Of a DNA stretch of 64,000 nt, positions 1-64,000 are shown piece by piece (the stretch's first letter is position 1; each line of letters opens with the position of its first letter). The DNA lies in NCBI GenBank assembly GCA_041615815.1, contig JBFJCP010000002.1, positions 32,001 to 96,000 on the forward strand. The letters run 5' to 3'. The translations under genes were made by a program, and so were the position numbers. This DNA comes from Gemmatimonadales bacterium. GTDB taxonomy: Bacteria > Gemmatimonadota > Gemmatimonadetes > Gemmatimonadales > GWC2-71-9. The notes under the pieces were generated by a model. The model saw nothing but the letters and a program-made list of their open reading frames with translations, was not told the DNA's origin and did not search any database.

Positions 1-1908
1 CGGACACAGCGCCGTGGACGTCTGGCCATTCTCGGACGAGTGCCGCCATGCGCCCTTGGGGATGTAGACAACGCCCGCCCGTACACCTCGACCCACCCGA
101 GCGCGACAAATGACCTCGCCCAGATCGTTATACACGCGCACCCGGTCACCGTCGCCGATACCGAGCCGGCGCGCATCGCCCGGATGCAGTTCGGCGAACA
201 GCTCATCGAAATTGAATTCCCCAAGCGTGCTCGAAATCATCTTGGACGTGGCCGGGCTGATCAGCGCGAGCGGAAATTGTTTGGCGTCGACGGGATTGTA
301 CACATAGGGCTTGGGTCCGAGCTCGGAAGGTGTGAGATGGACCTTTCCGTCGGATGTCCCCGGAAAGATCGTTCCGAACTGGACAGGACTCTGCTCCCGA
401 AATAGCGAAATGATCTGCCCTTCGCGCAGTGCGTCCACGTCGAGCTGGAGGCTTTGTGCCACACGCTGAAACGCCGTCTGGTCGTCCCAGTGGAACGCAT
501 CGTCGCTCCATCCCATGGCGCGCCCGAGCGCGGCGAAGACCTCGACGTTGGACTTGGCCTCCCCGCGGGGGGCGATCACGGGTCGGACGGCACCCACCAC
601 GTAATTCCCGTACCCTCGTCGAAGGTCCCAATGCTCCAGAAACGTCGTGGCGGGGAGCAAGAGATCGGCGTAGACGGCGGTATCCGTCATGACCTGATCG
701 AACACCACCGAGAAGAGATCCTCGCGGGCCAAACCGCGAAGCACGGCGTTTTGGTCCGGCACGGTTGCGGCCGGATTGCAGTTGTAGACGAAGAGCCCCT
801 TGATGGGCGCAACGTCGTCGTGCAGCACAGCGCCCAGCTCGGTCATATTGATGATGCGGGTGGGCTGAGCCGGCACGTCCAACACGTCGGTGGGATCGAA
901 CCGCAAGGCGCCGGTGTTGCTGAGCGTGTACCCACCGGCGCGTACCGCGAACTTGCCCACCAACGCCGGCATCGCGAGGATGGCGGCGACGGCCTGTCCG
1001 CCGTTGCGATTGCGCTCGACGCCCCAACCGCACCGTATCACGGCGGGACTCCTCTCGGCATACACGCCGGCCAGTCGCCTGATATCCTGCGCCGGCACAC
1101 CGCTCACCGCGGCCGCGCGTTCCACCGGCCACGCCGCCGCCGCCGCGAGCAGCGGTTCCAGCCCGTCGCACCATCGGTCGAGGAAGGCACGATCCAAGTA
1201 TCCCTCCTCGTGAAACAGCCGGATCATGCTCAAGGCCACGGGCAAATCCGTTCCCGGCAGCACCGGGAGATGCAAGTCGACCTCGGAAGCGCTGAAGTTT
1301 TGTCGGGGATCGACGACGGCGACGAAGGCGCCTCGCTGTTTGGCTTCGCGCAGAAAAGGCACCAAATGGATGTTCGAGGCTTTGGGGTTGGCCCCCCAGA
1401 TCACGACGCACTCCGAATGCACGTAATCGTCGAACGCCACCCCCGGCATCTTCCCATACATACCAGTGGCAACCGCGCCGGTTGGCGCGGCACAAATGGT
1501 GAGCGCCAACCGGGATGCGCCGAGCCGCGCAAAGAACAATCGATCCAACAGTCCATCCGTCAGGAATCCGTTGGACCCGCCGTAGTGGTAAGGAAGGATC
1601 GCCTCGCCACCCCAGGCGTCCACGATACGCTGAAACCGGCTCGAGATCTCAGCCAACGCATCCGGCCAGGAGATCGGGGCAAACCGTCCCGAGCCCTTGG
1701 GACCCGCGCGCCGCATGGGACGCAGCAGCCGGCGCGGGTGATCGAGCCGCTCTCCAAAACGCGCCACCTTGGAACAGATGAATCCGTTGGTGGCCGCGTG
1801 ACTCCGAGAGTCGCGAATGCGCTCCACCGCGTTCGCCGTCACGGCCACCTCAAGCGAGCACGTGTCCGGACAATCCATGGGACACGTCGTGGTATGCAGC
1901 GTGGGCAT
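1..1908 (-). CDS. Molybdopterin-dependent oxidoreductase (DMSO reductase family), 3' end runs off the window
   Basis: Not in the ORF track; ends read manually. Starts MPTLHTTTCPMDCPDTCSLEV...GFICSKV (N-terminal 4Fe-4S motif); C-terminal ELHPGDARRLGIGDGDRVRVYNDLGE...GVVYIPKG is the molybdopterin dinucleotide-binding domain. Confidence 0.88.
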   Translation of the reverse strand, partial: MPTLHTTTCPMDCPDTCSLEVAVTANAVERIRDSRSHAATNGFICSKVARFGERLDHPRRLLRPMRRAGPKGSGRFAPISWPDALAEISSRFQRIVDAWGGEAILPYHYGGSNGFLTDGLLDRLFFARLGASRLALTICAAPTGAVATGMYGKMPGVAFDDYVHSECVVIWGANPKASNIHLVPFLREAKQRGAFVAVVDPRQNFSASEVDLHLPVLPGTDLPVALSMIRLFHEEGYLDRAFLDRWCDGLEPLLAAAAAWPVERAAAVSGVPAQDIRRLAGVYAERSPAVIRCGWGVERNRNGGQAVAAILAMPALVGKFAVRAGGYTLSNTGALRFDPTDVLDVPAQPTRIINMTELGAVLHDDVAPIKGLFVYNCNPAATVPDQNAVLRGLAREDLFSVVFDQVMTDTAVYADLLLPATTFLEHWDLRRGYGNYVVGAVRPVIAPRGEAKSNVEVFAALGRAMGWSDDAFHWDDQTAFQRVAQSLQLDVDALREGQIISLFREQSPVQFGTIFPGTSDGKVHLTPSELGPKPYVYNPVDAKQFPLALISPATSKMISSTLGEFNFDELFAELHPGDARRLGIGDGDRVRVYNDLGEVICRARVGRGVRAGVVYIPKGAWRHSSENGQTSTALCP

Positions 1909-1981
1909 AGAGAAAAAGTAGCAAAACGCCCACCACCCCGCGACGATGTGCAGGGAGAATGGGCTTCCGATGTTGGGCGGG

Positions 1982-2623
1982 TTAGCGGTCGATCTGAATC
2001 CTGATGGAGTGGTCCTGCACCTCCGTGCGCAACTCCTCTCGGAGCTCGTCCCGCAACCGGCGCATCTTCACTCGGATATCGTCGCAGACCGCGACGTCCG
2101 GATCACTCAGACGTTCGCAGGCCACGTCGTCCGCCACCACGAACAGCTGGGCCTGGCGATCGGCGCCCACGAAGATCACTTCGCCGAAGGGCACGAGGCC
2201 GGCGGTGTCACCGGCACACTGGAGGACATGCTTGAGACCCTCCAGCGGCCAGGTACCGTCCATGGCATCCAGATCGATCCGGAACTGACAACCGTCGAAC
2301 CGGTGCGTGGCAGCGTCCCCATCCATCCGAACCACGAGCCGCAGGCTATCCACAGCGCCCGGCCGATTCCGCATGACGACCACGTGATCGAGTTTGCCGA
2401 GCCGCACACCATCGACGTGGAGCGTGGAGACGAGAGGCAGATTCCCGACATGCATGGTCACGGGATCCGCGCTGTGCTCGAGTTCGTGCGCCCACCCCTC
2501 GACCTGCTCCACCACCGCCGAGCCCTTCTCGACCCCCCAATTGACGGTCAGCCCGGCCACCACCACCAAGGGGGCACCAAGGAGTATCAGCGCTTTCTGC
2601 GTGGTCGACATAACGGCCCTCAA
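1982..2623 (-). CDS. Hypothetical membrane-anchored protein
   Basis: 213-aa ORF with N-terminal hydrophobic anchor; start could be the second Met (MSTTQK). Confidence 0.6.
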   Translation of the reverse strand: MRAVMSTTQKALILLGAPLVVVAGLTVNWGVEKGSAVVEQVEGWAHELEHSADPVTMHVGNLPLVSTLHVDGVRLGKLDHVVVMRNRPGAVDSLRLVVRMDGDAATHRFDGCQFRIDLDAMDGTWPLEGLKHVLQCAGDTAGLVPFGEVIFVGADRQAQLFVVADDVACERLSDPDVAVCDDIRVKMRRLRDELREELRTEVQDHSIRIQIDR

Positions 2624-2691
2624 CCGAGAGTTCTACTAAACATACGGCCGCGGCCCCGCGGGGGTTTCAATGCTTCAAACGACCGTCCCGC

Positions 2692-2720
2692 TTGACGATA
2701 GCCCTTCGGGGGATCATTCT
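2692..2720 (+). promoter_or_regulatory. Putative sigma70 promoter of tenA
   Basis: TTGACG-N17-CATTCT, ending 26 bp before the tenA ATG. Confidence 0.4.
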
Positions 2721-2746
2721 CCCGAACCCTCAGACGAGGTCCCCCC

Positions 2747-3412
2747 ATGGCTCAAGGGTCTTTCGTCGCCCAGCAGCTCGAGCGGCTCCGACCGATATGG
2801 GAGACCATGCTCGGCCACCGTTTCCTCATCGAGACCCGTGACGGCACCATCCAGCCGGAGCGATTCATCGATTGGATGCGTCAGGACTACTGGTTCGTCG
2901 AGCGGTCCAGCGAGTTCATGGCTGCCCTCATCCCCCGGGCTCCACGCCATCACTGGCGAGAGCTCTGCAATGTGATCGACGGTCTCGACAAGGAGCTCAA
3001 GCTGTTCGAGGACCGGGCCGCCGCGGTGAACATTCGGTTGAGAGACGCCCAACCGTCGTTCACGAACCACGCATACATCCAGTTCCTTCTCTCGACCGCC
3101 TACCGCGCCTCGTACCCGGAGGCGTATACGGTGTATTACGTTGCGGAGAAGGCGTACTTCGATTCCTGGAGCGTGGTGAAGGCGGGGATTGCCACCGACT
3201 CCCCGTGGTACCCATTCGTCGAACATTGGGCTGGAGAGGGATTTGGCCAGTACGTCCGGCGGATCGGCCAGCAGCTCGACACCATCGCGGAGGAAGCTGG
3301 TACCGAGCTCCGAGAGGCCATGGCGGAGTACTTCGAGCTCACAACGAAATACGAGTTGGCGTTCTGGGAAATGGCGGCGACCGGCGAAACGTGGCCGGGA
3401 GTCGACGATTGA
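2747..3412 (+). CDS. tenA: TenA/thiaminase II family protein
   Basis: HRFL...DGTI...FIDWMRQDYWFV and terminal TTKYELAFWEMA motifs of the TENA/THI-4 family. Confidence 0.8.
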   Translation: MAQGSFVAQQLERLRPIWETMLGHRFLIETRDGTIQPERFIDWMRQDYWFVERSSEFMAALIPRAPRHHWRELCNVIDGLDKELKLFEDRAAAVNIRLRDAQPSFTNHAYIQFLLSTAYRASYPEAYTVYYVAEKAYFDSWSVVKAGIATDSPWYPFVEHWAGEGFGQYVRRIGQQLDTIAEEAGTELREAMAEYFELTTKYELAFWEMAATGETWPGVDD

Positions 3413-3477
3413 TTGACGGTCGGAAAGTCGGAAGCTTGGAAGGAGTCCAGAACGGGTGGAGCACACCGGCGTTTCGG

Positions 3478-4728
3478 ATGAAAGGTGATCGGAGGAAGGG
3501 AGATCGGGGACCGCCTCCACGGATCCTCCACGCGGACGCGGATGCATTCTTCGTGCAGGTGGCCCGGCTGGCGGATCCCGATGGAGCTGGAAGGACGCGG
3601 CTGCTGGTGGTGGGGGGCTCGGCGCAGCACCGCGGGGTGGTGACCTCGGCGTCGTACGAGACCCGGCCCTTTGGCGTCCGCTCGGGCATGCCCATGGCAC
3701 AGGCACTCCGCCTGTGTCCCGGTGTGGTGCAGGTGCCAGTCCCGCGTGGTGCGTGCGCGGCCAAAAGCAAGGAGATCCGCGCGGTGCTGGAACGGTTCAC
3801 CCCCGTGGTCGAAGCGGCGAGCATCGACGAGTTCTACCTCGATCTCTCCGGCACGGAGCAGCTCTACGGGCACGAGCCGCTCCGCGCCACGGCTCGCACC
3901 ATCCGCAAGGCCGTGCTGACGGCCACGGGTGTCGCCGTCTCCATCGGGGCCGGCACCACGCGGCTGGTGGCCAAGCTCGCGTCTCGACGAGCCAAGCCCC
4001 ACCCCGATCGCAAGTCCGCTGGGGTCTTCGTCGTGGCCCCGGGTGAGGAAGGATCGTTCCTGGCGGAGCACCACCTGGCCGCGATTCCGGGCATCGGCCC
4101 GCGATTCCAGGAGCGGTTGGCCAACCGCGGACTCCGCACCGTTCGCGATGCCCTCGAGCACGACGAGCGCACCCTTACGGCGTGGTTCGGCGACCGCAGC
4201 GGTCGCTGGCTCTACCGCCGCATCCGCGGCATCGACTCCGCCACCGTCAGCTCGCGTAGCAAGGCGCGGTCGCTGGGACACGAACAGACCTTCTCCCGCG
4301 ACATCGATGCCGACGATGCGCTGGACCAGGTCCTGCGCCGCCTCGCCGCACAAGTGGGCGCCGACCTCCGGGCCGGCGATCTTCGGACTCGCACGATAAC
4401 CGTCAAACTCCGTGACGCCGATTTCACGACCCGGCAGGCCAGCCGAACGTTGCCGGATCCCGTGGCGGCCGATGAGCCCATTGCTCGCACCGCCCGGAGT
4501 CTGCTGTTCCGGCTCCGGCGCGCGCGGCGCGTCCCCGCGCGCCTCATGGGAATCTCGCTCTCGAACCTCACAGGCGCCGATGCGACTCAGCTCACGCTGT
4601 TCCAGTCGGCGGATGCAGCAGTGGAGACCGAGCGCGATCGCGCCCTCTCCCGGACGGTGGACCGGATCAACCGGTCGCTGGGTGGACGGCGGATCCGTCG
4701 CGGCAGTGAGATGTCGCCGGACCGCTAG
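3478..4728 (+). CDS. dinB: DNA polymerase IV (Y family)
   Basis: ILHADADAFFVQV, VVTSASYETRPFGVRSGMP, SIDEFYLD, little-finger TITVKLRDADF. Confidence 0.93.
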   Translation: MKGDRRKGDRGPPPRILHADADAFFVQVARLADPDGAGRTRLLVVGGSAQHRGVVTSASYETRPFGVRSGMPMAQALRLCPGVVQVPVPRGACAAKSKEIRAVLERFTPVVEAASIDEFYLDLSGTEQLYGHEPLRATARTIRKAVLTATGVAVSIGAGTTRLVAKLASRRAKPHPDRKSAGVFVVAPGEEGSFLAEHHLAAIPGIGPRFQERLANRGLRTVRDALEHDERTLTAWFGDRSGRWLYRRIRGIDSATVSSRSKARSLGHEQTFSRDIDADDALDQVLRRLAAQVGADLRAGDLRTRTITVKLRDADFTTRQASRTLPDPVAADEPIARTARSLLFRLRRARRVPARLMGISLSNLTGADATQLTLFQSADAAVETERDRALSRTVDRINRSLGGRRIRRGSEMSPDR

Positions 4729-4797
4729 GGACGCTCTGCGCAAGTCGTCCTAGCCCCCACCCCAGCTTCCGCGTTACCCCTGCAGGACTTCCCGAGC

Positions 4798-5367
4798 TCA
4801 TTTCTTCTTCAAGATGGCACGCCACCCGGTGGCATGCGGGAGTGGGTGGACGTTCTCGCTCCATTGGCGGGCCGACTCCACTAGATAGAACAAATCGGGA
4901 TCCACGCCCTTCGCCAGGTCGATGACGCTGCGCACGCGCGGCCCACGCGCCGACACGTACACGAGGTTCACCGGTCCTTGGCTGGTCGTCCCGTCAAACG
5001 TGGCCAAGACGCGCCCTTCGCCATTCAGCGCTGCGGCAATCCTCTCGCCGTTCTCCTTGGACAGGATCCGGATCACAAAGAGCTTGAGGGCGAGGGCCCG
5101 CTCGATGAGAATCCCCGCACCAACGCCCGCGGCGAAGCCCGCGGCGTAGACCGGCGCGAGCCACGGCGCATCGTCGAACCGGGACACCACCTGCGCAATG
5201 GCGGTGACCCAGATCAACACCTCGAAGAAGCCGAGCACTACTGCGAGCCGTGCCCGCCCCTCGACGACGAAGATGGTGCGCACCGTTCCGATTGCGACGT
5301 CGACGACCCGCAGCAGAAAAATGGCTCCAGCCACTGCCCAGATGGGGAGTTGGTCGAGGAAACTCAT
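4798..5367 (-). CDS. DUF5698/UPF0316-type membrane protein
   Basis: [22 protein letters not shown]...GFFEVLIW...[11 protein letters not shown] overlaps the ferredoxin stop. Confidence 0.8.
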
Positions 5368-5762
5368 GACACCGGACGGCCATCCGGGTTCGGCAACACT
5401 CGTTGCGTGATGATATAATCCTGCACGGGCACGCCACCCACGAGGTGTTCCTGGATGATCCGCTCCAGTACCGGGGGATCGCAGTGGTGATACCATGCGC
5501 CTTCGGGGTACACCACCGCGATGGGTCCGCCCTCGCAGATCCGGAAGCAATTGGCTTTGGTGCGGTAGATACCGCCCTGCTCCGAGAGCGCCAGCTCCTT
5601 CAACCGGCGTTTGAGATACTCCCACGCCTCGAGCGAGCGCGCGCGGTCGCAGCACTTAGGCTTTGTCTGATCGCAGCACAAGAAAATGTGCCGGCGGATC
5701 GCGGGGACGCCGACGTCACGTGCCGTGCGCCGTAGCGGCGCGGTGGGATCGATCGTTGGCAT
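5364..5762 (-). CDS. Thioredoxin-like [2Fe-2S] ferredoxin
   Basis: HIFLCC...KCC...[22 protein letters not shown]...IIQEHLVGG. Confidence 0.9.
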
Positions 5763-5917
5763 GGACGGATACTATCGCGCTGGGGCCGTGCCGCCAACGG
5801 CCCGTCGCCACAAAACGCCAACAGGGCTCCCGGTACTCAGGAGCCCTGCTGGCCAAGCAAAACCAGAAGCCGCTAGCCCTATGCGCTCAGTTCATGAGCG
5901 CTTCATCAGCACCCTCA

Positions 5918-7348
5918 TCAGCAGCCGAGGTCGATCCGGGCTTGCGGGTCGTTGACTGGTGTGCAGTTGCCCGACGGTAACCGAGTCGGCACGTAACGCA
6001 TCAGATCGGCGTCGTAGAGGCCGGTTTGCAGGAACGCGACCAGGTCATCGATCTCATGGGGTTTGAGCCCCAGCGGAATGAATGCAGATGCCAGTTGACC
6101 GTCAGGAACCACCGCATTCTGCGGGATGGCGGCGTTCTTGTACTCCACCACCTGACGCACGGTGCCGAATGATGCTCCGTGCCCGTAGAAGGGACTGCTC
6201 TCCAGGTTGTACAGCTGGGGCGTCTTCCATTTGAAGAAATCCGCTTCGCGGGTGGTGAAGCCACCGCGCCCCTGTCGGACGCCGTCGGGGATCGTGCCAC
6301 CCGTGGGAACGAGATTGACCCGGCTCGGATCGTACGCTCCGTCCAAATCATTCATCCCTAGGGCATGGAACGTCATCGAGTTGAGTGCCGGTCCGTTGTG
6401 GCACTCGACACAGCCTGCCTTGCCGAAGAAGAGGATGGCGCCGCGCTTCTCGTCGTCCGTCATGGCGGCGATATCACCCCGCAGCCACCGTTGCCACGGT
6501 GTCCGATTGGCGAGGACCGTTCGCTCGAACGCGCCGATGGCCAGCGCGCTATTCAACCGGTTGATGGGATTGCGATCACCGGGGAACGCCGCCTTGAACA
6601 GCGCTATGTATTCGGGGATGGTGGCGACCCGCGATGCCTCGATCGAGACCATGCGGTGGACCTTCATTCCGGCGTGGGCCTGCGTCTCGAGCCCGTGCAG
6701 GCCCAAGAAGTTGGACTCTTTGGGCGACCCCGCGGTCCATTGCGCTTCCGTGCCCAAGTTGCCACCCACACCTCCGAACTGACCGTTCCACAGCATGAGC
6801 TCCTGAAACGCCCCGTTCATGACCGTCGGCGTACGGATCGGTTGCACGTCCGGCTGATCCAGCGCGTACGCGGCGTGCGGCACGCGCCCTTCGCCGGCGA
6901 GCCCAAACCCACTCCCCCCCTCCGCGATGCCCTGCGGCACATTGGCCTGGAACCCCGCTTGGGCGAAGTGGCAGGACGCGCACGAGTAGGCCTCGCGTCC
7001 CTCGGGTCGGACGTTGTCGACCGCGAGGGCCGTTTCATGATACAGGAACTGCCCGAGGGCGACCTTTTGTGGCGTCATGCGGTTCTTGGGGTCCTGCGGA
7101 ATCCTGCCGAGCTGATGACTCTCCGGGAGCTGGAGATGGACGAGGCCCTTTCCTCCGGTGGCCCTCAAGATGGTGCGACGCAGGTGGGCGTCGAGGGCTC
7201 GGCCGCGCGCTCCGAACGCCAGATGCGCCTCCGGGGTGAGCTCGACGTCTTGATCGGGAGTGACAGGACTCTCACATCCCATCACCGAGACCGCGGCCAC
7301 CAGGGCCCCGGCCGTGACCAGTGTTCTGGCTTGGCGAGTCTTGAGCAT
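5918..7348 (-). CDS. Diheme cytochrome c peroxidase / MauG family lipoprotein
   Basis: PQDPKNRMTPQKVALGQFLYHE, CASCH, CVECH, KTPQLYNL; lipobox-like VMGC; AGGAGG before the ATG at 7348. Confidence 0.88.
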   Translation of the reverse strand: MLKTRQARTLVTAGALVAAVSVMGCESPVTPDQDVELTPEAHLAFGARGRALDAHLRRTILRATGGKGLVHLQLPESHQLGRIPQDPKNRMTPQKVALGQFLYHETALAVDNVRPEGREAYSCASCHFAQAGFQANVPQGIAEGGSGFGLAGEGRVPHAAYALDQPDVQPIRTPTVMNGAFQELMLWNGQFGGVGGNLGTEAQWTAGSPKESNFLGLHGLETQAHAGMKVHRMVSIEASRVATIPEYIALFKAAFPGDRNPINRLNSALAIGAFERTVLANRTPWQRWLRGDIAAMTDDEKRGAILFFGKAGCVECHNGPALNSMTFHALGMNDLDGAYDPSRVNLVPTGGTIPDGVRQGRGGFTTREADFFKWKTPQLYNLESSPFYGHGASFGTVRQVVEYKNAAIPQNAVVPDGQLASAFIPLGLKPHEIDDLVAFLQTGLYDADLMRYVPTRLPSGNCTPVNDPQARIDLGC

Positions 7349-7530
7349 GCATGACCTCCTGGAGCCGTCCTCTACGCGGAGGGACGACGACGGCGGGTGA
7401 CGGCGTGAACATCGGTTGGTGATTGAGGCGTAACACGAGCAACAACCACGCCGTCTCGGTACCACACGGACCGTCGCGCGCGCGCCACGCTCGGTGCCCG
7501 TAGCCATCCCGTACGGGCCAACCACCCTCA

Positions 7531-7546
7531 TCCGTAGCCTCACGGA
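7531..7546. promoter_or_regulatory. Dyad TCCGT-N6-ACGGA, candidate NarL-type operator (copy 1)
   Basis: TCCGTAgcctCACGGA; the same motif recurs at 9451-9466. Confidence 0.45.
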
Positions 7547-7638
7547 GTCCTTTTCCGGACTTTCCGACGCCGAGGTGCGAGACATGCAGGGGAAGACTCG
7601 TGAGGGGAACCTTTCTACCGTCACTTCCACAAGACGCC

Positions 7639-8727
7639 ATGGCGGCCAGCCGACAACGATCACGGGGCGTGAGCCACGACGCCGCGAGTCCAAGGACTCG
7701 GGCTGCGAGTGAGGCGGACACCAAGTTTTCCAAGGTGTTCCTCCACTCATACGACATGATCTTGATCGTCGATCCCTTGGGCGATCGGATCGTGGACGCG
7801 AACCCCATGGCTTGTCATGTCCTTGGATACTCACGTGAGGAGCTCACGGCGCTTTCGCCCGGCACGCTGCACCCGCGAGGGGTTGCTCGGTTCAGGGCAT
7901 TCGCGGAGCAGGTCTTGGCGGAAGGGACCGGCTGGGTGGATGAGTTCGAATGCGTGGCTCGGGACGGGCACCCCGTGCCCACCGAGATCTCCGCGTCACG
8001 CATCGAGCTGGAAGGCCGTCCGTGTTTGCTGGCAGTGGCGCGCGATCTGACCCAACACAAGCGTGCCGAAGCAGAGTTGCGGCGGTTATCCCATCGAGCC
8101 ATCCACGCCCAGGAAGCCGAGCGGCGCCGCGTCGCTCGAGAGCTACACGACAGTGTGAACCAGCTGCTCTCGTCCGTGAAATTCAGAATCCAGGAAGCCC
8201 AAGCGATGACCCACACCGCTGGTCGCGAGCAGGCGGCGATGGCGACGAGGCTGCTGGAGCGCGCCATCGGGGAGATTCGGCGCATCTCGCACAATCTCCG
8301 CCCCAGCGAATTGGACGACCTCGGACTCGCGCCGGCGCTCCGCCAATTATGCCACGACCTTGCGACGCGCACCGGTCTCCAGCTGTCGCTTGACCTGGAC
8401 TCAGGCGATGGCTTGTGCGCCGAGCTCGAGCTCACGCTCTACCGGATCTGTCAGGAGGCACTGACGAACATCGAAAAGCACGCGAAGGCCAAACGCGCTC
8501 GTGTGTCGCTCGGTCGGGCGCACGACACAATCGTGCTCCAGATCGAGGACGATGGCCAGGGATTGACACCCGCAACGGCGCGATCGGGAGGGCTCGGACT
8601 CGTCGCCATGCGAGAGCGGGCCACCTTGCACGGTGGGACGTTCGACATCGAGACGCGACCCGGCGGAGGGACTTCGCTGAGCGTCCGCTTGCCCGTCCAG
8701 CCACACACGCACCCGGAGCACGCATGA
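7639..8727 (+). CDS. PAS-domain sensor histidine kinase (NarX/HisKA_3 type)
   Basis: PAS, then AQEAERRRVARELHDSVNQ, LRPSELDDLGL, QEALTNIEKHA, DDGQG, GLGL. Confidence 0.92.
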   Translation: MAASRQRSRGVSHDAASPRTRAASEADTKFSKVFLHSYDMILIVDPLGDRIVDANPMACHVLGYSREELTALSPGTLHPRGVARFRAFAEQVLAEGTGWVDEFECVARDGHPVPTEISASRIELEGRPCLLAVARDLTQHKRAEAELRRLSHRAIHAQEAERRRVARELHDSVNQLLSSVKFRIQEAQAMTHTAGREQAAMATRLLERAIGEIRRISHNLRPSELDDLGLAPALRQLCHDLATRTGLQLSLDLDSGDGLCAELELTLYRICQEALTNIEKHAKAKRARVSLGRAHDTIVLQIEDDGQGLTPATARSGGLGLVAMRERATLHGGTFDIETRPGGGTSLSVRLPVQPHTHPEHA

Positions 8728-9398
8728 GGAGCGCGAGTCCGCGTCCGCACGCTCCCATCCGTCTCTTACTGGCCGACGATCACCCGGTGGTCCGGGAGGG
8801 TATTCGCGCGGCGCTCTCCAGCGACGCTCGCTTCCGCATCGTCGGTGAAGCATCCAACGGAGAAGAGGCGATTCGGATGACCGAACTCTTGGAACCCGAC
8901 GTCGTGTTGATGGATATCACGATGCCCGGAACGAGCGGTCTTCAGGCCACGCGGGCGATTCGGCGCTCCACGCCGCACGCCAAGGTGCTCGTGCTGACCA
9001 TTCACGAGAGTCGTGAGTATGTGCGTCAGATCCTCCGCTGCGGCGCGCGGGGATACCTGCTCAAGGACGCCGCTCCACAGGAGCTGCGCCGCGCCATCGA
9101 GATCGTCGCCAAGGGGGAGCCGTTCTTTAGTCCCAGCGTCTCGCAAGTGCTGCTCGACGAGTTCCTGCAGGCGCCGCGGGGTACCGAGGGGGACAGCGCG
9201 AACCTGTCCCCGCGGGAACGCGAGGTCCTGGCGTTGGTGGCGCGAGGCCGGACCAACAAGGAGATCGCGGCAGAACTGGGAATCAGCGTGCGGACCGTCG
9301 AGACCCATCGGACCCGCATTGGACGTAAGCTCGGTCTCAGAAGCGCCGCGGACCTGACGCGGTTCGCCATTGCGCATGGGCTGATCCACCCCGGCTGA
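8724..9398 (+). CDS. NarL/FixJ family response regulator
   Basis: LLADDHPVVREG, DVVLMDITMP, LSPREREVL...NKEIA...SVRTVETHR; ATGA overlap with the kinase. Confidence 0.95.
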   Translation: MRSASPRPHAPIRLLLADDHPVVREGIRAALSSDARFRIVGEASNGEEAIRMTELLEPDVVLMDITMPGTSGLQATRAIRRSTPHAKVLVLTIHESREYVRQILRCGARGYLLKDAAPQELRRAIEIVAKGEPFFSPSVSQVLLDEFLQAPRGTEGDSANLSPREREVLALVARGRTNKEIAAELGISVRTVETHRTRIGRKLGLRSAADLTRFAIAHGLIHPG

Positions 9399-9450
9399 CC
9401 ACCCGGGGGCTTCGCACACGTTCGATCCGTACGACCTCGTAGTTCTCCCA

Positions 9451-9466
9451 TCCGTACACACACGGA
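9451..9466. promoter_or_regulatory. Dyad TCCGT-N6-ACGGA, candidate operator (copy 2)
   Basis: TCCGTAcacaCACGGA. Confidence 0.45.
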
Positions 9467-9783
9467 AGCTTCACAAAGCAAACGACGCCGAGGGACCGAG
9501 CGCTGCGGTGGCACGTCAACACCCGGCGTCCATGTGCATCGTGAAACAGCTGTCGTCCACGCTGGGGACGATCGTCCTCGGCGGCGGACAGATCGAACGC
9601 GTCATGACCTCCCTAGTCGCTTACCACGTAAGGACTTGCGTACCGGCACGACTCTCGCAGCGAACAAAGTGTGCATTCCTTAGTATTATGGGTGAGAAGC
9701 TTTCGAGCCCACCGTCGAACGTCGAGGTTCACGCGCTGGTCTCCCATCTCGACATTCGAACCGGGCCACACTGGGAGGGCTCA

Positions 9784-11388
9784 ATGATCACAGCAGCTCT
9801 GTTGGCACTCGCGCTCCCCGCCCCCACGGCACCGCTCCCCGCCGTCGTCGTGCAAGATGCACCCGTCCGCGTGTGGCTCAACAAGCGAGACGGGGTGGAA
9901 CGGGGCGATCGGCTGCGGGTTCACGTGCGGACCGAAGAGGATGGGTATCTCGTCGTGCTCCATGCGGACCCCGACGGGCGGATCCGAATGCTCTTTCCCC
10001 TCGACCCCGTTGCCGATCATTTCATTCGTGGCGGTCGCGAATACGAAGTCCGCGGTCGCGGAGACCGGCATACGTTCACCGTGCGCGATAGCGACGGTGT
10101 CGGCACCATCTACGCCGCGTACTCACCTGATCCATTCCGATTCGATGGACTCGCGCGCGGCGGCCATTGGGATTACACGATTGGCGATTTCTGGCGGGTA
10201 CACGAAGACGCCGAAGGCGAGCTCACCGCAGTCGTGGAGCAGATGGCCAGCGGAGCGGGTTTTGACTACGACATCGATTCGTACGAACCGTACCCCGTGG
10301 TCGCGTATCGGCAACGATACCACTCGGGCTTCTATCGAAGCCACTTCTACGACCCGTTCTATTGCGATCCGTTCTATTGCAGCCCGTTCTACCTGGTGGG
10401 TCATCACGGTTACCACCCGCGGATTCACATCGGCATCGGATTACACTTCGGCTACGGGTATTACCGCCACTACCGACCGATTTACTACGACCCCTACTAC
10501 GACTCGTATTACTACGACCCATTCCTTTATGGATTTGGTCTCGGGTTCTATGGCTACCGAGGCGGGTTCGGGTTTCGTCATCCGAGAAATGCCATTTTCC
10601 TCGGGAACCCGGTGCGGCACAATCGCGGCTACACGTTCAAGTCACCGAGCCGCGGGTCCGTGGAATCGGTACAGAACAGGCGGCGGCCAACGAGTGGCGT
10701 AGGATCGCGCCGGCCGGCAGCGGCACCGTCCACTTCGCCCACGAGACGCACGCCGGCCACGACGACCCGGCGTCCGAGCGTGAGCCCGGGCGCACGACAA
10801 CCAGCGACGCCCAGGAACCGGACCCCCGGCCGGGTTCGGGTCCGAACGCCGTCGAATCAGTCGTCGGCCGTTCCCACCGAGCGGCCCCGTACGGGTCCCA
10901 CCGACGTCAGATCGCGGCGTGGAATCCAAGCGGTGGAGGAGCGTGGAGCGGACGGACAGACGCGGCGACACTACAACATACGGATTCACGGAAGCGCCCG
11001 GTCCCAGAGGGGGCAGACCGAGCGGCGGCAGGCTGTCGAGCGCCGTGCCGCACCGACTCAGCGGTCGCGCCCGGAAGCGCGGAGCAACGCCGGCCGTACC
11101 GCCCGCCCCACACAACCGTCGCCCACCCGCCGGACCCTGCGGGCTCCCGCGCGCTCGGGTGAGCGGTCACCGCGGACAGCCGCACCACAGCGGGCACCCA
11201 CTCGACGCCCGTCGGTCAGCCGGAGTCGGACGAGTCCGAGACAACCGGCGGCGCGTCCGTCCAGGTCTGTCCGTCCCAGCCGGAGCAGCCCTCGGGTAGG
11301 GACGCGATCGTCCGCGCGCCCATCGCGATCACCCGCGCGGCGCACCCCCAGCCGATCCCGGGGTTCGAGCTCTAGGCGACGCCCCTAA
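9784..11388 (+). CDS. Secreted DUF4384-like protein with Tyr-rich and Arg/Ser/Pro-rich low-complexity tail
   Basis: Signal peptide; GDRLRVHVRTEEDGYLVVLHADPDGRIRMLFP; GGAGGG RBS. Confidence 0.75.
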   Translation: MITAALLALALPAPTAPLPAVVVQDAPVRVWLNKRDGVERGDRLRVHVRTEEDGYLVVLHADPDGRIRMLFPLDPVADHFIRGGREYEVRGRGDRHTFTVRDSDGVGTIYAAYSPDPFRFDGLARGGHWDYTIGDFWRVHEDAEGELTAVVEQMASGAGFDYDIDSYEPYPVVAYRQRYHSGFYRSHFYDPFYCDPFYCSPFYLVGHHGYHPRIHIGIGLHFGYGYYRHYRPIYYDPYYDSYYYDPFLYGFGLGFYGYRGGFGFRHPRNAIFLGNPVRHNRGYTFKSPSRGSVESVQNRRRPTSGVGSRRPAAAPSTSPTRRTPATTTRRPSVSPGARQPATPRNRTPGRVRVRTPSNQSSAVPTERPRTGPTDVRSRRGIQAVEERGADGQTRRHYNIRIHGSARSQRGQTERRQAVERRAAPTQRSRPEARSNAGRTARPTQPSPTRRTLRAPARSGERSPRTAAPQRAPTRRPSVSRSRTSPRQPAARPSRSVRPSRSSPRVGTRSSARPSRSPARRTPSRSRGSSSRRRP

Positions 11389-11407
11389 GACACGCGCACG
11401 TTATTCC

Positions 11408-11442
11408 GCGGGCCGGCCGTGATGACACACGCGCCGGCCCGC
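11408..11442. terminator. Hairpin between convergent genes
   Basis: GCGGGCCGGC...GCCGGCCCGC inverted repeat. Confidence 0.4.
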
Positions 11443-11448
11443 TGGCGT

Positions 11449-12048
11449 TCAACGTCTGAACCTGGGGAGGTAACGTCCGGTTCGCTGACAATACCGTCGA
11501 TAATCGTCGCCGAACCGGGCGAAGAGTTGCTCCTCTTCGAGCGGTGTCCGCCGCACGAGCAGTAGCAGCGCCGGGATGGACACGGCCACGAAGAACCACA
11601 GGGCCGTCAGCACGGACAGCGTGAGCCAGAACAAGACGCCCACCGTATACAGCGGATGCCGGACCCAGCGGTACGGGCCGCTGACAACCAGATAGTGATC
11701 CAGACGGGTTTCCACCGAGGGCGTGACGTTTCCGCCCAGGCTCCTGAAAACCCAGACGAGCACCGCGACCTGCAAGACCGCCGCGCCAGCGGCAATCCAC
11801 CGAATCCAGCCTGGAATCGGTAGCGATGCCCAGGCCATCCACCTGGGGTTTGCCAGATACACCAGCAGCCCAACAAACATCGGGAGGGCGAGGAGCCGAA
11901 GCCACACGAGCATTCGTGTAGCGTCGGGGCGAGGAGACGGAGGCGTGGGATCGCTCGTTGCCGCTCGCCGGCGGTACCAACCGGATACCGAAAAGGCGAC
12001 CAACACCAGAACGAGCGTGATCCACCGAAACGGGGTTTCTGGAGTCAC
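11449..12048 (-). CDS. Isoprenylcysteine carboxyl methyltransferase / PEMT family membrane protein
   Basis: HYLVVSGPYRWVRHPLYT...EEEQLFARFGDDYRRY. Confidence 0.9.
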   Translation of the reverse strand: MTPETPFRWITLVLVLVAFSVSGWYRRRAATSDPTPPSPRPDATRMLVWLRLLALPMFVGLLVYLANPRWMAWASLPIPGWIRWIAAGAAVLQVAVLVWVFRSLGGNVTPSVETRLDHYLVVSGPYRWVRHPLYTVGVLFWLTLSVLTALWFFVAVSIPALLLLVRRTPLEEEQLFARFGDDYRRYCQRTGRYLPRFRR

Positions 12049-12238
12049 CGGGGCACGGAATTATGTGATGCTCATACTAAAATTAGGCTGCACTAATCAT
12101 AACCCGCAGGTGTGCCCGCTGCAACCGTCGCATAACGGCGCTGGCCCCCACGGCGCCACCGGCGTGCGGGTCCGGTTGTCCATTCGGACACTCTCTGACT
12201 CTCGATGACGTGCTGGAGTGACACCGGTCTGTAACATT

Positions 12239-12275
12239 CGGCGGCGGCTCGGGATTCGGGACCGAGCCGCCGCCG
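12239..12275 (-). terminator. GC-rich hairpin after the S41 peptidase operon
   Basis: CGGCGGCGGCTCGG-N9-CCGAGCCGCCGCCG; weak U-tract. Confidence 0.45.
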
Positions 12276-12287
12276 CTTGCACCTGCT

Positions 12288-12752
12288 CTAGGTGAGTGAA
12301 GCGAGGAGCGACGAACCCGCCAAGATGATGGCAGCGATCAGGAGGTAGCGGTCGTTGCGCGGCGCGATCACCACCAACAGCGCCGTGAAGACCGGCACGT
12401 ACGGGCCGATCTTGGGCAGGAACTCGCTGCCCCACACCGTGGGTGAGACCCACAGCAGCGGCACGAACATGCTGGCCGTCATCAGGCCGGCGGCCGCCAT
12501 CATCACCGGGTGCAAGGCGCCTTCCCGCCGGGCAACCGCCGCGACGAGAAACGCCCCTCCCGCGAAGACGCCGGTGGCGGCCGTCGTGGCCATGGACGGA
12601 TCCAGCTTCTTGAGCATCCACGTCCCTAGGACGGTCGCGGCCGCCCCAACCACGGCCGCCGCGAGCACCGTACCCCCCGACCTACCGGCGGCACGGCTTC
12701 GCTCGCGTTCGGCGTGACAGACCGCCCGCAGTCGACCCAGCACCGCAGCCAT
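12288..12752 (-). CDS. Hypothetical membrane protein
   Basis: Several hydrophobic segments; TGATG coupling to the upstream gene. Confidence 0.6.
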   Translation of the reverse strand: MAAVLGRLRAVCHAERERSRAAGRSGGTVLAAAVVGAAATVLGTWMLKKLDPSMATTAATGVFAGGAFLVAAVARREGALHPVMMAAAGLMTASMFVPLLWVSPTVWGSEFLPKIGPYVPVFTALLVVIAPRNDRYLLIAAIILAGSSLLASLT

Positions 12753-13519
12753 CAGGACGACTCCGTCAGAGCCCGAATCTCCGTCGGGAGCGCAAAGACG
12801 CTGTCATCCACAGCGCCATACTCGACCCGCTCCACGACAAATCCCTGTTCCTGGCCGAGCACCCGCTGCGTGACCCGCGCGGGGAGCCGGATCCCGCCAA
12901 AGTCGTTGTAGTCGTTCAGGACCGTCGTCACCTCGACCGCTCCCATGGGGCTATCTTGCGTGCGGAGGTTGCCGGCGAGCAGCCCGGTCTCCTTGTCGTA
13001 GAATTCCACGAACTCTTCGCCCCACTTCATCGTGACCTTGACCTTGTAACACGCCCGTCCCTCGAACTCGGTCTCTTCGAGCGTCTCCATCGAGGCCACG
13101 AATTTCCCGCGCTCCAGCAAGCCGTAGAACTCGGCCTGCTCTCGCATCTGGTTGAGCTCGAGGCCGTCGAGCAGCCGAGCTCCCAAGGCGGGATGGATGT
13201 TCCACCCTACCTCACCGTCGTAGCCGCTTCGGATCACCCCGATCCCGCTGAGCCGAACGGTCGTGGACACTTTGTTGGGCGCTGCGGCGTACACCTCGAG
13301 CGGACCACTGATTCCCTGGCTGGGAACGTTGAACTGTCCGACGACGTGTCTCGCCTGGGGCTTCTTCAACGCCGCGCGTCCCCCCATGGCTTCGATGTGC
13401 CGCTCTTGCAGGGTCGCGGGTTCAGGCAGGGCGGTCGTGGGCGACTGCGCCTGGGCCAGTACATTGCCGGCGATCAGCAGGGCGCTGACGAGCCCCACGG
13501 TCATTCGTAACGTTTGCAT
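12752..13519 (-). CDS. Exported protein, LolA-like/outer-membrane lipoprotein-sorting fold candidate
   Basis: Signal peptide; HIEAMGGRAALK, GYDGEVGW, FYDKETGLL, DYNDFGGIRLP, VDDSVFALP; GGAGG RBS. Confidence 0.65.
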   Translation of the reverse strand: MQTLRMTVGLVSALLIAGNVLAQAQSPTTALPEPATLQERHIEAMGGRAALKKPQARHVVGQFNVPSQGISGPLEVYAAAPNKVSTTVRLSGIGVIRSGYDGEVGWNIHPALGARLLDGLELNQMREQAEFYGLLERGKFVASMETLEETEFEGRACYKVKVTMKWGEEFVEFYDKETGLLAGNLRTQDSPMGAVEVTTVLNDYNDFGGIRLPARVTQRVLGQEQGFVVERVEYGAVDDSVFALPTEIRALTESS

Positions 13520-13545
13520 GTCACTACCTCCACGACTGAACGTGT

Positions 13546-14949
13546 TCAAGGTCGATTCGCGCACGCGGCCTCCCCGCACGGATCACCGACGCCGCCGCTC
13601 GTCCGATTGCGCTGATCGGCGATCCAAGCCACCGCCGCATCCAAGATCGGGTCGTGACCGGCCACGAGGGCCGCTCTCGTTGGAGCGATCGACTCGTCCG
13701 GAATCACGCCGCGGCCTTCGAGGGTGACCCCATCGGCGGTCACGAATTCGGCAAAGGCGTGGTACAGCACGTCACCGTTGGGGAGCCGATCCATGCGTGC
13801 CGGAAGCACCGCACCCGCTGTCCGCTGTCCAAAGACCCGCACCCGGCCAATGCTTTGCATGCCCCCGGCAAACGTCTCCGACGCACTGGCGGAGAGTTCG
13901 TCGACGAGCACCGCGACGGGTCCGGCAAAGGGGGTCACCCGCTCTCCCATGGGTGACACTCGCCGAGGATTGGCCGCGTGGCGCAAGTTGGTGGTCCTGG
14001 TGCGGAACGTCCCAAACTGGATGCGGTCGTCCAAGAAGTGACCGGCGACACCCATGACCATGCCGCCCACCCCACCCGGATTGCCCCTGAGGTCCATCAC
14101 GATGCCGTCGAGACTGCGGAACTCGTGCACCGCCGTATCGATGGTCGGTAGAAGGGGGACCATCCAGACATTGAACCAAATCACGCCCACCCGAAGCCCA
14201 TCCGGACCCGGAACGGCCCGGCGTGCGGCACGCCCGAAAAACGTGGGGAGGTTCCCGATCTTCACGGGCACGCTCGGATCCCGTCGGCGTACAAGATCCA
14301 GCGTCACTGGGCGGTCGCGGGAGTCCCGAAACTCGAGACGCACGCCAGTCCCTTGCTCGCCAGCCAGCAGCCGGCTGACTCTGCGCCATGCGCGGAACTC
14401 GACGGTGTACCGGCTGGAGTCCGCTCTGAGGGCCCGCACCACCTCGTCGATCTCGCCGTCGTCCACCCGCACGAGCGTCCACCCCGGCTCGACGCCAGCT
14501 GCCAACGCCGGCCCTTCCTCATCCACCTGGGTCACCACGATCGTGTCCGCGATCAGCCGAAAATCGAAGCCGAGATCTCCCACCGTGTCGAGACCCGGAT
14601 CGCCATCCTCCGGATCCAGCGTGTCGGCCGCCTCTTTTGGAATCAGTCCAAAGTGCGACTGGCCCAACCGTCCGAGCATCTCCCGAATAGTGCCGCGCAG
14701 CTCCTCACGTTCCGTTGCCGCCTCGGCTCGCGGTCGGAGCTCTTCCCGGAGGGCCACCCAATCCACTCCGTTGAACGTGGTATCGAAGTGGCTCTCGTGC
14801 ACGATGCGCCAAGCCGCATCGAAGGTTTCGAGACCCACCTGGCGGTCGTACGGGGCCACCGTGGTCGCGCAGGCAGCCACGATCGGAACCAAGGTCACGA
14901 CCGCCCAGTGCCTGAGCGCGATCTGCGCGTATGCGTACTCTTGCTGCAT
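13546..14949 (-). CDS. S41 family (C-terminal processing) peptidase, lipoprotein
   Basis: IVMDLRGNPGG, VLVDELSASASETFAG, FGQRTAG, LEGRGVIPD; VAAC lipobox. Confidence 0.9.
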   Translation of the reverse strand: MQQEYAYAQIALRHWAVVTLVPIVAACATTVAPYDRQVGLETFDAAWRIVHESHFDTTFNGVDWVALREELRPRAEAATEREELRGTIREMLGRLGQSHFGLIPKEAADTLDPEDGDPGLDTVGDLGFDFRLIADTIVVTQVDEEGPALAAGVEPGWTLVRVDDGEIDEVVRALRADSSRYTVEFRAWRRVSRLLAGEQGTGVRLEFRDSRDRPVTLDLVRRRDPSVPVKIGNLPTFFGRAARRAVPGPDGLRVGVIWFNVWMVPLLPTIDTAVHEFRSLDGIVMDLRGNPGGVGGMVMGVAGHFLDDRIQFGTFRTRTTNLRHAANPRRVSPMGERVTPFAGPVAVLVDELSASASETFAGGMQSIGRVRVFGQRTAGAVLPARMDRLPNGDVLYHAFAEFVTADGVTLEGRGVIPDESIAPTRAALVAGHDPILDAAVAWIADQRNRTSGGVGDPCGEAACANRP

Positions 14950-15174
14950 CGTCTCTCTCTCCTCGGGTCATCGCCGCCCCGCGCGGCAGGTGCAGGGTAC
15001 CTGCATGGGCGAAGCATCACAACGGTGCGGTGGGTGAACGGTCGGATTGGAGGGCCCAGCGGCGGAGCGGGCTCACGGACGGTGCGTCATGCGCGGGAAC
15101 GGCCACCTCCCCGGGAAGCCCCGGGGCCCAAACGTCTTCCTCCGAGCACACCTTGGCTATGCGACGTGCGGATC

Positions 15175-15924
15175 CTAGCCCTGGAGGATCCGCTTCACCT
15201 CGGCGGCGCGGCGGCGGCTCACGTGTACCTTGGTGCCGTCGGTGAGGGTGAGCGTGGCGGACCCATCGCCGTTGCTCTCGACGTGGCGGACGGCCTCCAC
15301 ACTGACGAGCTCGGAGCGATTTGGGCGGACGAAAAGCTCACCCACTCGCGATTCCAGTTCGGAGAGCGTGTAGTCGGAAATGAAGATTCCGGATTGGGCA
15401 TGGGCTCTGACGATCCCGTCCTTCACGTTGAAGCGCGACACTTGGTCGATCGGCATCAGGCGGTGTCCCCGTCCCTCACGCACGAGAACACGTGGGCGGC
15501 GTGGCGCCGAATACCCAACGGCGCGTTGAAGCCGCTCGAGCAGCTCGGTTGGGAGCGCCGTCGGCTGGCGGTGGGCAATGCGGTCCCGAGCACGGCCGAG
15601 CGCACGTTCCAGCCGCTCCAAGGTGACCGGCTTCACGACGTAGTCCACGGCCTCGTGATCGAAGGCCTTGAGAGCGTACTCGTCGTAGGCGGTTTGAAAG
15701 ATGATGAGCGGCTTGGGATCGGGCAGGTGCCGCACGACGTCGAAGCCATCCACCTCCGGCATGGCGATGTCGAGGAGGACCACATCGGGACTTCGTTGTG
15801 TGATAAGCTCCAGGGCCTCGACACCGTTGGTCGCTTGCCCCGCGACTTCCACGTCAAGTTCTTGCAACATGAGCTCGAGCCGTCGACGGGCAGCTGGCTC
15901 GTCGTCGACAATGAGCACCCGCAT
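15175..15924 (-). CDS. LytTR family response regulator
   Basis: LIVDDEPAAR, IIFQTAYDEYALKAF, FVRPNRSELV, VHVSRRR. Confidence 0.93.
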   Translation of the reverse strand: MRVLIVDDEPAARRRLELMLQELDVEVAGQATNGVEALELITQRSPDVVLLDIAMPEVDGFDVVRHLPDPKPLIIFQTAYDEYALKAFDHEAVDYVVKPVTLERLERALGRARDRIAHRQPTALPTELLERLQRAVGYSAPRRPRVLVREGRGHRLMPIDQVSRFNVKDGIVRAHAQSGIFISDYTLSELESRVGELFVRPNRSELVSVEAVRHVESNGDGSATLTLTDGTKVHVSRRRAAEVKRILQG

Positions 15925-15925
15925 G

Positions 15926-17083
15926 TTACGAGGCGGTGGTACGCTCGAGGGGGAGCCTCACGGTCACGGTGGACCCGCTTGGTCCGCTGCTCACCTCGAG
16001 GACTGCCCGATCGCCGTACAAGGTGCGAAGCCGCTCGCGCAGGTTTCCCAGTCCGGTGCCTTCCCGGTGCCGTTTGGGGAACCCAATGCCGTCATCACGA
16101 ACCTCGAGAGCGAGGTCACCGTTGTTTCGGCTGGCCTCGATGGCGAGCGTGCCACCGTCGAGCCGTGTGCCGAGTCCATGTCGCAGGGCGTTCTCCACCA
16201 GGGGCTGCAGGGTCATGGGAGGGAGCGGTAGATCCAACACGTCGGGAGCGATGGTCCACGCGACCTGGAGGCGGTCTCCCCACCGCTCCTGCTCCACCGC
16301 AAGATAGGCCTCGAGGTAATCGAGCTCCTCGCGGACGGTGCCGCGCCCGTTTTGCGAGCGGTCCAACGTGCGGCGCAGGATTTCAGCGAGGTTCTCGACT
16401 GTCGCCTCGGCGGCCCGTCCGTCCGTCCGCACCAGCGAGGCTACCGTATTGAGCGCGTTGAACAGGAAGTGCGGATTCATCTGCGCTTGCAGGGCGGCGA
16501 GTTGTGCTTCGGTGGCTTCGGTGCGCGCCTTGGCCGCCGCTTCCGCCTGCTCGCGTGCGTGGCGATAGAGGAAGCGCGTCGTGTCCCGCACCGTGCGAAT
16601 GGCGAAGAACACGTAGTAGCTGAACAGGGCCAGGACCACCAGCATGATAGGCTTGTCGATGGCCGAAGGAATGACGAGTCCAATGGCGAGCGCCATAAAC
16701 ACCCCACCCAGAATCGCCATCCCCGGAAGCACCAGGAGCATCTGATGAAGGTGGCGGTGCTCGGCTCGAAACCACGTCTGGACCCGGCGATCGCAAGCCA
16801 CCGCTCGGCGCTGTCCCGCCTGATGAAGGACGAACGCGGTCGTCAGCATCGTGAGACCGGTCATGCCCAACGCGAACCCCGCGAGTCGAAACGGCTCGAA
16901 CCCCTCGGTTCCTGTGACGGCATCCACGACCACGACTACCAGAACGAAAAGGAGGGAACCCACACTCAGCCAGAGTGTTCGCCTGACCTGGGTCGGGGCG
17001 TCCGCCACGGTCGCCGCCAGGATCTGCCGAGTGGACCACTCCAACGATTCCCCAGAGGGGATTTGATTCTCTTGATCGGACAT
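15926..17083 (-). CDS. LytS/AlgZ-type membrane histidine kinase
   Basis: ALQAQMNPHFLFNALNT, LQPLVENALRHG, GTGLGNLRERL. Confidence 0.93.
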   Translation of the reverse strand: MSDQENQIPSGESLEWSTRQILAATVADAPTQVRRTLWLSVGSLLFVLVVVVVDAVTGTEGFEPFRLAGFALGMTGLTMLTTAFVLHQAGQRRAVACDRRVQTWFRAEHRHLHQMLLVLPGMAILGGVFMALAIGLVIPSAIDKPIMLVVLALFSYYVFFAIRTVRDTTRFLYRHAREQAEAAAKARTEATEAQLAALQAQMNPHFLFNALNTVASLVRTDGRAAEATVENLAEILRRTLDRSQNGRGTVREELDYLEAYLAVEQERWGDRLQVAWTIAPDVLDLPLPPMTLQPLVENALRHGLGTRLDGGTLAIEASRNNGDLALEVRDDGIGFPKRHREGTGLGNLRERLRTLYGDRAVLEVSSGPSGSTVTVRLPLERTTAS

Positions 17084-17338
17084 GCCACGTAATCTCGCCG
17101 TTTCCTCGCCGTCAGGCGACCCGTTGCATGATACCAGATACGCGCTCGCGTACTACCGGAGCACCCCCGAACGGTCGGGAAACGGGGCCGGGCGGCTAGT
17201 CTCGGAGCTCGAGTGGTGGATGGGGTCGACTCCTTCGTACCGGCGCGGAACTTGAAGCTATCTGGTGAATTGGCCCGGATGGCGCCTTTCCAGGTCTTCG
17301 CCTTGACGTGGGTGGGCCGCCCCATTTCTATACGCGCC

Positions 17339-17413
17339 ATGAGCTTGACCGCCAGCGCTCCGCACGGACATACGGGTCACCACCCGGGATCGAAGGGGTC
17401 CCCACCCGTGTAG
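17339..17413 (+). CDS. hisL: Putative his operon leader peptide MSLTASAPHGHTGHHPGSKGSPPV
   Basis: 24 codons with 4 His in a 7-codon stretch, directly before a terminator and hisG. Confidence 0.7.
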   Translation: MSLTASAPHGHTGHHPGSKGSPPV

Positions 17414-17440
17414 TCCGGACGCCAGTGCTGCTCTCACGCC

Positions 17441-17484
17441 ACAGCGACGCCGGGCCCGCGGGTCCGGCGTCGCTGTTTTGTCTT
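17441..17484 (+). terminator. Attenuator terminator of the his operon
   Basis: 13-bp stem ACAGCGACGCCGG/CCGGCGTCGCTGT (extended by G-U and C-G pairs), followed by TTTGTCTT. Confidence 0.75.
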
Positions 17485-17540
17485 CGCGGGGGCGGTCGAC
17501 GCCCTCCCGCTGGAACGAGGTCCGAAAGCGAGTTCGGTCG

Positions 17541-18401
17541 ATGACATCACCGCTGCACCTAGGCCTTCCGAAGGGCCGGATGGAGCCCGAGGTCTCGCGG
17601 CTTTTGACCGATGCGGGAATCCGCATCACACCCACAGCACGCGGATACCGGCCACAGCTCTCACTGCACGATACGGAAGCCAAGGTCCTCAAGCCGCAGA
17701 ACATCGTGGAGATGCTGGCCCTCGGGAGCCGCGACGTCGGCTTTGCGGGAGCCGATTGGGTGGCCGAGCTCGAAGCGAGCGTCGTCGAGATATTGGACAC
17801 AGGGCTCGATCCGGTCCGCCTCGTTGCGGCGGCGCCGGTGACCCTGCTCGAGCACGGGAAGCTGCCACACCGGCGTCTGGTCATCGCGTCGGAATTCGAA
17901 CGGTTGACTCAAGCCTGGATTGATCGACGGGGGCTACACGCCGAGGTCGTGCGCTCGTACGGTGCTACCGAGGTGTTCCCACCGGAAGATGCGGATGTCA
18001 TCGTGGACATCGCCGCGAGCGGTGCCACACTCCGCGCCAACGACTTGGTGGAGGTGGACGAGCTCATGCGGTCCTCCACCCGGCTGTATGCGAGTCCTCA
18101 GGCCATGGCGGACGCGGTCAAACGGAGACGAATCGAAGATCTCAAGCTGATTCTCTCGAGCGTGATCGAAGCTCGCCGCCGCGTGATGGTCGAGGTGAAC
18201 GCCTCTGCGGAGTGTCTGGACGCCGTGGTCGCGGCCCTCCCGTCGATGCGTCGGCCGACGGTGGCACCGCTCTTTGGCAACAGTGGCTATGCGGTGCGCG
18301 CCGCGGTCCCGCGCCACATGCTGCACCGTGTGATCCCGGCGCTCAAAGCCGCCGGGGGCAGTGACGTCGTCGTGACCGAGCTGGGCCAAATCGTTCCATG
18401 A
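17541..18401 (+). CDS. hisG: ATP phosphoribosyltransferase, long form
   Basis: LGLPKGRM, DVGFAGADW, GATEVFPPEDADVIVDI, C-terminal regulatory domain. Confidence 0.93.
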   Translation: MTSPLHLGLPKGRMEPEVSRLLTDAGIRITPTARGYRPQLSLHDTEAKVLKPQNIVEMLALGSRDVGFAGADWVAELEASVVEILDTGLDPVRLVAAAPVTLLEHGKLPHRRLVIASEFERLTQAWIDRRGLHAEVVRSYGATEVFPPEDADVIVDIAASGATLRANDLVEVDELMRSSTRLYASPQAMADAVKRRRIEDLKLILSSVIEARRRVMVEVNASAECLDAVVAALPSMRRPTVAPLFGNSGYAVRAAVPRHMLHRVIPALKAAGGSDVVVTELGQIVP

Positions 18402-19453
18402 CACAGCATCCACCGGGCCCCGCGCCGCGCACGAGTGAGAGACCGTACCATCGCTTGCCCATGGCCGGGACTTCGCTCAAGCTCGATGCCAACGAGGGCG
18501 CGCGACCACCGCAAGATCTCGTCGATACCGTGCGGGAAGCCGGTGCGGAGCTGCTCCGGCGATACCCCAATACATCGGATTTGGAGGTGGCGCTGGCCGA
18601 GCGGTTGGGTATCGATCCGCAGCGCGTGTACGCCACCGCCGGGGCCGACGATGCCATCCAACGATGCTGTTGGGCGTTCTTGCGTCCCGGGCGCGAAGCT
18701 CTCTTACCCAAGCCGGGGTTCTATCTCTTCGAGCGATGTGCGCGGCTGTTGGGAAACCCGATCGTGCCCGTACCTTGGCTCGAGGGTCCGTTTCCCCGCG
18801 ACGCATTCCTGCAAGGCGTGAGCGGCGCCACCGCCCTGGTGGCCATCATCTCCCCCAGTAATCCCACCGGAGCCGTGGCGACCTTCGACGACGTGCACAC
18901 GATCGCACGCCACACGCCACGCGCCCTCGTGGTGCTCGATCACGCATACGTCGAGTACGCCGACGAGGATTTGACCGCCGGCGTCCAGGATTTCCCGAAC
19001 GTCGTGGTGCTCAGGACCCTCTCGAAGGCATGGGGACTTGCCGGGTGCCGCGTGGGATACGTGATTGGGGCGCCGGAGGTGCTCGAGCCCCTCCGAGCGG
19101 CTGGCCAACCGTACAGCGTTGCAGCCCCCTCGGCCGCCATGGCCCGCCAGCACGTGACGACGGGCAAAGACACCGTCGTAGCCCATGTGTCCCGGGTACG
19201 AGAGGAGCGCCGCTTGTTGACTTCCACACTCCAGCGCCTCGGACTGCGGCCGTTGCCGTCACAAGCAAACTTCATCCTCGTGGACTGCGCCGATCGTGCA
19301 GCAGGGATACACAAGGCACTCGAGGACCACGGCATCGTGGTCCGCGCGTTCCCGGAGGACGAAGACCTGGCCACCTTCCTTCGGATCACCTTGCCCGGCG
19401 ACGAACGGGAGTTCGCTCAGTTGACCCGAGCGCTGACCGAGGTCCTCGCATGA
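18398..19453 (+). CDS. hisC: Histidinol-phosphate aminotransferase
   Basis: [36 protein letters not shown]. Confidence 0.93.
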
Positions 19454-20043
19454 CGATTCGAGCCGCGAGTATCGAACGGAAGACGGGTGAGACGTCCGTT
19501 ACGGTGACCCTGACCGTCGATGGACGCGGGTCCGCATCCGTCGAGACCGGCATCGGATTCCTCGACCATTTGCTGACCGCTCTCGCCCGGCACGCCCGTT
19601 TCGATTTGATCCTCCGATGTCAGGGTGATCTGGAGGTGGACGATCATCACACGGCCGAGGACTGCGCCCTCGCGCTGGGATCCGCCCTGGATCAGGCACT
19701 CGGCGAGCGACAGGGGATCACGCGATTCGGTGATGCGCTGACTCCTCTCGACGAGGCGCTTGCTCGGGCCGCGGTCGATCTCTCCGGACGACCGTTTGCC
19801 GATGTCACGCTCGGTCTGACCCGAGACCGCCTCGGCGCGCTCTCCTGCGAGAACGTGGAGCACGTCCTGTCCTCGCTGGCCACAGCGGCTCGGATGACCT
19901 TACACGTGGACTGTCTCAAGGGCCGCAACGATCATCACCGCGCGGAAGCGGCATTCAAGGCGGTCGCATTGGCACTCCGCCGGGCGGTTGCGCCGTCTGG
20001 GTTCGACGACGTTCCCTCCACAAAGGGTACCTTGGGAGACTGA
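19450..20043 (+). CDS. hisB: Imidazoleglycerol-phosphate dehydratase (monofunctional)
   Basis: [42 protein letters not shown]. Confidence 0.95.
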
Positions 20044-20048
20044 CGGGC

Positions 20049-21434
20049 GTGACCGAGATCGTCATCGTGGACTCGGGTGTCGCCAACCTGGCCTCCGTGA
20101 CCAGTGCGTTCCGTCGGCTCGGCTACGGTGCGCGGATCAGCACGTCGCCAGAAGAGATTCACACGGCCCCATGGGTCGTGCTTCCCGGCGTGGGGGCGTT
20201 CGGCGCCGGCATGCGGGCGCTCCGGGCGCATGGCCTCGACGTGGCGCTGCGCGAACGAGTGCGCGAGGATCGCCCGTTCCTGGCAGTCTGTCTCGGACTT
20301 CAGCTGCTCACCGACGCAAGCGACGAGGACCCGGGTATCGCCGGTCTCGGCATCGTTCCGGGTACCTGCCGCCGACTGCCGCCAAGCGTCCGGGTGCCGC
20401 ACCTGGGTTGGAACCGGGTGGAACCCGATGGGCGTTGTCGCTTGGTTGCGAGCGGTGACGCCGCGTTCGCCAATTCGTATTGCCTCGAGCAGCCGCCGCG
20501 CGGATGGCATCACGCCAGCTCTACGCACGGGATCTCCTTCGTCGCCGCACTGGAGCGCGGCGCGGTTCTCGCCTGCCAGTTTCATCCCGAGCTCTCGGGA
20601 ACTTGGGGACTTGCGTTGCTCGAGCGGTGGGTGCGCGGGACGACGCTGCAAGCGTCAGGCCCACCGGTGAATGGTAACCGGGGGCTCATTCGCCGGCTCA
20701 TCCCGTGCCTCGACGTGCGGGACGGACGCGTCGTGAAGGGCGTGCAGTTTCAGGAACTCCGCGATGCGGGGGACCCGGCCGAGCGAGCCGCCCTCTACGA
20801 ACGGCAGGGTGCTGATGAGATCGTGATGCTGGACGTTGCCGCATCCCCGCACGCGCGAGACACCCAGACCGAGACCGTGCGCCGCGTGCGTGCGGCCATC
20901 ACCATCCCCCTGACCGTCGGGGGCGGGGTTCGGTCCGTCGACGATGCACGCCGTCTGTTGGAGGCCGGGGCCGACAAGGTGAGCGTCAACACCGCCGCCG
21001 TGCGCCGCCCGGCGTTGTTGGGTGAGATGGCTGCGGCGTTCGGGAGTCAGTGTACGGTGCTCGCCATCGACGCGCGGCAACGTGGCGACCGTTGGGGGGT
21101 GGTGGTCATGGGCGGGCGGGACGCCACCGAATTCGACGCCGTGCAGTGGGCCCGCCAGGGGGTGTCCGAAGGTGCGGGCGAGATTCTCCTCACGAGCTGG
21201 GATCGCGACGGGACGCGGAAGGGGTGCGATCTCGCGCTCATCAGCGCGGCAGCTCGGGCGGTGTCCGTCCCCATCATCGCCTCCGGTGGTATCGGATCCC
21301 ACGACGACGCGGCCGCAGCCATCGAGGCGGGTGCCGAGGCCGTTCTCGCGGCATCCATCTTCCACGACGACGACGCCTCCGTGATGGATGTGAAAGCGTC
21401 CCTCGCCGCGCGGGGCGTTCGAGTGCGCCGATGA
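20049..21434 (+). CDS. hisHF: Fused imidazole glycerol phosphate synthase HisH-HisF
   Basis: N-half LPGVGAF, AVCLGLQLL, VPHLGWN, QFHPE; C-half RLIPCLDVRDGRVVKGV, GGGVRS, GEILLTSWDRDGT, IIASGG; one ORF. Confidence 0.92.
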   Translation: MTEIVIVDSGVANLASVTSAFRRLGYGARISTSPEEIHTAPWVVLPGVGAFGAGMRALRAHGLDVALRERVREDRPFLAVCLGLQLLTDASDEDPGIAGLGIVPGTCRRLPPSVRVPHLGWNRVEPDGRCRLVASGDAAFANSYCLEQPPRGWHHASSTHGISFVAALERGAVLACQFHPELSGTWGLALLERWVRGTTLQASGPPVNGNRGLIRRLIPCLDVRDGRVVKGVQFQELRDAGDPAERAALYERQGADEIVMLDVAASPHARDTQTETVRRVRAAITIPLTVGGGVRSVDDARRLLEAGADKVSVNTAAVRRPALLGEMAAAFGSQCTVLAIDARQRGDRWGVVVMGGRDATEFDAVQWARQGVSEGAGEILLTSWDRDGTRKGCDLALISAAARAVSVPIIASGGIGSHDDAAAAIEAGAEAVLAASIFHDDDASVMDVKASLAARGVRVRR

Positions 21435-22699
21435 TCGTCCCGAGCATCGATCTCATGAACGGTCGCGCCGTGCAGCTTCGCCGGGGCCGCCACCATGCGC
21501 TCGACGGTGGTGATCCACTTGCGCGCCTCGAGGAGTTTTCGGTGGCTGGGGAAGTCGCGGTGGTCGATCTGGATGCCGCCCTGGGCCGCGGATCCAACAA
21601 GCCACTGATCCGTCAGATGGTGCGGCGCGCCCCGTGTCGGGTCGGTGGCGGTATTCGCTCGTTGGATGCCGCCGTCGATTGGTTGGACGCTGGCGCGATG
21701 AGAGTGATGCTGGGCACGGCCGCATCGCCCGAACTCTGCGGTGCCCTTCCCAGAGACAGGGTCATCGCCGCCGTGGACGCGGATCGTCGCGAGGTGGTGG
21801 TGGACGGCTGGCGATCACGAACCGGCCGGGAGGTGATCGACGTGGTCCGCGAGCTCGCGCCGTTCGTGGGCGGGTTCCTCCTGACGCAGGTCGAGCGCGA
21901 GGGGATGCTGGGAGGATTCGATATGGTGCTCGTGGAGGAAACCGTTGAACACGCTGGCGACGCACGCGTCACAGCCGCGGGTGGGATCGTCACGGCAGAG
22001 CATGTGGCTGCACTGGATGCGCTGGGTGCCGATGCACAAGTCGGCATGGCCCTCTACACCGCACGCCTGGCATTGGGCGATGCCATCGGCGCGCCACTCC
22101 CGGCGGGCGAGCTGTGGCCCACGGTCGTCTGCGACGAAGGCGGCTTGGCGCTGGGCCTCGCCTGGAGTACCCATGAGTCCCTGACCCTGGCGGTGGCTGA
22201 GCGTCGGGGAATCTACTGGTCTCGTTCCCGGAATGCCCTTTGGGTCAAAGGCGAGACGTCGGGCAACCGGCAGGTACTCCTCCGGGTGGATGTCGACTGC
22301 GATCGTGACGCCTTGCGGTTCACCGTGCGGCAAGAGGGCACCGGATTCTGTCACCGTGGCACACCGAGCTGTTGGGGAGACGACTTTTCCGTGGCGGCGC
22401 TCGCCGGTTTGCTCGCGGTGCGAGGTCAATCCCGCGACACCCGGTCTGGTACTGCCAAGCTGTTTGCCGATCCTGCGCTGCTGTCCGCGAAGCTTCGGGA
22501 AGAGGCTGCCGAGCTCGCCGGCGCCGCGACCGACGCGGACACGGTGCACGAGGCTGCAGACGTCCTGTATTTCGTTCTTGCGGCGCTCGCTCGCCGAGGC
22601 CTGTCGTTTCACGACGTCGAAGCGGAACTCGCTCGACGAAATCGGACCGTTTCCCGTCGCCCCATGGCGCCCAAGCCAGGAACCGGGGAGTCACCGTGA
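21431..22699 (+). CDS. hisA/hisIE: Fused HisA-HisI-HisE
   Basis: IVPSIDLMNGRAVQL, VGGGIR; YWSRSRNALWVKGETSGN, DCDRDAL, CHRGTPSCW; KLREEAAEL, EAADVLY. Confidence 0.9.
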   Translation: MIVPSIDLMNGRAVQLRRGRHHALDGGDPLARLEEFSVAGEVAVVDLDAALGRGSNKPLIRQMVRRAPCRVGGGIRSLDAAVDWLDAGAMRVMLGTAASPELCGALPRDRVIAAVDADRREVVVDGWRSRTGREVIDVVRELAPFVGGFLLTQVEREGMLGGFDMVLVEETVEHAGDARVTAAGGIVTAEHVAALDALGADAQVGMALYTARLALGDAIGAPLPAGELWPTVVCDEGGLALGLAWSTHESLTLAVAERRGIYWSRSRNALWVKGETSGNRQVLLRVDVDCDRDALRFTVRQEGTGFCHRGTPSCWGDDFSVAALAGLLAVRGQSRDTRSGTAKLFADPALLSAKLREEAAELAGAATDADTVHEAADVLYFVLAALARRGLSFHDVEAELARRNRTVSRRPMAPKPGTGESP

Positions 22700-23979
22700 C
22701 GAGGGTGTGGCTCGCTGCACGGTCCGTGGACGAGATACTCCAGCACCGGGTCGACGCCGTGAGTAGCGAGGCCTTGGGGACCGCGGAACCCATCGTTCGA
22801 GATGTGCGGAGCCGAGGCGACGTCGCGCTGCGCGAGTACGCGGAGCGATTTGGCGAGGTCGGCCCAGATGATCCGCTCTTCATTGTGGGGCCCGGTCTGG
22901 CCCGAGCGCTCGACGCTCTCTCACCCGACGATCGCCGACTCCTCGGCGCGACGGCGGAGCGCATTCGCGCGTTTGCCGACGCGCAACGCGGCGCCCTGAC
23001 CAACATCACGGTACCCGTCGAGGGCGGGCACGCCGGTCATACCGCACAGCCCGTGGAGCGGGCCGGTTGTTACGCCCCAGGGGGCCGGTATCCCCTTCCC
23101 TCCTCGGTCCTCATGACGGCACTCACTGCGAAGGCCGCGGGTGTTGCCAGCGTGTGGGTCGCAAGCCCGCAGCCGACGCCCGTCACGCTGGCGGCGGCGG
23201 CCATGGCAGGGGTGGAGGGCGTGATCGCAGCCGGTGGGGCACACGCGGTGGCGGCGCTCGCGTATGGCGCCGGCCCCGTACCACCGAGCGACGTCATCGT
23301 TGGACCGGGCAACCGATACGTGACGGCGGCCAAGTATCTCGTTTCCCGCTCGGTTCGCATCGACCAGTTCGCGGGGCCCTCCGAACTCCTCGTGCTCGCC
23401 GACGACACGGCGAATCCCGCGCTCGTCGCCGCGGATCTCCTGGCCCAGGCGGAACACGACCCCGACGCACTTCCGGTGCTCGTGACGACTTCGCCTTCGC
23501 TCGTGGAGAGGGTGCGTCACGAGATCGACCAACAGCTCGCCGAGCTCCCGACGGCGGACGTGGCCCGCGCCGCCCTTCGGAATGGCGGCGTGGTCCTCGT
23601 GGCATCGCAGACCGAAGCCGTCGCGGCGTGCGATAGGATCGCGCCGGAGCACCTGGAGGTGATGACTCGCAACGCCAAAGACACGGCCGGCAAGCTCCAG
23701 CACTACGGGGCATTGTTCATCGGAGAGGGCGCCGCCGAGGTGCTCGGTGACTACGGCGTCGGGCCCAACCACGTGCTGCCCACCGGGGGGTCCGCCCGCG
23801 CTACCGGTGGATTGTCCGTCCTGACGTTCCTCCGGGTCCGAACATGGCTCGAGATCGACGACCTCGAGAACGCACGACCCGCTGCCGAACGTGCCATGTG
23901 GCTTGGACGGCTCGAGGGCCTCGAGGCCCACGCGCGGTCCGCGGAACGGAGGCTGAGTCACCGGCGCGTGACTGGATAA
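22696..23979 (+). CDS. hisD: Histidinol dehydrogenase
   Basis: YAPGGRYPLPSSVLM, IVGPGNRYV, AGPSE, AQAEHD, APEHL, GPNHVLPTGG. Confidence 0.95.
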   Translation: MTRVWLAARSVDEILQHRVDAVSSEALGTAEPIVRDVRSRGDVALREYAERFGEVGPDDPLFIVGPGLARALDALSPDDRRLLGATAERIRAFADAQRGALTNITVPVEGGHAGHTAQPVERAGCYAPGGRYPLPSSVLMTALTAKAAGVASVWVASPQPTPVTLAAAAMAGVEGVIAAGGAHAVAALAYGAGPVPPSDVIVGPGNRYVTAAKYLVSRSVRIDQFAGPSELLVLADDTANPALVAADLLAQAEHDPDALPVLVTTSPSLVERVRHEIDQQLAELPTADVARAALRNGGVVLVASQTEAVAACDRIAPEHLEVMTRNAKDTAGKLQHYGALFIGEGAAEVLGDYGVGPNHVLPTGGSARATGGLSVLTFLRVRTWLEIDDLENARPAAERAMWLGRLEGLEAHARSAERRLSHRRVTG

Positions 23980-24030
23980 CGAGAGGCCAACTTCCCGAGA
24001 ACCAGCCGGCCCCTGCATTTTCGAGAGTCT

Positions 24031-24882
24031 ATGCGTTACCGCGAGTATCGAGCTGGATCCCGGTTGGGACCGTATGTGACCTGTCTCTGGACCCTGGACG
24101 GGCCCCCAGGGGAAGGGGCACCGGAACCGGTGTTCCCCGATGGCAACATGGAGCTGGTGTTCAACTTCGGTGAGCCGTTCAGACACCATGCGCGCAGCCA
24201 TGCCGTCTCACAACCCGCGAGTTTGGTGGTGGGTCAGATCACCGGCCCCATGCACATAGCACCGACCGGGCGGATCGACATCCTCGGCATCCGCTTTCGT
24301 CCGGGCGAAGCTCACCGCTTCATTCCCATACCGCAGGATGATCTCAGCGACCGGTGGTTCGCGCTCGCCGAGTTGGACACGCGGCTACCGCCGCATCTGC
24401 ACGAGCGTTTGGGTGATCAGCCCGCGGGGCCGGCGCGGATCCGGATGGCGTGCCGGGCGCTCGAAGCGGCACTCGGCGCCCAAAGCAAGGACCTGGCCGT
24501 TCGCCATGCGTGCCAACACATTCGTCGGCACGAGGGTCGAATCTCGGTGAGCCATCTCGCACGCGAGGCTTGCCTCACGCCCCGCCAACTGGAACGCCGT
24601 TTTGCACGAGAAGTCGGCCTATCACCCAAAATGCTATGCCGCATCACGCGCTTTCAGTCCCTGCTTCGTGCGGTGGAATGCGATACGGAACACCGGTGGA
24701 GTGCTGTGGCGCATCGATTCGGCTACTACGATCAAGCCCATATGATCAGAGACTTCCGGGCCTTCACAGGACAAACGCCAGGAGCATACCTCCGCTCGAC
24801 CCCGGCCCTCGGCGAGCTATTCGTCGAGGGCTCACCGGAGGTGTCGGATTTTTCCAAGACCGACGCACGGTCTGCGCATTAG
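24031..24882 (+). CDS. AraC family transcriptional regulator
   Basis: VFPDGNMELVF; RQLERRFAREVGLSPK...GYYDQAHMIRDF. Confidence 0.9.
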   Translation: MRYREYRAGSRLGPYVTCLWTLDGPPGEGAPEPVFPDGNMELVFNFGEPFRHHARSHAVSQPASLVVGQITGPMHIAPTGRIDILGIRFRPGEAHRFIPIPQDDLSDRWFALAELDTRLPPHLHERLGDQPAGPARIRMACRALEAALGAQSKDLAVRHACQHIRRHEGRISVSHLAREACLTPRQLERRFAREVGLSPKMLCRITRFQSLLRAVECDTEHRWSAVAHRFGYYDQAHMIRDFRAFTGQTPGAYLRSTPALGELFVEGSPEVSDFSKTDARSAH

Positions 24883-24913
24883 CGTACGGAACCTGCCACC
24901 GAGGAGTCACAAC

Positions 24914-25408
24914 GTGTGGATTCGATTAGGGGTGATCATCATTCCGCTGTTCCTCATTGCGGGAGGTTCGCATGCCATCGGCTTCGCAGATGCAGCCGGA
25001 GGGCTGGCGGAACTCAGCTTCATGACGGGATGTTGGCAAGGCTCGTTCCAGTCCCGCAGCGGAACCGGCATCATCGAGGAGCACTACACGACTCCCTCCA
25101 GCAACGTCATGCTAGGCACCACTCGCTACTTGATGGGCGAGCGGACCGTGCAATTCGAACTCACGGTGATCCGCGAAGACTCGAGCGGCGTGTGGCTCAC
25201 CCCGTATCCGGGTGGGCGGCGCTCGGAGCACGATTTTCGACTCACGCACGTGGAAGACGGACAAGCGCTATTCGAAGCTCCGGAGCACGACTATCCAACA
25301 CGGATCTGGTACACCCGGGACGGGGAGAGCGGCCTGAGCGCACGAATCGACGGTGGGGAGGGCGATGCGGGGCGGGGCTGGCGCCTTTTGCGCACCGATT
25401 GCTTCTAG
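24914..25408 (+). CDS. Exported DUF6265-like protein
   Basis: Signal peptide; LSFMTGCW, EEHY, FEAPEHDYPTRIWY. Confidence 0.7.
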   Translation: MWIRLGVIIIPLFLIAGGSHAIGFADAAGGLAELSFMTGCWQGSFQSRSGTGIIEEHYTTPSSNVMLGTTRYLMGERTVQFELTVIREDSSGVWLTPYPGGRRSEHDFRLTHVEDGQALFEAPEHDYPTRIWYTRDGESGLSARIDGGEGDAGRGWRLLRTDCF

Positions 25409-26910
25409 ATGGACTTCACGGCTTCTTCCACGTCGACACCTCGCTCCTTATGAGGGGCCGTTTTTCCGATCGTGGCCGCGATACCGTTTAGCATCCCGGA
25501 AAACACAAAGCTGTGGATGGGATAGAGCGCATACCAATAGAGGAGTCCTGCGAGTCCCACGGGATCGAAGATCGCAGTCTGCGAAATGGTAGCTCCGCCA
25601 TCCCGTGGTTCCAGTTCGAATTGCAGCCACGCACGGCCTGGGAGTTTCATCTCGGTCCGAAGACGGAGTAGACGACCAGGTTCGACCGCTTCCACACGCC
25701 AGAAGTCCACGGTGTCACCTGGTAAGACCCGGTGGGGGTCGCGACGACCTCTTCGCATTCCGGGTCCTCCCACGAGTAGATCGAGGAACCCGCGAAGCCT
25801 CCAAAGCCAATTGCCGTAGTACCACCCCACCTGACCACCGATGCGCTGGATCGGAAGGAACGATTGTTTCGGATCCTGCGGCACTTGGACCGTGCGGTGA
25901 TCGACGATCCGGCGTCCAAAGCGTACACCGCCCCAACTCCGGGCGCTCCGACGAGACGAAAGGGCGTCCGACCAGCGGGTTTCGGCGAACTCTCGGTCTT
26001 CGTTCTTCAGGGCTCGCGCGATCGACTCCGGCACGGAACGCGGCTGCACGGCAAACACGTCTCGGGCACTCCTGTCCGTCACTACCGTGTCGTTGCGCAC
26101 ACTGTCAATGAGAGCGCGGCCCACCCTGGCATACACGGGGGTGACCAGGCCGAGCCAAAGGCTCGAGAGCCTGGGGGAAAGCACTGGAACGGGAATCATC
26201 AGTCGCTTGAGCCCGCGCTGCTGAGCGTACTCTCGCATGAGATCGAGGTACGACACCGGCTTGGGTCCGCCAATCTCGAACACCCCGCTGACCTCGGGTT
26301 GCGCTTTGAGCGCTTGAAGCAGGTACGCGACGACGTCTTCGATTCCGATGGGTTGTGCGAGCTTTCGGACCCAACGCGGCGTGATCATCACCGGAAGCTT
26401 CTCCACGAGCGCACGAATCATCTCGAACGACAGGCTCCCGGAGCCGATGATGATCGAAGCCCGCAGTTCGATCGTCGGTACTCCGGATGCTGCGAGAATG
26501 CGCCCCACCTCCTGCCGGCTCGCCAGGTGAGGGGAAAGTTCTTGCCCACGTCCCAAACCACCCAAATAGATGATCCGTTGCACCTCGGCTGTTCGCGCGG
26601 CGGCCGCAAACGCGGCTGCTCCACGGCGATCCAACTCGGCAAACTCCTTCCGATCTCCCATGGAGTGAACGAGATAATACGCGCTATGGACCCCTTTCAG
26701 GGCCGCGCGGAGTGAAGCTCCATCCAGCACATCGCCTTGGACGACTTCGGTCTGCGGTGCCACGCGAGGTCGCAGATAGTCTGGCCGGCGCGCCAGGCAT
26801 CGGAGTGGAGAACCGGACGCCTCCAAGACTCGGAGAAGCCGTCCACCCACATAGCCGCTGGCGCCCGTCAACAGGACGAGCCGATCATGGATCTCAGAGC
26901 CGGGCATCAT
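25405..26910 (-). CDS. Atypical SDR (YbjT-like) with C-terminal DUF2867
   Basis: LTGASGYVGGRL, AYYLVHSM, HLASRQEVG, EMKLPGRAWLQF, GLLYWYALYPIH. Confidence 0.9.
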   Translation of the reverse strand: MMPGSEIHDRLVLLTGASGYVGGRLLRVLEASGSPLRCLARRPDYLRPRVAPQTEVVQGDVLDGASLRAALKGVHSAYYLVHSMGDRKEFAELDRRGAAAFAAAARTAEVQRIIYLGGLGRGQELSPHLASRQEVGRILAASGVPTIELRASIIIGSGSLSFEMIRALVEKLPVMITPRWVRKLAQPIGIEDVVAYLLQALKAQPEVSGVFEIGGPKPVSYLDLMREYAQQRGLKRLMIPVPVLSPRLSSLWLGLVTPVYARVGRALIDSVRNDTVVTDRSARDVFAVQPRSVPESIARALKNEDREFAETRWSDALSSRRSARSWGGVRFGRRIVDHRTVQVPQDPKQSFLPIQRIGGQVGWYYGNWLWRLRGFLDLLVGGPGMRRGRRDPHRVLPGDTVDFWRVEAVEPGRLLRLRTEMKLPGRAWLQFELEPRDGGATISQTAIFDPVGLAGLLYWYALYPIHSFVFSGMLNGIAATIGKTAPHKERGVDVEEAVKSI

Positions 26911-26917
26911 CGGGGGT

Positions 26918-27898
26918 TTAGGTCACCGAGTGGGCCGGCTGGATGGAGCGGAGCACGGAGCGGAAATCGGTGAGATCACGAGCCCAGACTACGCCCGGTC
27001 GCTCCAACGCCACGCCGAGCATCCCCGCCACCTGACCGCCAACGATGATCTGCACGTCATCGGGAAGTTGTTGTCGGAGCTGGAGCAGGTAGCGACCCCA
27101 GCGCGCTACATCGTTCGGGTTGATGAAGCTGAGCCCCACGGCGGCCGCGCCCACTTCCGTGGCCCCGGCCGAGACGTCCTCGGCGGGGAGATCCGAGCCA
27201 AGCAAGATGACTTGCCACCCCTCGGCCGCGGCGACCGAGGCAGCGAGCATCGCTCCAATCTCATGCCGCTCTCCAGTGGGCGTCCCGATGATTATCCGTG
27301 GCGCCGTTTCGGCCGGTTCCACCGCTTCGGTCAACCATCCGATGAGGTTCCGTAAGACCACGGTGGCCATGTGCTCGTGACGAGGCCGGAGGGTGCCCTC
27401 TTGCCATCGATCCCCAATCCGGCGAAGCAGAGGGACCAACAGTGATTCCGTCACGTGCGTTGCACCGAGTGCGACCGCCGCCCGCTTGACTACCGCATCC
27501 AAGCGACCCGCATCGAGGGACTCCACCGCGGCCATCGCCTCCTCGAGCGAAACATGATCCACCGGGCGGTGACGCAGGATCTTGCTGTTACTGCCGGACC
27601 CCACTCGCGACTCCAACTCCGCGCGAAGTGCGGCTTCGTCCTCCTGGACCAGCCCCTCCAGTTCGGTGCTGGTCAGGCGGGCGACCTGGCTGATCGAGCG
27701 GCCCGCCTGCGTGGCGCGGTTGAGCAGTGCCAGACGCTCGATGTCGGCGTCCGAGTACAACCGTTGCCCCCCGTTACTGCGGGATGGCTCGACGACACGG
27801 TAGCGCCGCTCCCAGGCCCGCAGGACCGAGGGGGAGAGGCCAGTGCGGAGAGCGACCACCCGTATAGGGTGTCGGCCGCGGGTGTCAACCTTGTTCAT
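26918..27898 (-). CDS. MerR-family cobalamin-binding photoreceptor/repressor (CarH/LitR-like)
   Basis: MerR HTH (LRAWERRY, QRLYS), W-x9-EH (WQEGTLRPRHEH), B12 motif ERHEIG. Confidence 0.88.
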   Translation of the reverse strand: MNKVDTRGRHPIRVVALRTGLSPSVLRAWERRYRVVEPSRSNGGQRLYSDADIERLALLNRATQAGRSISQVARLTSTELEGLVQEDEAALRAELESRVGSGSNSKILRHRPVDHVSLEEAMAAVESLDAGRLDAVVKRAAVALGATHVTESLLVPLLRRIGDRWQEGTLRPRHEHMATVVLRNLIGWLTEAVEPAETAPRIIIGTPTGERHEIGAMLAASVAAAEGWQVILLGSDLPAEDVSAGATEVGAAAVGLSFINPNDVARWGRYLLQLRQQLPDDVQIIVGGQVAGMLGVALERPGVVWARDLTDFRSVLRSIQPAHSVT

Positions 27899-27904
27899 AG
27901 CCTC

Positions 27905-27982
27905 AAAATCACCACTTGTCCATCAGTTGTCAACATAAACATTGTACGAACTATTGACATACCACATCTGTAGAGCTATATT
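27905..27982. promoter_or_regulatory. Divergent promoters with TnnACA repeats
   Basis: Plus strand TTGACA(27954)-N17-TATATT(27977); minus strand TTGACA(27933)-N17-GATTTT just before the carH-like ATG. Confidence 0.65.
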
Positions 27983-28031
27983 CCTGCACGATGAGTGAAC
28001 GGCAAGTCGTTCAGGCAGCGGATCTGAGCGG

Positions 28032-28397
28032 GTGACACGTCGAGCCTTGATCGTAGACGACAGCCCCCTGCTGACACGAGTGCTCGTCAGGACGCTCGAA
28101 GGGCAGAACTGCCTTGCACAAGCGGTTTCCAATGCGGAGGCCGCGCTGGAGGCCGCCCGCGATCAGAGGATCGACGTGGTCTTGATGGACGCCCGGATGC
28201 CGGGCCTGTCGGGCGAATCGCTGTACCGCGCACTCGTCGTAGCGCGCCCGGATCTATCAACGAAAGTCGTGGTGATGAGTGGCGACCCGGATGCATTGGA
28301 ATGGGCTAGCAGCCAGGGATTACCCGTGCTCCAAAAACCGTTCGAATTGGCCGAGCTTTTCACCACCATCAACAGGATTACATCGCAGTCGACGTAA
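28032..28397 (+). CDS. Single-domain response regulator
   Basis: LIVDD, DVVLMDARMP, VVMSG, LQKPF. Confidence 0.85.
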   Translation: MTRRALIVDDSPLLTRVLVRTLEGQNCLAQAVSNAEAALEAARDQRIDVVLMDARMPGLSGESLYRALVVARPDLSTKVVVMSGDPDALEWASSQGLPVLQKPFELAELFTTINRITSQST

Positions 28398-28471
28398 CGG
28401 GGGAATTCCCATAATCCAAGCTGGGCCCCCGTCAGCACCAACCACGCAACGCATCTCGAGGGAGGACTAAC

Positions 28472-28966
28472 ATGAAGTTTCGCAAGCTCGCTGCTCTCGT
28501 GGCCGTCATGGCCGTAGCAACCGTCAGCACGGCGCAAGCGCAGTACGAGAAGAAGGCATCAAAAAACATCGTCGAAGTGGCGGTGGAAGCGGGGTCGTTC
28601 AACACGCTCGCGCAGGCCCTCACGGCGGCCAACTTGGTCGAGACGCTGCAGGGGAAGGGTCCCTTCACCGTATTCGCGCCGACCGACGAGGCATTCGCAA
28701 AGCTTCCCAAGGGTACCCTGGAAGCCCTGTTGAAGGACAAGGATAAGCTCACGGCCATCCTCACCTACCACGTGGTAGCTGGAAACGTCACATCCGATCA
28801 GGTCGTGAAGTTGAACGAGGCAAAGACCGTGAATGGCAAGATGGTCATGATTCGCGTGAAGGACGGCGTGGTCATGGTCGACAACGCCAAGGTCACGAAG
28901 ACTGATATCAAGGCGTCAAACGGCGTGATTCACGTCATCGACACCGTGATTTTGCCGGGTTCCTAA
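28472..28966 (+). CDS. Fasciclin (FAS1) domain secreted protein
   Basis: [31 protein letters not shown]. Confidence 0.95.
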
Positions 28967-28975
28967 CCTCGCGTA

Positions 28976-29020
28976 CGGGCGGCGGCCGAATTCGTTCCGG
29001 CTGCCGCCCGATCTTTCTTT
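28976..29020 (+). terminator. Intrinsic terminator
   Basis: CGGGCGGCGGCCG/CGGCTGCCGCCCG stem followed by ATCTTTCTTT. Confidence 0.7.
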
Positions 29021-29526
29021 CAGGCCACGGCGTGCCGCGAAGCCCACCACCTCCACACCATCCAAAGCCCGACGCACGCGAGCGCCATTCCCGCCTGCCA
29101 AAAAATCTCGTGGGCCGGGCCGAACCACACCGACCCGTGCGCCCCCAAGTACATCAGGTGGACGAGCCGCACCGCGTTGATGACCAAGAAGGCCAGCGGA
29201 CAGATCGCGAGCCCAATCCATCGATCCCGGCGTCCCGCTGGGTAGGCGGCGATGGCGGTACCAAGCAGCACGGTGCCGGGCAGCGCCGTGCATCCGCGAG
29301 AGATCTCGATCCCGAAGCCATTGGTGTGAAACACCGCGGTGGCATCACGCACGACGTCCATACCTCCCATCCGGAGCACTCCAACGGTCAGCTGCGCCGT
29401 GAGCGTCCGCACGTGGACGAGCACATCGCCTAATACGGCTTCTCGGAAGCCGACCCAGAGCGCGAGCGCGGCGAGCGCCACCGCCGCGACGAAACGCACG
29501 CGCCAACGCAATGGACCGCGGCCCAT
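29020..29526 (-). CDS. xrtH: Exosortase H-like sorting enzyme
   Basis: Membrane protein with Cys-Arg-His triad pattern FGIEISRGCTAL...INAVRL...AHEIFWQ; adjacent gene has an IPTL-CTERM-like tail. Confidence 0.72.
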   Translation of the reverse strand: MGRGPLRWRVRFVAAVALAALALWVGFREAVLGDVLVHVRTLTAQLTVGVLRMGGMDVVRDATAVFHTNGFGIEISRGCTALPGTVLLGTAIAAYPAGRRDRWIGLAICPLAFLVINAVRLVHLMYLGAHGSVWFGPAHEIFWQAGMALACVGLWMVWRWWASRHAVA

Positions 29527-31352
29527 CACGCCCTCCGCTCGAGGGGCGTGCGGGCCCAGAGCGCGACAGCGACAATGACCGTTGCCACGAGGATGAGGAT
29601 CACCGTCGAAAACGTGGGCACCCGGATTGGGGTGGCCGCGGTCACACCGTTGACCGAGGCAAAGACCGTCGTCTCGCCCCGAGCAACGCCCGTGACGGTG
29701 GCGCTGGCGACCCCCGACCCGTCCGTGACCACTGCCGCGGGAGCCACGGTCGCCAGGCTGGCGTCGTTGGTGGAAAAGTTGACGGTGACCCCGGCTTCCG
29801 GGCTCCCGCCGCGGGTGACCGTTGCGCGGACCGTGGTGGTCTCCCCGATGCCGAGTGCGCGATCGGGGTCCAGCACCGCGGTAATGAACAGCGCGGGTGT
29901 CCCCCGAATGGCGTTGAGCAGACCCGCGCCGCAGAGCTCGGGACACTGGGTGGACGAGCGCGGCAGCGCGTTGGATTGCAATTCGGTGAGGAGCTGCGCG
30001 GGCGTGAGTCCGGGGTCGCTCGCGAGCCAAAGGGCTGCGACTCCCGCGACGTGGGGGGCAGCCATCGATGTCCCATTGAAGTACGCGTAGCCGCCCTGAA
30101 CCATGCTGAGCACGCCGTCGGGATCGCCGTCCAGGTTGTCGTCCCGTTGTACGTCGCCGCCAGGAGCTAAGATCTCAATGGTGGTCCCGAAATTCGAGTA
30201 CCGTGACACGAGACGCCCCCGCGCGTCGCTCGCCGCGACAGTAACGACGTTGTTGCAGCTGGCCGGCATCACCTGCGAGGCGTCTACCGCGTCGTTTCCG
30301 GCGGCCACGACGACGGTGGCGCCGGCATTCACCGCGTCGTTGATCGCGGATTGCGTCGAGGGCGATGCCGAACACGGCACGCCCGGCGGAGTGCCGAGAC
30401 TCATGTTGATGACGCGTGCCGGCGTCGGGTTCAACGGCGCTCCGGCCACTGGTAACCCGGCAGCCCACCGAATGGCATCGTTGATGTCGGCCGTACTTGC
30501 TCCGCACTTCCCGAGCACCCGCACCGGCAACACACCCACGCGCCAGTTCACGCCCGCTACCCCCACGGTGTTGTCGGTGTTGCCGACCCCGACCGTGCCG
30601 GCCACGTGGGTGCCATGCCAGCTGTTGGGCAGGGCCGGGCTCCCCGGAAAGCACTCGCCCGCGGCGGCCGCGTCCCCCGGATCGGTGGGATCGGCATCGC
30701 GGCCATCACCGTCGTTGGCGGTCGACGGATCGCTGATCATATCGAATCCAGAGAGCAGATTGGGCGATCCGGCAATGTCGGGGTGAGCGGGGAGGATCCC
30801 CGTATCCAGGATCGCGATGACGATCCCGCCGTCCCCAGTCCCCGCATCCCACGCCCGGGGGAGGCCGATCCCACCCGGCGATTCGCCGCTGCCCGAACCG
30901 TTATTCAAGTAGTGCCACTGCTGCGCGAATCGAGGGTCGTTGGGTAGGACATCCGGCGCTACCATTGGCCGTGCGAGATAGAGGATGAAATTCGGCTGAG
31001 CGAATTCGACGTCCGGTCGGTTCTGCAAGCGACGCGCCACCGCCCATGTGCTATCTCGGGCCTGTCCGGCGTCATATGTGGCAACGACGGGCGGTGGGAT
31101 CCGGTAGATGTATTCGCCGCCGGCCATGCGCCGTGGAGCCTCCTCGAGCCCATAACTGGCCAGTGTAGCGGCGGACATCGTCATCTGACCAGCCATCTTC
31201 ACGATGATCTCGCCAGGAACGAAGACGGGACGGGCGGGTACGTTTCGCTCGAACAGTGTCTGCACCTGTTGAGGGGTCAATTCCTGCGACGAGACTGGAG
31301 GAACCGTGAGCGTGCTGCCAAGTACGAAGAACCCGATGACGGCGGTTCGCAT
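29526..31352 (-). CDS. S8 subtilase with Ig-like (Big-1-like) domain and IPTL-CTERM-like sorting signal
   Basis: ILDTG, HGTHVAG, AAGN, GTSMAAPHV; ends VPTFSTVILILVATVIVAVALWARTPLERRA. Confidence 0.9.
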   Translation of the reverse strand: MRTAVIGFFVLGSTLTVPPVSSQELTPQQVQTLFERNVPARPVFVPGEIIVKMAGQMTMSAATLASYGLEEAPRRMAGGEYIYRIPPPVVATYDAGQARDSTWAVARRLQNRPDVEFAQPNFILYLARPMVAPDVLPNDPRFAQQWHYLNNGSGSGESPGGIGLPRAWDAGTGDGGIVIAILDTGILPAHPDIAGSPNLLSGFDMISDPSTANDGDGRDADPTDPGDAAAAGECFPGSPALPNSWHGTHVAGTVGVGNTDNTVGVAGVNWRVGVLPVRVLGKCGASTADINDAIRWAAGLPVAGAPLNPTPARVINMSLGTPPGVPCSASPSTQSAINDAVNAGATVVVAAGNDAVDASQVMPASCNNVVTVAASDARGRLVSRYSNFGTTIEILAPGGDVQRDDNLDGDPDGVLSMVQGGYAYFNGTSMAAPHVAGVAALWLASDPGLTPAQLLTELQSNALPRSSTQCPELCGAGLLNAIRGTPALFITAVLDPDRALGIGETTTVRATVTRGGSPEAGVTVNFSTNDASLATVAPAAVVTDGSGVASATVTGVARGETTVFASVNGVTAATPIRVPTFSTVILILVATVIVAVALWARTPLERRA

Positions 31353-31477
31353 GGATCCGCTCCTTTCCGCGAGGACCGGTTGCCACTTCTAAAGGTCTGA
31401 GAGATGTTTGGAACGTATGCGCGAGAATATACGATGGAACGGCTCGCTCAAGTGAGCCAGATCACTGGTAGACGATC

Positions 31478-31918
31478 ATGTCACCAATCATGAAGCTCGT
31501 GACGTCGGCGTTGCTGGCGAGCGGGGCCATGTGCTCGGCTGGCATACCGGAGAGCGAACCCGCACCCCAGCCCGAAGTCGAATTCACGGTGGTCGGGGCC
31601 GTCGAAACGCAGGGGTCCGACACGGTCTCGGTGCAGGCCACAGCCCCGGGAGAGGTCATCTTGGTAGGGCGCATCTCCACACCCACCCCATGCTACCAGC
31701 TGGAGTCCGAATTACGGGGATCCGGCGATGACCTGACACTCGAGATCGCGGCCCGCGCGCTCCCCCGCATCTGCCCCCAAGTGCTTGCAGCGTATGAATA
31801 TCGTGCGCGCCTGTACCGGCTCGGCGTTGGCAAGTATCGCATGACGGTTGTGCACGCTTATCCCGAGTCGGGATGGGAAGGACGATCCTACGAGATCCGG
31901 GTGGAGATTCCCGGGTGA
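31478..31918 (+). CDS. Exported small protein, PrcB-C-like
   Basis: Signal peptide; TPTPCYQL...ICPQVL pattern; start may be the second Met. Confidence 0.55.
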   Translation: MSPIMKLVTSALLASGAMCSAGIPESEPAPQPEVEFTVVGAVETQGSDTVSVQATAPGEVILVGRISTPTPCYQLESELRGSGDDLTLEIAARALPRICPQVLAAYEYRARLYRLGVGKYRMTVVHAYPESGWEGRSYEIRVEIPG

Positions 31919-31935
31919 GGAGCGCCGGCTGAACC

Positions 31936-32973
31936 CTAGGACCGTTCGACAACGGTCGGGGCCACGGGAGCCCCCTCCTGCAGTCGCTCCAACCCACCAA
32001 CCACCACCAGCTCACCAACCTGGATGCCCTCGACCACTTCCACGAAGCCAGGTGTCCGAATTCCGAGGACGACCTGCCGCCGCGTCGCCGCATTCTCCTC
32101 GACGACCCAAATGTAATCGGCGCCCTGCAGCGGCAAGATGGCGTCCTCGGGAACGACCACGGCGCTGGGCCGTACGTCCGTAACCAACCGCGCTTCGATG
32201 AACATGCCGGGCTTGAGCTCCCGGCGGCGATTCGATACCCGCGCCTTGACGGTGATCGTTCTTGCCGGAAGACGCACTACGGGATCCACGAAATCCACGA
32301 CGCCGGTGAACTCTCGATTCTCGGCGGCCGCCACCCGGAAGGTCACCTCCTGACCCACGCGAAGCCGGTCCGCATACCGTTCCGGAACCGGGAACGTTGC
32401 GCGCTGCGGGTCCGCCGTCTGCAACGTGGTGAGCCGCGTGGACGTGGTCACGTAGTCACCAAGGCTCACGAATCTTTGGCCTACCACACCGGCAAACGGC
32501 GCACGAACGGTGGTTCGTGCCAGACGGACCTGCTGCAGCTCCAGCTGTGCTCGCGTGCTTCGCGCGTTGGCTTCGGCCGCCTCGAGATCCGCCTCGGATG
32601 ATGCATTTCGCTCGAGGAGCTCTTGCGTTCGCCTGAGTGCCTGTTGAGCCAGATCGCGTTCGGCCTCGAGCTGGGCCACCTGCGCCCGCAACTGGGCGTC
32701 GTCCACCTTGAAGAGCGGGTGGTCCTTCGCCACTTCGGCACCTTCCCGCACGAGGATCTCAACCAACCGTCCCTCGATCTCAGGACGTAATTCGATGTAT
32801 TGCACGGCTTCGATCGCACCGGTAGCGAAGATGGCATCGACGACGGTGTCGCTCCGGGCCTCGGCAACCTCGACCGGGATGGGCGGGAACCCACCACCAC
32901 CATTGTTGGCAGATTCGGCTCGCTGACAACCTACGAAAACGAGAGCCACAAGAACGAGCGCGTGGTACTTCAC
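31936..32973 (-). CDS. RND efflux periplasmic adaptor
   Basis: FVGC lipobox, VRAPFAGVVG, LKPGMF. Confidence 0.92.
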   Translation of the reverse strand: MKYHALVLVALVFVGCQRAESANNGGGGFPPIPVEVAEARSDTVVDAIFATGAIEAVQYIELRPEIEGRLVEILVREGAEVAKDHPLFKVDDAQLRAQVAQLEAERDLAQQALRRTQELLERNASSEADLEAAEANARSTRAQLELQQVRLARTTVRAPFAGVVGQRFVSLGDYVTTSTRLTTLQTADPQRATFPVPERYADRLRVGQEVTFRVAAAENREFTGVVDFVDPVVRLPARTITVKARVSNRRRELKPGMFIEARLVTDVRPSAVVVPEDAILPLQGADYIWVVEENAATRRQVVLGIRTPGFVEVVEGIQVGELVVVGGLERLQEGAPVAPTVVERS

Positions 32974-34268
32974 GGAAGATTCTCCTGCCCGAGGAGTCGG
33001 CGGCCAAGGATCGCCTCCAGGCCGGCCAAGGCAAGTCGAGTGCCGTACCGGGCCTCTGCCCGGCCTGCCTCGGCCTCGGCGAGACTCACTTGTGCCGTGA
33101 TGAGGTCGATGATGGTCGTGGCACCTGAACGATACCGTTCTTCCTGCACGCGGAGATTCTCCCGTGCAACGAGCACCGCGCGCGCCGCCAGCTCGGAACT
33201 CGCACGCGCCGTGTTGTAGTTCTCATACGCTTCGATGACGTCGCGGCGCACTCCCCGTTCCGTGTCCTCCCGAACCGCCTGCGCAATGTCGCGGCTCGAC
33301 AACGCACGGGAGAGCTCGACCTCTCGCTGTGCATTGTTCCAGACGGGCACGCTGACGCGAAATCCCGCCAGCGACCGCGTGGTAGCCGAGGGGAAGAACT
33401 GATCGTCGAACGTCGTGATCTGCCCAAACAGATCGAGCTGGGGCAGGTACGCCCCGCGCGCCACGGACACTGCGGCGGCGGCGGCCCGCTCACCGGCTCG
33501 CGCCCCGAGCACCTGCGGGCTTCGCGCCGCCGCCTCGGCAACGGCCTCGGTTTCGGAGATCGGCAGCGCCGGCGCCGGTATCGTATCCAGCGGTGCTGCG
33601 TCTACCGGTCCTTCCGCCCCGACCCGACGTCCCAGTTGCAGACGCGACACTTTGAGGAAGGCCGCCTGGCGCAAAAGCTCAACCTGCGCTTGGGTGAGTT
33701 CGAGGAGGAGCTGGAGCGAATCGGTTTGTACAGCGGCGCCGGCCAATACCCGCGCGCGCGCCACGGCCAACTGTTCACCAGCGCGCCGCACTCGCTCACG
33801 GGCCACCCCGGTCAACTCCCGTTGAAGCAGGACGTCGTAGTAATCGGACTCCGTTCCCAATGCCATCTGAAATCTCGCCGCCGTCTCGTCGGCCTCCGCT
33901 CGCCGCAGCTCGGCATTGGCCTGGCGGAGTCCCGCCACCTTGCCACCACCTCGAAAGAGGGTATAGCTACCTTCGAGCCGGAAGTCGACGATCTGACTGG
34001 CCAACTCTCCTGTCCCGATATTGAAAAACTCACTCGAAAAACGCGTTGCTGATGTCTGCGCCTGAATTGATGGCAACACGAAGGCCAATCGTGCCGAACG
34101 CCGTCCCCAGGCAGCATCACCCACCTCGTTCAACGCCGCCACATAATCGGGATCGAGCCTCGTCGCTCGTCGCAGCGCTTCGGCGAGGGACACCATCGGT
34201 ATCGAGTCTCCATGCAGCGGCGCGACCGGCGGGGTGGCCAGCTGGAAGAGCAGGACGAGTTTGATCAC
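32970..34268 (-). CDS. TolC family outer membrane protein
   Basis: Two OEP repeats; ERYRSGATTIIDLITAQ. Confidence 0.9.
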   Translation of the reverse strand: MIKLVLLFQLATPPVAPLHGDSIPMVSLAEALRRATRLDPDYVAALNEVGDAAWGRRSARLAFVLPSIQAQTSATRFSSEFFNIGTGELASQIVDFRLEGSYTLFRGGGKVAGLRQANAELRRAEADETAARFQMALGTESDYYDVLLQRELTGVARERVRRAGEQLAVARARVLAGAAVQTDSLQLLLELTQAQVELLRQAAFLKVSRLQLGRRVGAEGPVDAAPLDTIPAPALPISETEAVAEAAARSPQVLGARAGERAAAAAVSVARGAYLPQLDLFGQITTFDDQFFPSATTRSLAGFRVSVPVWNNAQREVELSRALSSRDIAQAVREDTERGVRRDVIEAYENYNTARASSELAARAVLVARENLRVQEERYRSGATTIIDLITAQVSLAEAEAGRAEARYGTRLALAGLEAILGRRLLGQENLP

Positions 34269-37200
34269 GACTGCGCCTCCACTGGGCGAAGCGCCGGTGC
34301 CCGACGCCGCGCTCGGTGCCGCAGCGCGTCGAGCAACACGTATACCACGGGAACCAGATAGAGCGTCAGTACCGTCGAAAAGAGCATCCCACCCACGATG
34401 GCGTAGCCCAGCGGCCGCCGGCTGGCTGACCCCGCGCCGAGACCGAGCGCAATAGGGAGCGTTGCCGAGATCGTCGCGACAGAGGTCATGAGAATGGGAC
34501 GCAAGCGGATTCGGCCCGACTCCAGCACGGCTTCCACGGTTGAGAGTCCCTTGGCCGTGAGCTGGTTCGCGTATTCCACGAGCAGAATCGAGTTCTTGGT
34601 AACCAGCCCGATCAGGAGGATCATTCCAATCTGGCTATACAGGTTGATCGTCGAGCCCGCGATCAACAGGGTCACGAGCGCCCCGGTAACCGCCAAGGGC
34701 ACCGCCATCAACACGGTGAACGGATGGACCAGCGACTCGAATTGGGCCGCCAGCACCATGAACACGACCACAAGGGCCAGAATGAACGCGTAATAGAGCG
34801 CGGTTCCACTTTCCGCGAGCTCTCGTGATTCCCCGGCCAACGCGATGCTCGCGCCTCGCGGCAAGACCTCCGCGCCAGCGGTCCGAAGCGAATCGAGCGC
34901 CTGCCCGAGCGTGAAACCGGGCGCCAAGTTCCCGGAGAGCGTGAAGGACCGGACTCGGCCGAAATGGTTGAGTTGGCGGGGCCCGATCCCCTCTTCGATT
35001 TGCGCCACGGCGTCGAGGTTGACCAGCGCCCCGTCCCGGCCCCGCACGTACAGCCCACGTATGTCACTCGGCGTGGCGCGCTCGTCTCTCTCCAGCTGCA
35101 CCATGACGTCGTAGACCTTACTGTTGCGCGTAAACGTGCTCACCTGCCGGCCACCCAAGAGGGACTGTAACGCAGACGATACGTCCCGAATCGCCACGCC
35201 GAGATCCTCCGCCCGGTCGCGGTCGTAGCGGACCGTGAGCTCCGGTTTGTTCACCCTGAGATCCGTATCCACGTTGATCAAACCGGGGATCTGGCGGGCC
35301 CGCGCCACGAGCCGATCCATGCCCACGCCGAGGGAATCGAAATCGGGATGCCGGACCACGAACTGGACAGGGCTCTGAAATCCGAAGGCCGGCGGCTGGT
35401 TTGCGAAGATAGAGGCACCGGGAATCCCAAAGAACTGGGGCTGCACTTCACCAATGACGTCTTGCACACCGCGGTCTCGTTCCGACCAGTCACGCAGGCG
35501 CGAGAAGATGATCCCGGAGTTCACCCGCCCACCCCACCCGATGATGCTGAAGTAGGCTTCGATGTCCTCGGTGTTTCCGAGAATCTCCTCAACCCGGCGT
35601 TGGTACCCATCCGTATAGTCGATCGATGCCCCTTCGGGCGCGACGGTGATCGTGATGAAAAAGCCCCGGTCCTCCGGCGGAATGAACTCACGCTCGAGCG
35701 TCACGAACACAGCACCGGCAAGCACCACGACGCCCGCCGCTCCCCCAACCACATACCAGCGGTGCTTCAAGGCCCAGCCGAGGCTCCGGCCGTACACCTC
35801 CGCGAGCCTGCGAAAGCCGGCTTCCAACGTGTTGAAGAGTCGTCCATGTTGCTTGGGGACGCGCAAGATCTTCGCGCTCAGCATGGCGGTGAGCGTGAGC
35901 GCGACGAACGACGAGATCACCACCGCACCGGCAAGCGCAATACCGAACTCGTTGAAAAGCCGGCCCGTTGTTCCTCGCAGGAAGGCTAGCGGAGAGAACA
36001 CGGCGACGAGGGCCACGGTTGTGGCGATCACCGCGAAAGCGATTTCCCGCGTCCCGTTGGTAGCCGCCGTTTCGGGATCATCACCCAGCTCCTCCTGGTG
36101 TCGATAAGCATTTTCCATCACGATGATGGCGTCGTCGACGACAATGCCGATCGCGAGAATGAGCGCGAGCAGGGTGAAGTTGTTGATCGTGAACCCGAAG
36201 ATGTACAGCAGGCCAAAGGCGGCCACGATAGACGTGGGGATGGCCAATCCGGGAATGATCGTGGCCCGGAGGTTCCGCAAGAATACAAAGATGATGAACA
36301 CGACCAGGATGGCTGCCAAGACGAGCGTCTGCTGAGCCTCCTCGATGGAGCGCCGCACGAACACCGACCCGTCGTACGCTGCCGTGATGTCCACGCCCGG
36401 CGGGAGCGCCTCGCGAATGGCCGGCAACTCCCCGCGTATGGCGTCGGACACCTCGATGAGATTCGCTTTGGACTGGCGAACGACACCGATAGCCACTGCC
36501 GGCGTGCCCTTGAACCGCAGCACGGACCGGTCCTCCTCCGGTCCCAATTCCACCCGTGCCAAATCCTGGAGCTTTACCAGCTGCCCGTCCTGGTTCGCCA
36601 CCGTCACGTTGGCGAACTCATCGGGTGTCTTGAGCTCGCCCATGGACCGCACGGTGAACTCGCGCCGCTCGGATTCGATCCGGCCGGCCGGGATTTCGAC
36701 GTTCCGACTCCGGATCGCCGCCTCCACGTCCTGCACCGTCAGACTCCGAGCGGCAAGCGCCGCGGGGCTCAACCAGATGCGCATCGAGTAGCGACGCTCG
36801 CCAAAGATCTGCGCCCGCCCCACGCCCGGGAGGGATTGCAGCCTGGTCTTCACCTCCCGGTCCCCGATGTCCGAGAGTTGCAGGAGATCGTAGTTCTGCC
36901 CCGACAACGCCAACCAGAAGAAGGGCTGGGCATCGGCATCCTGCTTTTCCACCACCGGCTCTTCGATTTCCTGCGGGAGCCGCCCGCGGATCCTGGACAC
37001 TTTGTCGCGCACGTCCTGTGCAGCATCCTCGATCTTCCGATCGAGGGTGAATTCGAGCGTGATGTTGCTGAATTGCTCCGAGCTGGACGAGGTCAGGGTC
37101 CGAAGTCCCGAGATCGTGCTCAGCTCCTCTTCCAGGATGTCCGTCACCGTGGACTCCATGACGCGCGGGTTTGCCCCACGGAGCACCGTAGAAACCGAGA

Positions 37201-37333
37201 CAATGGGCGGATCGACATCCGGGAACTCCCTCACCGGGAGACGGAAAAAGCCGATCGCGCCAAAGAGCACGAGTGCGGCGCTCATCATGCTGGCGAGCAC
37301 CGGACGGCGAATGGCCGTATCGGAGAGCTTCAC
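34265..37333 (-). CDS. RND efflux permease (AcrB family)
   Basis: IRRPV, AIGIVVDDAIIVMEN, GLVTKNSILLVEYA, RLRPILMT. Confidence 0.96.
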   Translation of the reverse strand: MKLSDTAIRRPVLASMMSAALVLFGAIGFFRLPVREFPDVDPPIVSVSTVLRGANPRVMESTVTDILEEELSTISGLRTLTSSSSEQFSNITLEFTLDRKIEDAAQDVRDKVSRIRGRLPQEIEEPVVEKQDADAQPFFWLALSGQNYDLLQLSDIGDREVKTRLQSLPGVGRAQIFGERRYSMRIWLSPAALAARSLTVQDVEAAIRSRNVEIPAGRIESERREFTVRSMGELKTPDEFANVTVANQDGQLVKLQDLARVELGPEEDRSVLRFKGTPAVAIGVVRQSKANLIEVSDAIRGELPAIREALPPGVDITAAYDGSVFVRRSIEEAQQTLVLAAILVVFIIFVFLRNLRATIIPGLAIPTSIVAAFGLLYIFGFTINNFTLLALILAIGIVVDDAIIVMENAYRHQEELGDDPETAATNGTREIAFAVIATTVALVAVFSPLAFLRGTTGRLFNEFGIALAGAVVISSFVALTLTAMLSAKILRVPKQHGRLFNTLEAGFRRLAEVYGRSLGWALKHRWYVVGGAAGVVVLAGAVFVTLEREFIPPEDRGFFITITVAPEGASIDYTDGYQRRVEEILGNTEDIEAYFSIIGWGGRVNSGIIFSRLRDWSERDRGVQDVIGEVQPQFFGIPGASIFANQPPAFGFQSPVQFVVRHPDFDSLGVGMDRLVARARQIPGLINVDTDLRVNKPELTVRYDRDRAEDLGVAIRDVSSALQSLLGGRQVSTFTRNSKVYDVMVQLERDERATPSDIRGLYVRGRDGALVNLDAVAQIEEGIGPRQLNHFGRVRSFTLSGNLAPGFTLGQALDSLRTAGAEVLPRGASIALAGESRELAESGTALYYAFILALVVVFMVLAAQFESLVHPFTVLMAVPLAVTGALVTLLIAGSTINLYSQIGMILLIGLVTKNSILLVEYANQLTAKGLSTVEAVLESGRIRLRPILMTSVATISATLPIALGLGAGSASRRPLGYAIVGGMLFSTVLTLYLVPVVYVLLDALRHRARRRAPALRPVEAQS

Positions 37334-37723
37334 AAAGACCTCACTGCGCGATTCTGGTCGTCGGAAGGTAGCGGGGTCGACATTCCTTTAGAATGCCGGG
37401 ATTCACCGCAGGTGCCAGGCGGGCTGGGTGAACGGCCGGACGGACCTGCCAAACAGGCATCCTAGAGGGTCGGTCCGCGGTGGGCCGATGGTCATCGGGG
37501 AGGGGGCCAGCTTGGTGTTCCGCTCGATCTCGGGGGATCCCCTTCCGCAGTCTCGGATCAAGCGTTCGCCCGAACAGCCACTCTGGCAAAGACGCTCGTT
37601 CTCCGCGCCGACGTGCACGGGGTTCGACGCGCGGCGCTAGAAGTCGCCGGATCGGGATCAGCACCGGGCGGCTTCCGACGTCTCTCTGGGCAGGGTGCTT
37701 CTGGTGTTTGAGCGGGTGCGGAA

Positions 37724-37942
37724 CTAGCCCCGATCGTCAGGCCGCCCCTGATGACGTATCTCGAGCGCCAGCAGCAGCGTCGCCACCGTTCCCCCCACCA
37801 AGAGCGCAGCAAGCCAATTGACGGGACCACCCGCTCCAATCAACCCCGACCATACCGCCGAGACCAGCGTGTAGATGACCGCTGCGGTCACGAACGCCAC
37901 CAGCGCATAGCCGAGCAGCGGGAGGACTCGAGCCGCCGTCAC
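37724..37942 (-). CDS. Small two-TM membrane protein
   Basis: GTG start overlaps the upstream TGA; two hydrophobic helices. Confidence 0.5.
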   Translation of the reverse strand: MTAARVLPLLGYALVAFVTAAVIYTLVSAVWSGLIGAGGPVNWLAALLVGGTVATLLLALEIRHQGRPDDRG

Positions 37943-38238
37943 ATCCCCCGGGGCACCCGTTCCATTTCGATCCACGCCACGGGGCGGAACGGGTCCTCTC
38001 GAGCGTCTGTCGGCAGATCGGCATCCACGAACTGCCACAGGGGGCAGTCCTTGGGCCGGACCCCGAGCGGACAGGAGCCATCCTGGTTGCGGCACTCGTC
38101 GAGGCAGAAGGCCTGCGCGGCGCCTTTGACCCTGCTGGTACTCTTGGGAGCGAAGAGTGCCAGGCCTTCCGCTCGCATCACGATGAGGGCCATCACGGTG
38201 GCGAGAAGTACGATGGCAATGACCATGAGGGGTGGCAT
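37939..38238 (-). CDS. Small membrane-anchored Cys-rich protein
   Basis: N-terminal TM, C-x3-C-x6-C-x8-CP; AAGGAGG RBS. Confidence 0.6.
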   Translation of the reverse strand: MPPLMVIAIVLLATVMALIVMRAEGLALFAPKSTSRVKGAAQAFCLDECRNQDGSCPLGVRPKDCPLWQFVDADLPTDAREDPFRPVAWIEMERVPRGM

Positions 38239-38325
38239 GGTCGCCTCCTTGAGCCGGTTTTCCTTTATAGAGTCGTGAATCGCGGGTGAAGGGCCGGTGA
38301 AGGAACCCTGAAGTCCCGCTCGCCG

Positions 38326-38730
38326 TCAGCGCGCGCTCTTCCGGCTCGCCCGCCAAGCGTCGATGCTGAAGCCCCCCGCCCCGACGGTGGACAGGTAGAG
38401 GAACACGAAGCAGTACACGGCCACGAGCTCGCCCCGATTGGCCCACCACCACAGGCCGCCCCTGGGCACGTGCATCCAGAAGTAGGCCACCGCCATCTCA
38501 CCGGACACCAGAAACGCGACCGGCTGGGTGAACACCCCGAAGACGATCAGCAGGCCACCAAAGAATTCGATGATCCCCGCAGCACCAAAACGGCTCATCA
38601 GCTCCACCGGCTCATCCCGACCGAACCAGGCAAACAGTTTCTGCGCGCCGTGGGACCAGTACATGAGACCGACCATGATGCGCATGGCAGGGTGGGCGAT
38701 GGGTCGAAGCTGCGACAAGAGCTGATTCAT
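38326..38730 (-). CDS. DoxX family membrane protein
   Basis: HGAQKLF, AFLVSGEMAVAYF, GAGGFSID. Confidence 0.9.
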   Translation of the reverse strand: MNQLLSQLRPIAHPAMRIMVGLMYWSHGAQKLFAWFGRDEPVELMSRFGAAGIIEFFGGLLIVFGVFTQPVAFLVSGEMAVAYFWMHVPRGGLWWWANRGELVAVYCFVFLYLSTVGAGGFSIDAWRASRKSAR

Positions 38731-38764
38731 TCGCGGTATTCTCGGTCAGAGGGAAGTAGAGCGG

Positions 38765-39469
38765 TCACGGTCTGCGACTGATCACCCAAATATAGGCGGC
38801 GACCGCTTGCACGTCCGCGTCGCTGATGGCCGAACCTCCGCGTGGCGGCATGGCGATGCCGCCGCGCGACCGCTCCGCTGGCACCCCCGTCAAGATCTGC
38901 TGCACAATGGCCAGGTAGCTGCCTTTGGCATGGAGCCATACTTCGTCAGTCAGGTTGGGTCCGACGCGTCCCCGGGCGTCTCCGGCGTGGCAATTGTCGC
39001 ACCCGCCCTTGCCGTGGAAGATCTCTCCGCCCCACTCCACCATGGCCGGCGTGACACCGGGCGGAAAGGAGTCACCGGATTCCGGGTGACTGAGCTTCCA
39101 GACGAACGCCGCCACGGACTGGACTTCATGGTCCGTGAGATTCGCTCCACCTTTGGGCGCCATCGCCACGCCGCTCACTGATTTATTCGAGGGCACCCCC
39201 ACCAAGATCTGGCTCACCACCTCCAGGTAGTTCCCTTTGGCATGCCACCAATTGTCATCCGTGAGGTCGGGACCGAGCGAACCGTGGGCGTCCTCACCGT
39301 GACAGTTGGCACACCCTCCCGCGCCTTCGAAGATCTGTCTTCCATGACGGACCATGTGGGGGGTCACCCCCGGCGGGAGGGAGTCCGGGATGGCGATGTC
39401 CGCTTGTGCAGCCAACGGTGCGGCACTCACCAGCGAGCCGATGACGAGGAGAGTCGAAGTAAGCCTCAT
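38765..39469 (-). CDS. Periplasmic diheme cytochrome c (tandem CcoP-like domains)
   Basis: Signal peptide; CANCH...GPDLTD..W...MAP and CDNCH...GPNLTD..W...MPP. Confidence 0.88.
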   Translation of the reverse strand: MRLTSTLLVIGSLVSAAPLAAQADIAIPDSLPPGVTPHMVRHGRQIFEGAGGCANCHGEDAHGSLGPDLTDDNWWHAKGNYLEVVSQILVGVPSNKSVSGVAMAPKGGANLTDHEVQSVAAFVWKLSHPESGDSFPPGVTPAMVEWGGEIFHGKGGCDNCHAGDARGRVGPNLTDEVWLHAKGSYLAIVQQILTGVPAERSRGGIAMPPRGGSAISDADVQAVAAYIWVISRRP

Positions 39470-39564
39470 CGCAAGCACACCTCAGAGGAAAGAACACCGT
39501 GGTCGCTTCGTTGCCGGCCACAGGGGACGAGTCCGGAAGCACTCATCGGGGCGGGCGTCACGCC

Positions 39565-41517
39565 TCAGAATCGCCGCACCGCCCGAAAGGAAAACCGACT
39601 GACCGCGCCGGCTGTCCCGACGTTTCGACGCTGATGTTCGAACCGAATGATGGTTTCGACCTGCGCAAAGCGCCAGTTGGCCTCGATCAGCCCGCCGAGG
39701 AACCGCTCAAAACCAGCATCCGCGCGCTCGGTGCGCAGACCATCGAGACGCCCATACATCCGCACACCCAGGGGCGTCATCCAGACCACGGACGCGTTGC
39801 CGAACAGCATGGTGACCCGCTGGTCCTCGGACATGGACCGATTCCATCCTCCACCGAGCGACAGCCGCAGCCGCCGAACACTTGGGAGCGTGAGGGTACC
39901 CCGCGCCTCCCACACGGTGTTTCTGAATCGATCGGTGGTGCGCCGACGCCGCTCAGCCGAGATCCTGAGCAACCCCACGGGTGTGGGCTGTGTGCCGTCC
40001 AATTGTGTCACCATCTCGTTGAAATCGGGTATGGTCAGTGCACCGGCCTGGACGTCCGAATCCGTCCCCCGCAGGGACTGGCGGTGACGCAGCGTGAACC
40101 GCGATACGCCCAACGAGACGCTGTAGTTCCCCGTCACCGTGCGATCACGTCGTCGGGTGGCGGCGCGGAAGCGGTAGGTCACGAGCAGGACTTCGCCCAC
40201 CTGGATCCGACTCGTGATGGGCACGATGATGCGGAGGAACCCACCAACCTCCTGTACCTCGTAATCGAGATCCCGTAGGTACACGAGCGTCCCGTCCGCA
40301 CTGCGCACCATCAGGCTCGCTAAATCCACCTCCGGGTTGTCCAATTCGAACAGACGGGTGTCGTCGACGCGATGACGCTCATTCAAGACCGGGATGAAGC
40401 CATCGCCGGTGCCGTCTTCCCGCCGGCGCTCGTATCCCACCGCGACACCCCCACGCAGGCGGACAATTCGCGGCGTGGGGACCGTGAACTGAAGGCTCGG
40501 AATGATGGATCGCACCGATGTGGTGCGATTGATCAGCTCTGACGAGCGTGCGGAGCCTCGCACCGAACCGGACACCCACCGACTGATGCGGTATTCGATC
40601 CCAGCGCCGTAGCTCCTCGTGCTTGCGCGCGTTCCGTTGATTCGAGACGAAAGCACGCGGTACTGATAGTTCGTACCGAGCCAATGAGTGTGCTGCAAAC
40701 GTAAGCGTTCCGACCACGAGACCTGGCGATAGGGCGAAACCCGGCTGTCCCGATCGGTGAATCCGATACTCGACTGGAGAGTGCTTCCTTTGCCCCACCG
40801 AAAGCGATGATCGAACTGACCGTTCCAAGCCACGAAATCGTCGCCGCCCACGATGCCGTCGTAATTCGTTCGTTCGAGTCTCGCCGAGGCCTTGCTACTG
40901 TTGCCTGCGAATCGGAGAGTCCGCACCCGGTACGATCGTTCCACGGGATCCACCAGAGGCGTCGGATTCCACGTTTGGCTCACGGCCCGCCGGGAATACG
41001 AGAGGCGTACGGGAAACGGCCGCCAGCGAATTGACATGTTGGCATCCGTCGTCGTGTTGGTGTAATCCGTGAGGGTGAGCGCCCCGAGCGTCGAGGATCC
41101 GCCGGATCGGGTGGTCGCGAACGATAGCGAGATTGGGCGGCTCGAGAGGAGCCGCGCCGAGAAGTCGAGGTCGAGCGATCGGGAGACGACGGTATTGTCG
41201 AGCTGATTGGAAAGACCCTGGGTCAGGACCGGTCGCAGCGTCAGGCTCCAGGAGAAGGCACGGGTATCGATCAGCGAGCCCGAGAACGGGAGCGTGACCC
41301 ACTCGCGATATCGCTGATCGCTGAGGCCTGCGCGATCGCCGAAGGCCGTTGCCAGGGCACGGACCTCGATCCCCAGTTGGCCGCGACCACCCCCTACCCT
41401 GAGGAGACCTTGCGCCCCTCCTTCCTGCACGGCTCCGGCGATGCCGACTGCAACGCATGCCGCCATCGCCCCTACACGCCGACGGCGGTCACCGCGACGC
41501 GAGCGTATTCGAGACAT
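39565..41517 (-). CDS. Large outer-membrane beta-barrel protein
   Basis: Signal peptide, alternating amphipathic strands, terminal FSFRAVRRF; start uncertain. Confidence 0.7.
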   Translation of the reverse strand: MSRIRSRRGDRRRRVGAMAACVAVGIAGAVQEGGAQGLLRVGGGRGQLGIEVRALATAFGDRAGLSDQRYREWVTLPFSGSLIDTRAFSWSLTLRPVLTQGLSNQLDNTVVSRSLDLDFSARLLSSRPISLSFATTRSGGSSTLGALTLTDYTNTTTDANMSIRWRPFPVRLSYSRRAVSQTWNPTPLVDPVERSYRVRTLRFAGNSSKASARLERTNYDGIVGGDDFVAWNGQFDHRFRWGKGSTLQSSIGFTDRDSRVSPYRQVSWSERLRLQHTHWLGTNYQYRVLSSRINGTRASTRSYGAGIEYRISRWVSGSVRGSARSSELINRTTSVRSIIPSLQFTVPTPRIVRLRGGVAVGYERRREDGTGDGFIPVLNERHRVDDTRLFELDNPEVDLASLMVRSADGTLVYLRDLDYEVQEVGGFLRIIVPITSRIQVGEVLLVTYRFRAATRRRDRTVTGNYSVSLGVSRFTLRHRQSLRGTDSDVQAGALTIPDFNEMVTQLDGTQPTPVGLLRISAERRRRTTDRFRNTVWEARGTLTLPSVRRLRLSLGGGWNRSMSEDQRVTMLFGNASVVWMTPLGVRMYGRLDGLRTERADAGFERFLGGLIEANWRFAQVETIIRFEHQRRNVGTAGAVSRFSFRAVRRF

Positions 41518-42406
41518 GGCATCGCTGGCAATTGCCGAATCCGGCGCGGAAGGCGACGGCCCCATTGTGGCATGCGCCGCACGCCTCTCCAGCGTTGATG
41601 TCCTTCATCAGAATCGCGGTGGCTCCGGCCCGGGGCTCGAAGAGATCCACGTGACATGCTTTGCAGCGAAACCGGACTCGATGCAGCCAGTGTGGGAAGA
41701 TGGCGGGAGGCAGTTCGTCCGTGCGCACTCCGGCGGAGTTGCCGATGGAATCGGAGATCAGGGCAGCCGAGTCGAGGCTCACTCGCCGCATGGTGACGGT
41801 ACCGAGGAGTTCGGGCTGGGCGCGATCCGGAGGCATGGGGAGCGACTGGTGGCAGCGTTCGCAGCCGGAGTTCACCGGATAGGCCACCTTGCCATGGCAC
41901 TCTCCGCAGTACCGTCCCTGGAAGATGTCCGCCATGGATATGTTCGTTCCCCGGTAACGAAAAATGGGCCCGTGACACTGCCGGCAGTCCACCCACTCCG
42001 TGTGTGAGGAGTGCGGGAAGTAGGCATCGAACGTGGAGTCGGGACCTTGCAGGTAGAAGTCGAAGGCGAAGCGGAAGTCGGGCTCCCCCAAATGCCGAGC
42101 CCGGCCCGCAATCGCGGACCGAGGCTTGATTACGCCGTCGCGCAACGCAGCCATCCAATCGATATTGCCGGCGTGGTCGCGAGGCAACATCGCCGTCGCG
42201 CTGTCCGCGTTCAGCGTCCCTTCAATTGGAGGACGAACCGTATCCTCCGACACTACCAGCGGCGAGGCAGCTGGAACTCGAGCGACCGTGGCCGGCCGCT
42301 CCTCTCCCGACTTCGGAGGGATATCGAACACTGTGCCGGCCACCTGCCTGCATCCGATTACGAGCAGACAGACCGCTGCCAAGCGCCATCCCGACCCGCC
42401 CGTCAC
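41489..42406 (-). CDS. Hexaheme c7-type (two triheme domains) cytochrome lipoprotein
   Basis: VIGC lipobox; FPHxxH-CRQCH-M-CGECH-CERCH and FPHxxH-CKACH-M-CGACH-CQRCH. Confidence 0.9.
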   Translation of the reverse strand: MTGGSGWRLAAVCLLVIGCRQVAGTVFDIPPKSGEERPATVARVPAASPLVVSEDTVRPPIEGTLNADSATAMLPRDHAGNIDWMAALRDGVIKPRSAIAGRARHLGEPDFRFAFDFYLQGPDSTFDAYFPHSSHTEWVDCRQCHGPIFRYRGTNISMADIFQGRYCGECHGKVAYPVNSGCERCHQSLPMPPDRAQPELLGTVTMRRVSLDSAALISDSIGNSAGVRTDELPPAIFPHWLHRVRFRCKACHVDLFEPRAGATAILMKDINAGEACGACHNGAVAFRAGFGNCQRCHVSNTLASR

Positions 42407-43098
42407 TTCTGGTGACAGGTCAAGCAGAGCGCGCTACCCGCATTGGACAGACGCAGGAACGGGCGGTTGGCGGCCGTGTGCGGATTATGGCACGTACCGC
42501 ATTGCACCTTGCCGTCCACGTCGAGCACGAGACCCGCCGAGGAGATCGACCCCGCGGAGTTGAACGCTGGGTCCTGCCCCGGGTCATAGAGCACCGAGAC
42601 GGGGTGATCGTCCCGCAAATCCGTACCGAGATTCGTCAACCGGCCGGCTGGCAACGTTGTGCCGACAGCCGCACCGCCGGTATAGGAGTTCGGCGTATTG
42701 GTGATGACATCGAGCCCCACCGTCCCATCATGACAGCTCAGGCAGGCCAGCGAGATCCCGGTGGGCTGTCCATCGACCGTCATGTCGATCGTCGAGCTGT
42801 GGGTCGCGTCGTACATCTGGTACGTGGCAGTCGAAAAACCCCGGTTCCATAGGGGAGCGCTCACATCCCCACCGTGCGGCGTGTGACAGTACACACATAC
42901 CTCGCCATAGTCTTGCAGGGCCCCCGCACCAAACGAGTCTGCCTGGGCCGCGAACGACAGGTTGTGCAGCGTCTCCACCACGGTCGTCCCGTTGGGATAC
43001 GCGCCGGGCGGCGTGACCTGAGCCAGCACGCTCGCGGGAAGTGCGAGCAGCGCCGCGACGGCCAGGCCCACATAGCTTCTCTTCACCCTCATGGTCAT
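42403..43098 (-). CDS. OmcE-like tetraheme cytochrome c
   Basis: 231 aa; HNLS, CVYCHTPH, PLWNR, CLSCHDG, NLGTDLRDDHPV, CGTCHNPH, PFLR...LCLTCHQK. Confidence 0.85.
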   Translation of the reverse strand: MTMRVKRSYVGLAVAALLALPASVLAQVTPPGAYPNGTTVVETLHNLSFAAQADSFGAGALQDYGEVCVYCHTPHGGDVSAPLWNRGFSTATYQMYDATHSSTIDMTVDGQPTGISLACLSCHDGTVGLDVITNTPNSYTGGAAVGTTLPAGRLTNLGTDLRDDHPVSVLYDPGQDPAFNSAGSISSAGLVLDVDGKVQCGTCHNPHTAANRPFLRLSNAGSALCLTCHQK

Positions 43099-43170
43099 GC
43101 TCCTTTCAGCGATGGCGCTGATCGCCTCGCATCATCGACGCCGCAAAGCGCCGCATTGCCTTGTTGTCGT

Positions 43171-44403
43171 TCATGGCATGGTTGAACCGACCGGTGGCAA
43201 CAATACCGGCTCGGTAGCGGCGCTCTCCTCGGGCGCCTCCAAATACTCGAAGATCTGTACACGGGCGTTATAGCGGTCTGCGACGTAGATCCGGTCGCTC
43301 GCGTCGATGGCGATACCCATTGGGAGCCAGAATTCCCCCGGTCCGCTCCCAAAGCCGGCAAACCCGATGAGGAGACGCCCCTCCGAATCGAACACCTGCA
43401 CATTGTTGAACGCTGCATCCACCACGTAGACGTGCCCGTTGGAGTCTACGGACAGCCCTTTGGGTCGTGCGAATGCCCCGGGCGTGTCGCCCAGTCTGCC
43501 AAACTGCCGTTGAAACTCGCCCTGCGCATCGAACACCTGAACGCGGAAATTCATCGCGTCACAGACGTACATTGTCCCGTCCGGCGCCACCGCAACCGAT
43601 ACGGGGAAGAGAAACTCGCCCACACCATGGCCTCGGTTCTCCAGCATGTCGCGAGGTCCCGTCCGGAGCCGATGGGACGTGGGCTGCGCGGTCGCCCGAG
43701 CCGCAGCTTGCTGGTCTCTGGCCACGATATCACCCCGATCCCGGCCTACGCGTCGGACCAGGTTTCCATCCTGATCGAAGACCACAATCTGATGGAGGTA
43801 GCTATCGGCCACGTAGATGTGACCCGCGACGGGATCAACCGCCACGTCCACCGGATTCAGCAGAAGGGTCGGCCCGCCGAACGCGCGTACGAATTCCCCC
43901 GTCGGTCCGAACACCACCACGCGGCGACTCGTTGCGTCGGTGACATACACGTGGCCACGGCGATCGCCGCCCAGACCCATCGGTTTGATGAGTCGTCCTT
44001 GACCGGACCCGCCGAACACCTCGGCCTGCTTGGTTGTGTGGTCGAACACGAGAAGTTGACGTGACGTTGCGTCGGTAACGTAGACGCGGGTGCTGTCCTC
44101 AGCGTAGACGTCGGACGGCCGAAGGATGGAGATGTAGGGATCATCCTGAGCTCCCGCCAATGCGCGAGAGACACGGCCAAAGAACGAGGGGCGCTTGCCA
44201 AGGTCTGCTTCGCTGTGCAAGAGACCGAGGTAACGGATTCGTGCCGCTTCCGGCGGCGCCGGCCACACGAGGTCCTCGAGGGGCGCAATGCCGGTCTGGA
44301 CGCCCGCTCCACCACAAGCAGCCACGCCGAGCACCACGAAACCGATGAGACCCGCCAACGCCGCTACGCGCCGCGACATTCGTGTTGCATCGGGGTGGGC
44401 CAT
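43171..44403 (-). CDS. NHL-repeat beta-propeller lipoprotein
   Basis: VAAC lipobox, LVWPAPPEAARIRY, repeated P.G...D..G.VYV.D..N.RVQVF; GGAGG RBS. Confidence 0.9.
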   Translation of the reverse strand: MAHPDATRMSRRVAALAGLIGFVVLGVAACGGAGVQTGIAPLEDLVWPAPPEAARIRYLGLLHSEADLGKRPSFFGRVSRALAGAQDDPYISILRPSDVYAEDSTRVYVTDATSRQLLVFDHTTKQAEVFGGSGQGRLIKPMGLGGDRRGHVYVTDATSRRVVVFGPTGEFVRAFGGPTLLLNPVDVAVDPVAGHIYVADSYLHQIVVFDQDGNLVRRVGRDRGDIVARDQQAAARATAQPTSHRLRTGPRDMLENRGHGVGEFLFPVSVAVAPDGTMYVCDAMNFRVQVFDAQGEFQRQFGRLGDTPGAFARPKGLSVDSNGHVYVVDAAFNNVQVFDSEGRLLIGFAGFGSGPGEFWLPMGIAIDASDRIYVADRYNARVQIFEYLEAPEESAATEPVLLPPVGSTMP

Positions 44404-44411
44404 GTTACCTC

Positions 44412-45167
44412 CTACCAAAAGTGAGCGGTCGTCTCGCCCGGGTCAGCGAGATGACAAGTCGAGCACAGGGCCTGCCCCCCGTTGCTCATTCGCAGGAACG
44501 GTGCAAACTGCTGCGTGTGCGGATCGTGACACGTCCCGCACTGCACCTTGCCGCCGTACAGTCGAAGACCCGCCGCCTCGACCGCGGCCACGGAATTGAA
44601 GTCCGGATCCAATGAGGGGTCGTACAGAATCGAAATGGGATGCTGTGTGCGGAGATCGTCGTCAAACCACACGTTTTCCCAATTGATCCCTCCGTCTGGG
44701 TTACCGCCGGTGTGACAGTCTGTGGCGCAGCGTTCGATCACTTCGCCCAACGGAGTCGTCGCCGTGAACAGGGGCGGCGGGTTCGCGATTTCGTCGAGGC
44801 CGATCGTGCCATCGTGGCACGAGAGACACAGGAGAGACACCTCCGTCGGCTGCGGATCGGCAATCATATCGATCGTATTGCTCTCGTACATTCGATATGG
44901 CGTGGCCGGCAACTGCCGGTTCCACAGGGGGCGATCGGGTCCCCCACCGTGCGGCGTATGGCAGTACACGCACGCACTCCCGTAGTCCAGAAACATCGTG
45001 GACATCGGCGGGACTTGCGCCGTCCGCGCGAGGTTGTGGACCGTCTCCACCACCGTGGTTCCGTTAGGCCATTGCGCTCGGCATGGCCGGACCGCCATCG
45101 ACGCCATGACGACGATCACGGCCGCACCGCCGAGCGTCTTGGCCCACCACGTGCGCGCATACCACAC
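44412..45167 (-). CDS. Second OmcE-like cytochrome c (4 CXXCH plus 1 CX3CH)
   Basis: CVYCHTPH, CLSCHDG, CATDCH, CGTCHDPH, CSTCH; start ambiguous. Confidence 0.83.
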   Translation of the reverse strand: MWYARTWWAKTLGGAAVIVVMASMAVRPCRAQWPNGTTVVETVHNLARTAQVPPMSTMFLDYGSACVYCHTPHGGGPDRPLWNRQLPATPYRMYESNTIDMIADPQPTEVSLLCLSCHDGTIGLDEIANPPPLFTATTPLGEVIERCATDCHTGGNPDGGINWENVWFDDDLRTQHPISILYDPSLDPDFNSVAAVEAAGLRLYGGKVQCGTCHDPHTQQFAPFLRMSNGGQALCSTCHLADPGETTAHFW

Positions 45168-45173
45168 CTCCTA

Positions 45174-45620
45174 TCACGAACCTCCACCAACGGTGATCGT
45201 ACCCTTCATTCCCAACGTCTCGTGGGGCGTGCACACGTACTTGTGCACCCCATCCGTGAAGCGTGCGTCGATGACCACGTCATAGGTTTCGCCGGGTGCC
45301 GTGAGGTACGGTCCCATCTGCCGGTCGCCTAGCTGCGACTCCGCAGGAACCTCGCGGAACTCGACGTTGTGCGGCATGCTTCCCGTCTGTTCGAACCGCA
45401 CGGTATCGCCCGGGTGCACAGTGACGTCGGCAGGCTCGAACCGGTATTCGGTCGTCGAGACATCCACCATCTTCACGACGACGACTTGACCGCGCGAGGT
45501 CGCTGGCTCGCTGACCGACCAACCGGCCAGCAACATGCTCAGAATGCCCGCCGCCGCTGCGCCGGCGAGCACCCGTGATAGGCTTGGCGTTCTGGCAATG
45601 CTCATGAAGCGTCCAGACAT
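45174..45620 (-). CDS. Plastocyanin/azurin family blue copper protein
   Basis: FEPADVTVHPGDTV, PHNV, YVCTPHETLGMKG (H-C-H-M type 1 Cu site). Confidence 0.92.
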   Translation of the reverse strand: MSGRFMSIARTPSLSRVLAGAAAAGILSMLLAGWSVSEPATSRGQVVVVKMVDVSTTEYRFEPADVTVHPGDTVRFEQTGSMPHNVEFREVPAESQLGDRQMGPYLTAPGETYDVVIDARFTDGVHKYVCTPHETLGMKGTITVGGGS

Positions 45621-45876
45621 TGTTGGCTTCCCTCCCCTTCCGTCCGTGTAATGGTCGATGCCAGTCAAGGACGCACAGGTGCAGCAGTCTCCCAGAGACT
45701 CGCCGCTCCAGCATCCACTTGGGTCCACTGCTACCCCACGACGATCGGCATTCGTGACCGCCGCACGTGGGTTTTCAGGCAGGAAGTGGACCGCACTCGG
45801 GCTTGGGAAAAGGTTGAGCTAATCCTCTATGGGACAAAGGCCTACGAAGGGAGGCAGGGCGAAGGTATTCGTGAGT

Positions 45877-45922
45877 GTGTGACACTCGGGGTCACACTGT
45901 GCCCCAACGTGACGCACGTTGG
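45877..45922. promoter_or_regulatory. Clustered dyads upstream of the cupredoxin-OmcE operon
   Basis: GTGTGAC-N7-GTCACAC and CCAACGTG-N3-CACGTTGG. Confidence 0.35.
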
Positions 45923-45938
45923 TGCTTCCGAAGCAGCG

Positions 45939-47372
45939 TCAGAACGCCATATCGAGGCGAAGCCAAACAGCGCGGGGTCGGCGACCGCCGAGAGTGGCGC
46001 TGTGTTGATCCTCAGTAAACAGTTCTGCTTCCAGGACACCCCGTACGTTTTGGCGAATGAGGAAAATCGCGCCCGGCATGATGCGCGTCTGGTCGAATCC
46101 CCCGACCGTGAAACCGTCGGCCCGTATGGACGCAGGAATCTCAGCGGAGAAAGTGTCCACCTTGAAGGAGCCCAACAGCCAGGGAAAGAACAGGTACTCC
46201 CCCTTCACGAAAAAGCTGGAGCTGCCAAGGTCACCATCGGCGTCGGCGCCCCACGGACGGTCGTGCTGTCCCCAGACATGTCCGAAACCGAGATCCACCG
46301 GTCCCCATAGCGCTCGAGCGGCGACGCCGAACGCGCGGTGATCGTCCTGACGATCTCCCGCCGCGGGCTGCGCGCCCAAATACCCGAAGTGTTCGAGCGT
46401 GAGCGATCGGTCCAGGAGTTGGCCACCGCCTCCCAGTAGCGGCCCCGTGTCGCCACGGTACCGACCATCGAGCCCGAGCCCGCCCAGCTTGTAGCGAACC
46501 TTGTAGTAGAAATCTTTCCGTCGATTATTGTCGGCTGTCGTTGCATTCGTGCCTTGGGCGACGCCAACAGCGTACGCCAAACGGCCACTCACCATTCCAT
46601 TCAGCTCGATAGACGGCTGTGACTGCCGCAGCTGGAATTCGTTGATTGATTGCAGGGTCGCGCCGCTGATCGGATCCTCGAGCTCGAGATCGGAGACGCG
46701 GTAGTCCTGCCAACGAAAGTTCTGTCGCGCCGCACGATCGATTTGTCGATCGGCGAACGTGAACAGGTACAAGTTTTGGACACCCACCCAGAGGTTGAGG
46801 GTTCGAGCCGGAAGCCACGGCAAGACATCCTGCACTTCCACCTTGGCCTGGAGAAGCTCGACCCCACCTTCTCGCGACCATTCCGATTCCAAGAACACAC
46901 TGATCTGCTCACCGAGTGTCGTTCCGGCGAGGAGATAGACTTCGTGAGGGAGGCGAAAGTCGAGCCGGGCATCGTCGGTAGCGTCACGAGTGAGCCCTAC
47001 GTCATTCTGGATACGCAAGGCTATCGGTGGCGTACCAGGCAACTCACCCGGCCAAATACCGCGGGGCCAGATGTCTTTCCATTCGTCCGATCCCAACGGC
47101 ACCGGTCGGTCACGGCGAAGCAGCGCGTCGTTGTCGGGAAACCGGTAGCCATTGAGGCGGAACGCTTCACCGAGCACGTTCAGTTTGGGCGCCGCCGTAT
47201 GGCACGTGGTGCAGCTCGTGCGATATTTACGTGCGAACGCGGGGATGCGGTCGCTCGGCTGGCTCACTCGTGGATTCGCCGCGCTCAACGTCACGACTAG
47301 CAGGCCGGCAGTCATGCCCCAAACCGGTACGGACGTGTAACGGGCCGCGCGGTGTGATCGTGATCGATCCAT
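45939..47372 (-). CDS. cyc2: Cyc2-like fused monoheme cytochrome-porin
   Basis: Mature N-terminus IPAFARKYRTSCTTCHTAAPKLNVLGEAFRLNGY, then a beta-barrel ending WLRLDMAF. Confidence 0.75.
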   Translation of the reverse strand: MDRSRSHRAARYTSVPVWGMTAGLLVVTLSAANPRVSQPSDRIPAFARKYRTSCTTCHTAAPKLNVLGEAFRLNGYRFPDNDALLRRDRPVPLGSDEWKDIWPRGIWPGELPGTPPIALRIQNDVGLTRDATDDARLDFRLPHEVYLLAGTTLGEQISVFLESEWSREGGVELLQAKVEVQDVLPWLPARTLNLWVGVQNLYLFTFADRQIDRAARQNFRWQDYRVSDLELEDPISGATLQSINEFQLRQSQPSIELNGMVSGRLAYAVGVAQGTNATTADNNRRKDFYYKVRYKLGGLGLDGRYRGDTGPLLGGGGQLLDRSLTLEHFGYLGAQPAAGDRQDDHRAFGVAARALWGPVDLGFGHVWGQHDRPWGADADGDLGSSSFFVKGEYLFFPWLLGSFKVDTFSAEIPASIRADGFTVGGFDQTRIMPGAIFLIRQNVRGVLEAELFTEDQHSATLGGRRPRAVWLRLDMAF

Positions 47373-47408
47373 CGACGGTTCTCTCCCAGCCAGCAGTTGG
47401 CCGCCGGC

Positions 47409-48005
47409 CTACTTGGGTCTCAAGTCCAGCTGCAAGATCAGGTTACCGTCTCGCGGAACGGAGATCGGCTGTTCGAATGATCGCAGCCGCCGGTGCCACA
47501 CCCGCAGCGTGTAGGCCCCTGGCGGCACACTGTCGATGCGGAACGACCCGTCCGGGGACACGACGGCATGGTGCGGCGTCGGGACCACCAGGACGTGGGC
47601 AACCATCTCGGGGTGGACGTGACAGAGAATCACGTGCGGCCCAATACCCATAAAGCGGTGTGTTCGGGATTGGCTGCGGGGGTACGTGCCGAGATTGAAA
47701 GGGCTAGGAAGGCGGGTCGGGCTGAACACATTGTGCAGCACGGGATCGGAATTCCGAAACTCGACCACGGTTCCCGGGACCACAACCTGGACGGTGGGCC
47801 GGAACCGCAGGCCTCTTTGGTCGATCAAGAGCGGAGTGTCCGGCACCGCATATGTCGTGTCGCGCGCAGCTTCCAAATACACGACAGCATCCGTTACCGG
47901 GACACTCGGCGCCTGCACGATTCCCTCGACCGATCCGAGTCCGCCATCGTTCGGACCCACGGAGACGCACAGGAGCGCTCCGACCGCGACCGCGCGCCTA
48001 CGCAT
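47409..48005 (-). CDS. Cupredoxin-domain protein with carboxypeptidase-regulatory-like C-terminus
   Basis: IDQRGLRFRP, NSDPVLHNV, CHVHPEM, GSFRIDSVPPGAYTLRVWH. Confidence 0.8.
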   Translation of the reverse strand: MRRRAVAVGALLCVSVGPNDGGLGSVEGIVQAPSVPVTDAVVYLEAARDTTYAVPDTPLLIDQRGLRFRPTVQVVVPGTVVEFRNSDPVLHNVFSPTRLPSPFNLGTYPRSQSRTHRFMGIGPHVILCHVHPEMVAHVLVVPTPHHAVVSPDGSFRIDSVPPGAYTLRVWHRRLRSFEQPISVPRDGNLILQLDLRPK

Positions 48006-49395
48006 CGTCGGTTCCTCCACCCTTTCCGTCATCCCCTTCAAGCCAGCGATGGACTGTTCTTCGGCTCACCCCAGCGACTCGCGCGGCCTGCGAGACGTTC
48101 CCACCCGTATGCTCCAGAAGGTGTCGCACGTACCGACCTTGAAAAATCCTCACCGCCTGCGCACGCGCCTCGTCATAGGGACGCGGTGGTGCATCGAGGG
48201 TGTCGGCAAGCATCCGGCTTCCCGGACGAAGGGCTTCCGGGAGATCGGCCAGCGTGATGCGACCGTCACTGTCGAGCACGATGAGCCGCTCAGCGAGATT
48301 GCGAAGCTCACGGACGTTCCCCGGCCAGCGGTGAGCTTCGAGTGCATCCCACACTTCGGGTGATACCAGCGGTGGTTCCTTCCCAAGTTCCGCGGCGGAT
48401 TGGACGAGGAACTTCTGAGCCAACATGACTATATCCCCACCGCGCTCCCTGAGTGGCGGTAGCCGAAGCGGAACGACGTTCAGCCGGTAATAAAGGTCCT
48501 CCCGGAATCGTCCCGCCGCTACCGCTGCCTCAAGGTCGGTGCTGGTGGCGGCGACCAATCGAATATCGATGTCGATCAGAGCCGAACTCCCCAAACGGCG
48601 GATCTCCCGTTCTTCGAGCGCTCGCAGCAGTTTGGATTGGAGACCGAGCGTGAGCTCGGCGAATTCGTCGAGGAAAACGGTTCCACCATTACCCTCTTCC
48701 AACAGACCGGTCTTGCGGCCAACGGCCCCCGTGAACGCTCCACGTTCATACCCGAACAGTTCGCTCTCCATCAGGCCCTCGGGCAAGGCTGCACAATCCA
48801 CCGGGACGAACGGCGATTCCCGCCGGGTACCGTGTGTGTGGAGATAGCGTGCAATCAGTTCCTTCCCCGTGCCACTCTCACCGGATAGCAAGACATTGGC
48901 ATCGGTCGGAGCAACTTTGCGGACCTGATCCATGAGGGTCTGAAATGCTGCGCTCGATCCCACGATCTCATCCACGCGACTGCCCCGTGCTATCTGTTCC
49001 CGCAGAGCGAGGTTTTCGATGGCGAGCCCGCGATGCCGAATGGCCCGCTGGACGGCCACCTCCAACTGATCTCCGGAAAACGGTTTAGTGATGTAGTCGA
49101 AGGCACCCTCGCGTATGGCGGAGACGGCGGATGCCACGGACCCAAACGCCGTCATGATGATGACCGCAACCGTCGGATCGTCCGCCAGGGCAGCGGTCAG
49201 CACCGTCATCCCGTCCACATCGGGCATCCGGAGATCGAGTAGCAGAACATCGGGCTGATAGTCTCGCAACACCTCCCGTACCCGGGCCGCGTCCGAAAGA
49301 GTTCGACACCGGTGCCCGTGACGGGCCAGCAGACGCTCGCAGTTCTCGAGCATCGCGGGCTCATCATCCACGATCAGGACTCGCGCTCGGTCCAT
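47998..49395 (-). CDS. Sigma54-dependent response regulator (NtrC/AtoC family)
   Basis: Receiver; GESGTGKE, ESELFGYERGAFTGA, FREDLYYRLNV, WPGNVREL; Fis-type HTH. Confidence 0.95.
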   Translation of the reverse strand: MDRARVLIVDDEPAMLENCERLLARHGHRCRTLSDAARVREVLRDYQPDVLLLDLRMPDVDGMTVLTAALADDPTVAVIIMTAFGSVASAVSAIREGAFDYITKPFSGDQLEVAVQRAIRHRGLAIENLALREQIARGSRVDEIVGSSAAFQTLMDQVRKVAPTDANVLLSGESGTGKELIARYLHTHGTRRESPFVPVDCAALPEGLMESELFGYERGAFTGAVGRKTGLLEEGNGGTVFLDEFAELTLGLQSKLLRALEEREIRRLGSSALIDIDIRLVAATSTDLEAAVAAGRFREDLYYRLNVVPLRLPPLRERGGDIVMLAQKFLVQSAAELGKEPPLVSPEVWDALEAHRWPGNVRELRNLAERLIVLDSDGRITLADLPEALRPGSRMLADTLDAPPRPYDEARAQAVRIFQGRYVRHLLEHTGGNVSQAARVAGVSRRTVHRWLEGDDGKGGGTDDA

Positions 49396-51689
49396 GCAGT
49401 CTCCTGGAGCGGCAGGGGCAAAGACACCACGAAGCGGGTCCCGCCATGCGCTCGGTCTTCCACCCAAATCTCACCATCATGTCGGTCAATGATGCTCCGA
49501 CAGACGGCGAGCCCCAACCCGGTGCCGCGACCCGAGGTCTTCGTTGTGAAGAATGGCTCAAAAATCCGGTGACGCAGTTCCTCCGGCACGCCGGAACCTG
49601 TGTCATCCACGATGATCTCCACCGCGCTGCGATCGGCTGATCGTCGAATGGTGAGCGTCACCTTGCCGCCCGACGGTGTGGCGTCCGCCGCGTTCAAGAG
49701 CAGGTTGAGGCATACGGTCTCGATCGCGGGCTCACTTCCCGAGACTTGCGGCAGCCCCTCAGCGATCTCGGCATCCAGACCGATGTTTCGAGAGGAAAAC
49801 GTTCGTTCGAGGACACGCGCGAGTCGGGCGGCAACATTATCGAGCGCCACAAGTCCCCATTCGTTGGATTCCTGATTGCGAGCGAGACTCAAGAGATCGC
49901 GCGTGACCTCACCAAGTCTTCCCACATGTTCTCGCAACACCGAAAGATCACGAACCAGGAAATCCCCATCCTCATCCGAGCACCGCTGACGGATCTCATC
50001 TTCCATGCACTCGAGACGGTTTCCGATGACTGCAATCGGGTTGTTGAGCTCGTGCGCAATCCCGGCCGCCATGACACTCACAGCGGCGATCCGCTCCGAA
50101 CGCCGCAAGTGCTCTTCCAGACGCTTCTGATCCCGGGTATCGCGAAGAATAAGAGAGTAACCAAAAGGTTCTCCATCCTGATCGCGAATCAGCGTTTGGG
50201 TCAAGCTCAGTGCGATGCGTTCTCCGTCCTTCGATTTTCTCTCCGTGTTGAGGTTGACCACCGCACCGCGTCGTTCGACCTCACGCGCGATGTACCGTTG
50301 CTCGGCCGACGGACCGCTCGAGAGCAGATCAGCGACGTTTCGGTTCAGCGCTTCGGCGGCCTTGTACCCGAAGAGCTCTTCGGCACCCCGGTTCCACACC
50401 CGAACACGTTGGTCCAAGTCCAGGCCGATGATGGCGTCTGCCGAGCGTTCGAGGATGTGTGACAGTTCCGCGTGCGTTTGGCGAAGCGCCTGCGTGCGCT
50501 CTTCGACCAAGCCCTCCAGGTTCTGCCGATGTGCCGTGAGCTGATCCGCCATGGCAGTGAATTCCGCAGCGAGATCCTCCAGCTCATCGTTGGTCTCGAC
50601 GCGCACCGGGATGGTCAACTGGCCCCGAGCGAGACGTTCGGCGCTGCGGCGCAGCCGATAGATCGGCTCCGTGAATTGGCGCGCACCCACCGTCGCGAGC
50701 CCGATGACCGCCCCTAGCATGATCAGCGCGCCCAGTGATACCCATCGGCGAAAGTCCACCACGGAAGCCTCAAGCTGCGAGAGCGGGACGATCCGATAGA
50801 GCACGGGCGCGGGTGCGCCGGTCGCCGTTGTCCACAGTGGGAGAAACCGAACGATGGCACTGTCAGCAGCTTCGAACGTTCCGCTCGCCCCGGCCCGCAG
50901 TGCACGCGCGATGTCTTCCGAAAGCTCGTCTGCGAGGTCTACCTCGTCTCTTGATGCTAACAGGCTGCCCCAGTCGCGCTTGCGGGACGAGTGATAGAGA
51001 TACAAACCATCTGAGCCGATGAGCCCTGTCGTACCCTGAAGGCTGGGGGAACCGTCTTCGATGCCGTCGAACAGCACTGTCGCATACGCTTCACCCACGA
51101 CCGCGCCGGCCAGTACGCTATCGGGTTCATGAACTGGAACGACCACGGCGATCGCCGGAATCGTAGCCAACGTCGAGTCCGCCTCCACATCGGCGCGCAA
51201 TTCGATGGGCAGAACCAGAGTGCTGCCCGGCCCCAACGCAGCAGCCTGAGCGGCGTAGTAGAATCCGCTCCCATCCCCCTCCGATCCGCCAACACGGCCG
51301 TGGTCTGCGCTTCGCACGAAGCGTAAAACGCCATTTTCGTCGACGACTTTGATCTGGAAGAGCGACGGATGTCCGCCGAGAAACACCTGTAACCAAGCTT
51401 CCGCCATCGCCCACTCCCTCGTCGTGGCACCCATCAGGAGCGGGCGGAACAGGACCGCAGCGAGAAACTCCACATCCCGCTCGACTTGTTGAAGACGCCC
51501 GGCGGTCTGCTGCTGCGCCAATTCGAGATCATGTTCTAGCGTCGTCGTTGCCGTGACGCGTAACTGCCGTGAAAACATCTGGGTGGCGAACAACGCTGCA
51601 CCTGCCAGCGGCACAATCGCCAGGAGCGCGAACGCGATCGCCAGCTTGAGACGGATCGAGAGACGGGGAAAGAGTTTGTTAATATTCAT
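49374..51689 (-). CDS. Sensor histidine kinase (periplasmic sensor, HAMP, PAS, HisKA)
   Basis: Two TMs, HAMP, PAS, AHELNNP, FEPFFTTK, GTGLGL. Confidence 0.93.
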   Translation of the reverse strand: MNINKLFPRLSIRLKLAIAFALLAIVPLAGAALFATQMFSRQLRVTATTTLEHDLELAQQQTAGRLQQVERDVEFLAAVLFRPLLMGATTREWAMAEAWLQVFLGGHPSLFQIKVVDENGVLRFVRSADHGRVGGSEGDGSGFYYAAQAAALGPGSTLVLPIELRADVEADSTLATIPAIAVVVPVHEPDSVLAGAVVGEAYATVLFDGIEDGSPSLQGTTGLIGSDGLYLYHSSRKRDWGSLLASRDEVDLADELSEDIARALRAGASGTFEAADSAIVRFLPLWTTATGAPAPVLYRIVPLSQLEASVVDFRRWVSLGALIMLGAVIGLATVGARQFTEPIYRLRRSAERLARGQLTIPVRVETNDELEDLAAEFTAMADQLTAHRQNLEGLVEERTQALRQTHAELSHILERSADAIIGLDLDQRVRVWNRGAEELFGYKAAEALNRNVADLLSSGPSAEQRYIAREVERRGAVVNLNTERKSKDGERIALSLTQTLIRDQDGEPFGYSLILRDTRDQKRLEEHLRRSERIAAVSVMAAGIAHELNNPIAVIGNRLECMEDEIRQRCSDEDGDFLVRDLSVLREHVGRLGEVTRDLLSLARNQESNEWGLVALDNVAARLARVLERTFSSRNIGLDAEIAEGLPQVSGSEPAIETVCLNLLLNAADATPSGGKVTLTIRRSADRSAVEIIVDDTGSGVPEELRHRIFEPFFTTKTSGRGTGLGLAVCRSIIDRHDGEIWVEDRAHGGTRFVVSLPLPLQETAWTERES

Positions 51690-51879
51690 ACGGACCAGTT
51701 ACCAACGAGCATGGGCGGCGTCCAGCGAGTGACAGGGTCTCCTCGAACAAGGCAAAAAGCGTCGTTGTCATCGTGAAGCTTTTATGAAGTTGACGTGAGC
51801 AACGGCTCTTGCGAGTTGATCGCCTTCACTACCCGAGACACATTGGTGCACGCTCCAATTCATCGATCGGCCGAGATCC

Positions 51880-52611
51880 ATGACGACGTGTCCGCAGTGT
51901 CATCAGCAAACTCGAGACGGGGTCTGCCCGCGTTGCAACCGGCGCACGACGCGCTCGTGTGCGACCTGCGGCTCCCCACTGGATGCCCGGTACTCGTTTT
52001 GTCCAGCATGCGGAGCGCCGCTCGGTCGGAACCCGGGACTGCTGATACGCCGCCTCGCATGGCTCTTTGGGATCGGCGCGTTGGTGGTCGTGGTCCTCGT
52101 AGCGGCCCGCCTCTCGCGCACCCCACGGCCCACTGCGCCCGCCGCCGTGACCCGCGGCATCCCCGCACCTGACATCAGCGCCATGACCCCCCGTGAACAA
52201 GCCGATGCGCTGTTCACGCGCATCATGAATGCCAGCCGCATCCACGACACGGCGCAGATTCGTTTCTTCCGTCCCATGGCCATCGGTGCGTTTGCCTTGC
52301 TCGACTCCCTCGACCTCGACGCACGTTACCATTTGGGCCTGATCCACGTCATGACCGACGACCTGCCAGCCGCCCGGGCACAACGGGACACGCTGCTGCA
52401 AGAAGCTCCGCGTCACCTCTTGGGATTACAGCTCAGTTACGCGATCGCGCAGCGAGCCGCCGATACCACGCAGATGCGGACCGTCCTCCGAGACTTCCTC
52501 GATGCCTACGGACCCGAGTCGGCGAGCGGCCGACCGGAGTATGCAGATCACGCGGCCACTTTGCAGAACCTCCGACAGGGCGCGCTCGCGGTTCTCGACC
52601 CAACACAATAG
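51880..52611 (+). CDS. Double zinc-ribbon membrane protein
   Basis: Four CxxC pairs, one TM, helical C-domain. Confidence 0.7.
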   Translation: MTTCPQCHQQTRDGVCPRCNRRTTRSCATCGSPLDARYSFCPACGAPLGRNPGLLIRRLAWLFGIGALVVVVLVAARLSRTPRPTAPAAVTRGIPAPDISAMTPREQADALFTRIMNASRIHDTAQIRFFRPMAIGAFALLDSLDLDARYHLGLIHVMTDDLPAARAQRDTLLQEAPRHLLGLQLSYAIAQRAADTTQMRTVLRDFLDAYGPESASGRPEYADHAATLQNLRQGALAVLDPTQ

Positions 52612-52754
52612 CCAGTCCCTGTCGACCGACCAACTGTACCAAACCAACACAGGCCTGCCCCGGATCATGGCACTACGCCGCTGCGTGATCTACCTCACGT
52701 CTGCATAACTGACCATCACCGCGGCAGTTGCCGTCCTCACGTTTCAGTGCATTT

Positions 52755-52771
52755 CGGGCATCGTCGTTGCT
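52755..52771 (+). promoter_or_regulatory. Putative sigma54 (-24/-12) promoter
   Basis: GGGCATCGTCGTTGCT: GG-N10-GC with TTGCT, about 50 bp before the lipoprotein ATG. Confidence 0.55.
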
Positions 52772-52822
52772 TCTCCTCCCCATCGGTTGACATCTCGATA
52801 ACACAGAACATGGGAGAGAACG

Positions 52823-53584
52823 ATGAAGACCACGAGCCTTACACTGATGGCGGGGATCGCCCTGCTGGCCGCGTGCAGCGACAGCACGGCCCCCGCAGCG
52901 CCGGGAGCGACACAGGTATCGCTATCCTTCTCCGCCGGGCCGAGCGCTCAACCGGCACCTGTCCAAGCCATGCGGGCCCCTTCATCCGATACGTTGTCGG
53001 ACGGACAGAACCAACTCATCCTGAGCAGCGTCGAGGTGGTGCTGCGCGAGATCGAGCTCAAACGCGTGGAGATCGTGGATTGTGACGTCGAGCCCGAGCC
53101 CGATGGGTGCGAAAAGTTCGAAACCGGACCGATGCTCGTCTCGCTACCGCTCGATGGATCGGTCATGCTCGCCATGACCATCGACGTCGATCCTGCCAGC
53201 TACGACGAGGTGGAGTTCGACATTCACAAAGTGAGCAGCGGTGATCCCGAGGATGCGGCTTTCCGGACTCAGCATCCAGACCTGATCGACACGAGCATCC
53301 GGGTGCGCGGGACCTATAACGGTGCGGACTTCACCTACGTGACCGACCTCATGGACGAGCAACGGTATGACCTCATTCCTGCGCTCGTCATCACCGAGGG
53401 CAGCACGGCGGCCAACGTCACGCTTCACCTCGACGTGTCCAGGTGGTTCCGGGATGCAGCCGGAGCCCTCGTGGATCCAGCGAGCGCCAACAAAGGCGAG
53501 GTCAACGAGAACCTCGTGACTGACAACATCAAGAACTCGATCGATGCGTTCGAAGACGGCGATCGGGATGGCGATCGTAACTAG
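52823..53584 (+). CDS. Acidic lipoprotein (DUF4382-like)
   Basis: LLAAC lipobox, beta-rich, Asp/Glu-rich. Confidence 0.7.
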   Translation: MKTTSLTLMAGIALLAACSDSTAPAAPGATQVSLSFSAGPSAQPAPVQAMRAPSSDTLSDGQNQLILSSVEVVLREIELKRVEIVDCDVEPEPDGCEKFETGPMLVSLPLDGSVMLAMTIDVDPASYDEVEFDIHKVSSGDPEDAAFRTQHPDLIDTSIRVRGTYNGADFTYVTDLMDEQRYDLIPALVITEGSTAANVTLHLDVSRWFRDAAGALVDPASANKGEVNENLVTDNIKNSIDAFEDGDRDGDRN

Positions 53585-53617
53585 ACAGGGCCGAGGGGTC
53601 ACATAAGGGCAGCACGA

Positions 53618-53648
53618 GACGTCGCCCGGCCACTTGCCGGGCGACGTC
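53618..53648 (+). terminator. Perfect 13-bp hairpin after the lipoprotein gene
   Basis: GACGTCGCCCGGC-CACTT-GCCGGGCGACGTC. Confidence 0.5.
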
Positions 53649-53707
53649 GTTCGTGTCTACCATAGAACAAGCCGCCCCATCCAAGAACCCGCTCAGCGAG
53701 GAACGAC

Positions 53708-54670
53708 ATGGCGACAACTCGTGGGTTGTGGAGTTTCGCGCAAGCAGTGGCTCTCCTCGCGACCGTCGTCCTGATCGGCGCGCTCCTCGCCGTACCGGAC
53801 ACCGGGCTCAAGATTCTCTGGAACGTGTTGATTCCACTCGTTCCTGCCTCGCTCTTGATCACGCCGCACCTCTGGCGCAATGTCTGCCCGCTGGCAACGC
53901 TCAACAAGCTCGGGAACGGTCCCTGGGCCCGACGCACGCTCACCACGCGTATGGCCGCATTGGCCGGAGTCATCGCCATCGTCCTCCTCTTCGCGATGGT
54001 CCCGGCGCGCCGCTTCCTGTTCAACACCGACGGCGTCGCGCTCGCCGCGACGATCGTCGCTGTGGGCGTGCTCGCCCTCGCTCTGGGCGCCGTGTTCGAC
54101 ATGAAGGCCGGGTTCTGCAACGCGATCTGCCCGGTGCTCCCGGTAGAGCGGCTCTACGGCCAGCGACCGCTTGTCAATCTCGGCAATCCCCGTTGTCCCG
54201 CGTGCACGCACTGTACGCAGACCGGGTGTATCGATCTCAACGCAACGAAGTCCGTGGCCCAAACCCTCGGGCCGGCCCGCCGTTCCAGTGCCTGGCTCAC
54301 CACGGGATTCGGGGCCTTCGCTGCCGCGTTCCCGGGATTCGTCATGGGGTATTATGCAACCCAGGATGTGGCACTGCAGGGTGCGGGGGGTGTTTATCTG
54401 GAGGTGTTCCTGTGGGCGATCGCCAGCTACGTCCTCACGACAGCGATCGTCCGTTTCTGGGACATTCCCGCCACCCGCATGCTCCCGATGCTGGGCGGGG
54501 TCGCAGCAGCCGTGTACTATTGGTTCGCGTCACCTCTGCTCGCCGCAGGGCTCAGCCTCGCACCGCTGGAATGGCCACTCCGCATCGGGTTCTTGAGTCT
54601 CGTGGCCGCGTGGAGTTGGAGGGCGGTGCGGCATCCACCACGCGAAGCTCCGTCGCCGGCCCCATCCTGA
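53708..54670 (+). CDS. Polytopic membrane Fe-S protein (NapH/NosR/RdxA-like motifs)
   Basis: WRNVCP, FCNAICP, CPACTHC-x4-C; multiple TMs. Confidence 0.7.
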   Translation: MATTRGLWSFAQAVALLATVVLIGALLAVPDTGLKILWNVLIPLVPASLLITPHLWRNVCPLATLNKLGNGPWARRTLTTRMAALAGVIAIVLLFAMVPARRFLFNTDGVALAATIVAVGVLALALGAVFDMKAGFCNAICPVLPVERLYGQRPLVNLGNPRCPACTHCTQTGCIDLNATKSVAQTLGPARRSSAWLTTGFGAFAAAFPGFVMGYYATQDVALQGAGGVYLEVFLWAIASYVLTTAIVRFWDIPATRMLPMLGGVAAAVYYWFASPLLAAGLSLAPLEWPLRIGFLSLVAAWSWRAVRHPPREAPSPAPS

Positions 54671-54718
54671 GTCCGTGACGAGTCCGCCGCGCGTCAGCCG
54701 CCGAGTCGAGAGGCGCCC

Positions 54719-55942
54719 TTAGTGCGCGGTCACCGGCTCAGGGACCTTGGGGACGGTGCGCACGAACTGTCCGAAGTGTAGACACTCCTCCAGACGACAG
54801 GACCAGGCGAGCCGACCGTTCCACACGGTCATGTCCGGACACCCGTCGCACATGTTCTGACGCCCATCGGCCAACACGTCGATGGGTTGGATGATCATGA
54901 TAGACTGGAGGTGCAGACGCCGGAATGCGAGACGTGGGTCGACAAGCGCGCGGCGAAATGCCATCCGGATCCCACGGTCCACCGGCCAGAGCCACAACAT
55001 CGAGCGACCGCGCCGGAGCACCGACGGTGGCGAGTACGCGAGGTACCGACCCGTCCGAAGGTGATGCAACGTCTGCGCAAGCTCTACCATCTTGGGGCCG
55101 GCGTAGCCGTAGATCCGACGCGCGGTGCCGATTCGGAGAGACAGGAGCCATTTGAAGGAATCCGGTGTTTCGGTGCCGTTGAGGTAAGCGCAAGGTGAGA
55201 AGTCCGGAAATTCCTCCCGAATCTTCGCCACCACTTCCGGCGCCGTAATGTCGGTCCGCTCGTCTCCCGGCGTGAACCCGTAGGCGAGTGGACCCATGTC
55301 CACTTGCCGGCCACCGGCATAGTACTCGAAGTCCCCCGTTGGAACCGCCGTACGGAAACAGATGAACACCATGACGTGAACGATGTCGATATGTTCTTGT
55401 GCCCACCGTACGAGGTCCGGCACGGCATCGATGGTATCTTCGTAGACCGTCGAGTTGAAGGCACAACCTACTCCCCCCACCCGCGCCACCATCTCCGCGT
55501 AGCGTAACCGCAGGGCGTTGAGCTCCTGCTCGGTCTTCCCTTTCCATTTGGGACGCCCCTGCTTGCTGTCGATGTGAAACGTGAGCCCCACCAGGCCCGC
55601 CGCCTTGAGATCTCGCAACAATTCCTCGTCGAGTGCCAACCCGTTCGTATTGACGATGGGCTTCCATCCCCGCGCCGCCACCATCCGCACGATGTCCACG
55701 ATCTGCGGGTGCGTCAGCGGATCGCCTCCCGCGATGGATACGCCGTCCACCGTGCGCTGCCGCTCGAACACATCGAGGTCCGCCGAGACCGTCTCGAGCG
55801 TTTTGTGCTCGTTCACGTTGGCCCGATAACAGCCGTAACAGGCAAGATTGCATTTGGCTGTCGGCTCGAGCCACCCAATAGCATTGTCCGGCAGGCTCCA
55901 CGGAAGACGGTACAACTCTCGATGATCGAGTGTCACACTCAT
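54719..55942 (-). CDS. Radical SAM protein
   Basis: CNLACYGC, IAGGDP, NTNG; C-terminal CDGC...C...C. Confidence 0.9.
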   Translation of the reverse strand: MSVTLDHRELYRLPWSLPDNAIGWLEPTAKCNLACYGCYRANVNEHKTLETVSADLDVFERQRTVDGVSIAGGDPLTHPQIVDIVRMVAARGWKPIVNTNGLALDEELLRDLKAAGLVGLTFHIDSKQGRPKWKGKTEQELNALRLRYAEMVARVGGVGCAFNSTVYEDTIDAVPDLVRWAQEHIDIVHVMVFICFRTAVPTGDFEYYAGGRQVDMGPLAYGFTPGDERTDITAPEVVAKIREEFPDFSPCAYLNGTETPDSFKWLLSLRIGTARRIYGYAGPKMVELAQTLHHLRTGRYLAYSPPSVLRRGRSMLWLWPVDRGIRMAFRRALVDPRLAFRRLHLQSIMIIQPIDVLADGRQNMCDGCPDMTVWNGRLAWSCRLEECLHFGQFVRTVPKVPEPVTAH

Positions 55943-56276
55943 GAGTCCCTCCCCGGAGATTTGGCCGGCCGGTATCCAACGCGTGCTGCACGAAGAGCCA
56001 CTGTCACTCCGTCGTCCGATGCCGACAATTCCGACGTTGGATGGAGCTGGGCGGTGCTTGGCGGGTGAGATCCTTTGCAGGAAGGGCCTGAAGAAAGAAT
56101 GAAAAACAGCTGAATCGCGCACCCTCACGCCATTGTTACCAGACATCATCTATCGGGATTCAGGCAACACGAGACGCGGCGAAGGGCGCGGTTTGCAGCG
56201 CCACGTTTCGCTGCTGCGCTGGCCGGAAGGACTGTGAAGTCTTCATGAAACGACCGTGAAACCTCGCCCCACCCCA

Positions 56277-56321
56277 TTGACGATTTTACCACAGATTCAA
56301 ATTTTTAACAGAGATTAAAAT
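56277..56321 (+). promoter_or_regulatory. Promoter with tandem 19-bp operator repeats before TetR and the bcr operon
   Basis: TTGACG then TTTTACCACAGATTCAAAT / TTTTAACAGAGATTAAAAT (16/19 identical). Confidence 0.6.
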
Positions 56322-56341
56322 TCCGACCGGGAGCCTCGGAA

Positions 56342-56968
56342 ATGGCACGAGGTTCAGCTGAAGCTGCGCTTTCGCCCCACGTACGCAAGAAACACCGCCA
56401 ACGGCGTACCGAGATCTTGCACGCCGCACTCCGCGCATTCCGCGACAAGGGGTACCACCCCACTACACTCGAGGACATTGCGGAGTACTTGGGCGTCCGC
56501 AAGACGGCGCTCTACCACTACTTCCCGGACAAGGAGGCGATTCTCTACGAGTGCCATCGGGAGTCGCTCGCGGAGGTGGAACGACACCTCCGGGAAGCCA
56601 AGGAGCTGTTCGACGCGGCCCCGGACCGTCTCCGCTACATCATCCGCGAGCACGTGCGGGTGATGACCGAGACGCTCGAAGGCTCGCCCCTCGCCTTCGA
56701 GATCCCCGCCCTCGCACCCAAGCACCAGAGAAAGATCGTGGCTGCGCGCGACCGATATGAGCGCGGCCTACGGAGCATCATCGCTACCGGGATCGATGGC
56801 GGCGAGTTCCGCCACACCGATCCCAAGATTGCGACGTTCGCCATTCTCGGCGCCATCAATTGGATCGCGCGATGGTATCGACCCGAAGGCTCGCTGCATG
56901 CTCCTGAGCTGGGCGACGCCTTCGCCGAACACTTAGTAGGAGGTCTCACATGCCGGCGGGGACGCTAA
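56342..56968 (+). CDS. TetR family regulator (KstR2-like C-domain)
   Basis: FRDKGYHPTTLEDIA...ALYHYFPDKE; NWIARWYRPEG. Confidence 0.93.
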   Translation: MARGSAEAALSPHVRKKHRQRRTEILHAALRAFRDKGYHPTTLEDIAEYLGVRKTALYHYFPDKEAILYECHRESLAEVERHLREAKELFDAAPDRLRYIIREHVRVMTETLEGSPLAFEIPALAPKHQRKIVAARDRYERGLRSIIATGIDGGEFRHTDPKIATFAILGAINWIARWYRPEGSLHAPELGDAFAEHLVGGLTCRRGR

Positions 56969-58014
56969 CTCGAGAATTCACAGCGCGGACACCCGATTCC
57001 TTCGCGTTCCGCGACATCCGGTACACCAAAGACGACCAGGTGGCATGGATCACCATTAACCGGCCGGACGCCTACAACGCCTACTCCACTACCGCGCTCG
57101 AGGAACTGGCCACGGCCTTTCGGGACGCGAGTTTCGACGACGCGGTGGGGGTCATCGTCTTCACCGGCGCCGGCGACCGCGCGTTCTGCACGGGCGGCGA
57201 CGTCAAGGAATACGCCGAGAGCTATGTCTCGACTCCGCGAGACTACTGGAAGTACATGGCCCTGTTTCGCGCCTACATCGAAAGCATCCTCAACACCGGC
57301 AAGCCAGTAGTGGCGAGGCTCAATGGGATGGCCGTGGGCGGGGGAAATGAGAGTCAGCTCGCCTGCGATCTGACAGTCATGGCGCAACACACCTACATCA
57401 AACAGGTCGGGACGCACGTGGGGTCGGTGGCTTGCGGCGGCTCCACCCAGTGGCTCCCCATCGTCGTGGGCGACAAACGCGCCCGCGAGATTCTCTTCCT
57501 CAACGAGCCGATTCCCGCCGAGCAGGCGCGCGAGTGGGGCCTCGTGAACTGGGTGGTTCCGTCGGTTCGGAAAGAGGGTGAGTGGGTCGACCACGCGTCA
57601 GCCGAGGAGATTCGCAAGGCGCAACGGGGGAAAGACGGCTACGCCATCGATCTGTCCAAGCTCGATGCCTTTGTCGCAGACCTGTGTCGACGACTCCTGG
57701 CTTCCTTCCCGGAGTGCACCCGCTACACGAAGCAACAGCTCAACTTCTGGAAGGATCTGGCCTGGCATTCCACCGTACGGCATGCGCAAGACTGGCTCTC
57801 CCTGCACTACGCGTGTTGGGAGCCGGTGGAGGGCATGCAGGCGTTCGTCGAGAAGCGAAAGGCGGATTACGGCATGTTGCGTCACCGGGCCGCTCAGGGG
57901 CTGCCAACGGAAACGCCTTGGGGGGCGTTCGTGAACCATTGTGCGGCGTGCGGGGCCAAGTGCTTGCCCGCCGATCACACCTACTGCGGCGCATGCGGCC
58001 GATCGCTCTCGTAA
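56950..58014 (+). CDS. oah: 6-oxocyclohex-1-ene-1-carbonyl-CoA hydrolase-like crotonase
   Basis: FTGAGDRAFCTGGDVKEYAE, ECTRYTK, C-terminal CxxC...CxxC; bcr context. Confidence 0.72.
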   Translation: MPAGTLTREFTARTPDSFAFRDIRYTKDDQVAWITINRPDAYNAYSTTALEELATAFRDASFDDAVGVIVFTGAGDRAFCTGGDVKEYAESYVSTPRDYWKYMALFRAYIESILNTGKPVVARLNGMAVGGGNESQLACDLTVMAQHTYIKQVGTHVGSVACGGSTQWLPIVVGDKRAREILFLNEPIPAEQAREWGLVNWVVPSVRKEGEWVDHASAEEIRKAQRGKDGYAIDLSKLDAFVADLCRRLLASFPECTRYTKQQLNFWKDLAWHSTVRHAQDWLSLHYACWEPVEGMQAFVEKRKADYGMLRHRAAQGLPTETPWGAFVNHCAACGAKCLPADHTYCGACGRSLS

Positions 58015-58703
58015 CCGGCGGAGCCGGCGGTATCGGTCAGGCCATCGTCCAGACCCTGACACCCCACGCCACGGTCGTCGCCGTGGATCGGGTCTCTTGT
58101 GACACACCCGTCGATGGACACTTCAGGGAAACGGATGTGGCGGATCCATCGGCGGTGCGGGAAACCGTGGCGTCCGTGGCGCAGCAGTACGGTGGACTCG
58201 ACTGGGTCGTGTGCGCCGCCGGCATCATCCGCGACAAGGTGAGCTGGAAAATGACGGATGACGACTGGCAGTCCGTCATTGACACGAATCTCACAGGCGC
58301 ATTCAATACCGCGCGGGCTGCTGCCCCGTTCTTGCGCCGCTCGACGGGCGGCCGGCTCGTCCTCATTGGATCCATCAACGGTACGCGTGGACGCTTTGGG
58401 CAGGCCAACTACGCCGCTTCCAAGGCCGGCCTCGTGGGCCTCGGTCGCTCTCTGGCGTTGGAACTTGCGCGAGACGGCGTCACGGTGAACATCGTGACCC
58501 CCGGCTTCATCGATACCCCCATGACGCATGCACTCCCGTCCGAGATGCGTCGGCTTGCGGTGACCCGCACACCGCTCGGTCGGGCTGGGTCTCCCGATGA
58601 CGTCGCATCCGCCGTGCGTTTTCTCTTGAGTCCCGAGGCGGGGTTCATCACCGGGACCGTGCTACCGGTAGACGGTGGCCAGCTCCTGGGGGAGGTGGCG
58701 TGA
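57993..58703 (+). CDS. SDR, FabG/3-hydroxyacyl-CoA dehydrogenase-like
   Basis: VTGGAGGIG, GQANYAASK, PGFIDT, VDGG. Confidence 0.88.
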   Translation: MRPIALVTGGAGGIGQAIVQTLTPHATVVAVDRVSCDTPVDGHFRETDVADPSAVRETVASVAQQYGGLDWVVCAAGIIRDKVSWKMTDDDWQSVIDTNLTGAFNTARAAAPFLRRSTGGRLVLIGSINGTRGRFGQANYAASKAGLVGLGRSLALELARDGVTVNIVTPGFIDTPMTHALPSEMRRLAVTRTPLGRAGSPDDVASAVRFLLSPEAGFITGTVLPVDGGQLLGEVA

Positions 58704-59461
58704 TGGCAGCCGTTCGCACTTCACTGGAGAGCGGTGTCGGCCGCTTGGTCGTGAGTCATCCACCCGTCAACATTCTCACACGAGATGTGCTGGCCGGCAT
58801 CCGGGCGGGCCTCGAGCAGCTCGCGCCCGATCCCTCGCTTCGCGTGCTTCTGCTATCGGCCGCAGGAAAGCACTTCTCGGCGGGTGCCTCGGTGGAAGAG
58901 CATTTGCCTCCACTGTACGACGACCTCATTCCGGAATTCATGGCAACGGTGAGCGCGGTGGACGCCTTCCCGCTACCGGTCATCGCCGCCGTCCAGGGAA
59001 GGTGCTTGGGTGGTGGCCTGGAGGTGGTCTTGGCGGCGGACATCATCGTGGCGGCCACGAATGCCAGGTTCGGACAACCGGAGATTCTGTTGGGCGTCGT
59101 TCCACCGGCTGCGTGTGCGCTTCTCCCGACGCTGACGTCGCGGGGGGTGGCGGCCCAGCTGGTGTACACGGGTGATCCCTTGAGTGCTGAAGAGGCTCGT
59201 GCTGCAGGCATCGTCACGCAGGTGGTGGAAGACGACGAGCTCGAGGATGCGGCGCTCGCCCTTGCCGGACGGATCGCCAGGCACAGCGGCGCCGCCCTGC
59301 GCATCGCCAAACAATCACTCCGTCATGATGAGTCCGGGCGAACCAACGCGTTCTCGAGAGCGACATCTCTCTACGTGGAATCGCTGATGCGGACGCAGGA
59401 CGCCGTGGAAGGACTACAGGCCTTCCTGGATAAGCGCGAGCCCGTGTGGAGTCACCAATGA
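58700..59461 (+). CDS. dch: Cyclohexa-1,5-dienecarbonyl-CoA hydratase-like
   Basis: [42 protein letters not shown]. Confidence 0.78.
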
Positions 59462-60627
59462 ACGCCGCGCACACGTTTCCACAGTGGCACGACCAGCCGC
59501 TCGAAGAGATCCTGTATCAATGCCGGGAGCTCGTTGAGGATATGTCGTTCCCGACGGTCAAGCGCTGGCGTGATCAGGGCGGGAAGGTCGTGGGACACTT
59601 CCAGGTGTATTTCCCGGAGGAGATCGCGCACGCGGCCGGGCTCCTCTCCTTCAAGGTGCGCGGCGCTCCCATCGAGCCCGTGCAGTCGGACTCCCGGTTC
59701 GGCTCGTACCTTTGCTCCATTCTCAAGTCATCCCTCGAGCTCGCGCTGAGCGGACGGGTGGAGCTGGACATGTTCGTCACCCATCCCATCTGCGACGCTG
59801 CTCGCAACCTCGCCGGCGTCTGGGGACGCAACTTCGAGTATCCGTGCCAGATCCTGTATCTCCCGCAGAACGCCAACTCCTCCCACACCGTCACCTATCT
59901 GCGGGACGAGTACAACCGACTACAACGCGCCATCGAGGAGATCGCGGGTCGCCGTATCGGCAACGAAGACTTACGGGCTTCGATCGCCGTGTTCAACGAG
60001 AATCGCTCCCTGCTCCGAAGTCTGTACGCGATCAAGCGTGACACGCCATGGTTGCTCGCCGTCGACGAGGCCTATGTACTCGTGGGCGTCGGTGGCCTGA
60101 TGCCCCGCGAGGAACACAACGCGCTCCTTCGGACGGCGCTCGAGCAGATCCCCGGACGGCCCGTCAAGCGGCAGGACAAGATTCGTGTCGTATTCGAGGG
60201 TGGTTTCTGTGAGCAGCCGCCGCTGGACCTAATCCGAACCATCGGTCGCTCTTGCTATGTCGTCGATGACGACCTCCTCATCGGGCTTCGCTGGCTGACG
60301 GAGGACGTTCCCTTGGCGGGTGATCCACTTCGCAATCTGGCCGAGGCATACATTGAGCGCTCGGCGCACAGCCCGGTGCAACACGATCTGCGGAAGCCCA
60401 AGGACCAGATGCTCCTGGAGCGACTCCGGCGAGCTGACGCTCGCGCGGCAATCGTCACGGCCGCCAAGATGTGTGAGCCCGGGCTGGAGGAGCAGGTCGT
60501 TTACACCCGGACGCTCGACGGCGAGAACATCCCGTACTTCGTGAGCGAGTTCGAGGAGAACATGACCAGCTTCGATCACCTCGAGATCCAGTTGGAGACA
60601 TTCGTGGAAAACCTGCTGTTCGACTGA
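59458..60627 (+). CDS. bcrC: Class I benzoyl-CoA reductase, C-type subunit
   Basis: HgdB/BcrC-type motifs [32 protein letters not shown]. Confidence 0.8.
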
Positions 60628-60666
60628 GAACGCAGGAGAGGCGGGGATGACCAGAGGAGACAGAAC

Positions 60667-61977
60667 ATGAGCGACGTCGTAACGAGCGAAACCATAGTGG
60701 GGCGCGGCAACCGCGATGGCGCCCGCCTCTTCCGGGATTGGTTCGCCGAACTGAGTTCGGCGGCTGCGGATTTGCGTCCGGTGGCGTACGTGTTCGTGAT
60801 GGGCAGCATGGCCGAGCTGCTGCGGGTGTTCGATCTCCCCATCGTCTTCCCCGAAATCAACTCGCTGCAAACCGCCGTGCGCCGCGTTGCCCACGAGTAC
60901 CTCAATGAGGCCGAGGATTACGGATACTCCCCGGATATCTGTGGCTACGTGAAAGCCGATGTCGCAACTCAGCTCCGGGGTGGTGAACATCCGATGGGCC
61001 GAATTCCAAGACCCGCCATGGCTGTCTACACCAACGCCTGTAACACCTACATCAAGTGGGCCGAGATCTGGGAGCGGATGTATGGGGTGCCCGTATTTAC
61101 CCTCGATGTGCCTGGGACGCGCGGCGCTGGTCTGCAAAGCCAGCCCGGTAGCCAAGACTTCGAGCAGGATCGGCGCTACGTGGAGGGTCAGATTCACGAG
61201 CTCATCTCCCTGTGCGAACAAACATCCGGCCGTGCGTTCGACATCGACCGATTGCGCGAGAGTCTCGCCGCTACCAACGAGATGAATCGGGCGTGGAAAC
61301 GATTGCTCGAACTGAATCAGAGCCGGCCATCGGTATTCAATGCGCTCTCGGAGGGAACCATCTACTTGGGCGTTGCGAACGGGTTCCGGGGTACGCCCGA
61401 AGGTGCCGCGTACTTCCGGGATCTCGTAGAGGAAATGGAGTACAAGGCGTCACACGGCATCGGGACCACTACCGACGAACAGTTCCGCCTGGTGTTTGTC
61501 GGGGTCCCCTGTTACCCGATCTTCCGGCGATTCAACGAGCTATTCACGGAATGGGGGGGGACATTCGTGACCTCGACCTACCTCTGGTTTGCATCCGGTG
61601 GTTCCAACGTCGGGTTTGAGTACGACCTCCAGGACCCCATCGGAAGCCTGGCTGAGGGGGTCTTGATCAGCGTCCGCGATGCCATGGACGCCATGTTCTT
61701 CCAGACCGACATCCTCGCAGAGATGATCGATGCCTATGGCATTGACGGAGTGGTCTACCATCCCATCAAGAGTTGTCGGACGGTGTCTACCGGCCTCGCC
61801 GACAGCCGGCGTGCCCTGATGGAGATTCGGGACATCCCGAGTCTGTTCATCGAATCGGACATGATGGATCGGCGGGTCGTGTCCGAAGCCCAACTCAAGA
61901 ATCGGATCGACGCCTTCTTCGAGGGTCTCCAGTCGCGAGCAGCCCGAGACGCCACGGCGGCGCCGGTCAACCCATGA
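60667..61977 (+). CDS. bcrB: Class I benzoyl-CoA reductase, B-type subunit
   Basis: [31 protein letters not shown]...[11 protein letters not shown]. Confidence 0.8.
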
Positions 61978-61981
61978 GGTA

Positions 61982-62803
61982 ATGATGGCCTATGCAGCCG
62001 GAGTGGACGTGGGATCCACGCAGACCAAGGCCGTGATCGTGGGGGAAGACGCCAAGATCGTTGCACGGTCATTGACCGACACGGGAGCCAACGTCATTCG
62101 AGCCGCCGAGTCGGCCTACCAGGAGGCCCTTCGCAGCGCCGATCTCCGCGAAGAGGAAGTAGAGTATGTGGTGGGCACCGGATACGGGCGGTACAAGGTC
62201 ACGTTCGGCAACACCCAAGTGACCGAAATCAGCTGTCACGGCCGCGGAGCGGTGCAGATGTTTCCCGCCACACTGACCGTGCTCGACATGGGAGGCCAGG
62301 ACACGAAGGCGATTCGGGTCTCCGCCACGGGTGAGATTCTGGATTTCTGCATGAACGATAAGTGCGCGGCCGGGACCGGGCGGTTTTTGGGTGCGGCATC
62401 GAGCGCACTGGAGATTCCGTTGGAAGAACTGGGGCCCACCGCGCTGCGTGGGGAACGGCCGGTCAAGATCAGCACCACGTGCACCGTCTTTGCCGAGTCC
62501 GAGGTGCTCTCGTGGTTGGGAAAGGGCAAGAAGATCGAGGACATCCTCCTGGGGGTTCATCATTCAATCGCCACGCGGTCGGCGGGGCTTCTGCGCCGCG
62601 TGGGCGTCGAAGAGGAAGTGACCTTCACGGGTGGCGTGGCGCGGAATGTCGCGATGATCGAAACGTTGAACGACCGCCTCGGCCTTCGCGTCAACGTCAG
62701 TGACGACTCCCACTTCATGGGCGCCCTGGGAGCAGCTTTGTTCGCCCTGGATCACATCGTGGCAAGCCGAACACCGGCCCATGCCGGACGGGAGGACGAA
62801 TGA
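61982..62803 (+). CDS. Benzoyl-CoA reductase ATPase/activase subunit (short form)
   Basis: [47 protein letters not shown]. Confidence 0.88.
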
Positions 62804-63624
62804 GCTACACGGCGGGCATCGATATCGGATCGACATATACCAAGTCGGTCATTCTGAACGAACGCCGTGAGATCGTCGGTCGCGCCATGGAGCCCACGGG
62901 GTTCCGACTAACGGAGATCGCAGAGCGTACCTACCACCGGGCCCTCGAAGAAGCGACCCTCGAGCCGGCAGAAGTCGCCTACATCGTGGCAACGGGGTTT
63001 GGCCGGCATCAGGCGCAGATCAGTGATGTGCACGTGACGGATCTCACGGCAAGTGCGCGGGGTGCGTCGTTCTTCTTTCCCGGCACCCGAACGATCCTCG
63101 ACGTCGGCGGGCAGACGATGAAGGCGAGTCGGCTTGGCTCCGACGCCAAGGTCAAATCTTTTCGCTTGAACGACAAATGTGCCGCCGGTACGGGAGCCTT
63201 TCTCGAGAAGACCGCACGGTACATGGGGTATACCACTCGGGAGATCGGCCCCCTCGTCACCACCTCCAAAGATGCTATTCCCATCTCTGGTGTGTGCGCC
63301 GTCTTTGCCGAATCCGAGGTCATCAACCACCTGTCGCAGGGCGTGTCTCCGGCCGACATCATGCACGGCGCGATCGTGTCTCTCGTTGGACGATCCGTCC
63401 AACTCATGAAACGTGTCCGGATGGAGCCCGAATTCACGCTCGTGGGTGGGATCCTGCGGTTCGAGCGCATGGTGGAGGTGGTGGAGCGTGAGCTCGGGGC
63501 TTCGGTCAACGTGCCACCCGGCGAGCTCGTACAGTTCGTTCCTGCGTTTGGAGCGGCGCTCCTGGGGCAGCGCCGTGTCGAGAAACTCGCCGGCAAAGTC
63601 CATGCGGAATCATTCGCCGGATAG
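62800..63624 (+). CDS. Benzoyl-CoA reductase second ATPase/activase subunit
   Basis: [40 protein letters not shown]. Confidence 0.88.
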
Positions 63625-63673
63625 TAACGACGCTCCACACACCCGTGCCTCACCGCACGCGGGCGACGAGACC

Positions 63674-63985
63674 GTGCGCCGATTGGGCTTGGTGGTAGAG
63701 CACGAGGCACGGCGGCTGCTGAGCGACGATCAGCTCCAGCCCGATCCCGCACGAGTGGCCGCCGGGTGGGTTCGCCGCTTCATCGCGGATGCCGCGCGTG
63801 CCGAGGAGGCCATGGCACTCTACCGAGATCTCGGCTATGAGGTGTGCGCCGACCCTGTGGCGCTCGACCAACTCGACGAAGGATGCGCGGACTGCTGGCT
63901 CCTCACGCAACTTCGATTCGTCACGATTTACACGAGAAAGACTCGCATGCGTCCACCGGACGGAGGCGCGGGGAGGACATTATGA
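63674..63985 (+). CDS. Small hypothetical protein with CxxC inside the bcr operon
   Basis: GWVRRF...YRDLGYEV...CADC...VTIYTR; stop overlaps the next ATG; start uncertain. Confidence 0.55.
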   Translation: MRRLGLVVEHEARRLLSDDQLQPDPARVAAGWVRRFIADAARAEEAMALYRDLGYEVCADPVALDQLDEGCADCWLLTQLRFVTIYTRKTRMRPPDGGAGRTL

Positions 63986-64000
63986 GAGCCGCGGTCTATC
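63982..64000 (+). CDS. 5' fragment of a probable Zn-dependent alcohol dehydrogenase (possibly had)
   Basis: GGAGG RBS, MRAAVY start typical of MDR enzymes; pathway context only. Confidence 0.35.

Follow-up and report, generated by a model that had tools for sequence, protein, structure and literature searches.

A compact OmcE-type gene cluster of a Gemmatimonadales bacterium encodes a candidate end-piece for cytochrome nanowires

How filaments of the cytochromes OmcE and OmcS start, stop, and attach is described as an open question in a 2026 structure paper (PMC13712944). In OmcE, one heme of each subunit is ligated by a histidine of the neighboring subunit (PMC9473688, PMC12954529), so that a polymerizing subunit has two ligands per heme and a terminator needs one more. 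The Discussion of PMC13712944 therefore looks for an anchor in the form of an OmcE-like protein with one surplus histidine, and the available text of that paper names no candidate in the operons for either the anchor or the tip. What cytochrome filaments do physiologically is also under dispute (PMC11077965). A 64-kb stretch of DNA from a Gemmatimonadales bacterium (the window, to which all positions refer) encodes an OmcE-family tetraheme cytochrome, P0001, together with a five-heme paralogue, P0002, and raises the question of whether one could form a wire that the other ends. In a literature search that mostly excluded subscription papers, we found no description of a nanowire cap or anchor, no paper naming the inter-subunit histidine of OmcE, and no description of OmcE or nanowires in Gemmatimonadota.

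P0001 is encoded on the minus strand at 42403..43098 and was assigned from its translation, alignment with PDB entries, and a family profile. The first-pass annotation of this DNA listed a series of motifs for the gene, all of which are present in order in the 231-residue minus-strand translation of 42403-43098: HNLS (H45), CVYCHTPH (H72, H75), PLWNR, CLSCHDG (H123), NLGTDLRDDHPV (H165), CGTCHNPH (H204, H207), PFLR, and a terminal CLTCHQK (H229), with the C terminus 2 residues past the last heme motif. The signal peptide that it claimed can be recognized by eye from a basic n-region, a hydrophobic stretch, and VLA followed by Q. The start is likely Met3 (43092), giving a protein of 229 amino acids, because AAGGAG lies just 5′ of it and the entries in the collection are also 229 amino acids long. 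No shuffle of P0001 among 100,000 contained at least three CXXCH motifs, and at least four occur in 3 of the 3,148 six-frame ORFs of 200-280 amino acids in the whole genome. A heme-free AlphaFold2 model of P0001 was of low confidence (pLDDT 55.5) and had no Foldseek match.

A phmmer search of the PDB with P0001 returned two OmcE filaments, 7TFS (E 6.7e-30) and 9YUQ (E 1.1e-26), with the remaining seven of nine rows at E 0.56 or worse, and a profile of the P0001 family (116 relatives) had these two entries as its sole matches (E 1.3e-44 and 1.7e-39). The OmcE structure was reportedly described by Wang et al. in 2022. Residues 19-231 of 231 align, and the homology proposed in the first-pass annotation is thus not limited to the CXXCH motifs; by eye we count ~84 identities over 213 residues with 7TFS (about 39%), compared with about 41% between 7TFS and 9YUQ. 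The OmcE motifs that the annotation cites can all be found in the aligned 7TFS chain, and the four distal histidines that it put forward align one to one with those of 7TFS and 9YUQ. All eight heme histidines of P0001 match both filaments and are invariant in 116/116 aligned relatives among the matches listed, while the ninth (H100) is variable (45/116 aligned rows). Because all four distal histidines are conserved, P0001 retains the inter-subunit ligand, whichever of the four it is. The 116 rows are P0001 and 115 of the 120 matches listed, with a near-self entry, two three-motif matches, and two five-heme proteins left out, and in all 116 of these rows, as in 7TFS and 9YUQ, the chain stops 2 residues past the final CXXCH. 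Judged from its sequence, P0001 is a true OmcE relative, like the OmcE proteins of Geobacter sulfurreducens (7TFS) and Desulfuromonas soudanensis (9YUQ; PMC13712944) in length, full-length match, C terminus, and the order of its four CXXCH motifs and four distal histidines. Such homologs are common, with 7,343 of the 8,000 scored candidates in an OmcE-family search passing E 0.001, so that an OmcE homolog is ordinary and P0001 by itself is one more member.

The surrounding genes run on the minus strand in the order sensor kinase, sigma-54 regulator, cupredoxin-like protein, Cyc2-like cytochrome-porin, plastocyanin-like protein, P0002, NHL propeller, P0001, c7 hexaheme, large barrel, and diheme; the first-pass annotation gave no strand and did not mention the five-heme paralogue or the Cyc2-like and cupredoxin genes upstream. 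It placed G. sulfurreducens OmcE beside an NHL lipoprotein gene, and P0001 has an NHL gene and a large barrel-type gene among its neighbors. The NHL β-propeller protein (43171..44418, minus strand; PF01436 E 6.9e-33) has a lipobox-like cysteine by eye. The hexaheme cytochrome (41489..42406, minus strand) has two c7 domains with 6 CXXCH motifs and 12 histidines (TIGR04257 E 2.1e-36; 3OV0 E 3.2e-42), also has a lipobox-like cysteine by eye, and its start overlaps the stop of P0001. A 72-nt gap precedes P0001, which has a ribosome-binding site to itself, whereas its neighbors overlap. An mRNA-stabilizing hairpin in this NHL-to-P0001 spacer was considered and dropped, as the spacer folds no better than shuffles (z -0.05). 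The putative large outer-membrane β-barrel (39565..41565, minus strand) is assigned from sequence pattern and conserved position: it is 666 amino acids long from the first ATG, ends in a C-terminal Phe, and has 21 segments of alternating hydrophobicity in a crude scan. A Pfam/NCBIfam scan of the barrel gave no match, and its Atlas lead is Porin_4 (score 0.89, 33% of members). Downstream, a Pfam scan identified a diheme class I cytochrome c (38765..39478, minus strand), whose membership in the cluster is doubtful because no such gene was seen in 20 related loci. At the other end are a sigma-54-dependent response regulator (47998..49467, minus strand; Pfam and NCBIfam scans) and a Cache-HAMP-PAS sensor histidine kinase (49374..51689, minus strand; Pfam scan), the latter with a counterpart at the equivalent place in the G196 cluster. 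Neither a sigma-54 nor a sigma-70 promoter stood above chance, and a Pfam scan of 17 neighboring proteins detected no glycosyltransferase.

A propeller lipoprotein and a large β-barrel nearby serve as the filter for omcE clusters in PMC13712944, and here the NHL protein is assigned by Pfam and the barrel only from its sequence pattern and its conserved position. The minimal omcE cluster of Desulfuromonadia has two β-propeller lipoproteins and two further multiheme cytochromes (PMC13712944); this genome has one NHL protein by BLAST at E <= 1e-6. The cluster shares an NHL propeller and a large barrel gene with known OmcE clusters but differs in its single NHL gene, in the absence of a glycosyltransferase among the 17 neighbors scanned, in that its other multihemes are a c7 hexaheme and a histidine-tailed pentaheme paralogue, in the Cyc2-like and cupredoxin genes upstream, and in its Gemmatimonadales host, whose phylum is none of the five that the available text of PMC13712944 lists for OmcE. 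Of 12 homologs of the genome's ribosomal protein L2 that have a taxon name, 11 belong to Gemmatimonadota, and most of these to Gemmatimonadales. Genes for Ccm heme maturation are present in the genome, and near them two further multiheme clusters, with 8 to 18 CXXCH motifs per frame, occupy ~55700-88600 of contig C20 of the same genome (G000). Elsewhere in the window, the product of 29020-31352 (minus strand) looks by eye like a protease of the subtilisin type whose C terminus carries a VPT-plus-transmembrane sorting tail, and its gene adjoins an exosortase-like frame. At 53708-54670 (plus strand), a gene for a membrane protein that has Cys-rich motifs resembling those of ferredoxins, without a Pfam match, converges on a radical SAM gene at 54719-56149 (minus strand). 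The 64-kb window has no tRNA, and no plasmid match was found.

In a sample of 401 genomes of the phylum, P0001 has matches in 30 at E <= 0.001 and in 23 at E <= 1e-10, its own genome included, with none at the latter threshold in either of the two congeneric genomes (91% and 94% complete). We examined the related loci in 20 of the 22 other matching genomes of the phylum, and found an NHL gene in 20/20 and the hexaheme and barrel in 19/20. The available text of PMC13264449 and PMC11495043 does not report OmcE or nanowires in Gemmatimonadota. One locus (L045; G049:C79:66000-85000) holds a second omcE-type cluster that adjoins the first in divergent orientation, with a single NHL plus 14-heme pair common to both.

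The gene that sets this cluster apart as a possible source of a filament end is P0002 (44412..45167, minus strand), an OmcE paralogue and candidate end-piece subunit encoded two genes upstream of P0001 and 51% identical to it. P0002 has four CXXCH motifs plus CATDCH (C147-H152, about 44712-44729), a fifth heme motif that sits in the loop after heme 2. Its model (pLDDT 86.3) resembles 7TFS (Foldseek E 3.3e-8, TM 0.60; Z 13.3, rmsd 2.9 over 175 residues), which suggests that P0002 adopts the OmcE fold. The protein continues 12 residues beyond the end shared by the aligned tetrahemes and both solved filaments, and this tail includes His249 (44421-44423). Among 113 related rows, 78 have a CXXCH fifth motif and the tail histidine, 29 have CX3CH and the tail histidine, 2 have five motifs with no tail, and 4 are degenerate or fragments. 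In the 107 tailed rows the histidine is offset from the first cysteine of the last CXXCH by +13 (28), +14 (78), or +15 (1).

A second conserved residue of P0002, Met55 (45003-45005), is found in 105/105 aligned tailed pentahemes among the matches listed. This alignment consists of P0002 and 104 of the 120 matches listed, excluding self, fragments, tail-less pentahemes, and tetrahemes, and invariance counts throughout are from alignments purged of tail-less, truncated, and motif-lacking matches. Met55 is also kept in the close tail-less pentahemes P0107, P0206, and P0227, and the tetrahemes have no such column; Met55 therefore follows the fifth heme and not the tail. Met93 and Met101 of P0002 are as conserved as Met55 yet common to the tetrahemes, so a conserved methionine need not bind heme, and the distant tailed forms P0270 and P0285 have no methionine in the Met55 segment. 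P0002 has 10 invariant histidines and Met55 for 5 hemes, a surplus of one only if Met55 ligates heme. Tail-less pentahemes have 10-15 histidines of their own (30 representatives). Two other OmcE-like proteins, P0272 and P0203, have four heme motifs and a tail histidine at about +14, and are literally the ‘nine His, four heme’ form sought as anchor. Five-heme OmcE-like proteins have been proposed as a nanowire family with the extra heme exposed, described as ‘leaky’ (PMC13712944). P0002 is likewise OmcE-sized with one extra heme motif in a loop, and its C-terminal histidine tail, putative Met ligand, and same-operon tetraheme go unmentioned in the available text of that paper.

The tailed pentaheme travels with the tetraheme. 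It occurs in 8 of 401 genomes of the family, the tetraheme is present in 8/8 of these, and in 7/8 the two lie no more than 2 kb apart on a single contig, the gene in the eighth being at a contig start. Among 80 metagenome loci there are five close matches, four with the pair and one too short. An indirect sign comes from contig sizes: for 32/106 tailed proteins the longest contig is equal in size to that of a tetraheme match, and for 28/62 when contigs of 3 kb or more are considered, in both cases among the matches listed. For 31 presumed pairs the distances are correlated (r 0.61; 0/2,000 permutations), with kin not independent, and the co-occurrence counts include kin and are hence non-independent as well. 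In named Gemmatimonadota, Eisenbacteria, and Caldilineae MAG entries, the accessions of the pair are 1, 2, and 3 apart.

From these observations we propose a model for the cluster. It is quite probable that P0001 is exported, has its hemes attached, and stacks head to tail, with one histidine of each subunit ligating the open heme of its neighbor, the NHL lipoprotein and the barrel serving as a platform for assembly and exit, and the c7 hexaheme as a periplasmic link. If filaments form, we see about an even chance that P0002 is a minor end-piece subunit. Whereas P0001 has 8 ligands for 4 hemes, ligation of the fifth P0002 heme by His152 and Met55 would leave P0002 with 11 ligands for 5 hemes. 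P0002 could then still donate a histidine to a P0001 subunit while the tail residue His249 closes or blocks the heme-4 end of P0002 itself, so that filament growth would stop there; the fifth heme would be an electron entry or exit port, and the end could be either tip or base. The weak step is the ligand map of P0002, which we infer from conservation. Taken as a whole, the explanation with P0001 as filament wire and P0002 as end-piece falls a little short of an even chance. P0002 would share the fold and a candidate surplus ligand with the hypothetical OmcE anchor or terminator and tip (PMC13712944, Dsoud_2415), and it has an extra heme, as is suggested there for the tip. It differs from the hypothetical anchor in lying inside the cluster, in traveling with the major subunit, and in having five hemes and not four.

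A competing explanation, which we consider rather unlikely, makes P0002 a second polymerizing subunit, mixed along the P0001 wire or forming its own, with an exposed heme ligated by His152 and either His249 or Met55 that would make the wire ‘leaky’ like OmcZ. Counting histidines alone gives 10 for 5 hemes, exactly 2n, and the proposal of five-heme OmcE-like proteins as nanowires (PMC13712944) points the same way. A tail-less pentaheme (7731-8447 of locus L040, genome G322) is also the only short-ended OmcE-type subunit in its cluster, which has a heptaheme as well, and is a candidate for a stand-alone ‘leaky’ wire. Another relevant case is the osc cluster of G. sulfurreducens, said to be the subject of Shen et al. 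in 2025. OmcS clusters hold paralogues too (omcT, oscC), and the osc cluster likewise has a nanowire gene, paralogues, and assembly genes in one operon, but its subunit belongs to another family, the hexaheme OmcS, and it is likened here by description only (PMC13194489). Against polymerization of P0002, the 12-residue tail extends the very end at which 116/116 tetrahemes among the matches listed and both solved filaments stop, the tailed form was never found without a tetraheme in the 8/8 genomes, and Met55 provides a ligand that is independent of the tail.

It is unlikely, in our view, that no long filament forms and that P0001 and P0002 instead make a short oligomer that works with the hexaheme and barrel, either as a conduit of the porin-cytochrome type or to store electrons at the surface. 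The compact cluster does lack the second NHL and the long multihemes of larger clusters, short chains would be favored by having a self-closing paralogue in the operon if the two are expressed at similar levels, and filaments are proven only in Desulfuromonadia (PMC13712944). However, P0001 retains the features of a filament subunit at ~39% identity, close to the 41% between the solved filaments, and its own ribosome-binding site after the 72-nt gap sets it apart from its overlapping neighbors. We give very little weight to the idea that the cluster is an island that arrived horizontally, is dispensable today, and does nothing for its present host: the distribution is patchy (23/401 phylum genomes at E <= 1e-10, and neither congener), but all frames are intact, every ligand is kept, and GC is 61-64%, compared with 64.2% for the genome, with GC3 of 0.66-0.79.

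Clusters that lack the tailed pentaheme have a hepta- or dodecaheme that starts with an OmcE module and then has a histidine at the same offset, +14 in 42/49 dodecahemes. Under a strict pattern, 17/20 phylum loci combine a short-ended subunit with an OmcE-module protein that has a histidine at +13/+14, the partners being 4 tailed pentahemes, 2 dodecahemes, and 11 heptahemes; L052 (+14) and L053 (+12) are looser fits, and L043 comes from a contig of 7.7 kb that ends early. No dodecaheme match was found in the four other tailed-form genomes searched. The best 150 representatives comprise 61 short-ended tetrahemes, 30 short-ended pentahemes, 5 short proteins with the tail histidine, 26 extended multihemes (18 at +14), 1 other, and 27 unparsed. 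In 13 heptahemes there are 13 aligned histidines and two of variable position, 15 for 7 hemes, and 40 dodecahemes have 28 conserved histidines for their 12 motifs, a count at odds with 2n+1. In these larger proteins the +14 histidine may be a ligand of the next heme in the chain. A quick tree of 107 modules with a midpoint root groups the tailed clade (SH-aLRT 100) with tail-less pentahemes (99) inside the local tetraheme clade (97), apart from the dodecahemes. Because the tailed pentahemes nest among tetrahemes, the offset that they have in common with dodecahemes is convergent or coincidental. The same nesting (SH-aLRT 100, 99, 97) led us to reject P0002 as a truncated dodecaheme, and on the simplest reading its history would be a duplication, then gain of the fifth heme, and then of the tail.

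The upstream genes bear on the direction in which electrons might flow. Cyc2 is defined by PXFAR[QK][TY], CXXCH, PXL, and a length over 365 amino acids (10.1101/228056). The Cyc2-like fused monoheme cytochrome-porin at 45939-47372 (minus strand) has PAFARKY, CTTCH, and PKL in order in 477 amino acids, as in that definition, but with the first Ala of the consensus replaced (10.1101/228056). The Cyc2 motif pattern matches nothing else in the genome; the protein has no Pfam or PDB match, and its Atlas neighbors with Porin_O_P score 0.97 (20% of members) and 0.87 (93%). The gene lies downstream of the sigma-54 two-component system and between two cupredoxins. One is a plastocyanin/halocyanin-like blue-copper protein (45174..45728, minus strand; PF00127 E 4e-19) with a complete type-1 Cu ligand pattern (HNV ... 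CTPHETLGM), and the other is a second cupredoxin-like secreted protein (47409..48041, minus strand; HNV ... CHVHPEM) with a carboxypeptidase-regulatory-like domain. We saw a Cyc2-like gene within the cluster in only three loci, namely the window, L034 (6066-7622), and L065 (841-2316), and in L065 the Cyc2-like module precedes an OmcE cluster with a dodecaheme in place of P0002. A plastocyanin-like gene is present in 4/4 phylum loci with the tailed form and 0/16 other loci. Hemes with His/Met ligation usually have a high potential. The Cyc2-like porin-cytochrome and two blue-copper proteins upstream, as identified from sequence, hint at electron uptake. In that case, Fe(II), minerals, or partner cells would supply electrons that pass along the OmcE filament to a His/Met high-potential heme of P0002, and from there through the blue-copper carriers to oxygen respiration, with the Cyc2-like porin-cytochrome acting alongside this inward wire under the same two-component system. 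The function of Cyc2 cluster 3 is described as uncertain (10.1101/228056). We regard as distinctly unlikely the full combination in which P0002 is the first identifiable nanowire cap or anchor, a rule of a surplus histidine in cis holds for omcE clusters, and the wire runs inward.

These results extend OmcE clusters to Gemmatimonadota, as well as to named Eisenbacteria and Rhodothermales MAGs, and the addition of another phylum to the hosts of OmcE is modest news. The Cyc2-like and cupredoxin neighbors raise the possibility of a nanowire for electron uptake, and the same end role as for P0002 is predicted for the OmcE-headed hepta- and dodecahemes of larger clusters. The cluster supplies a specific candidate for the missing end-piece of a nanowire, and its compact set of six genes, with a short conserved paralogue that may carry a surplus ligand, makes the question of how these filaments end testable.
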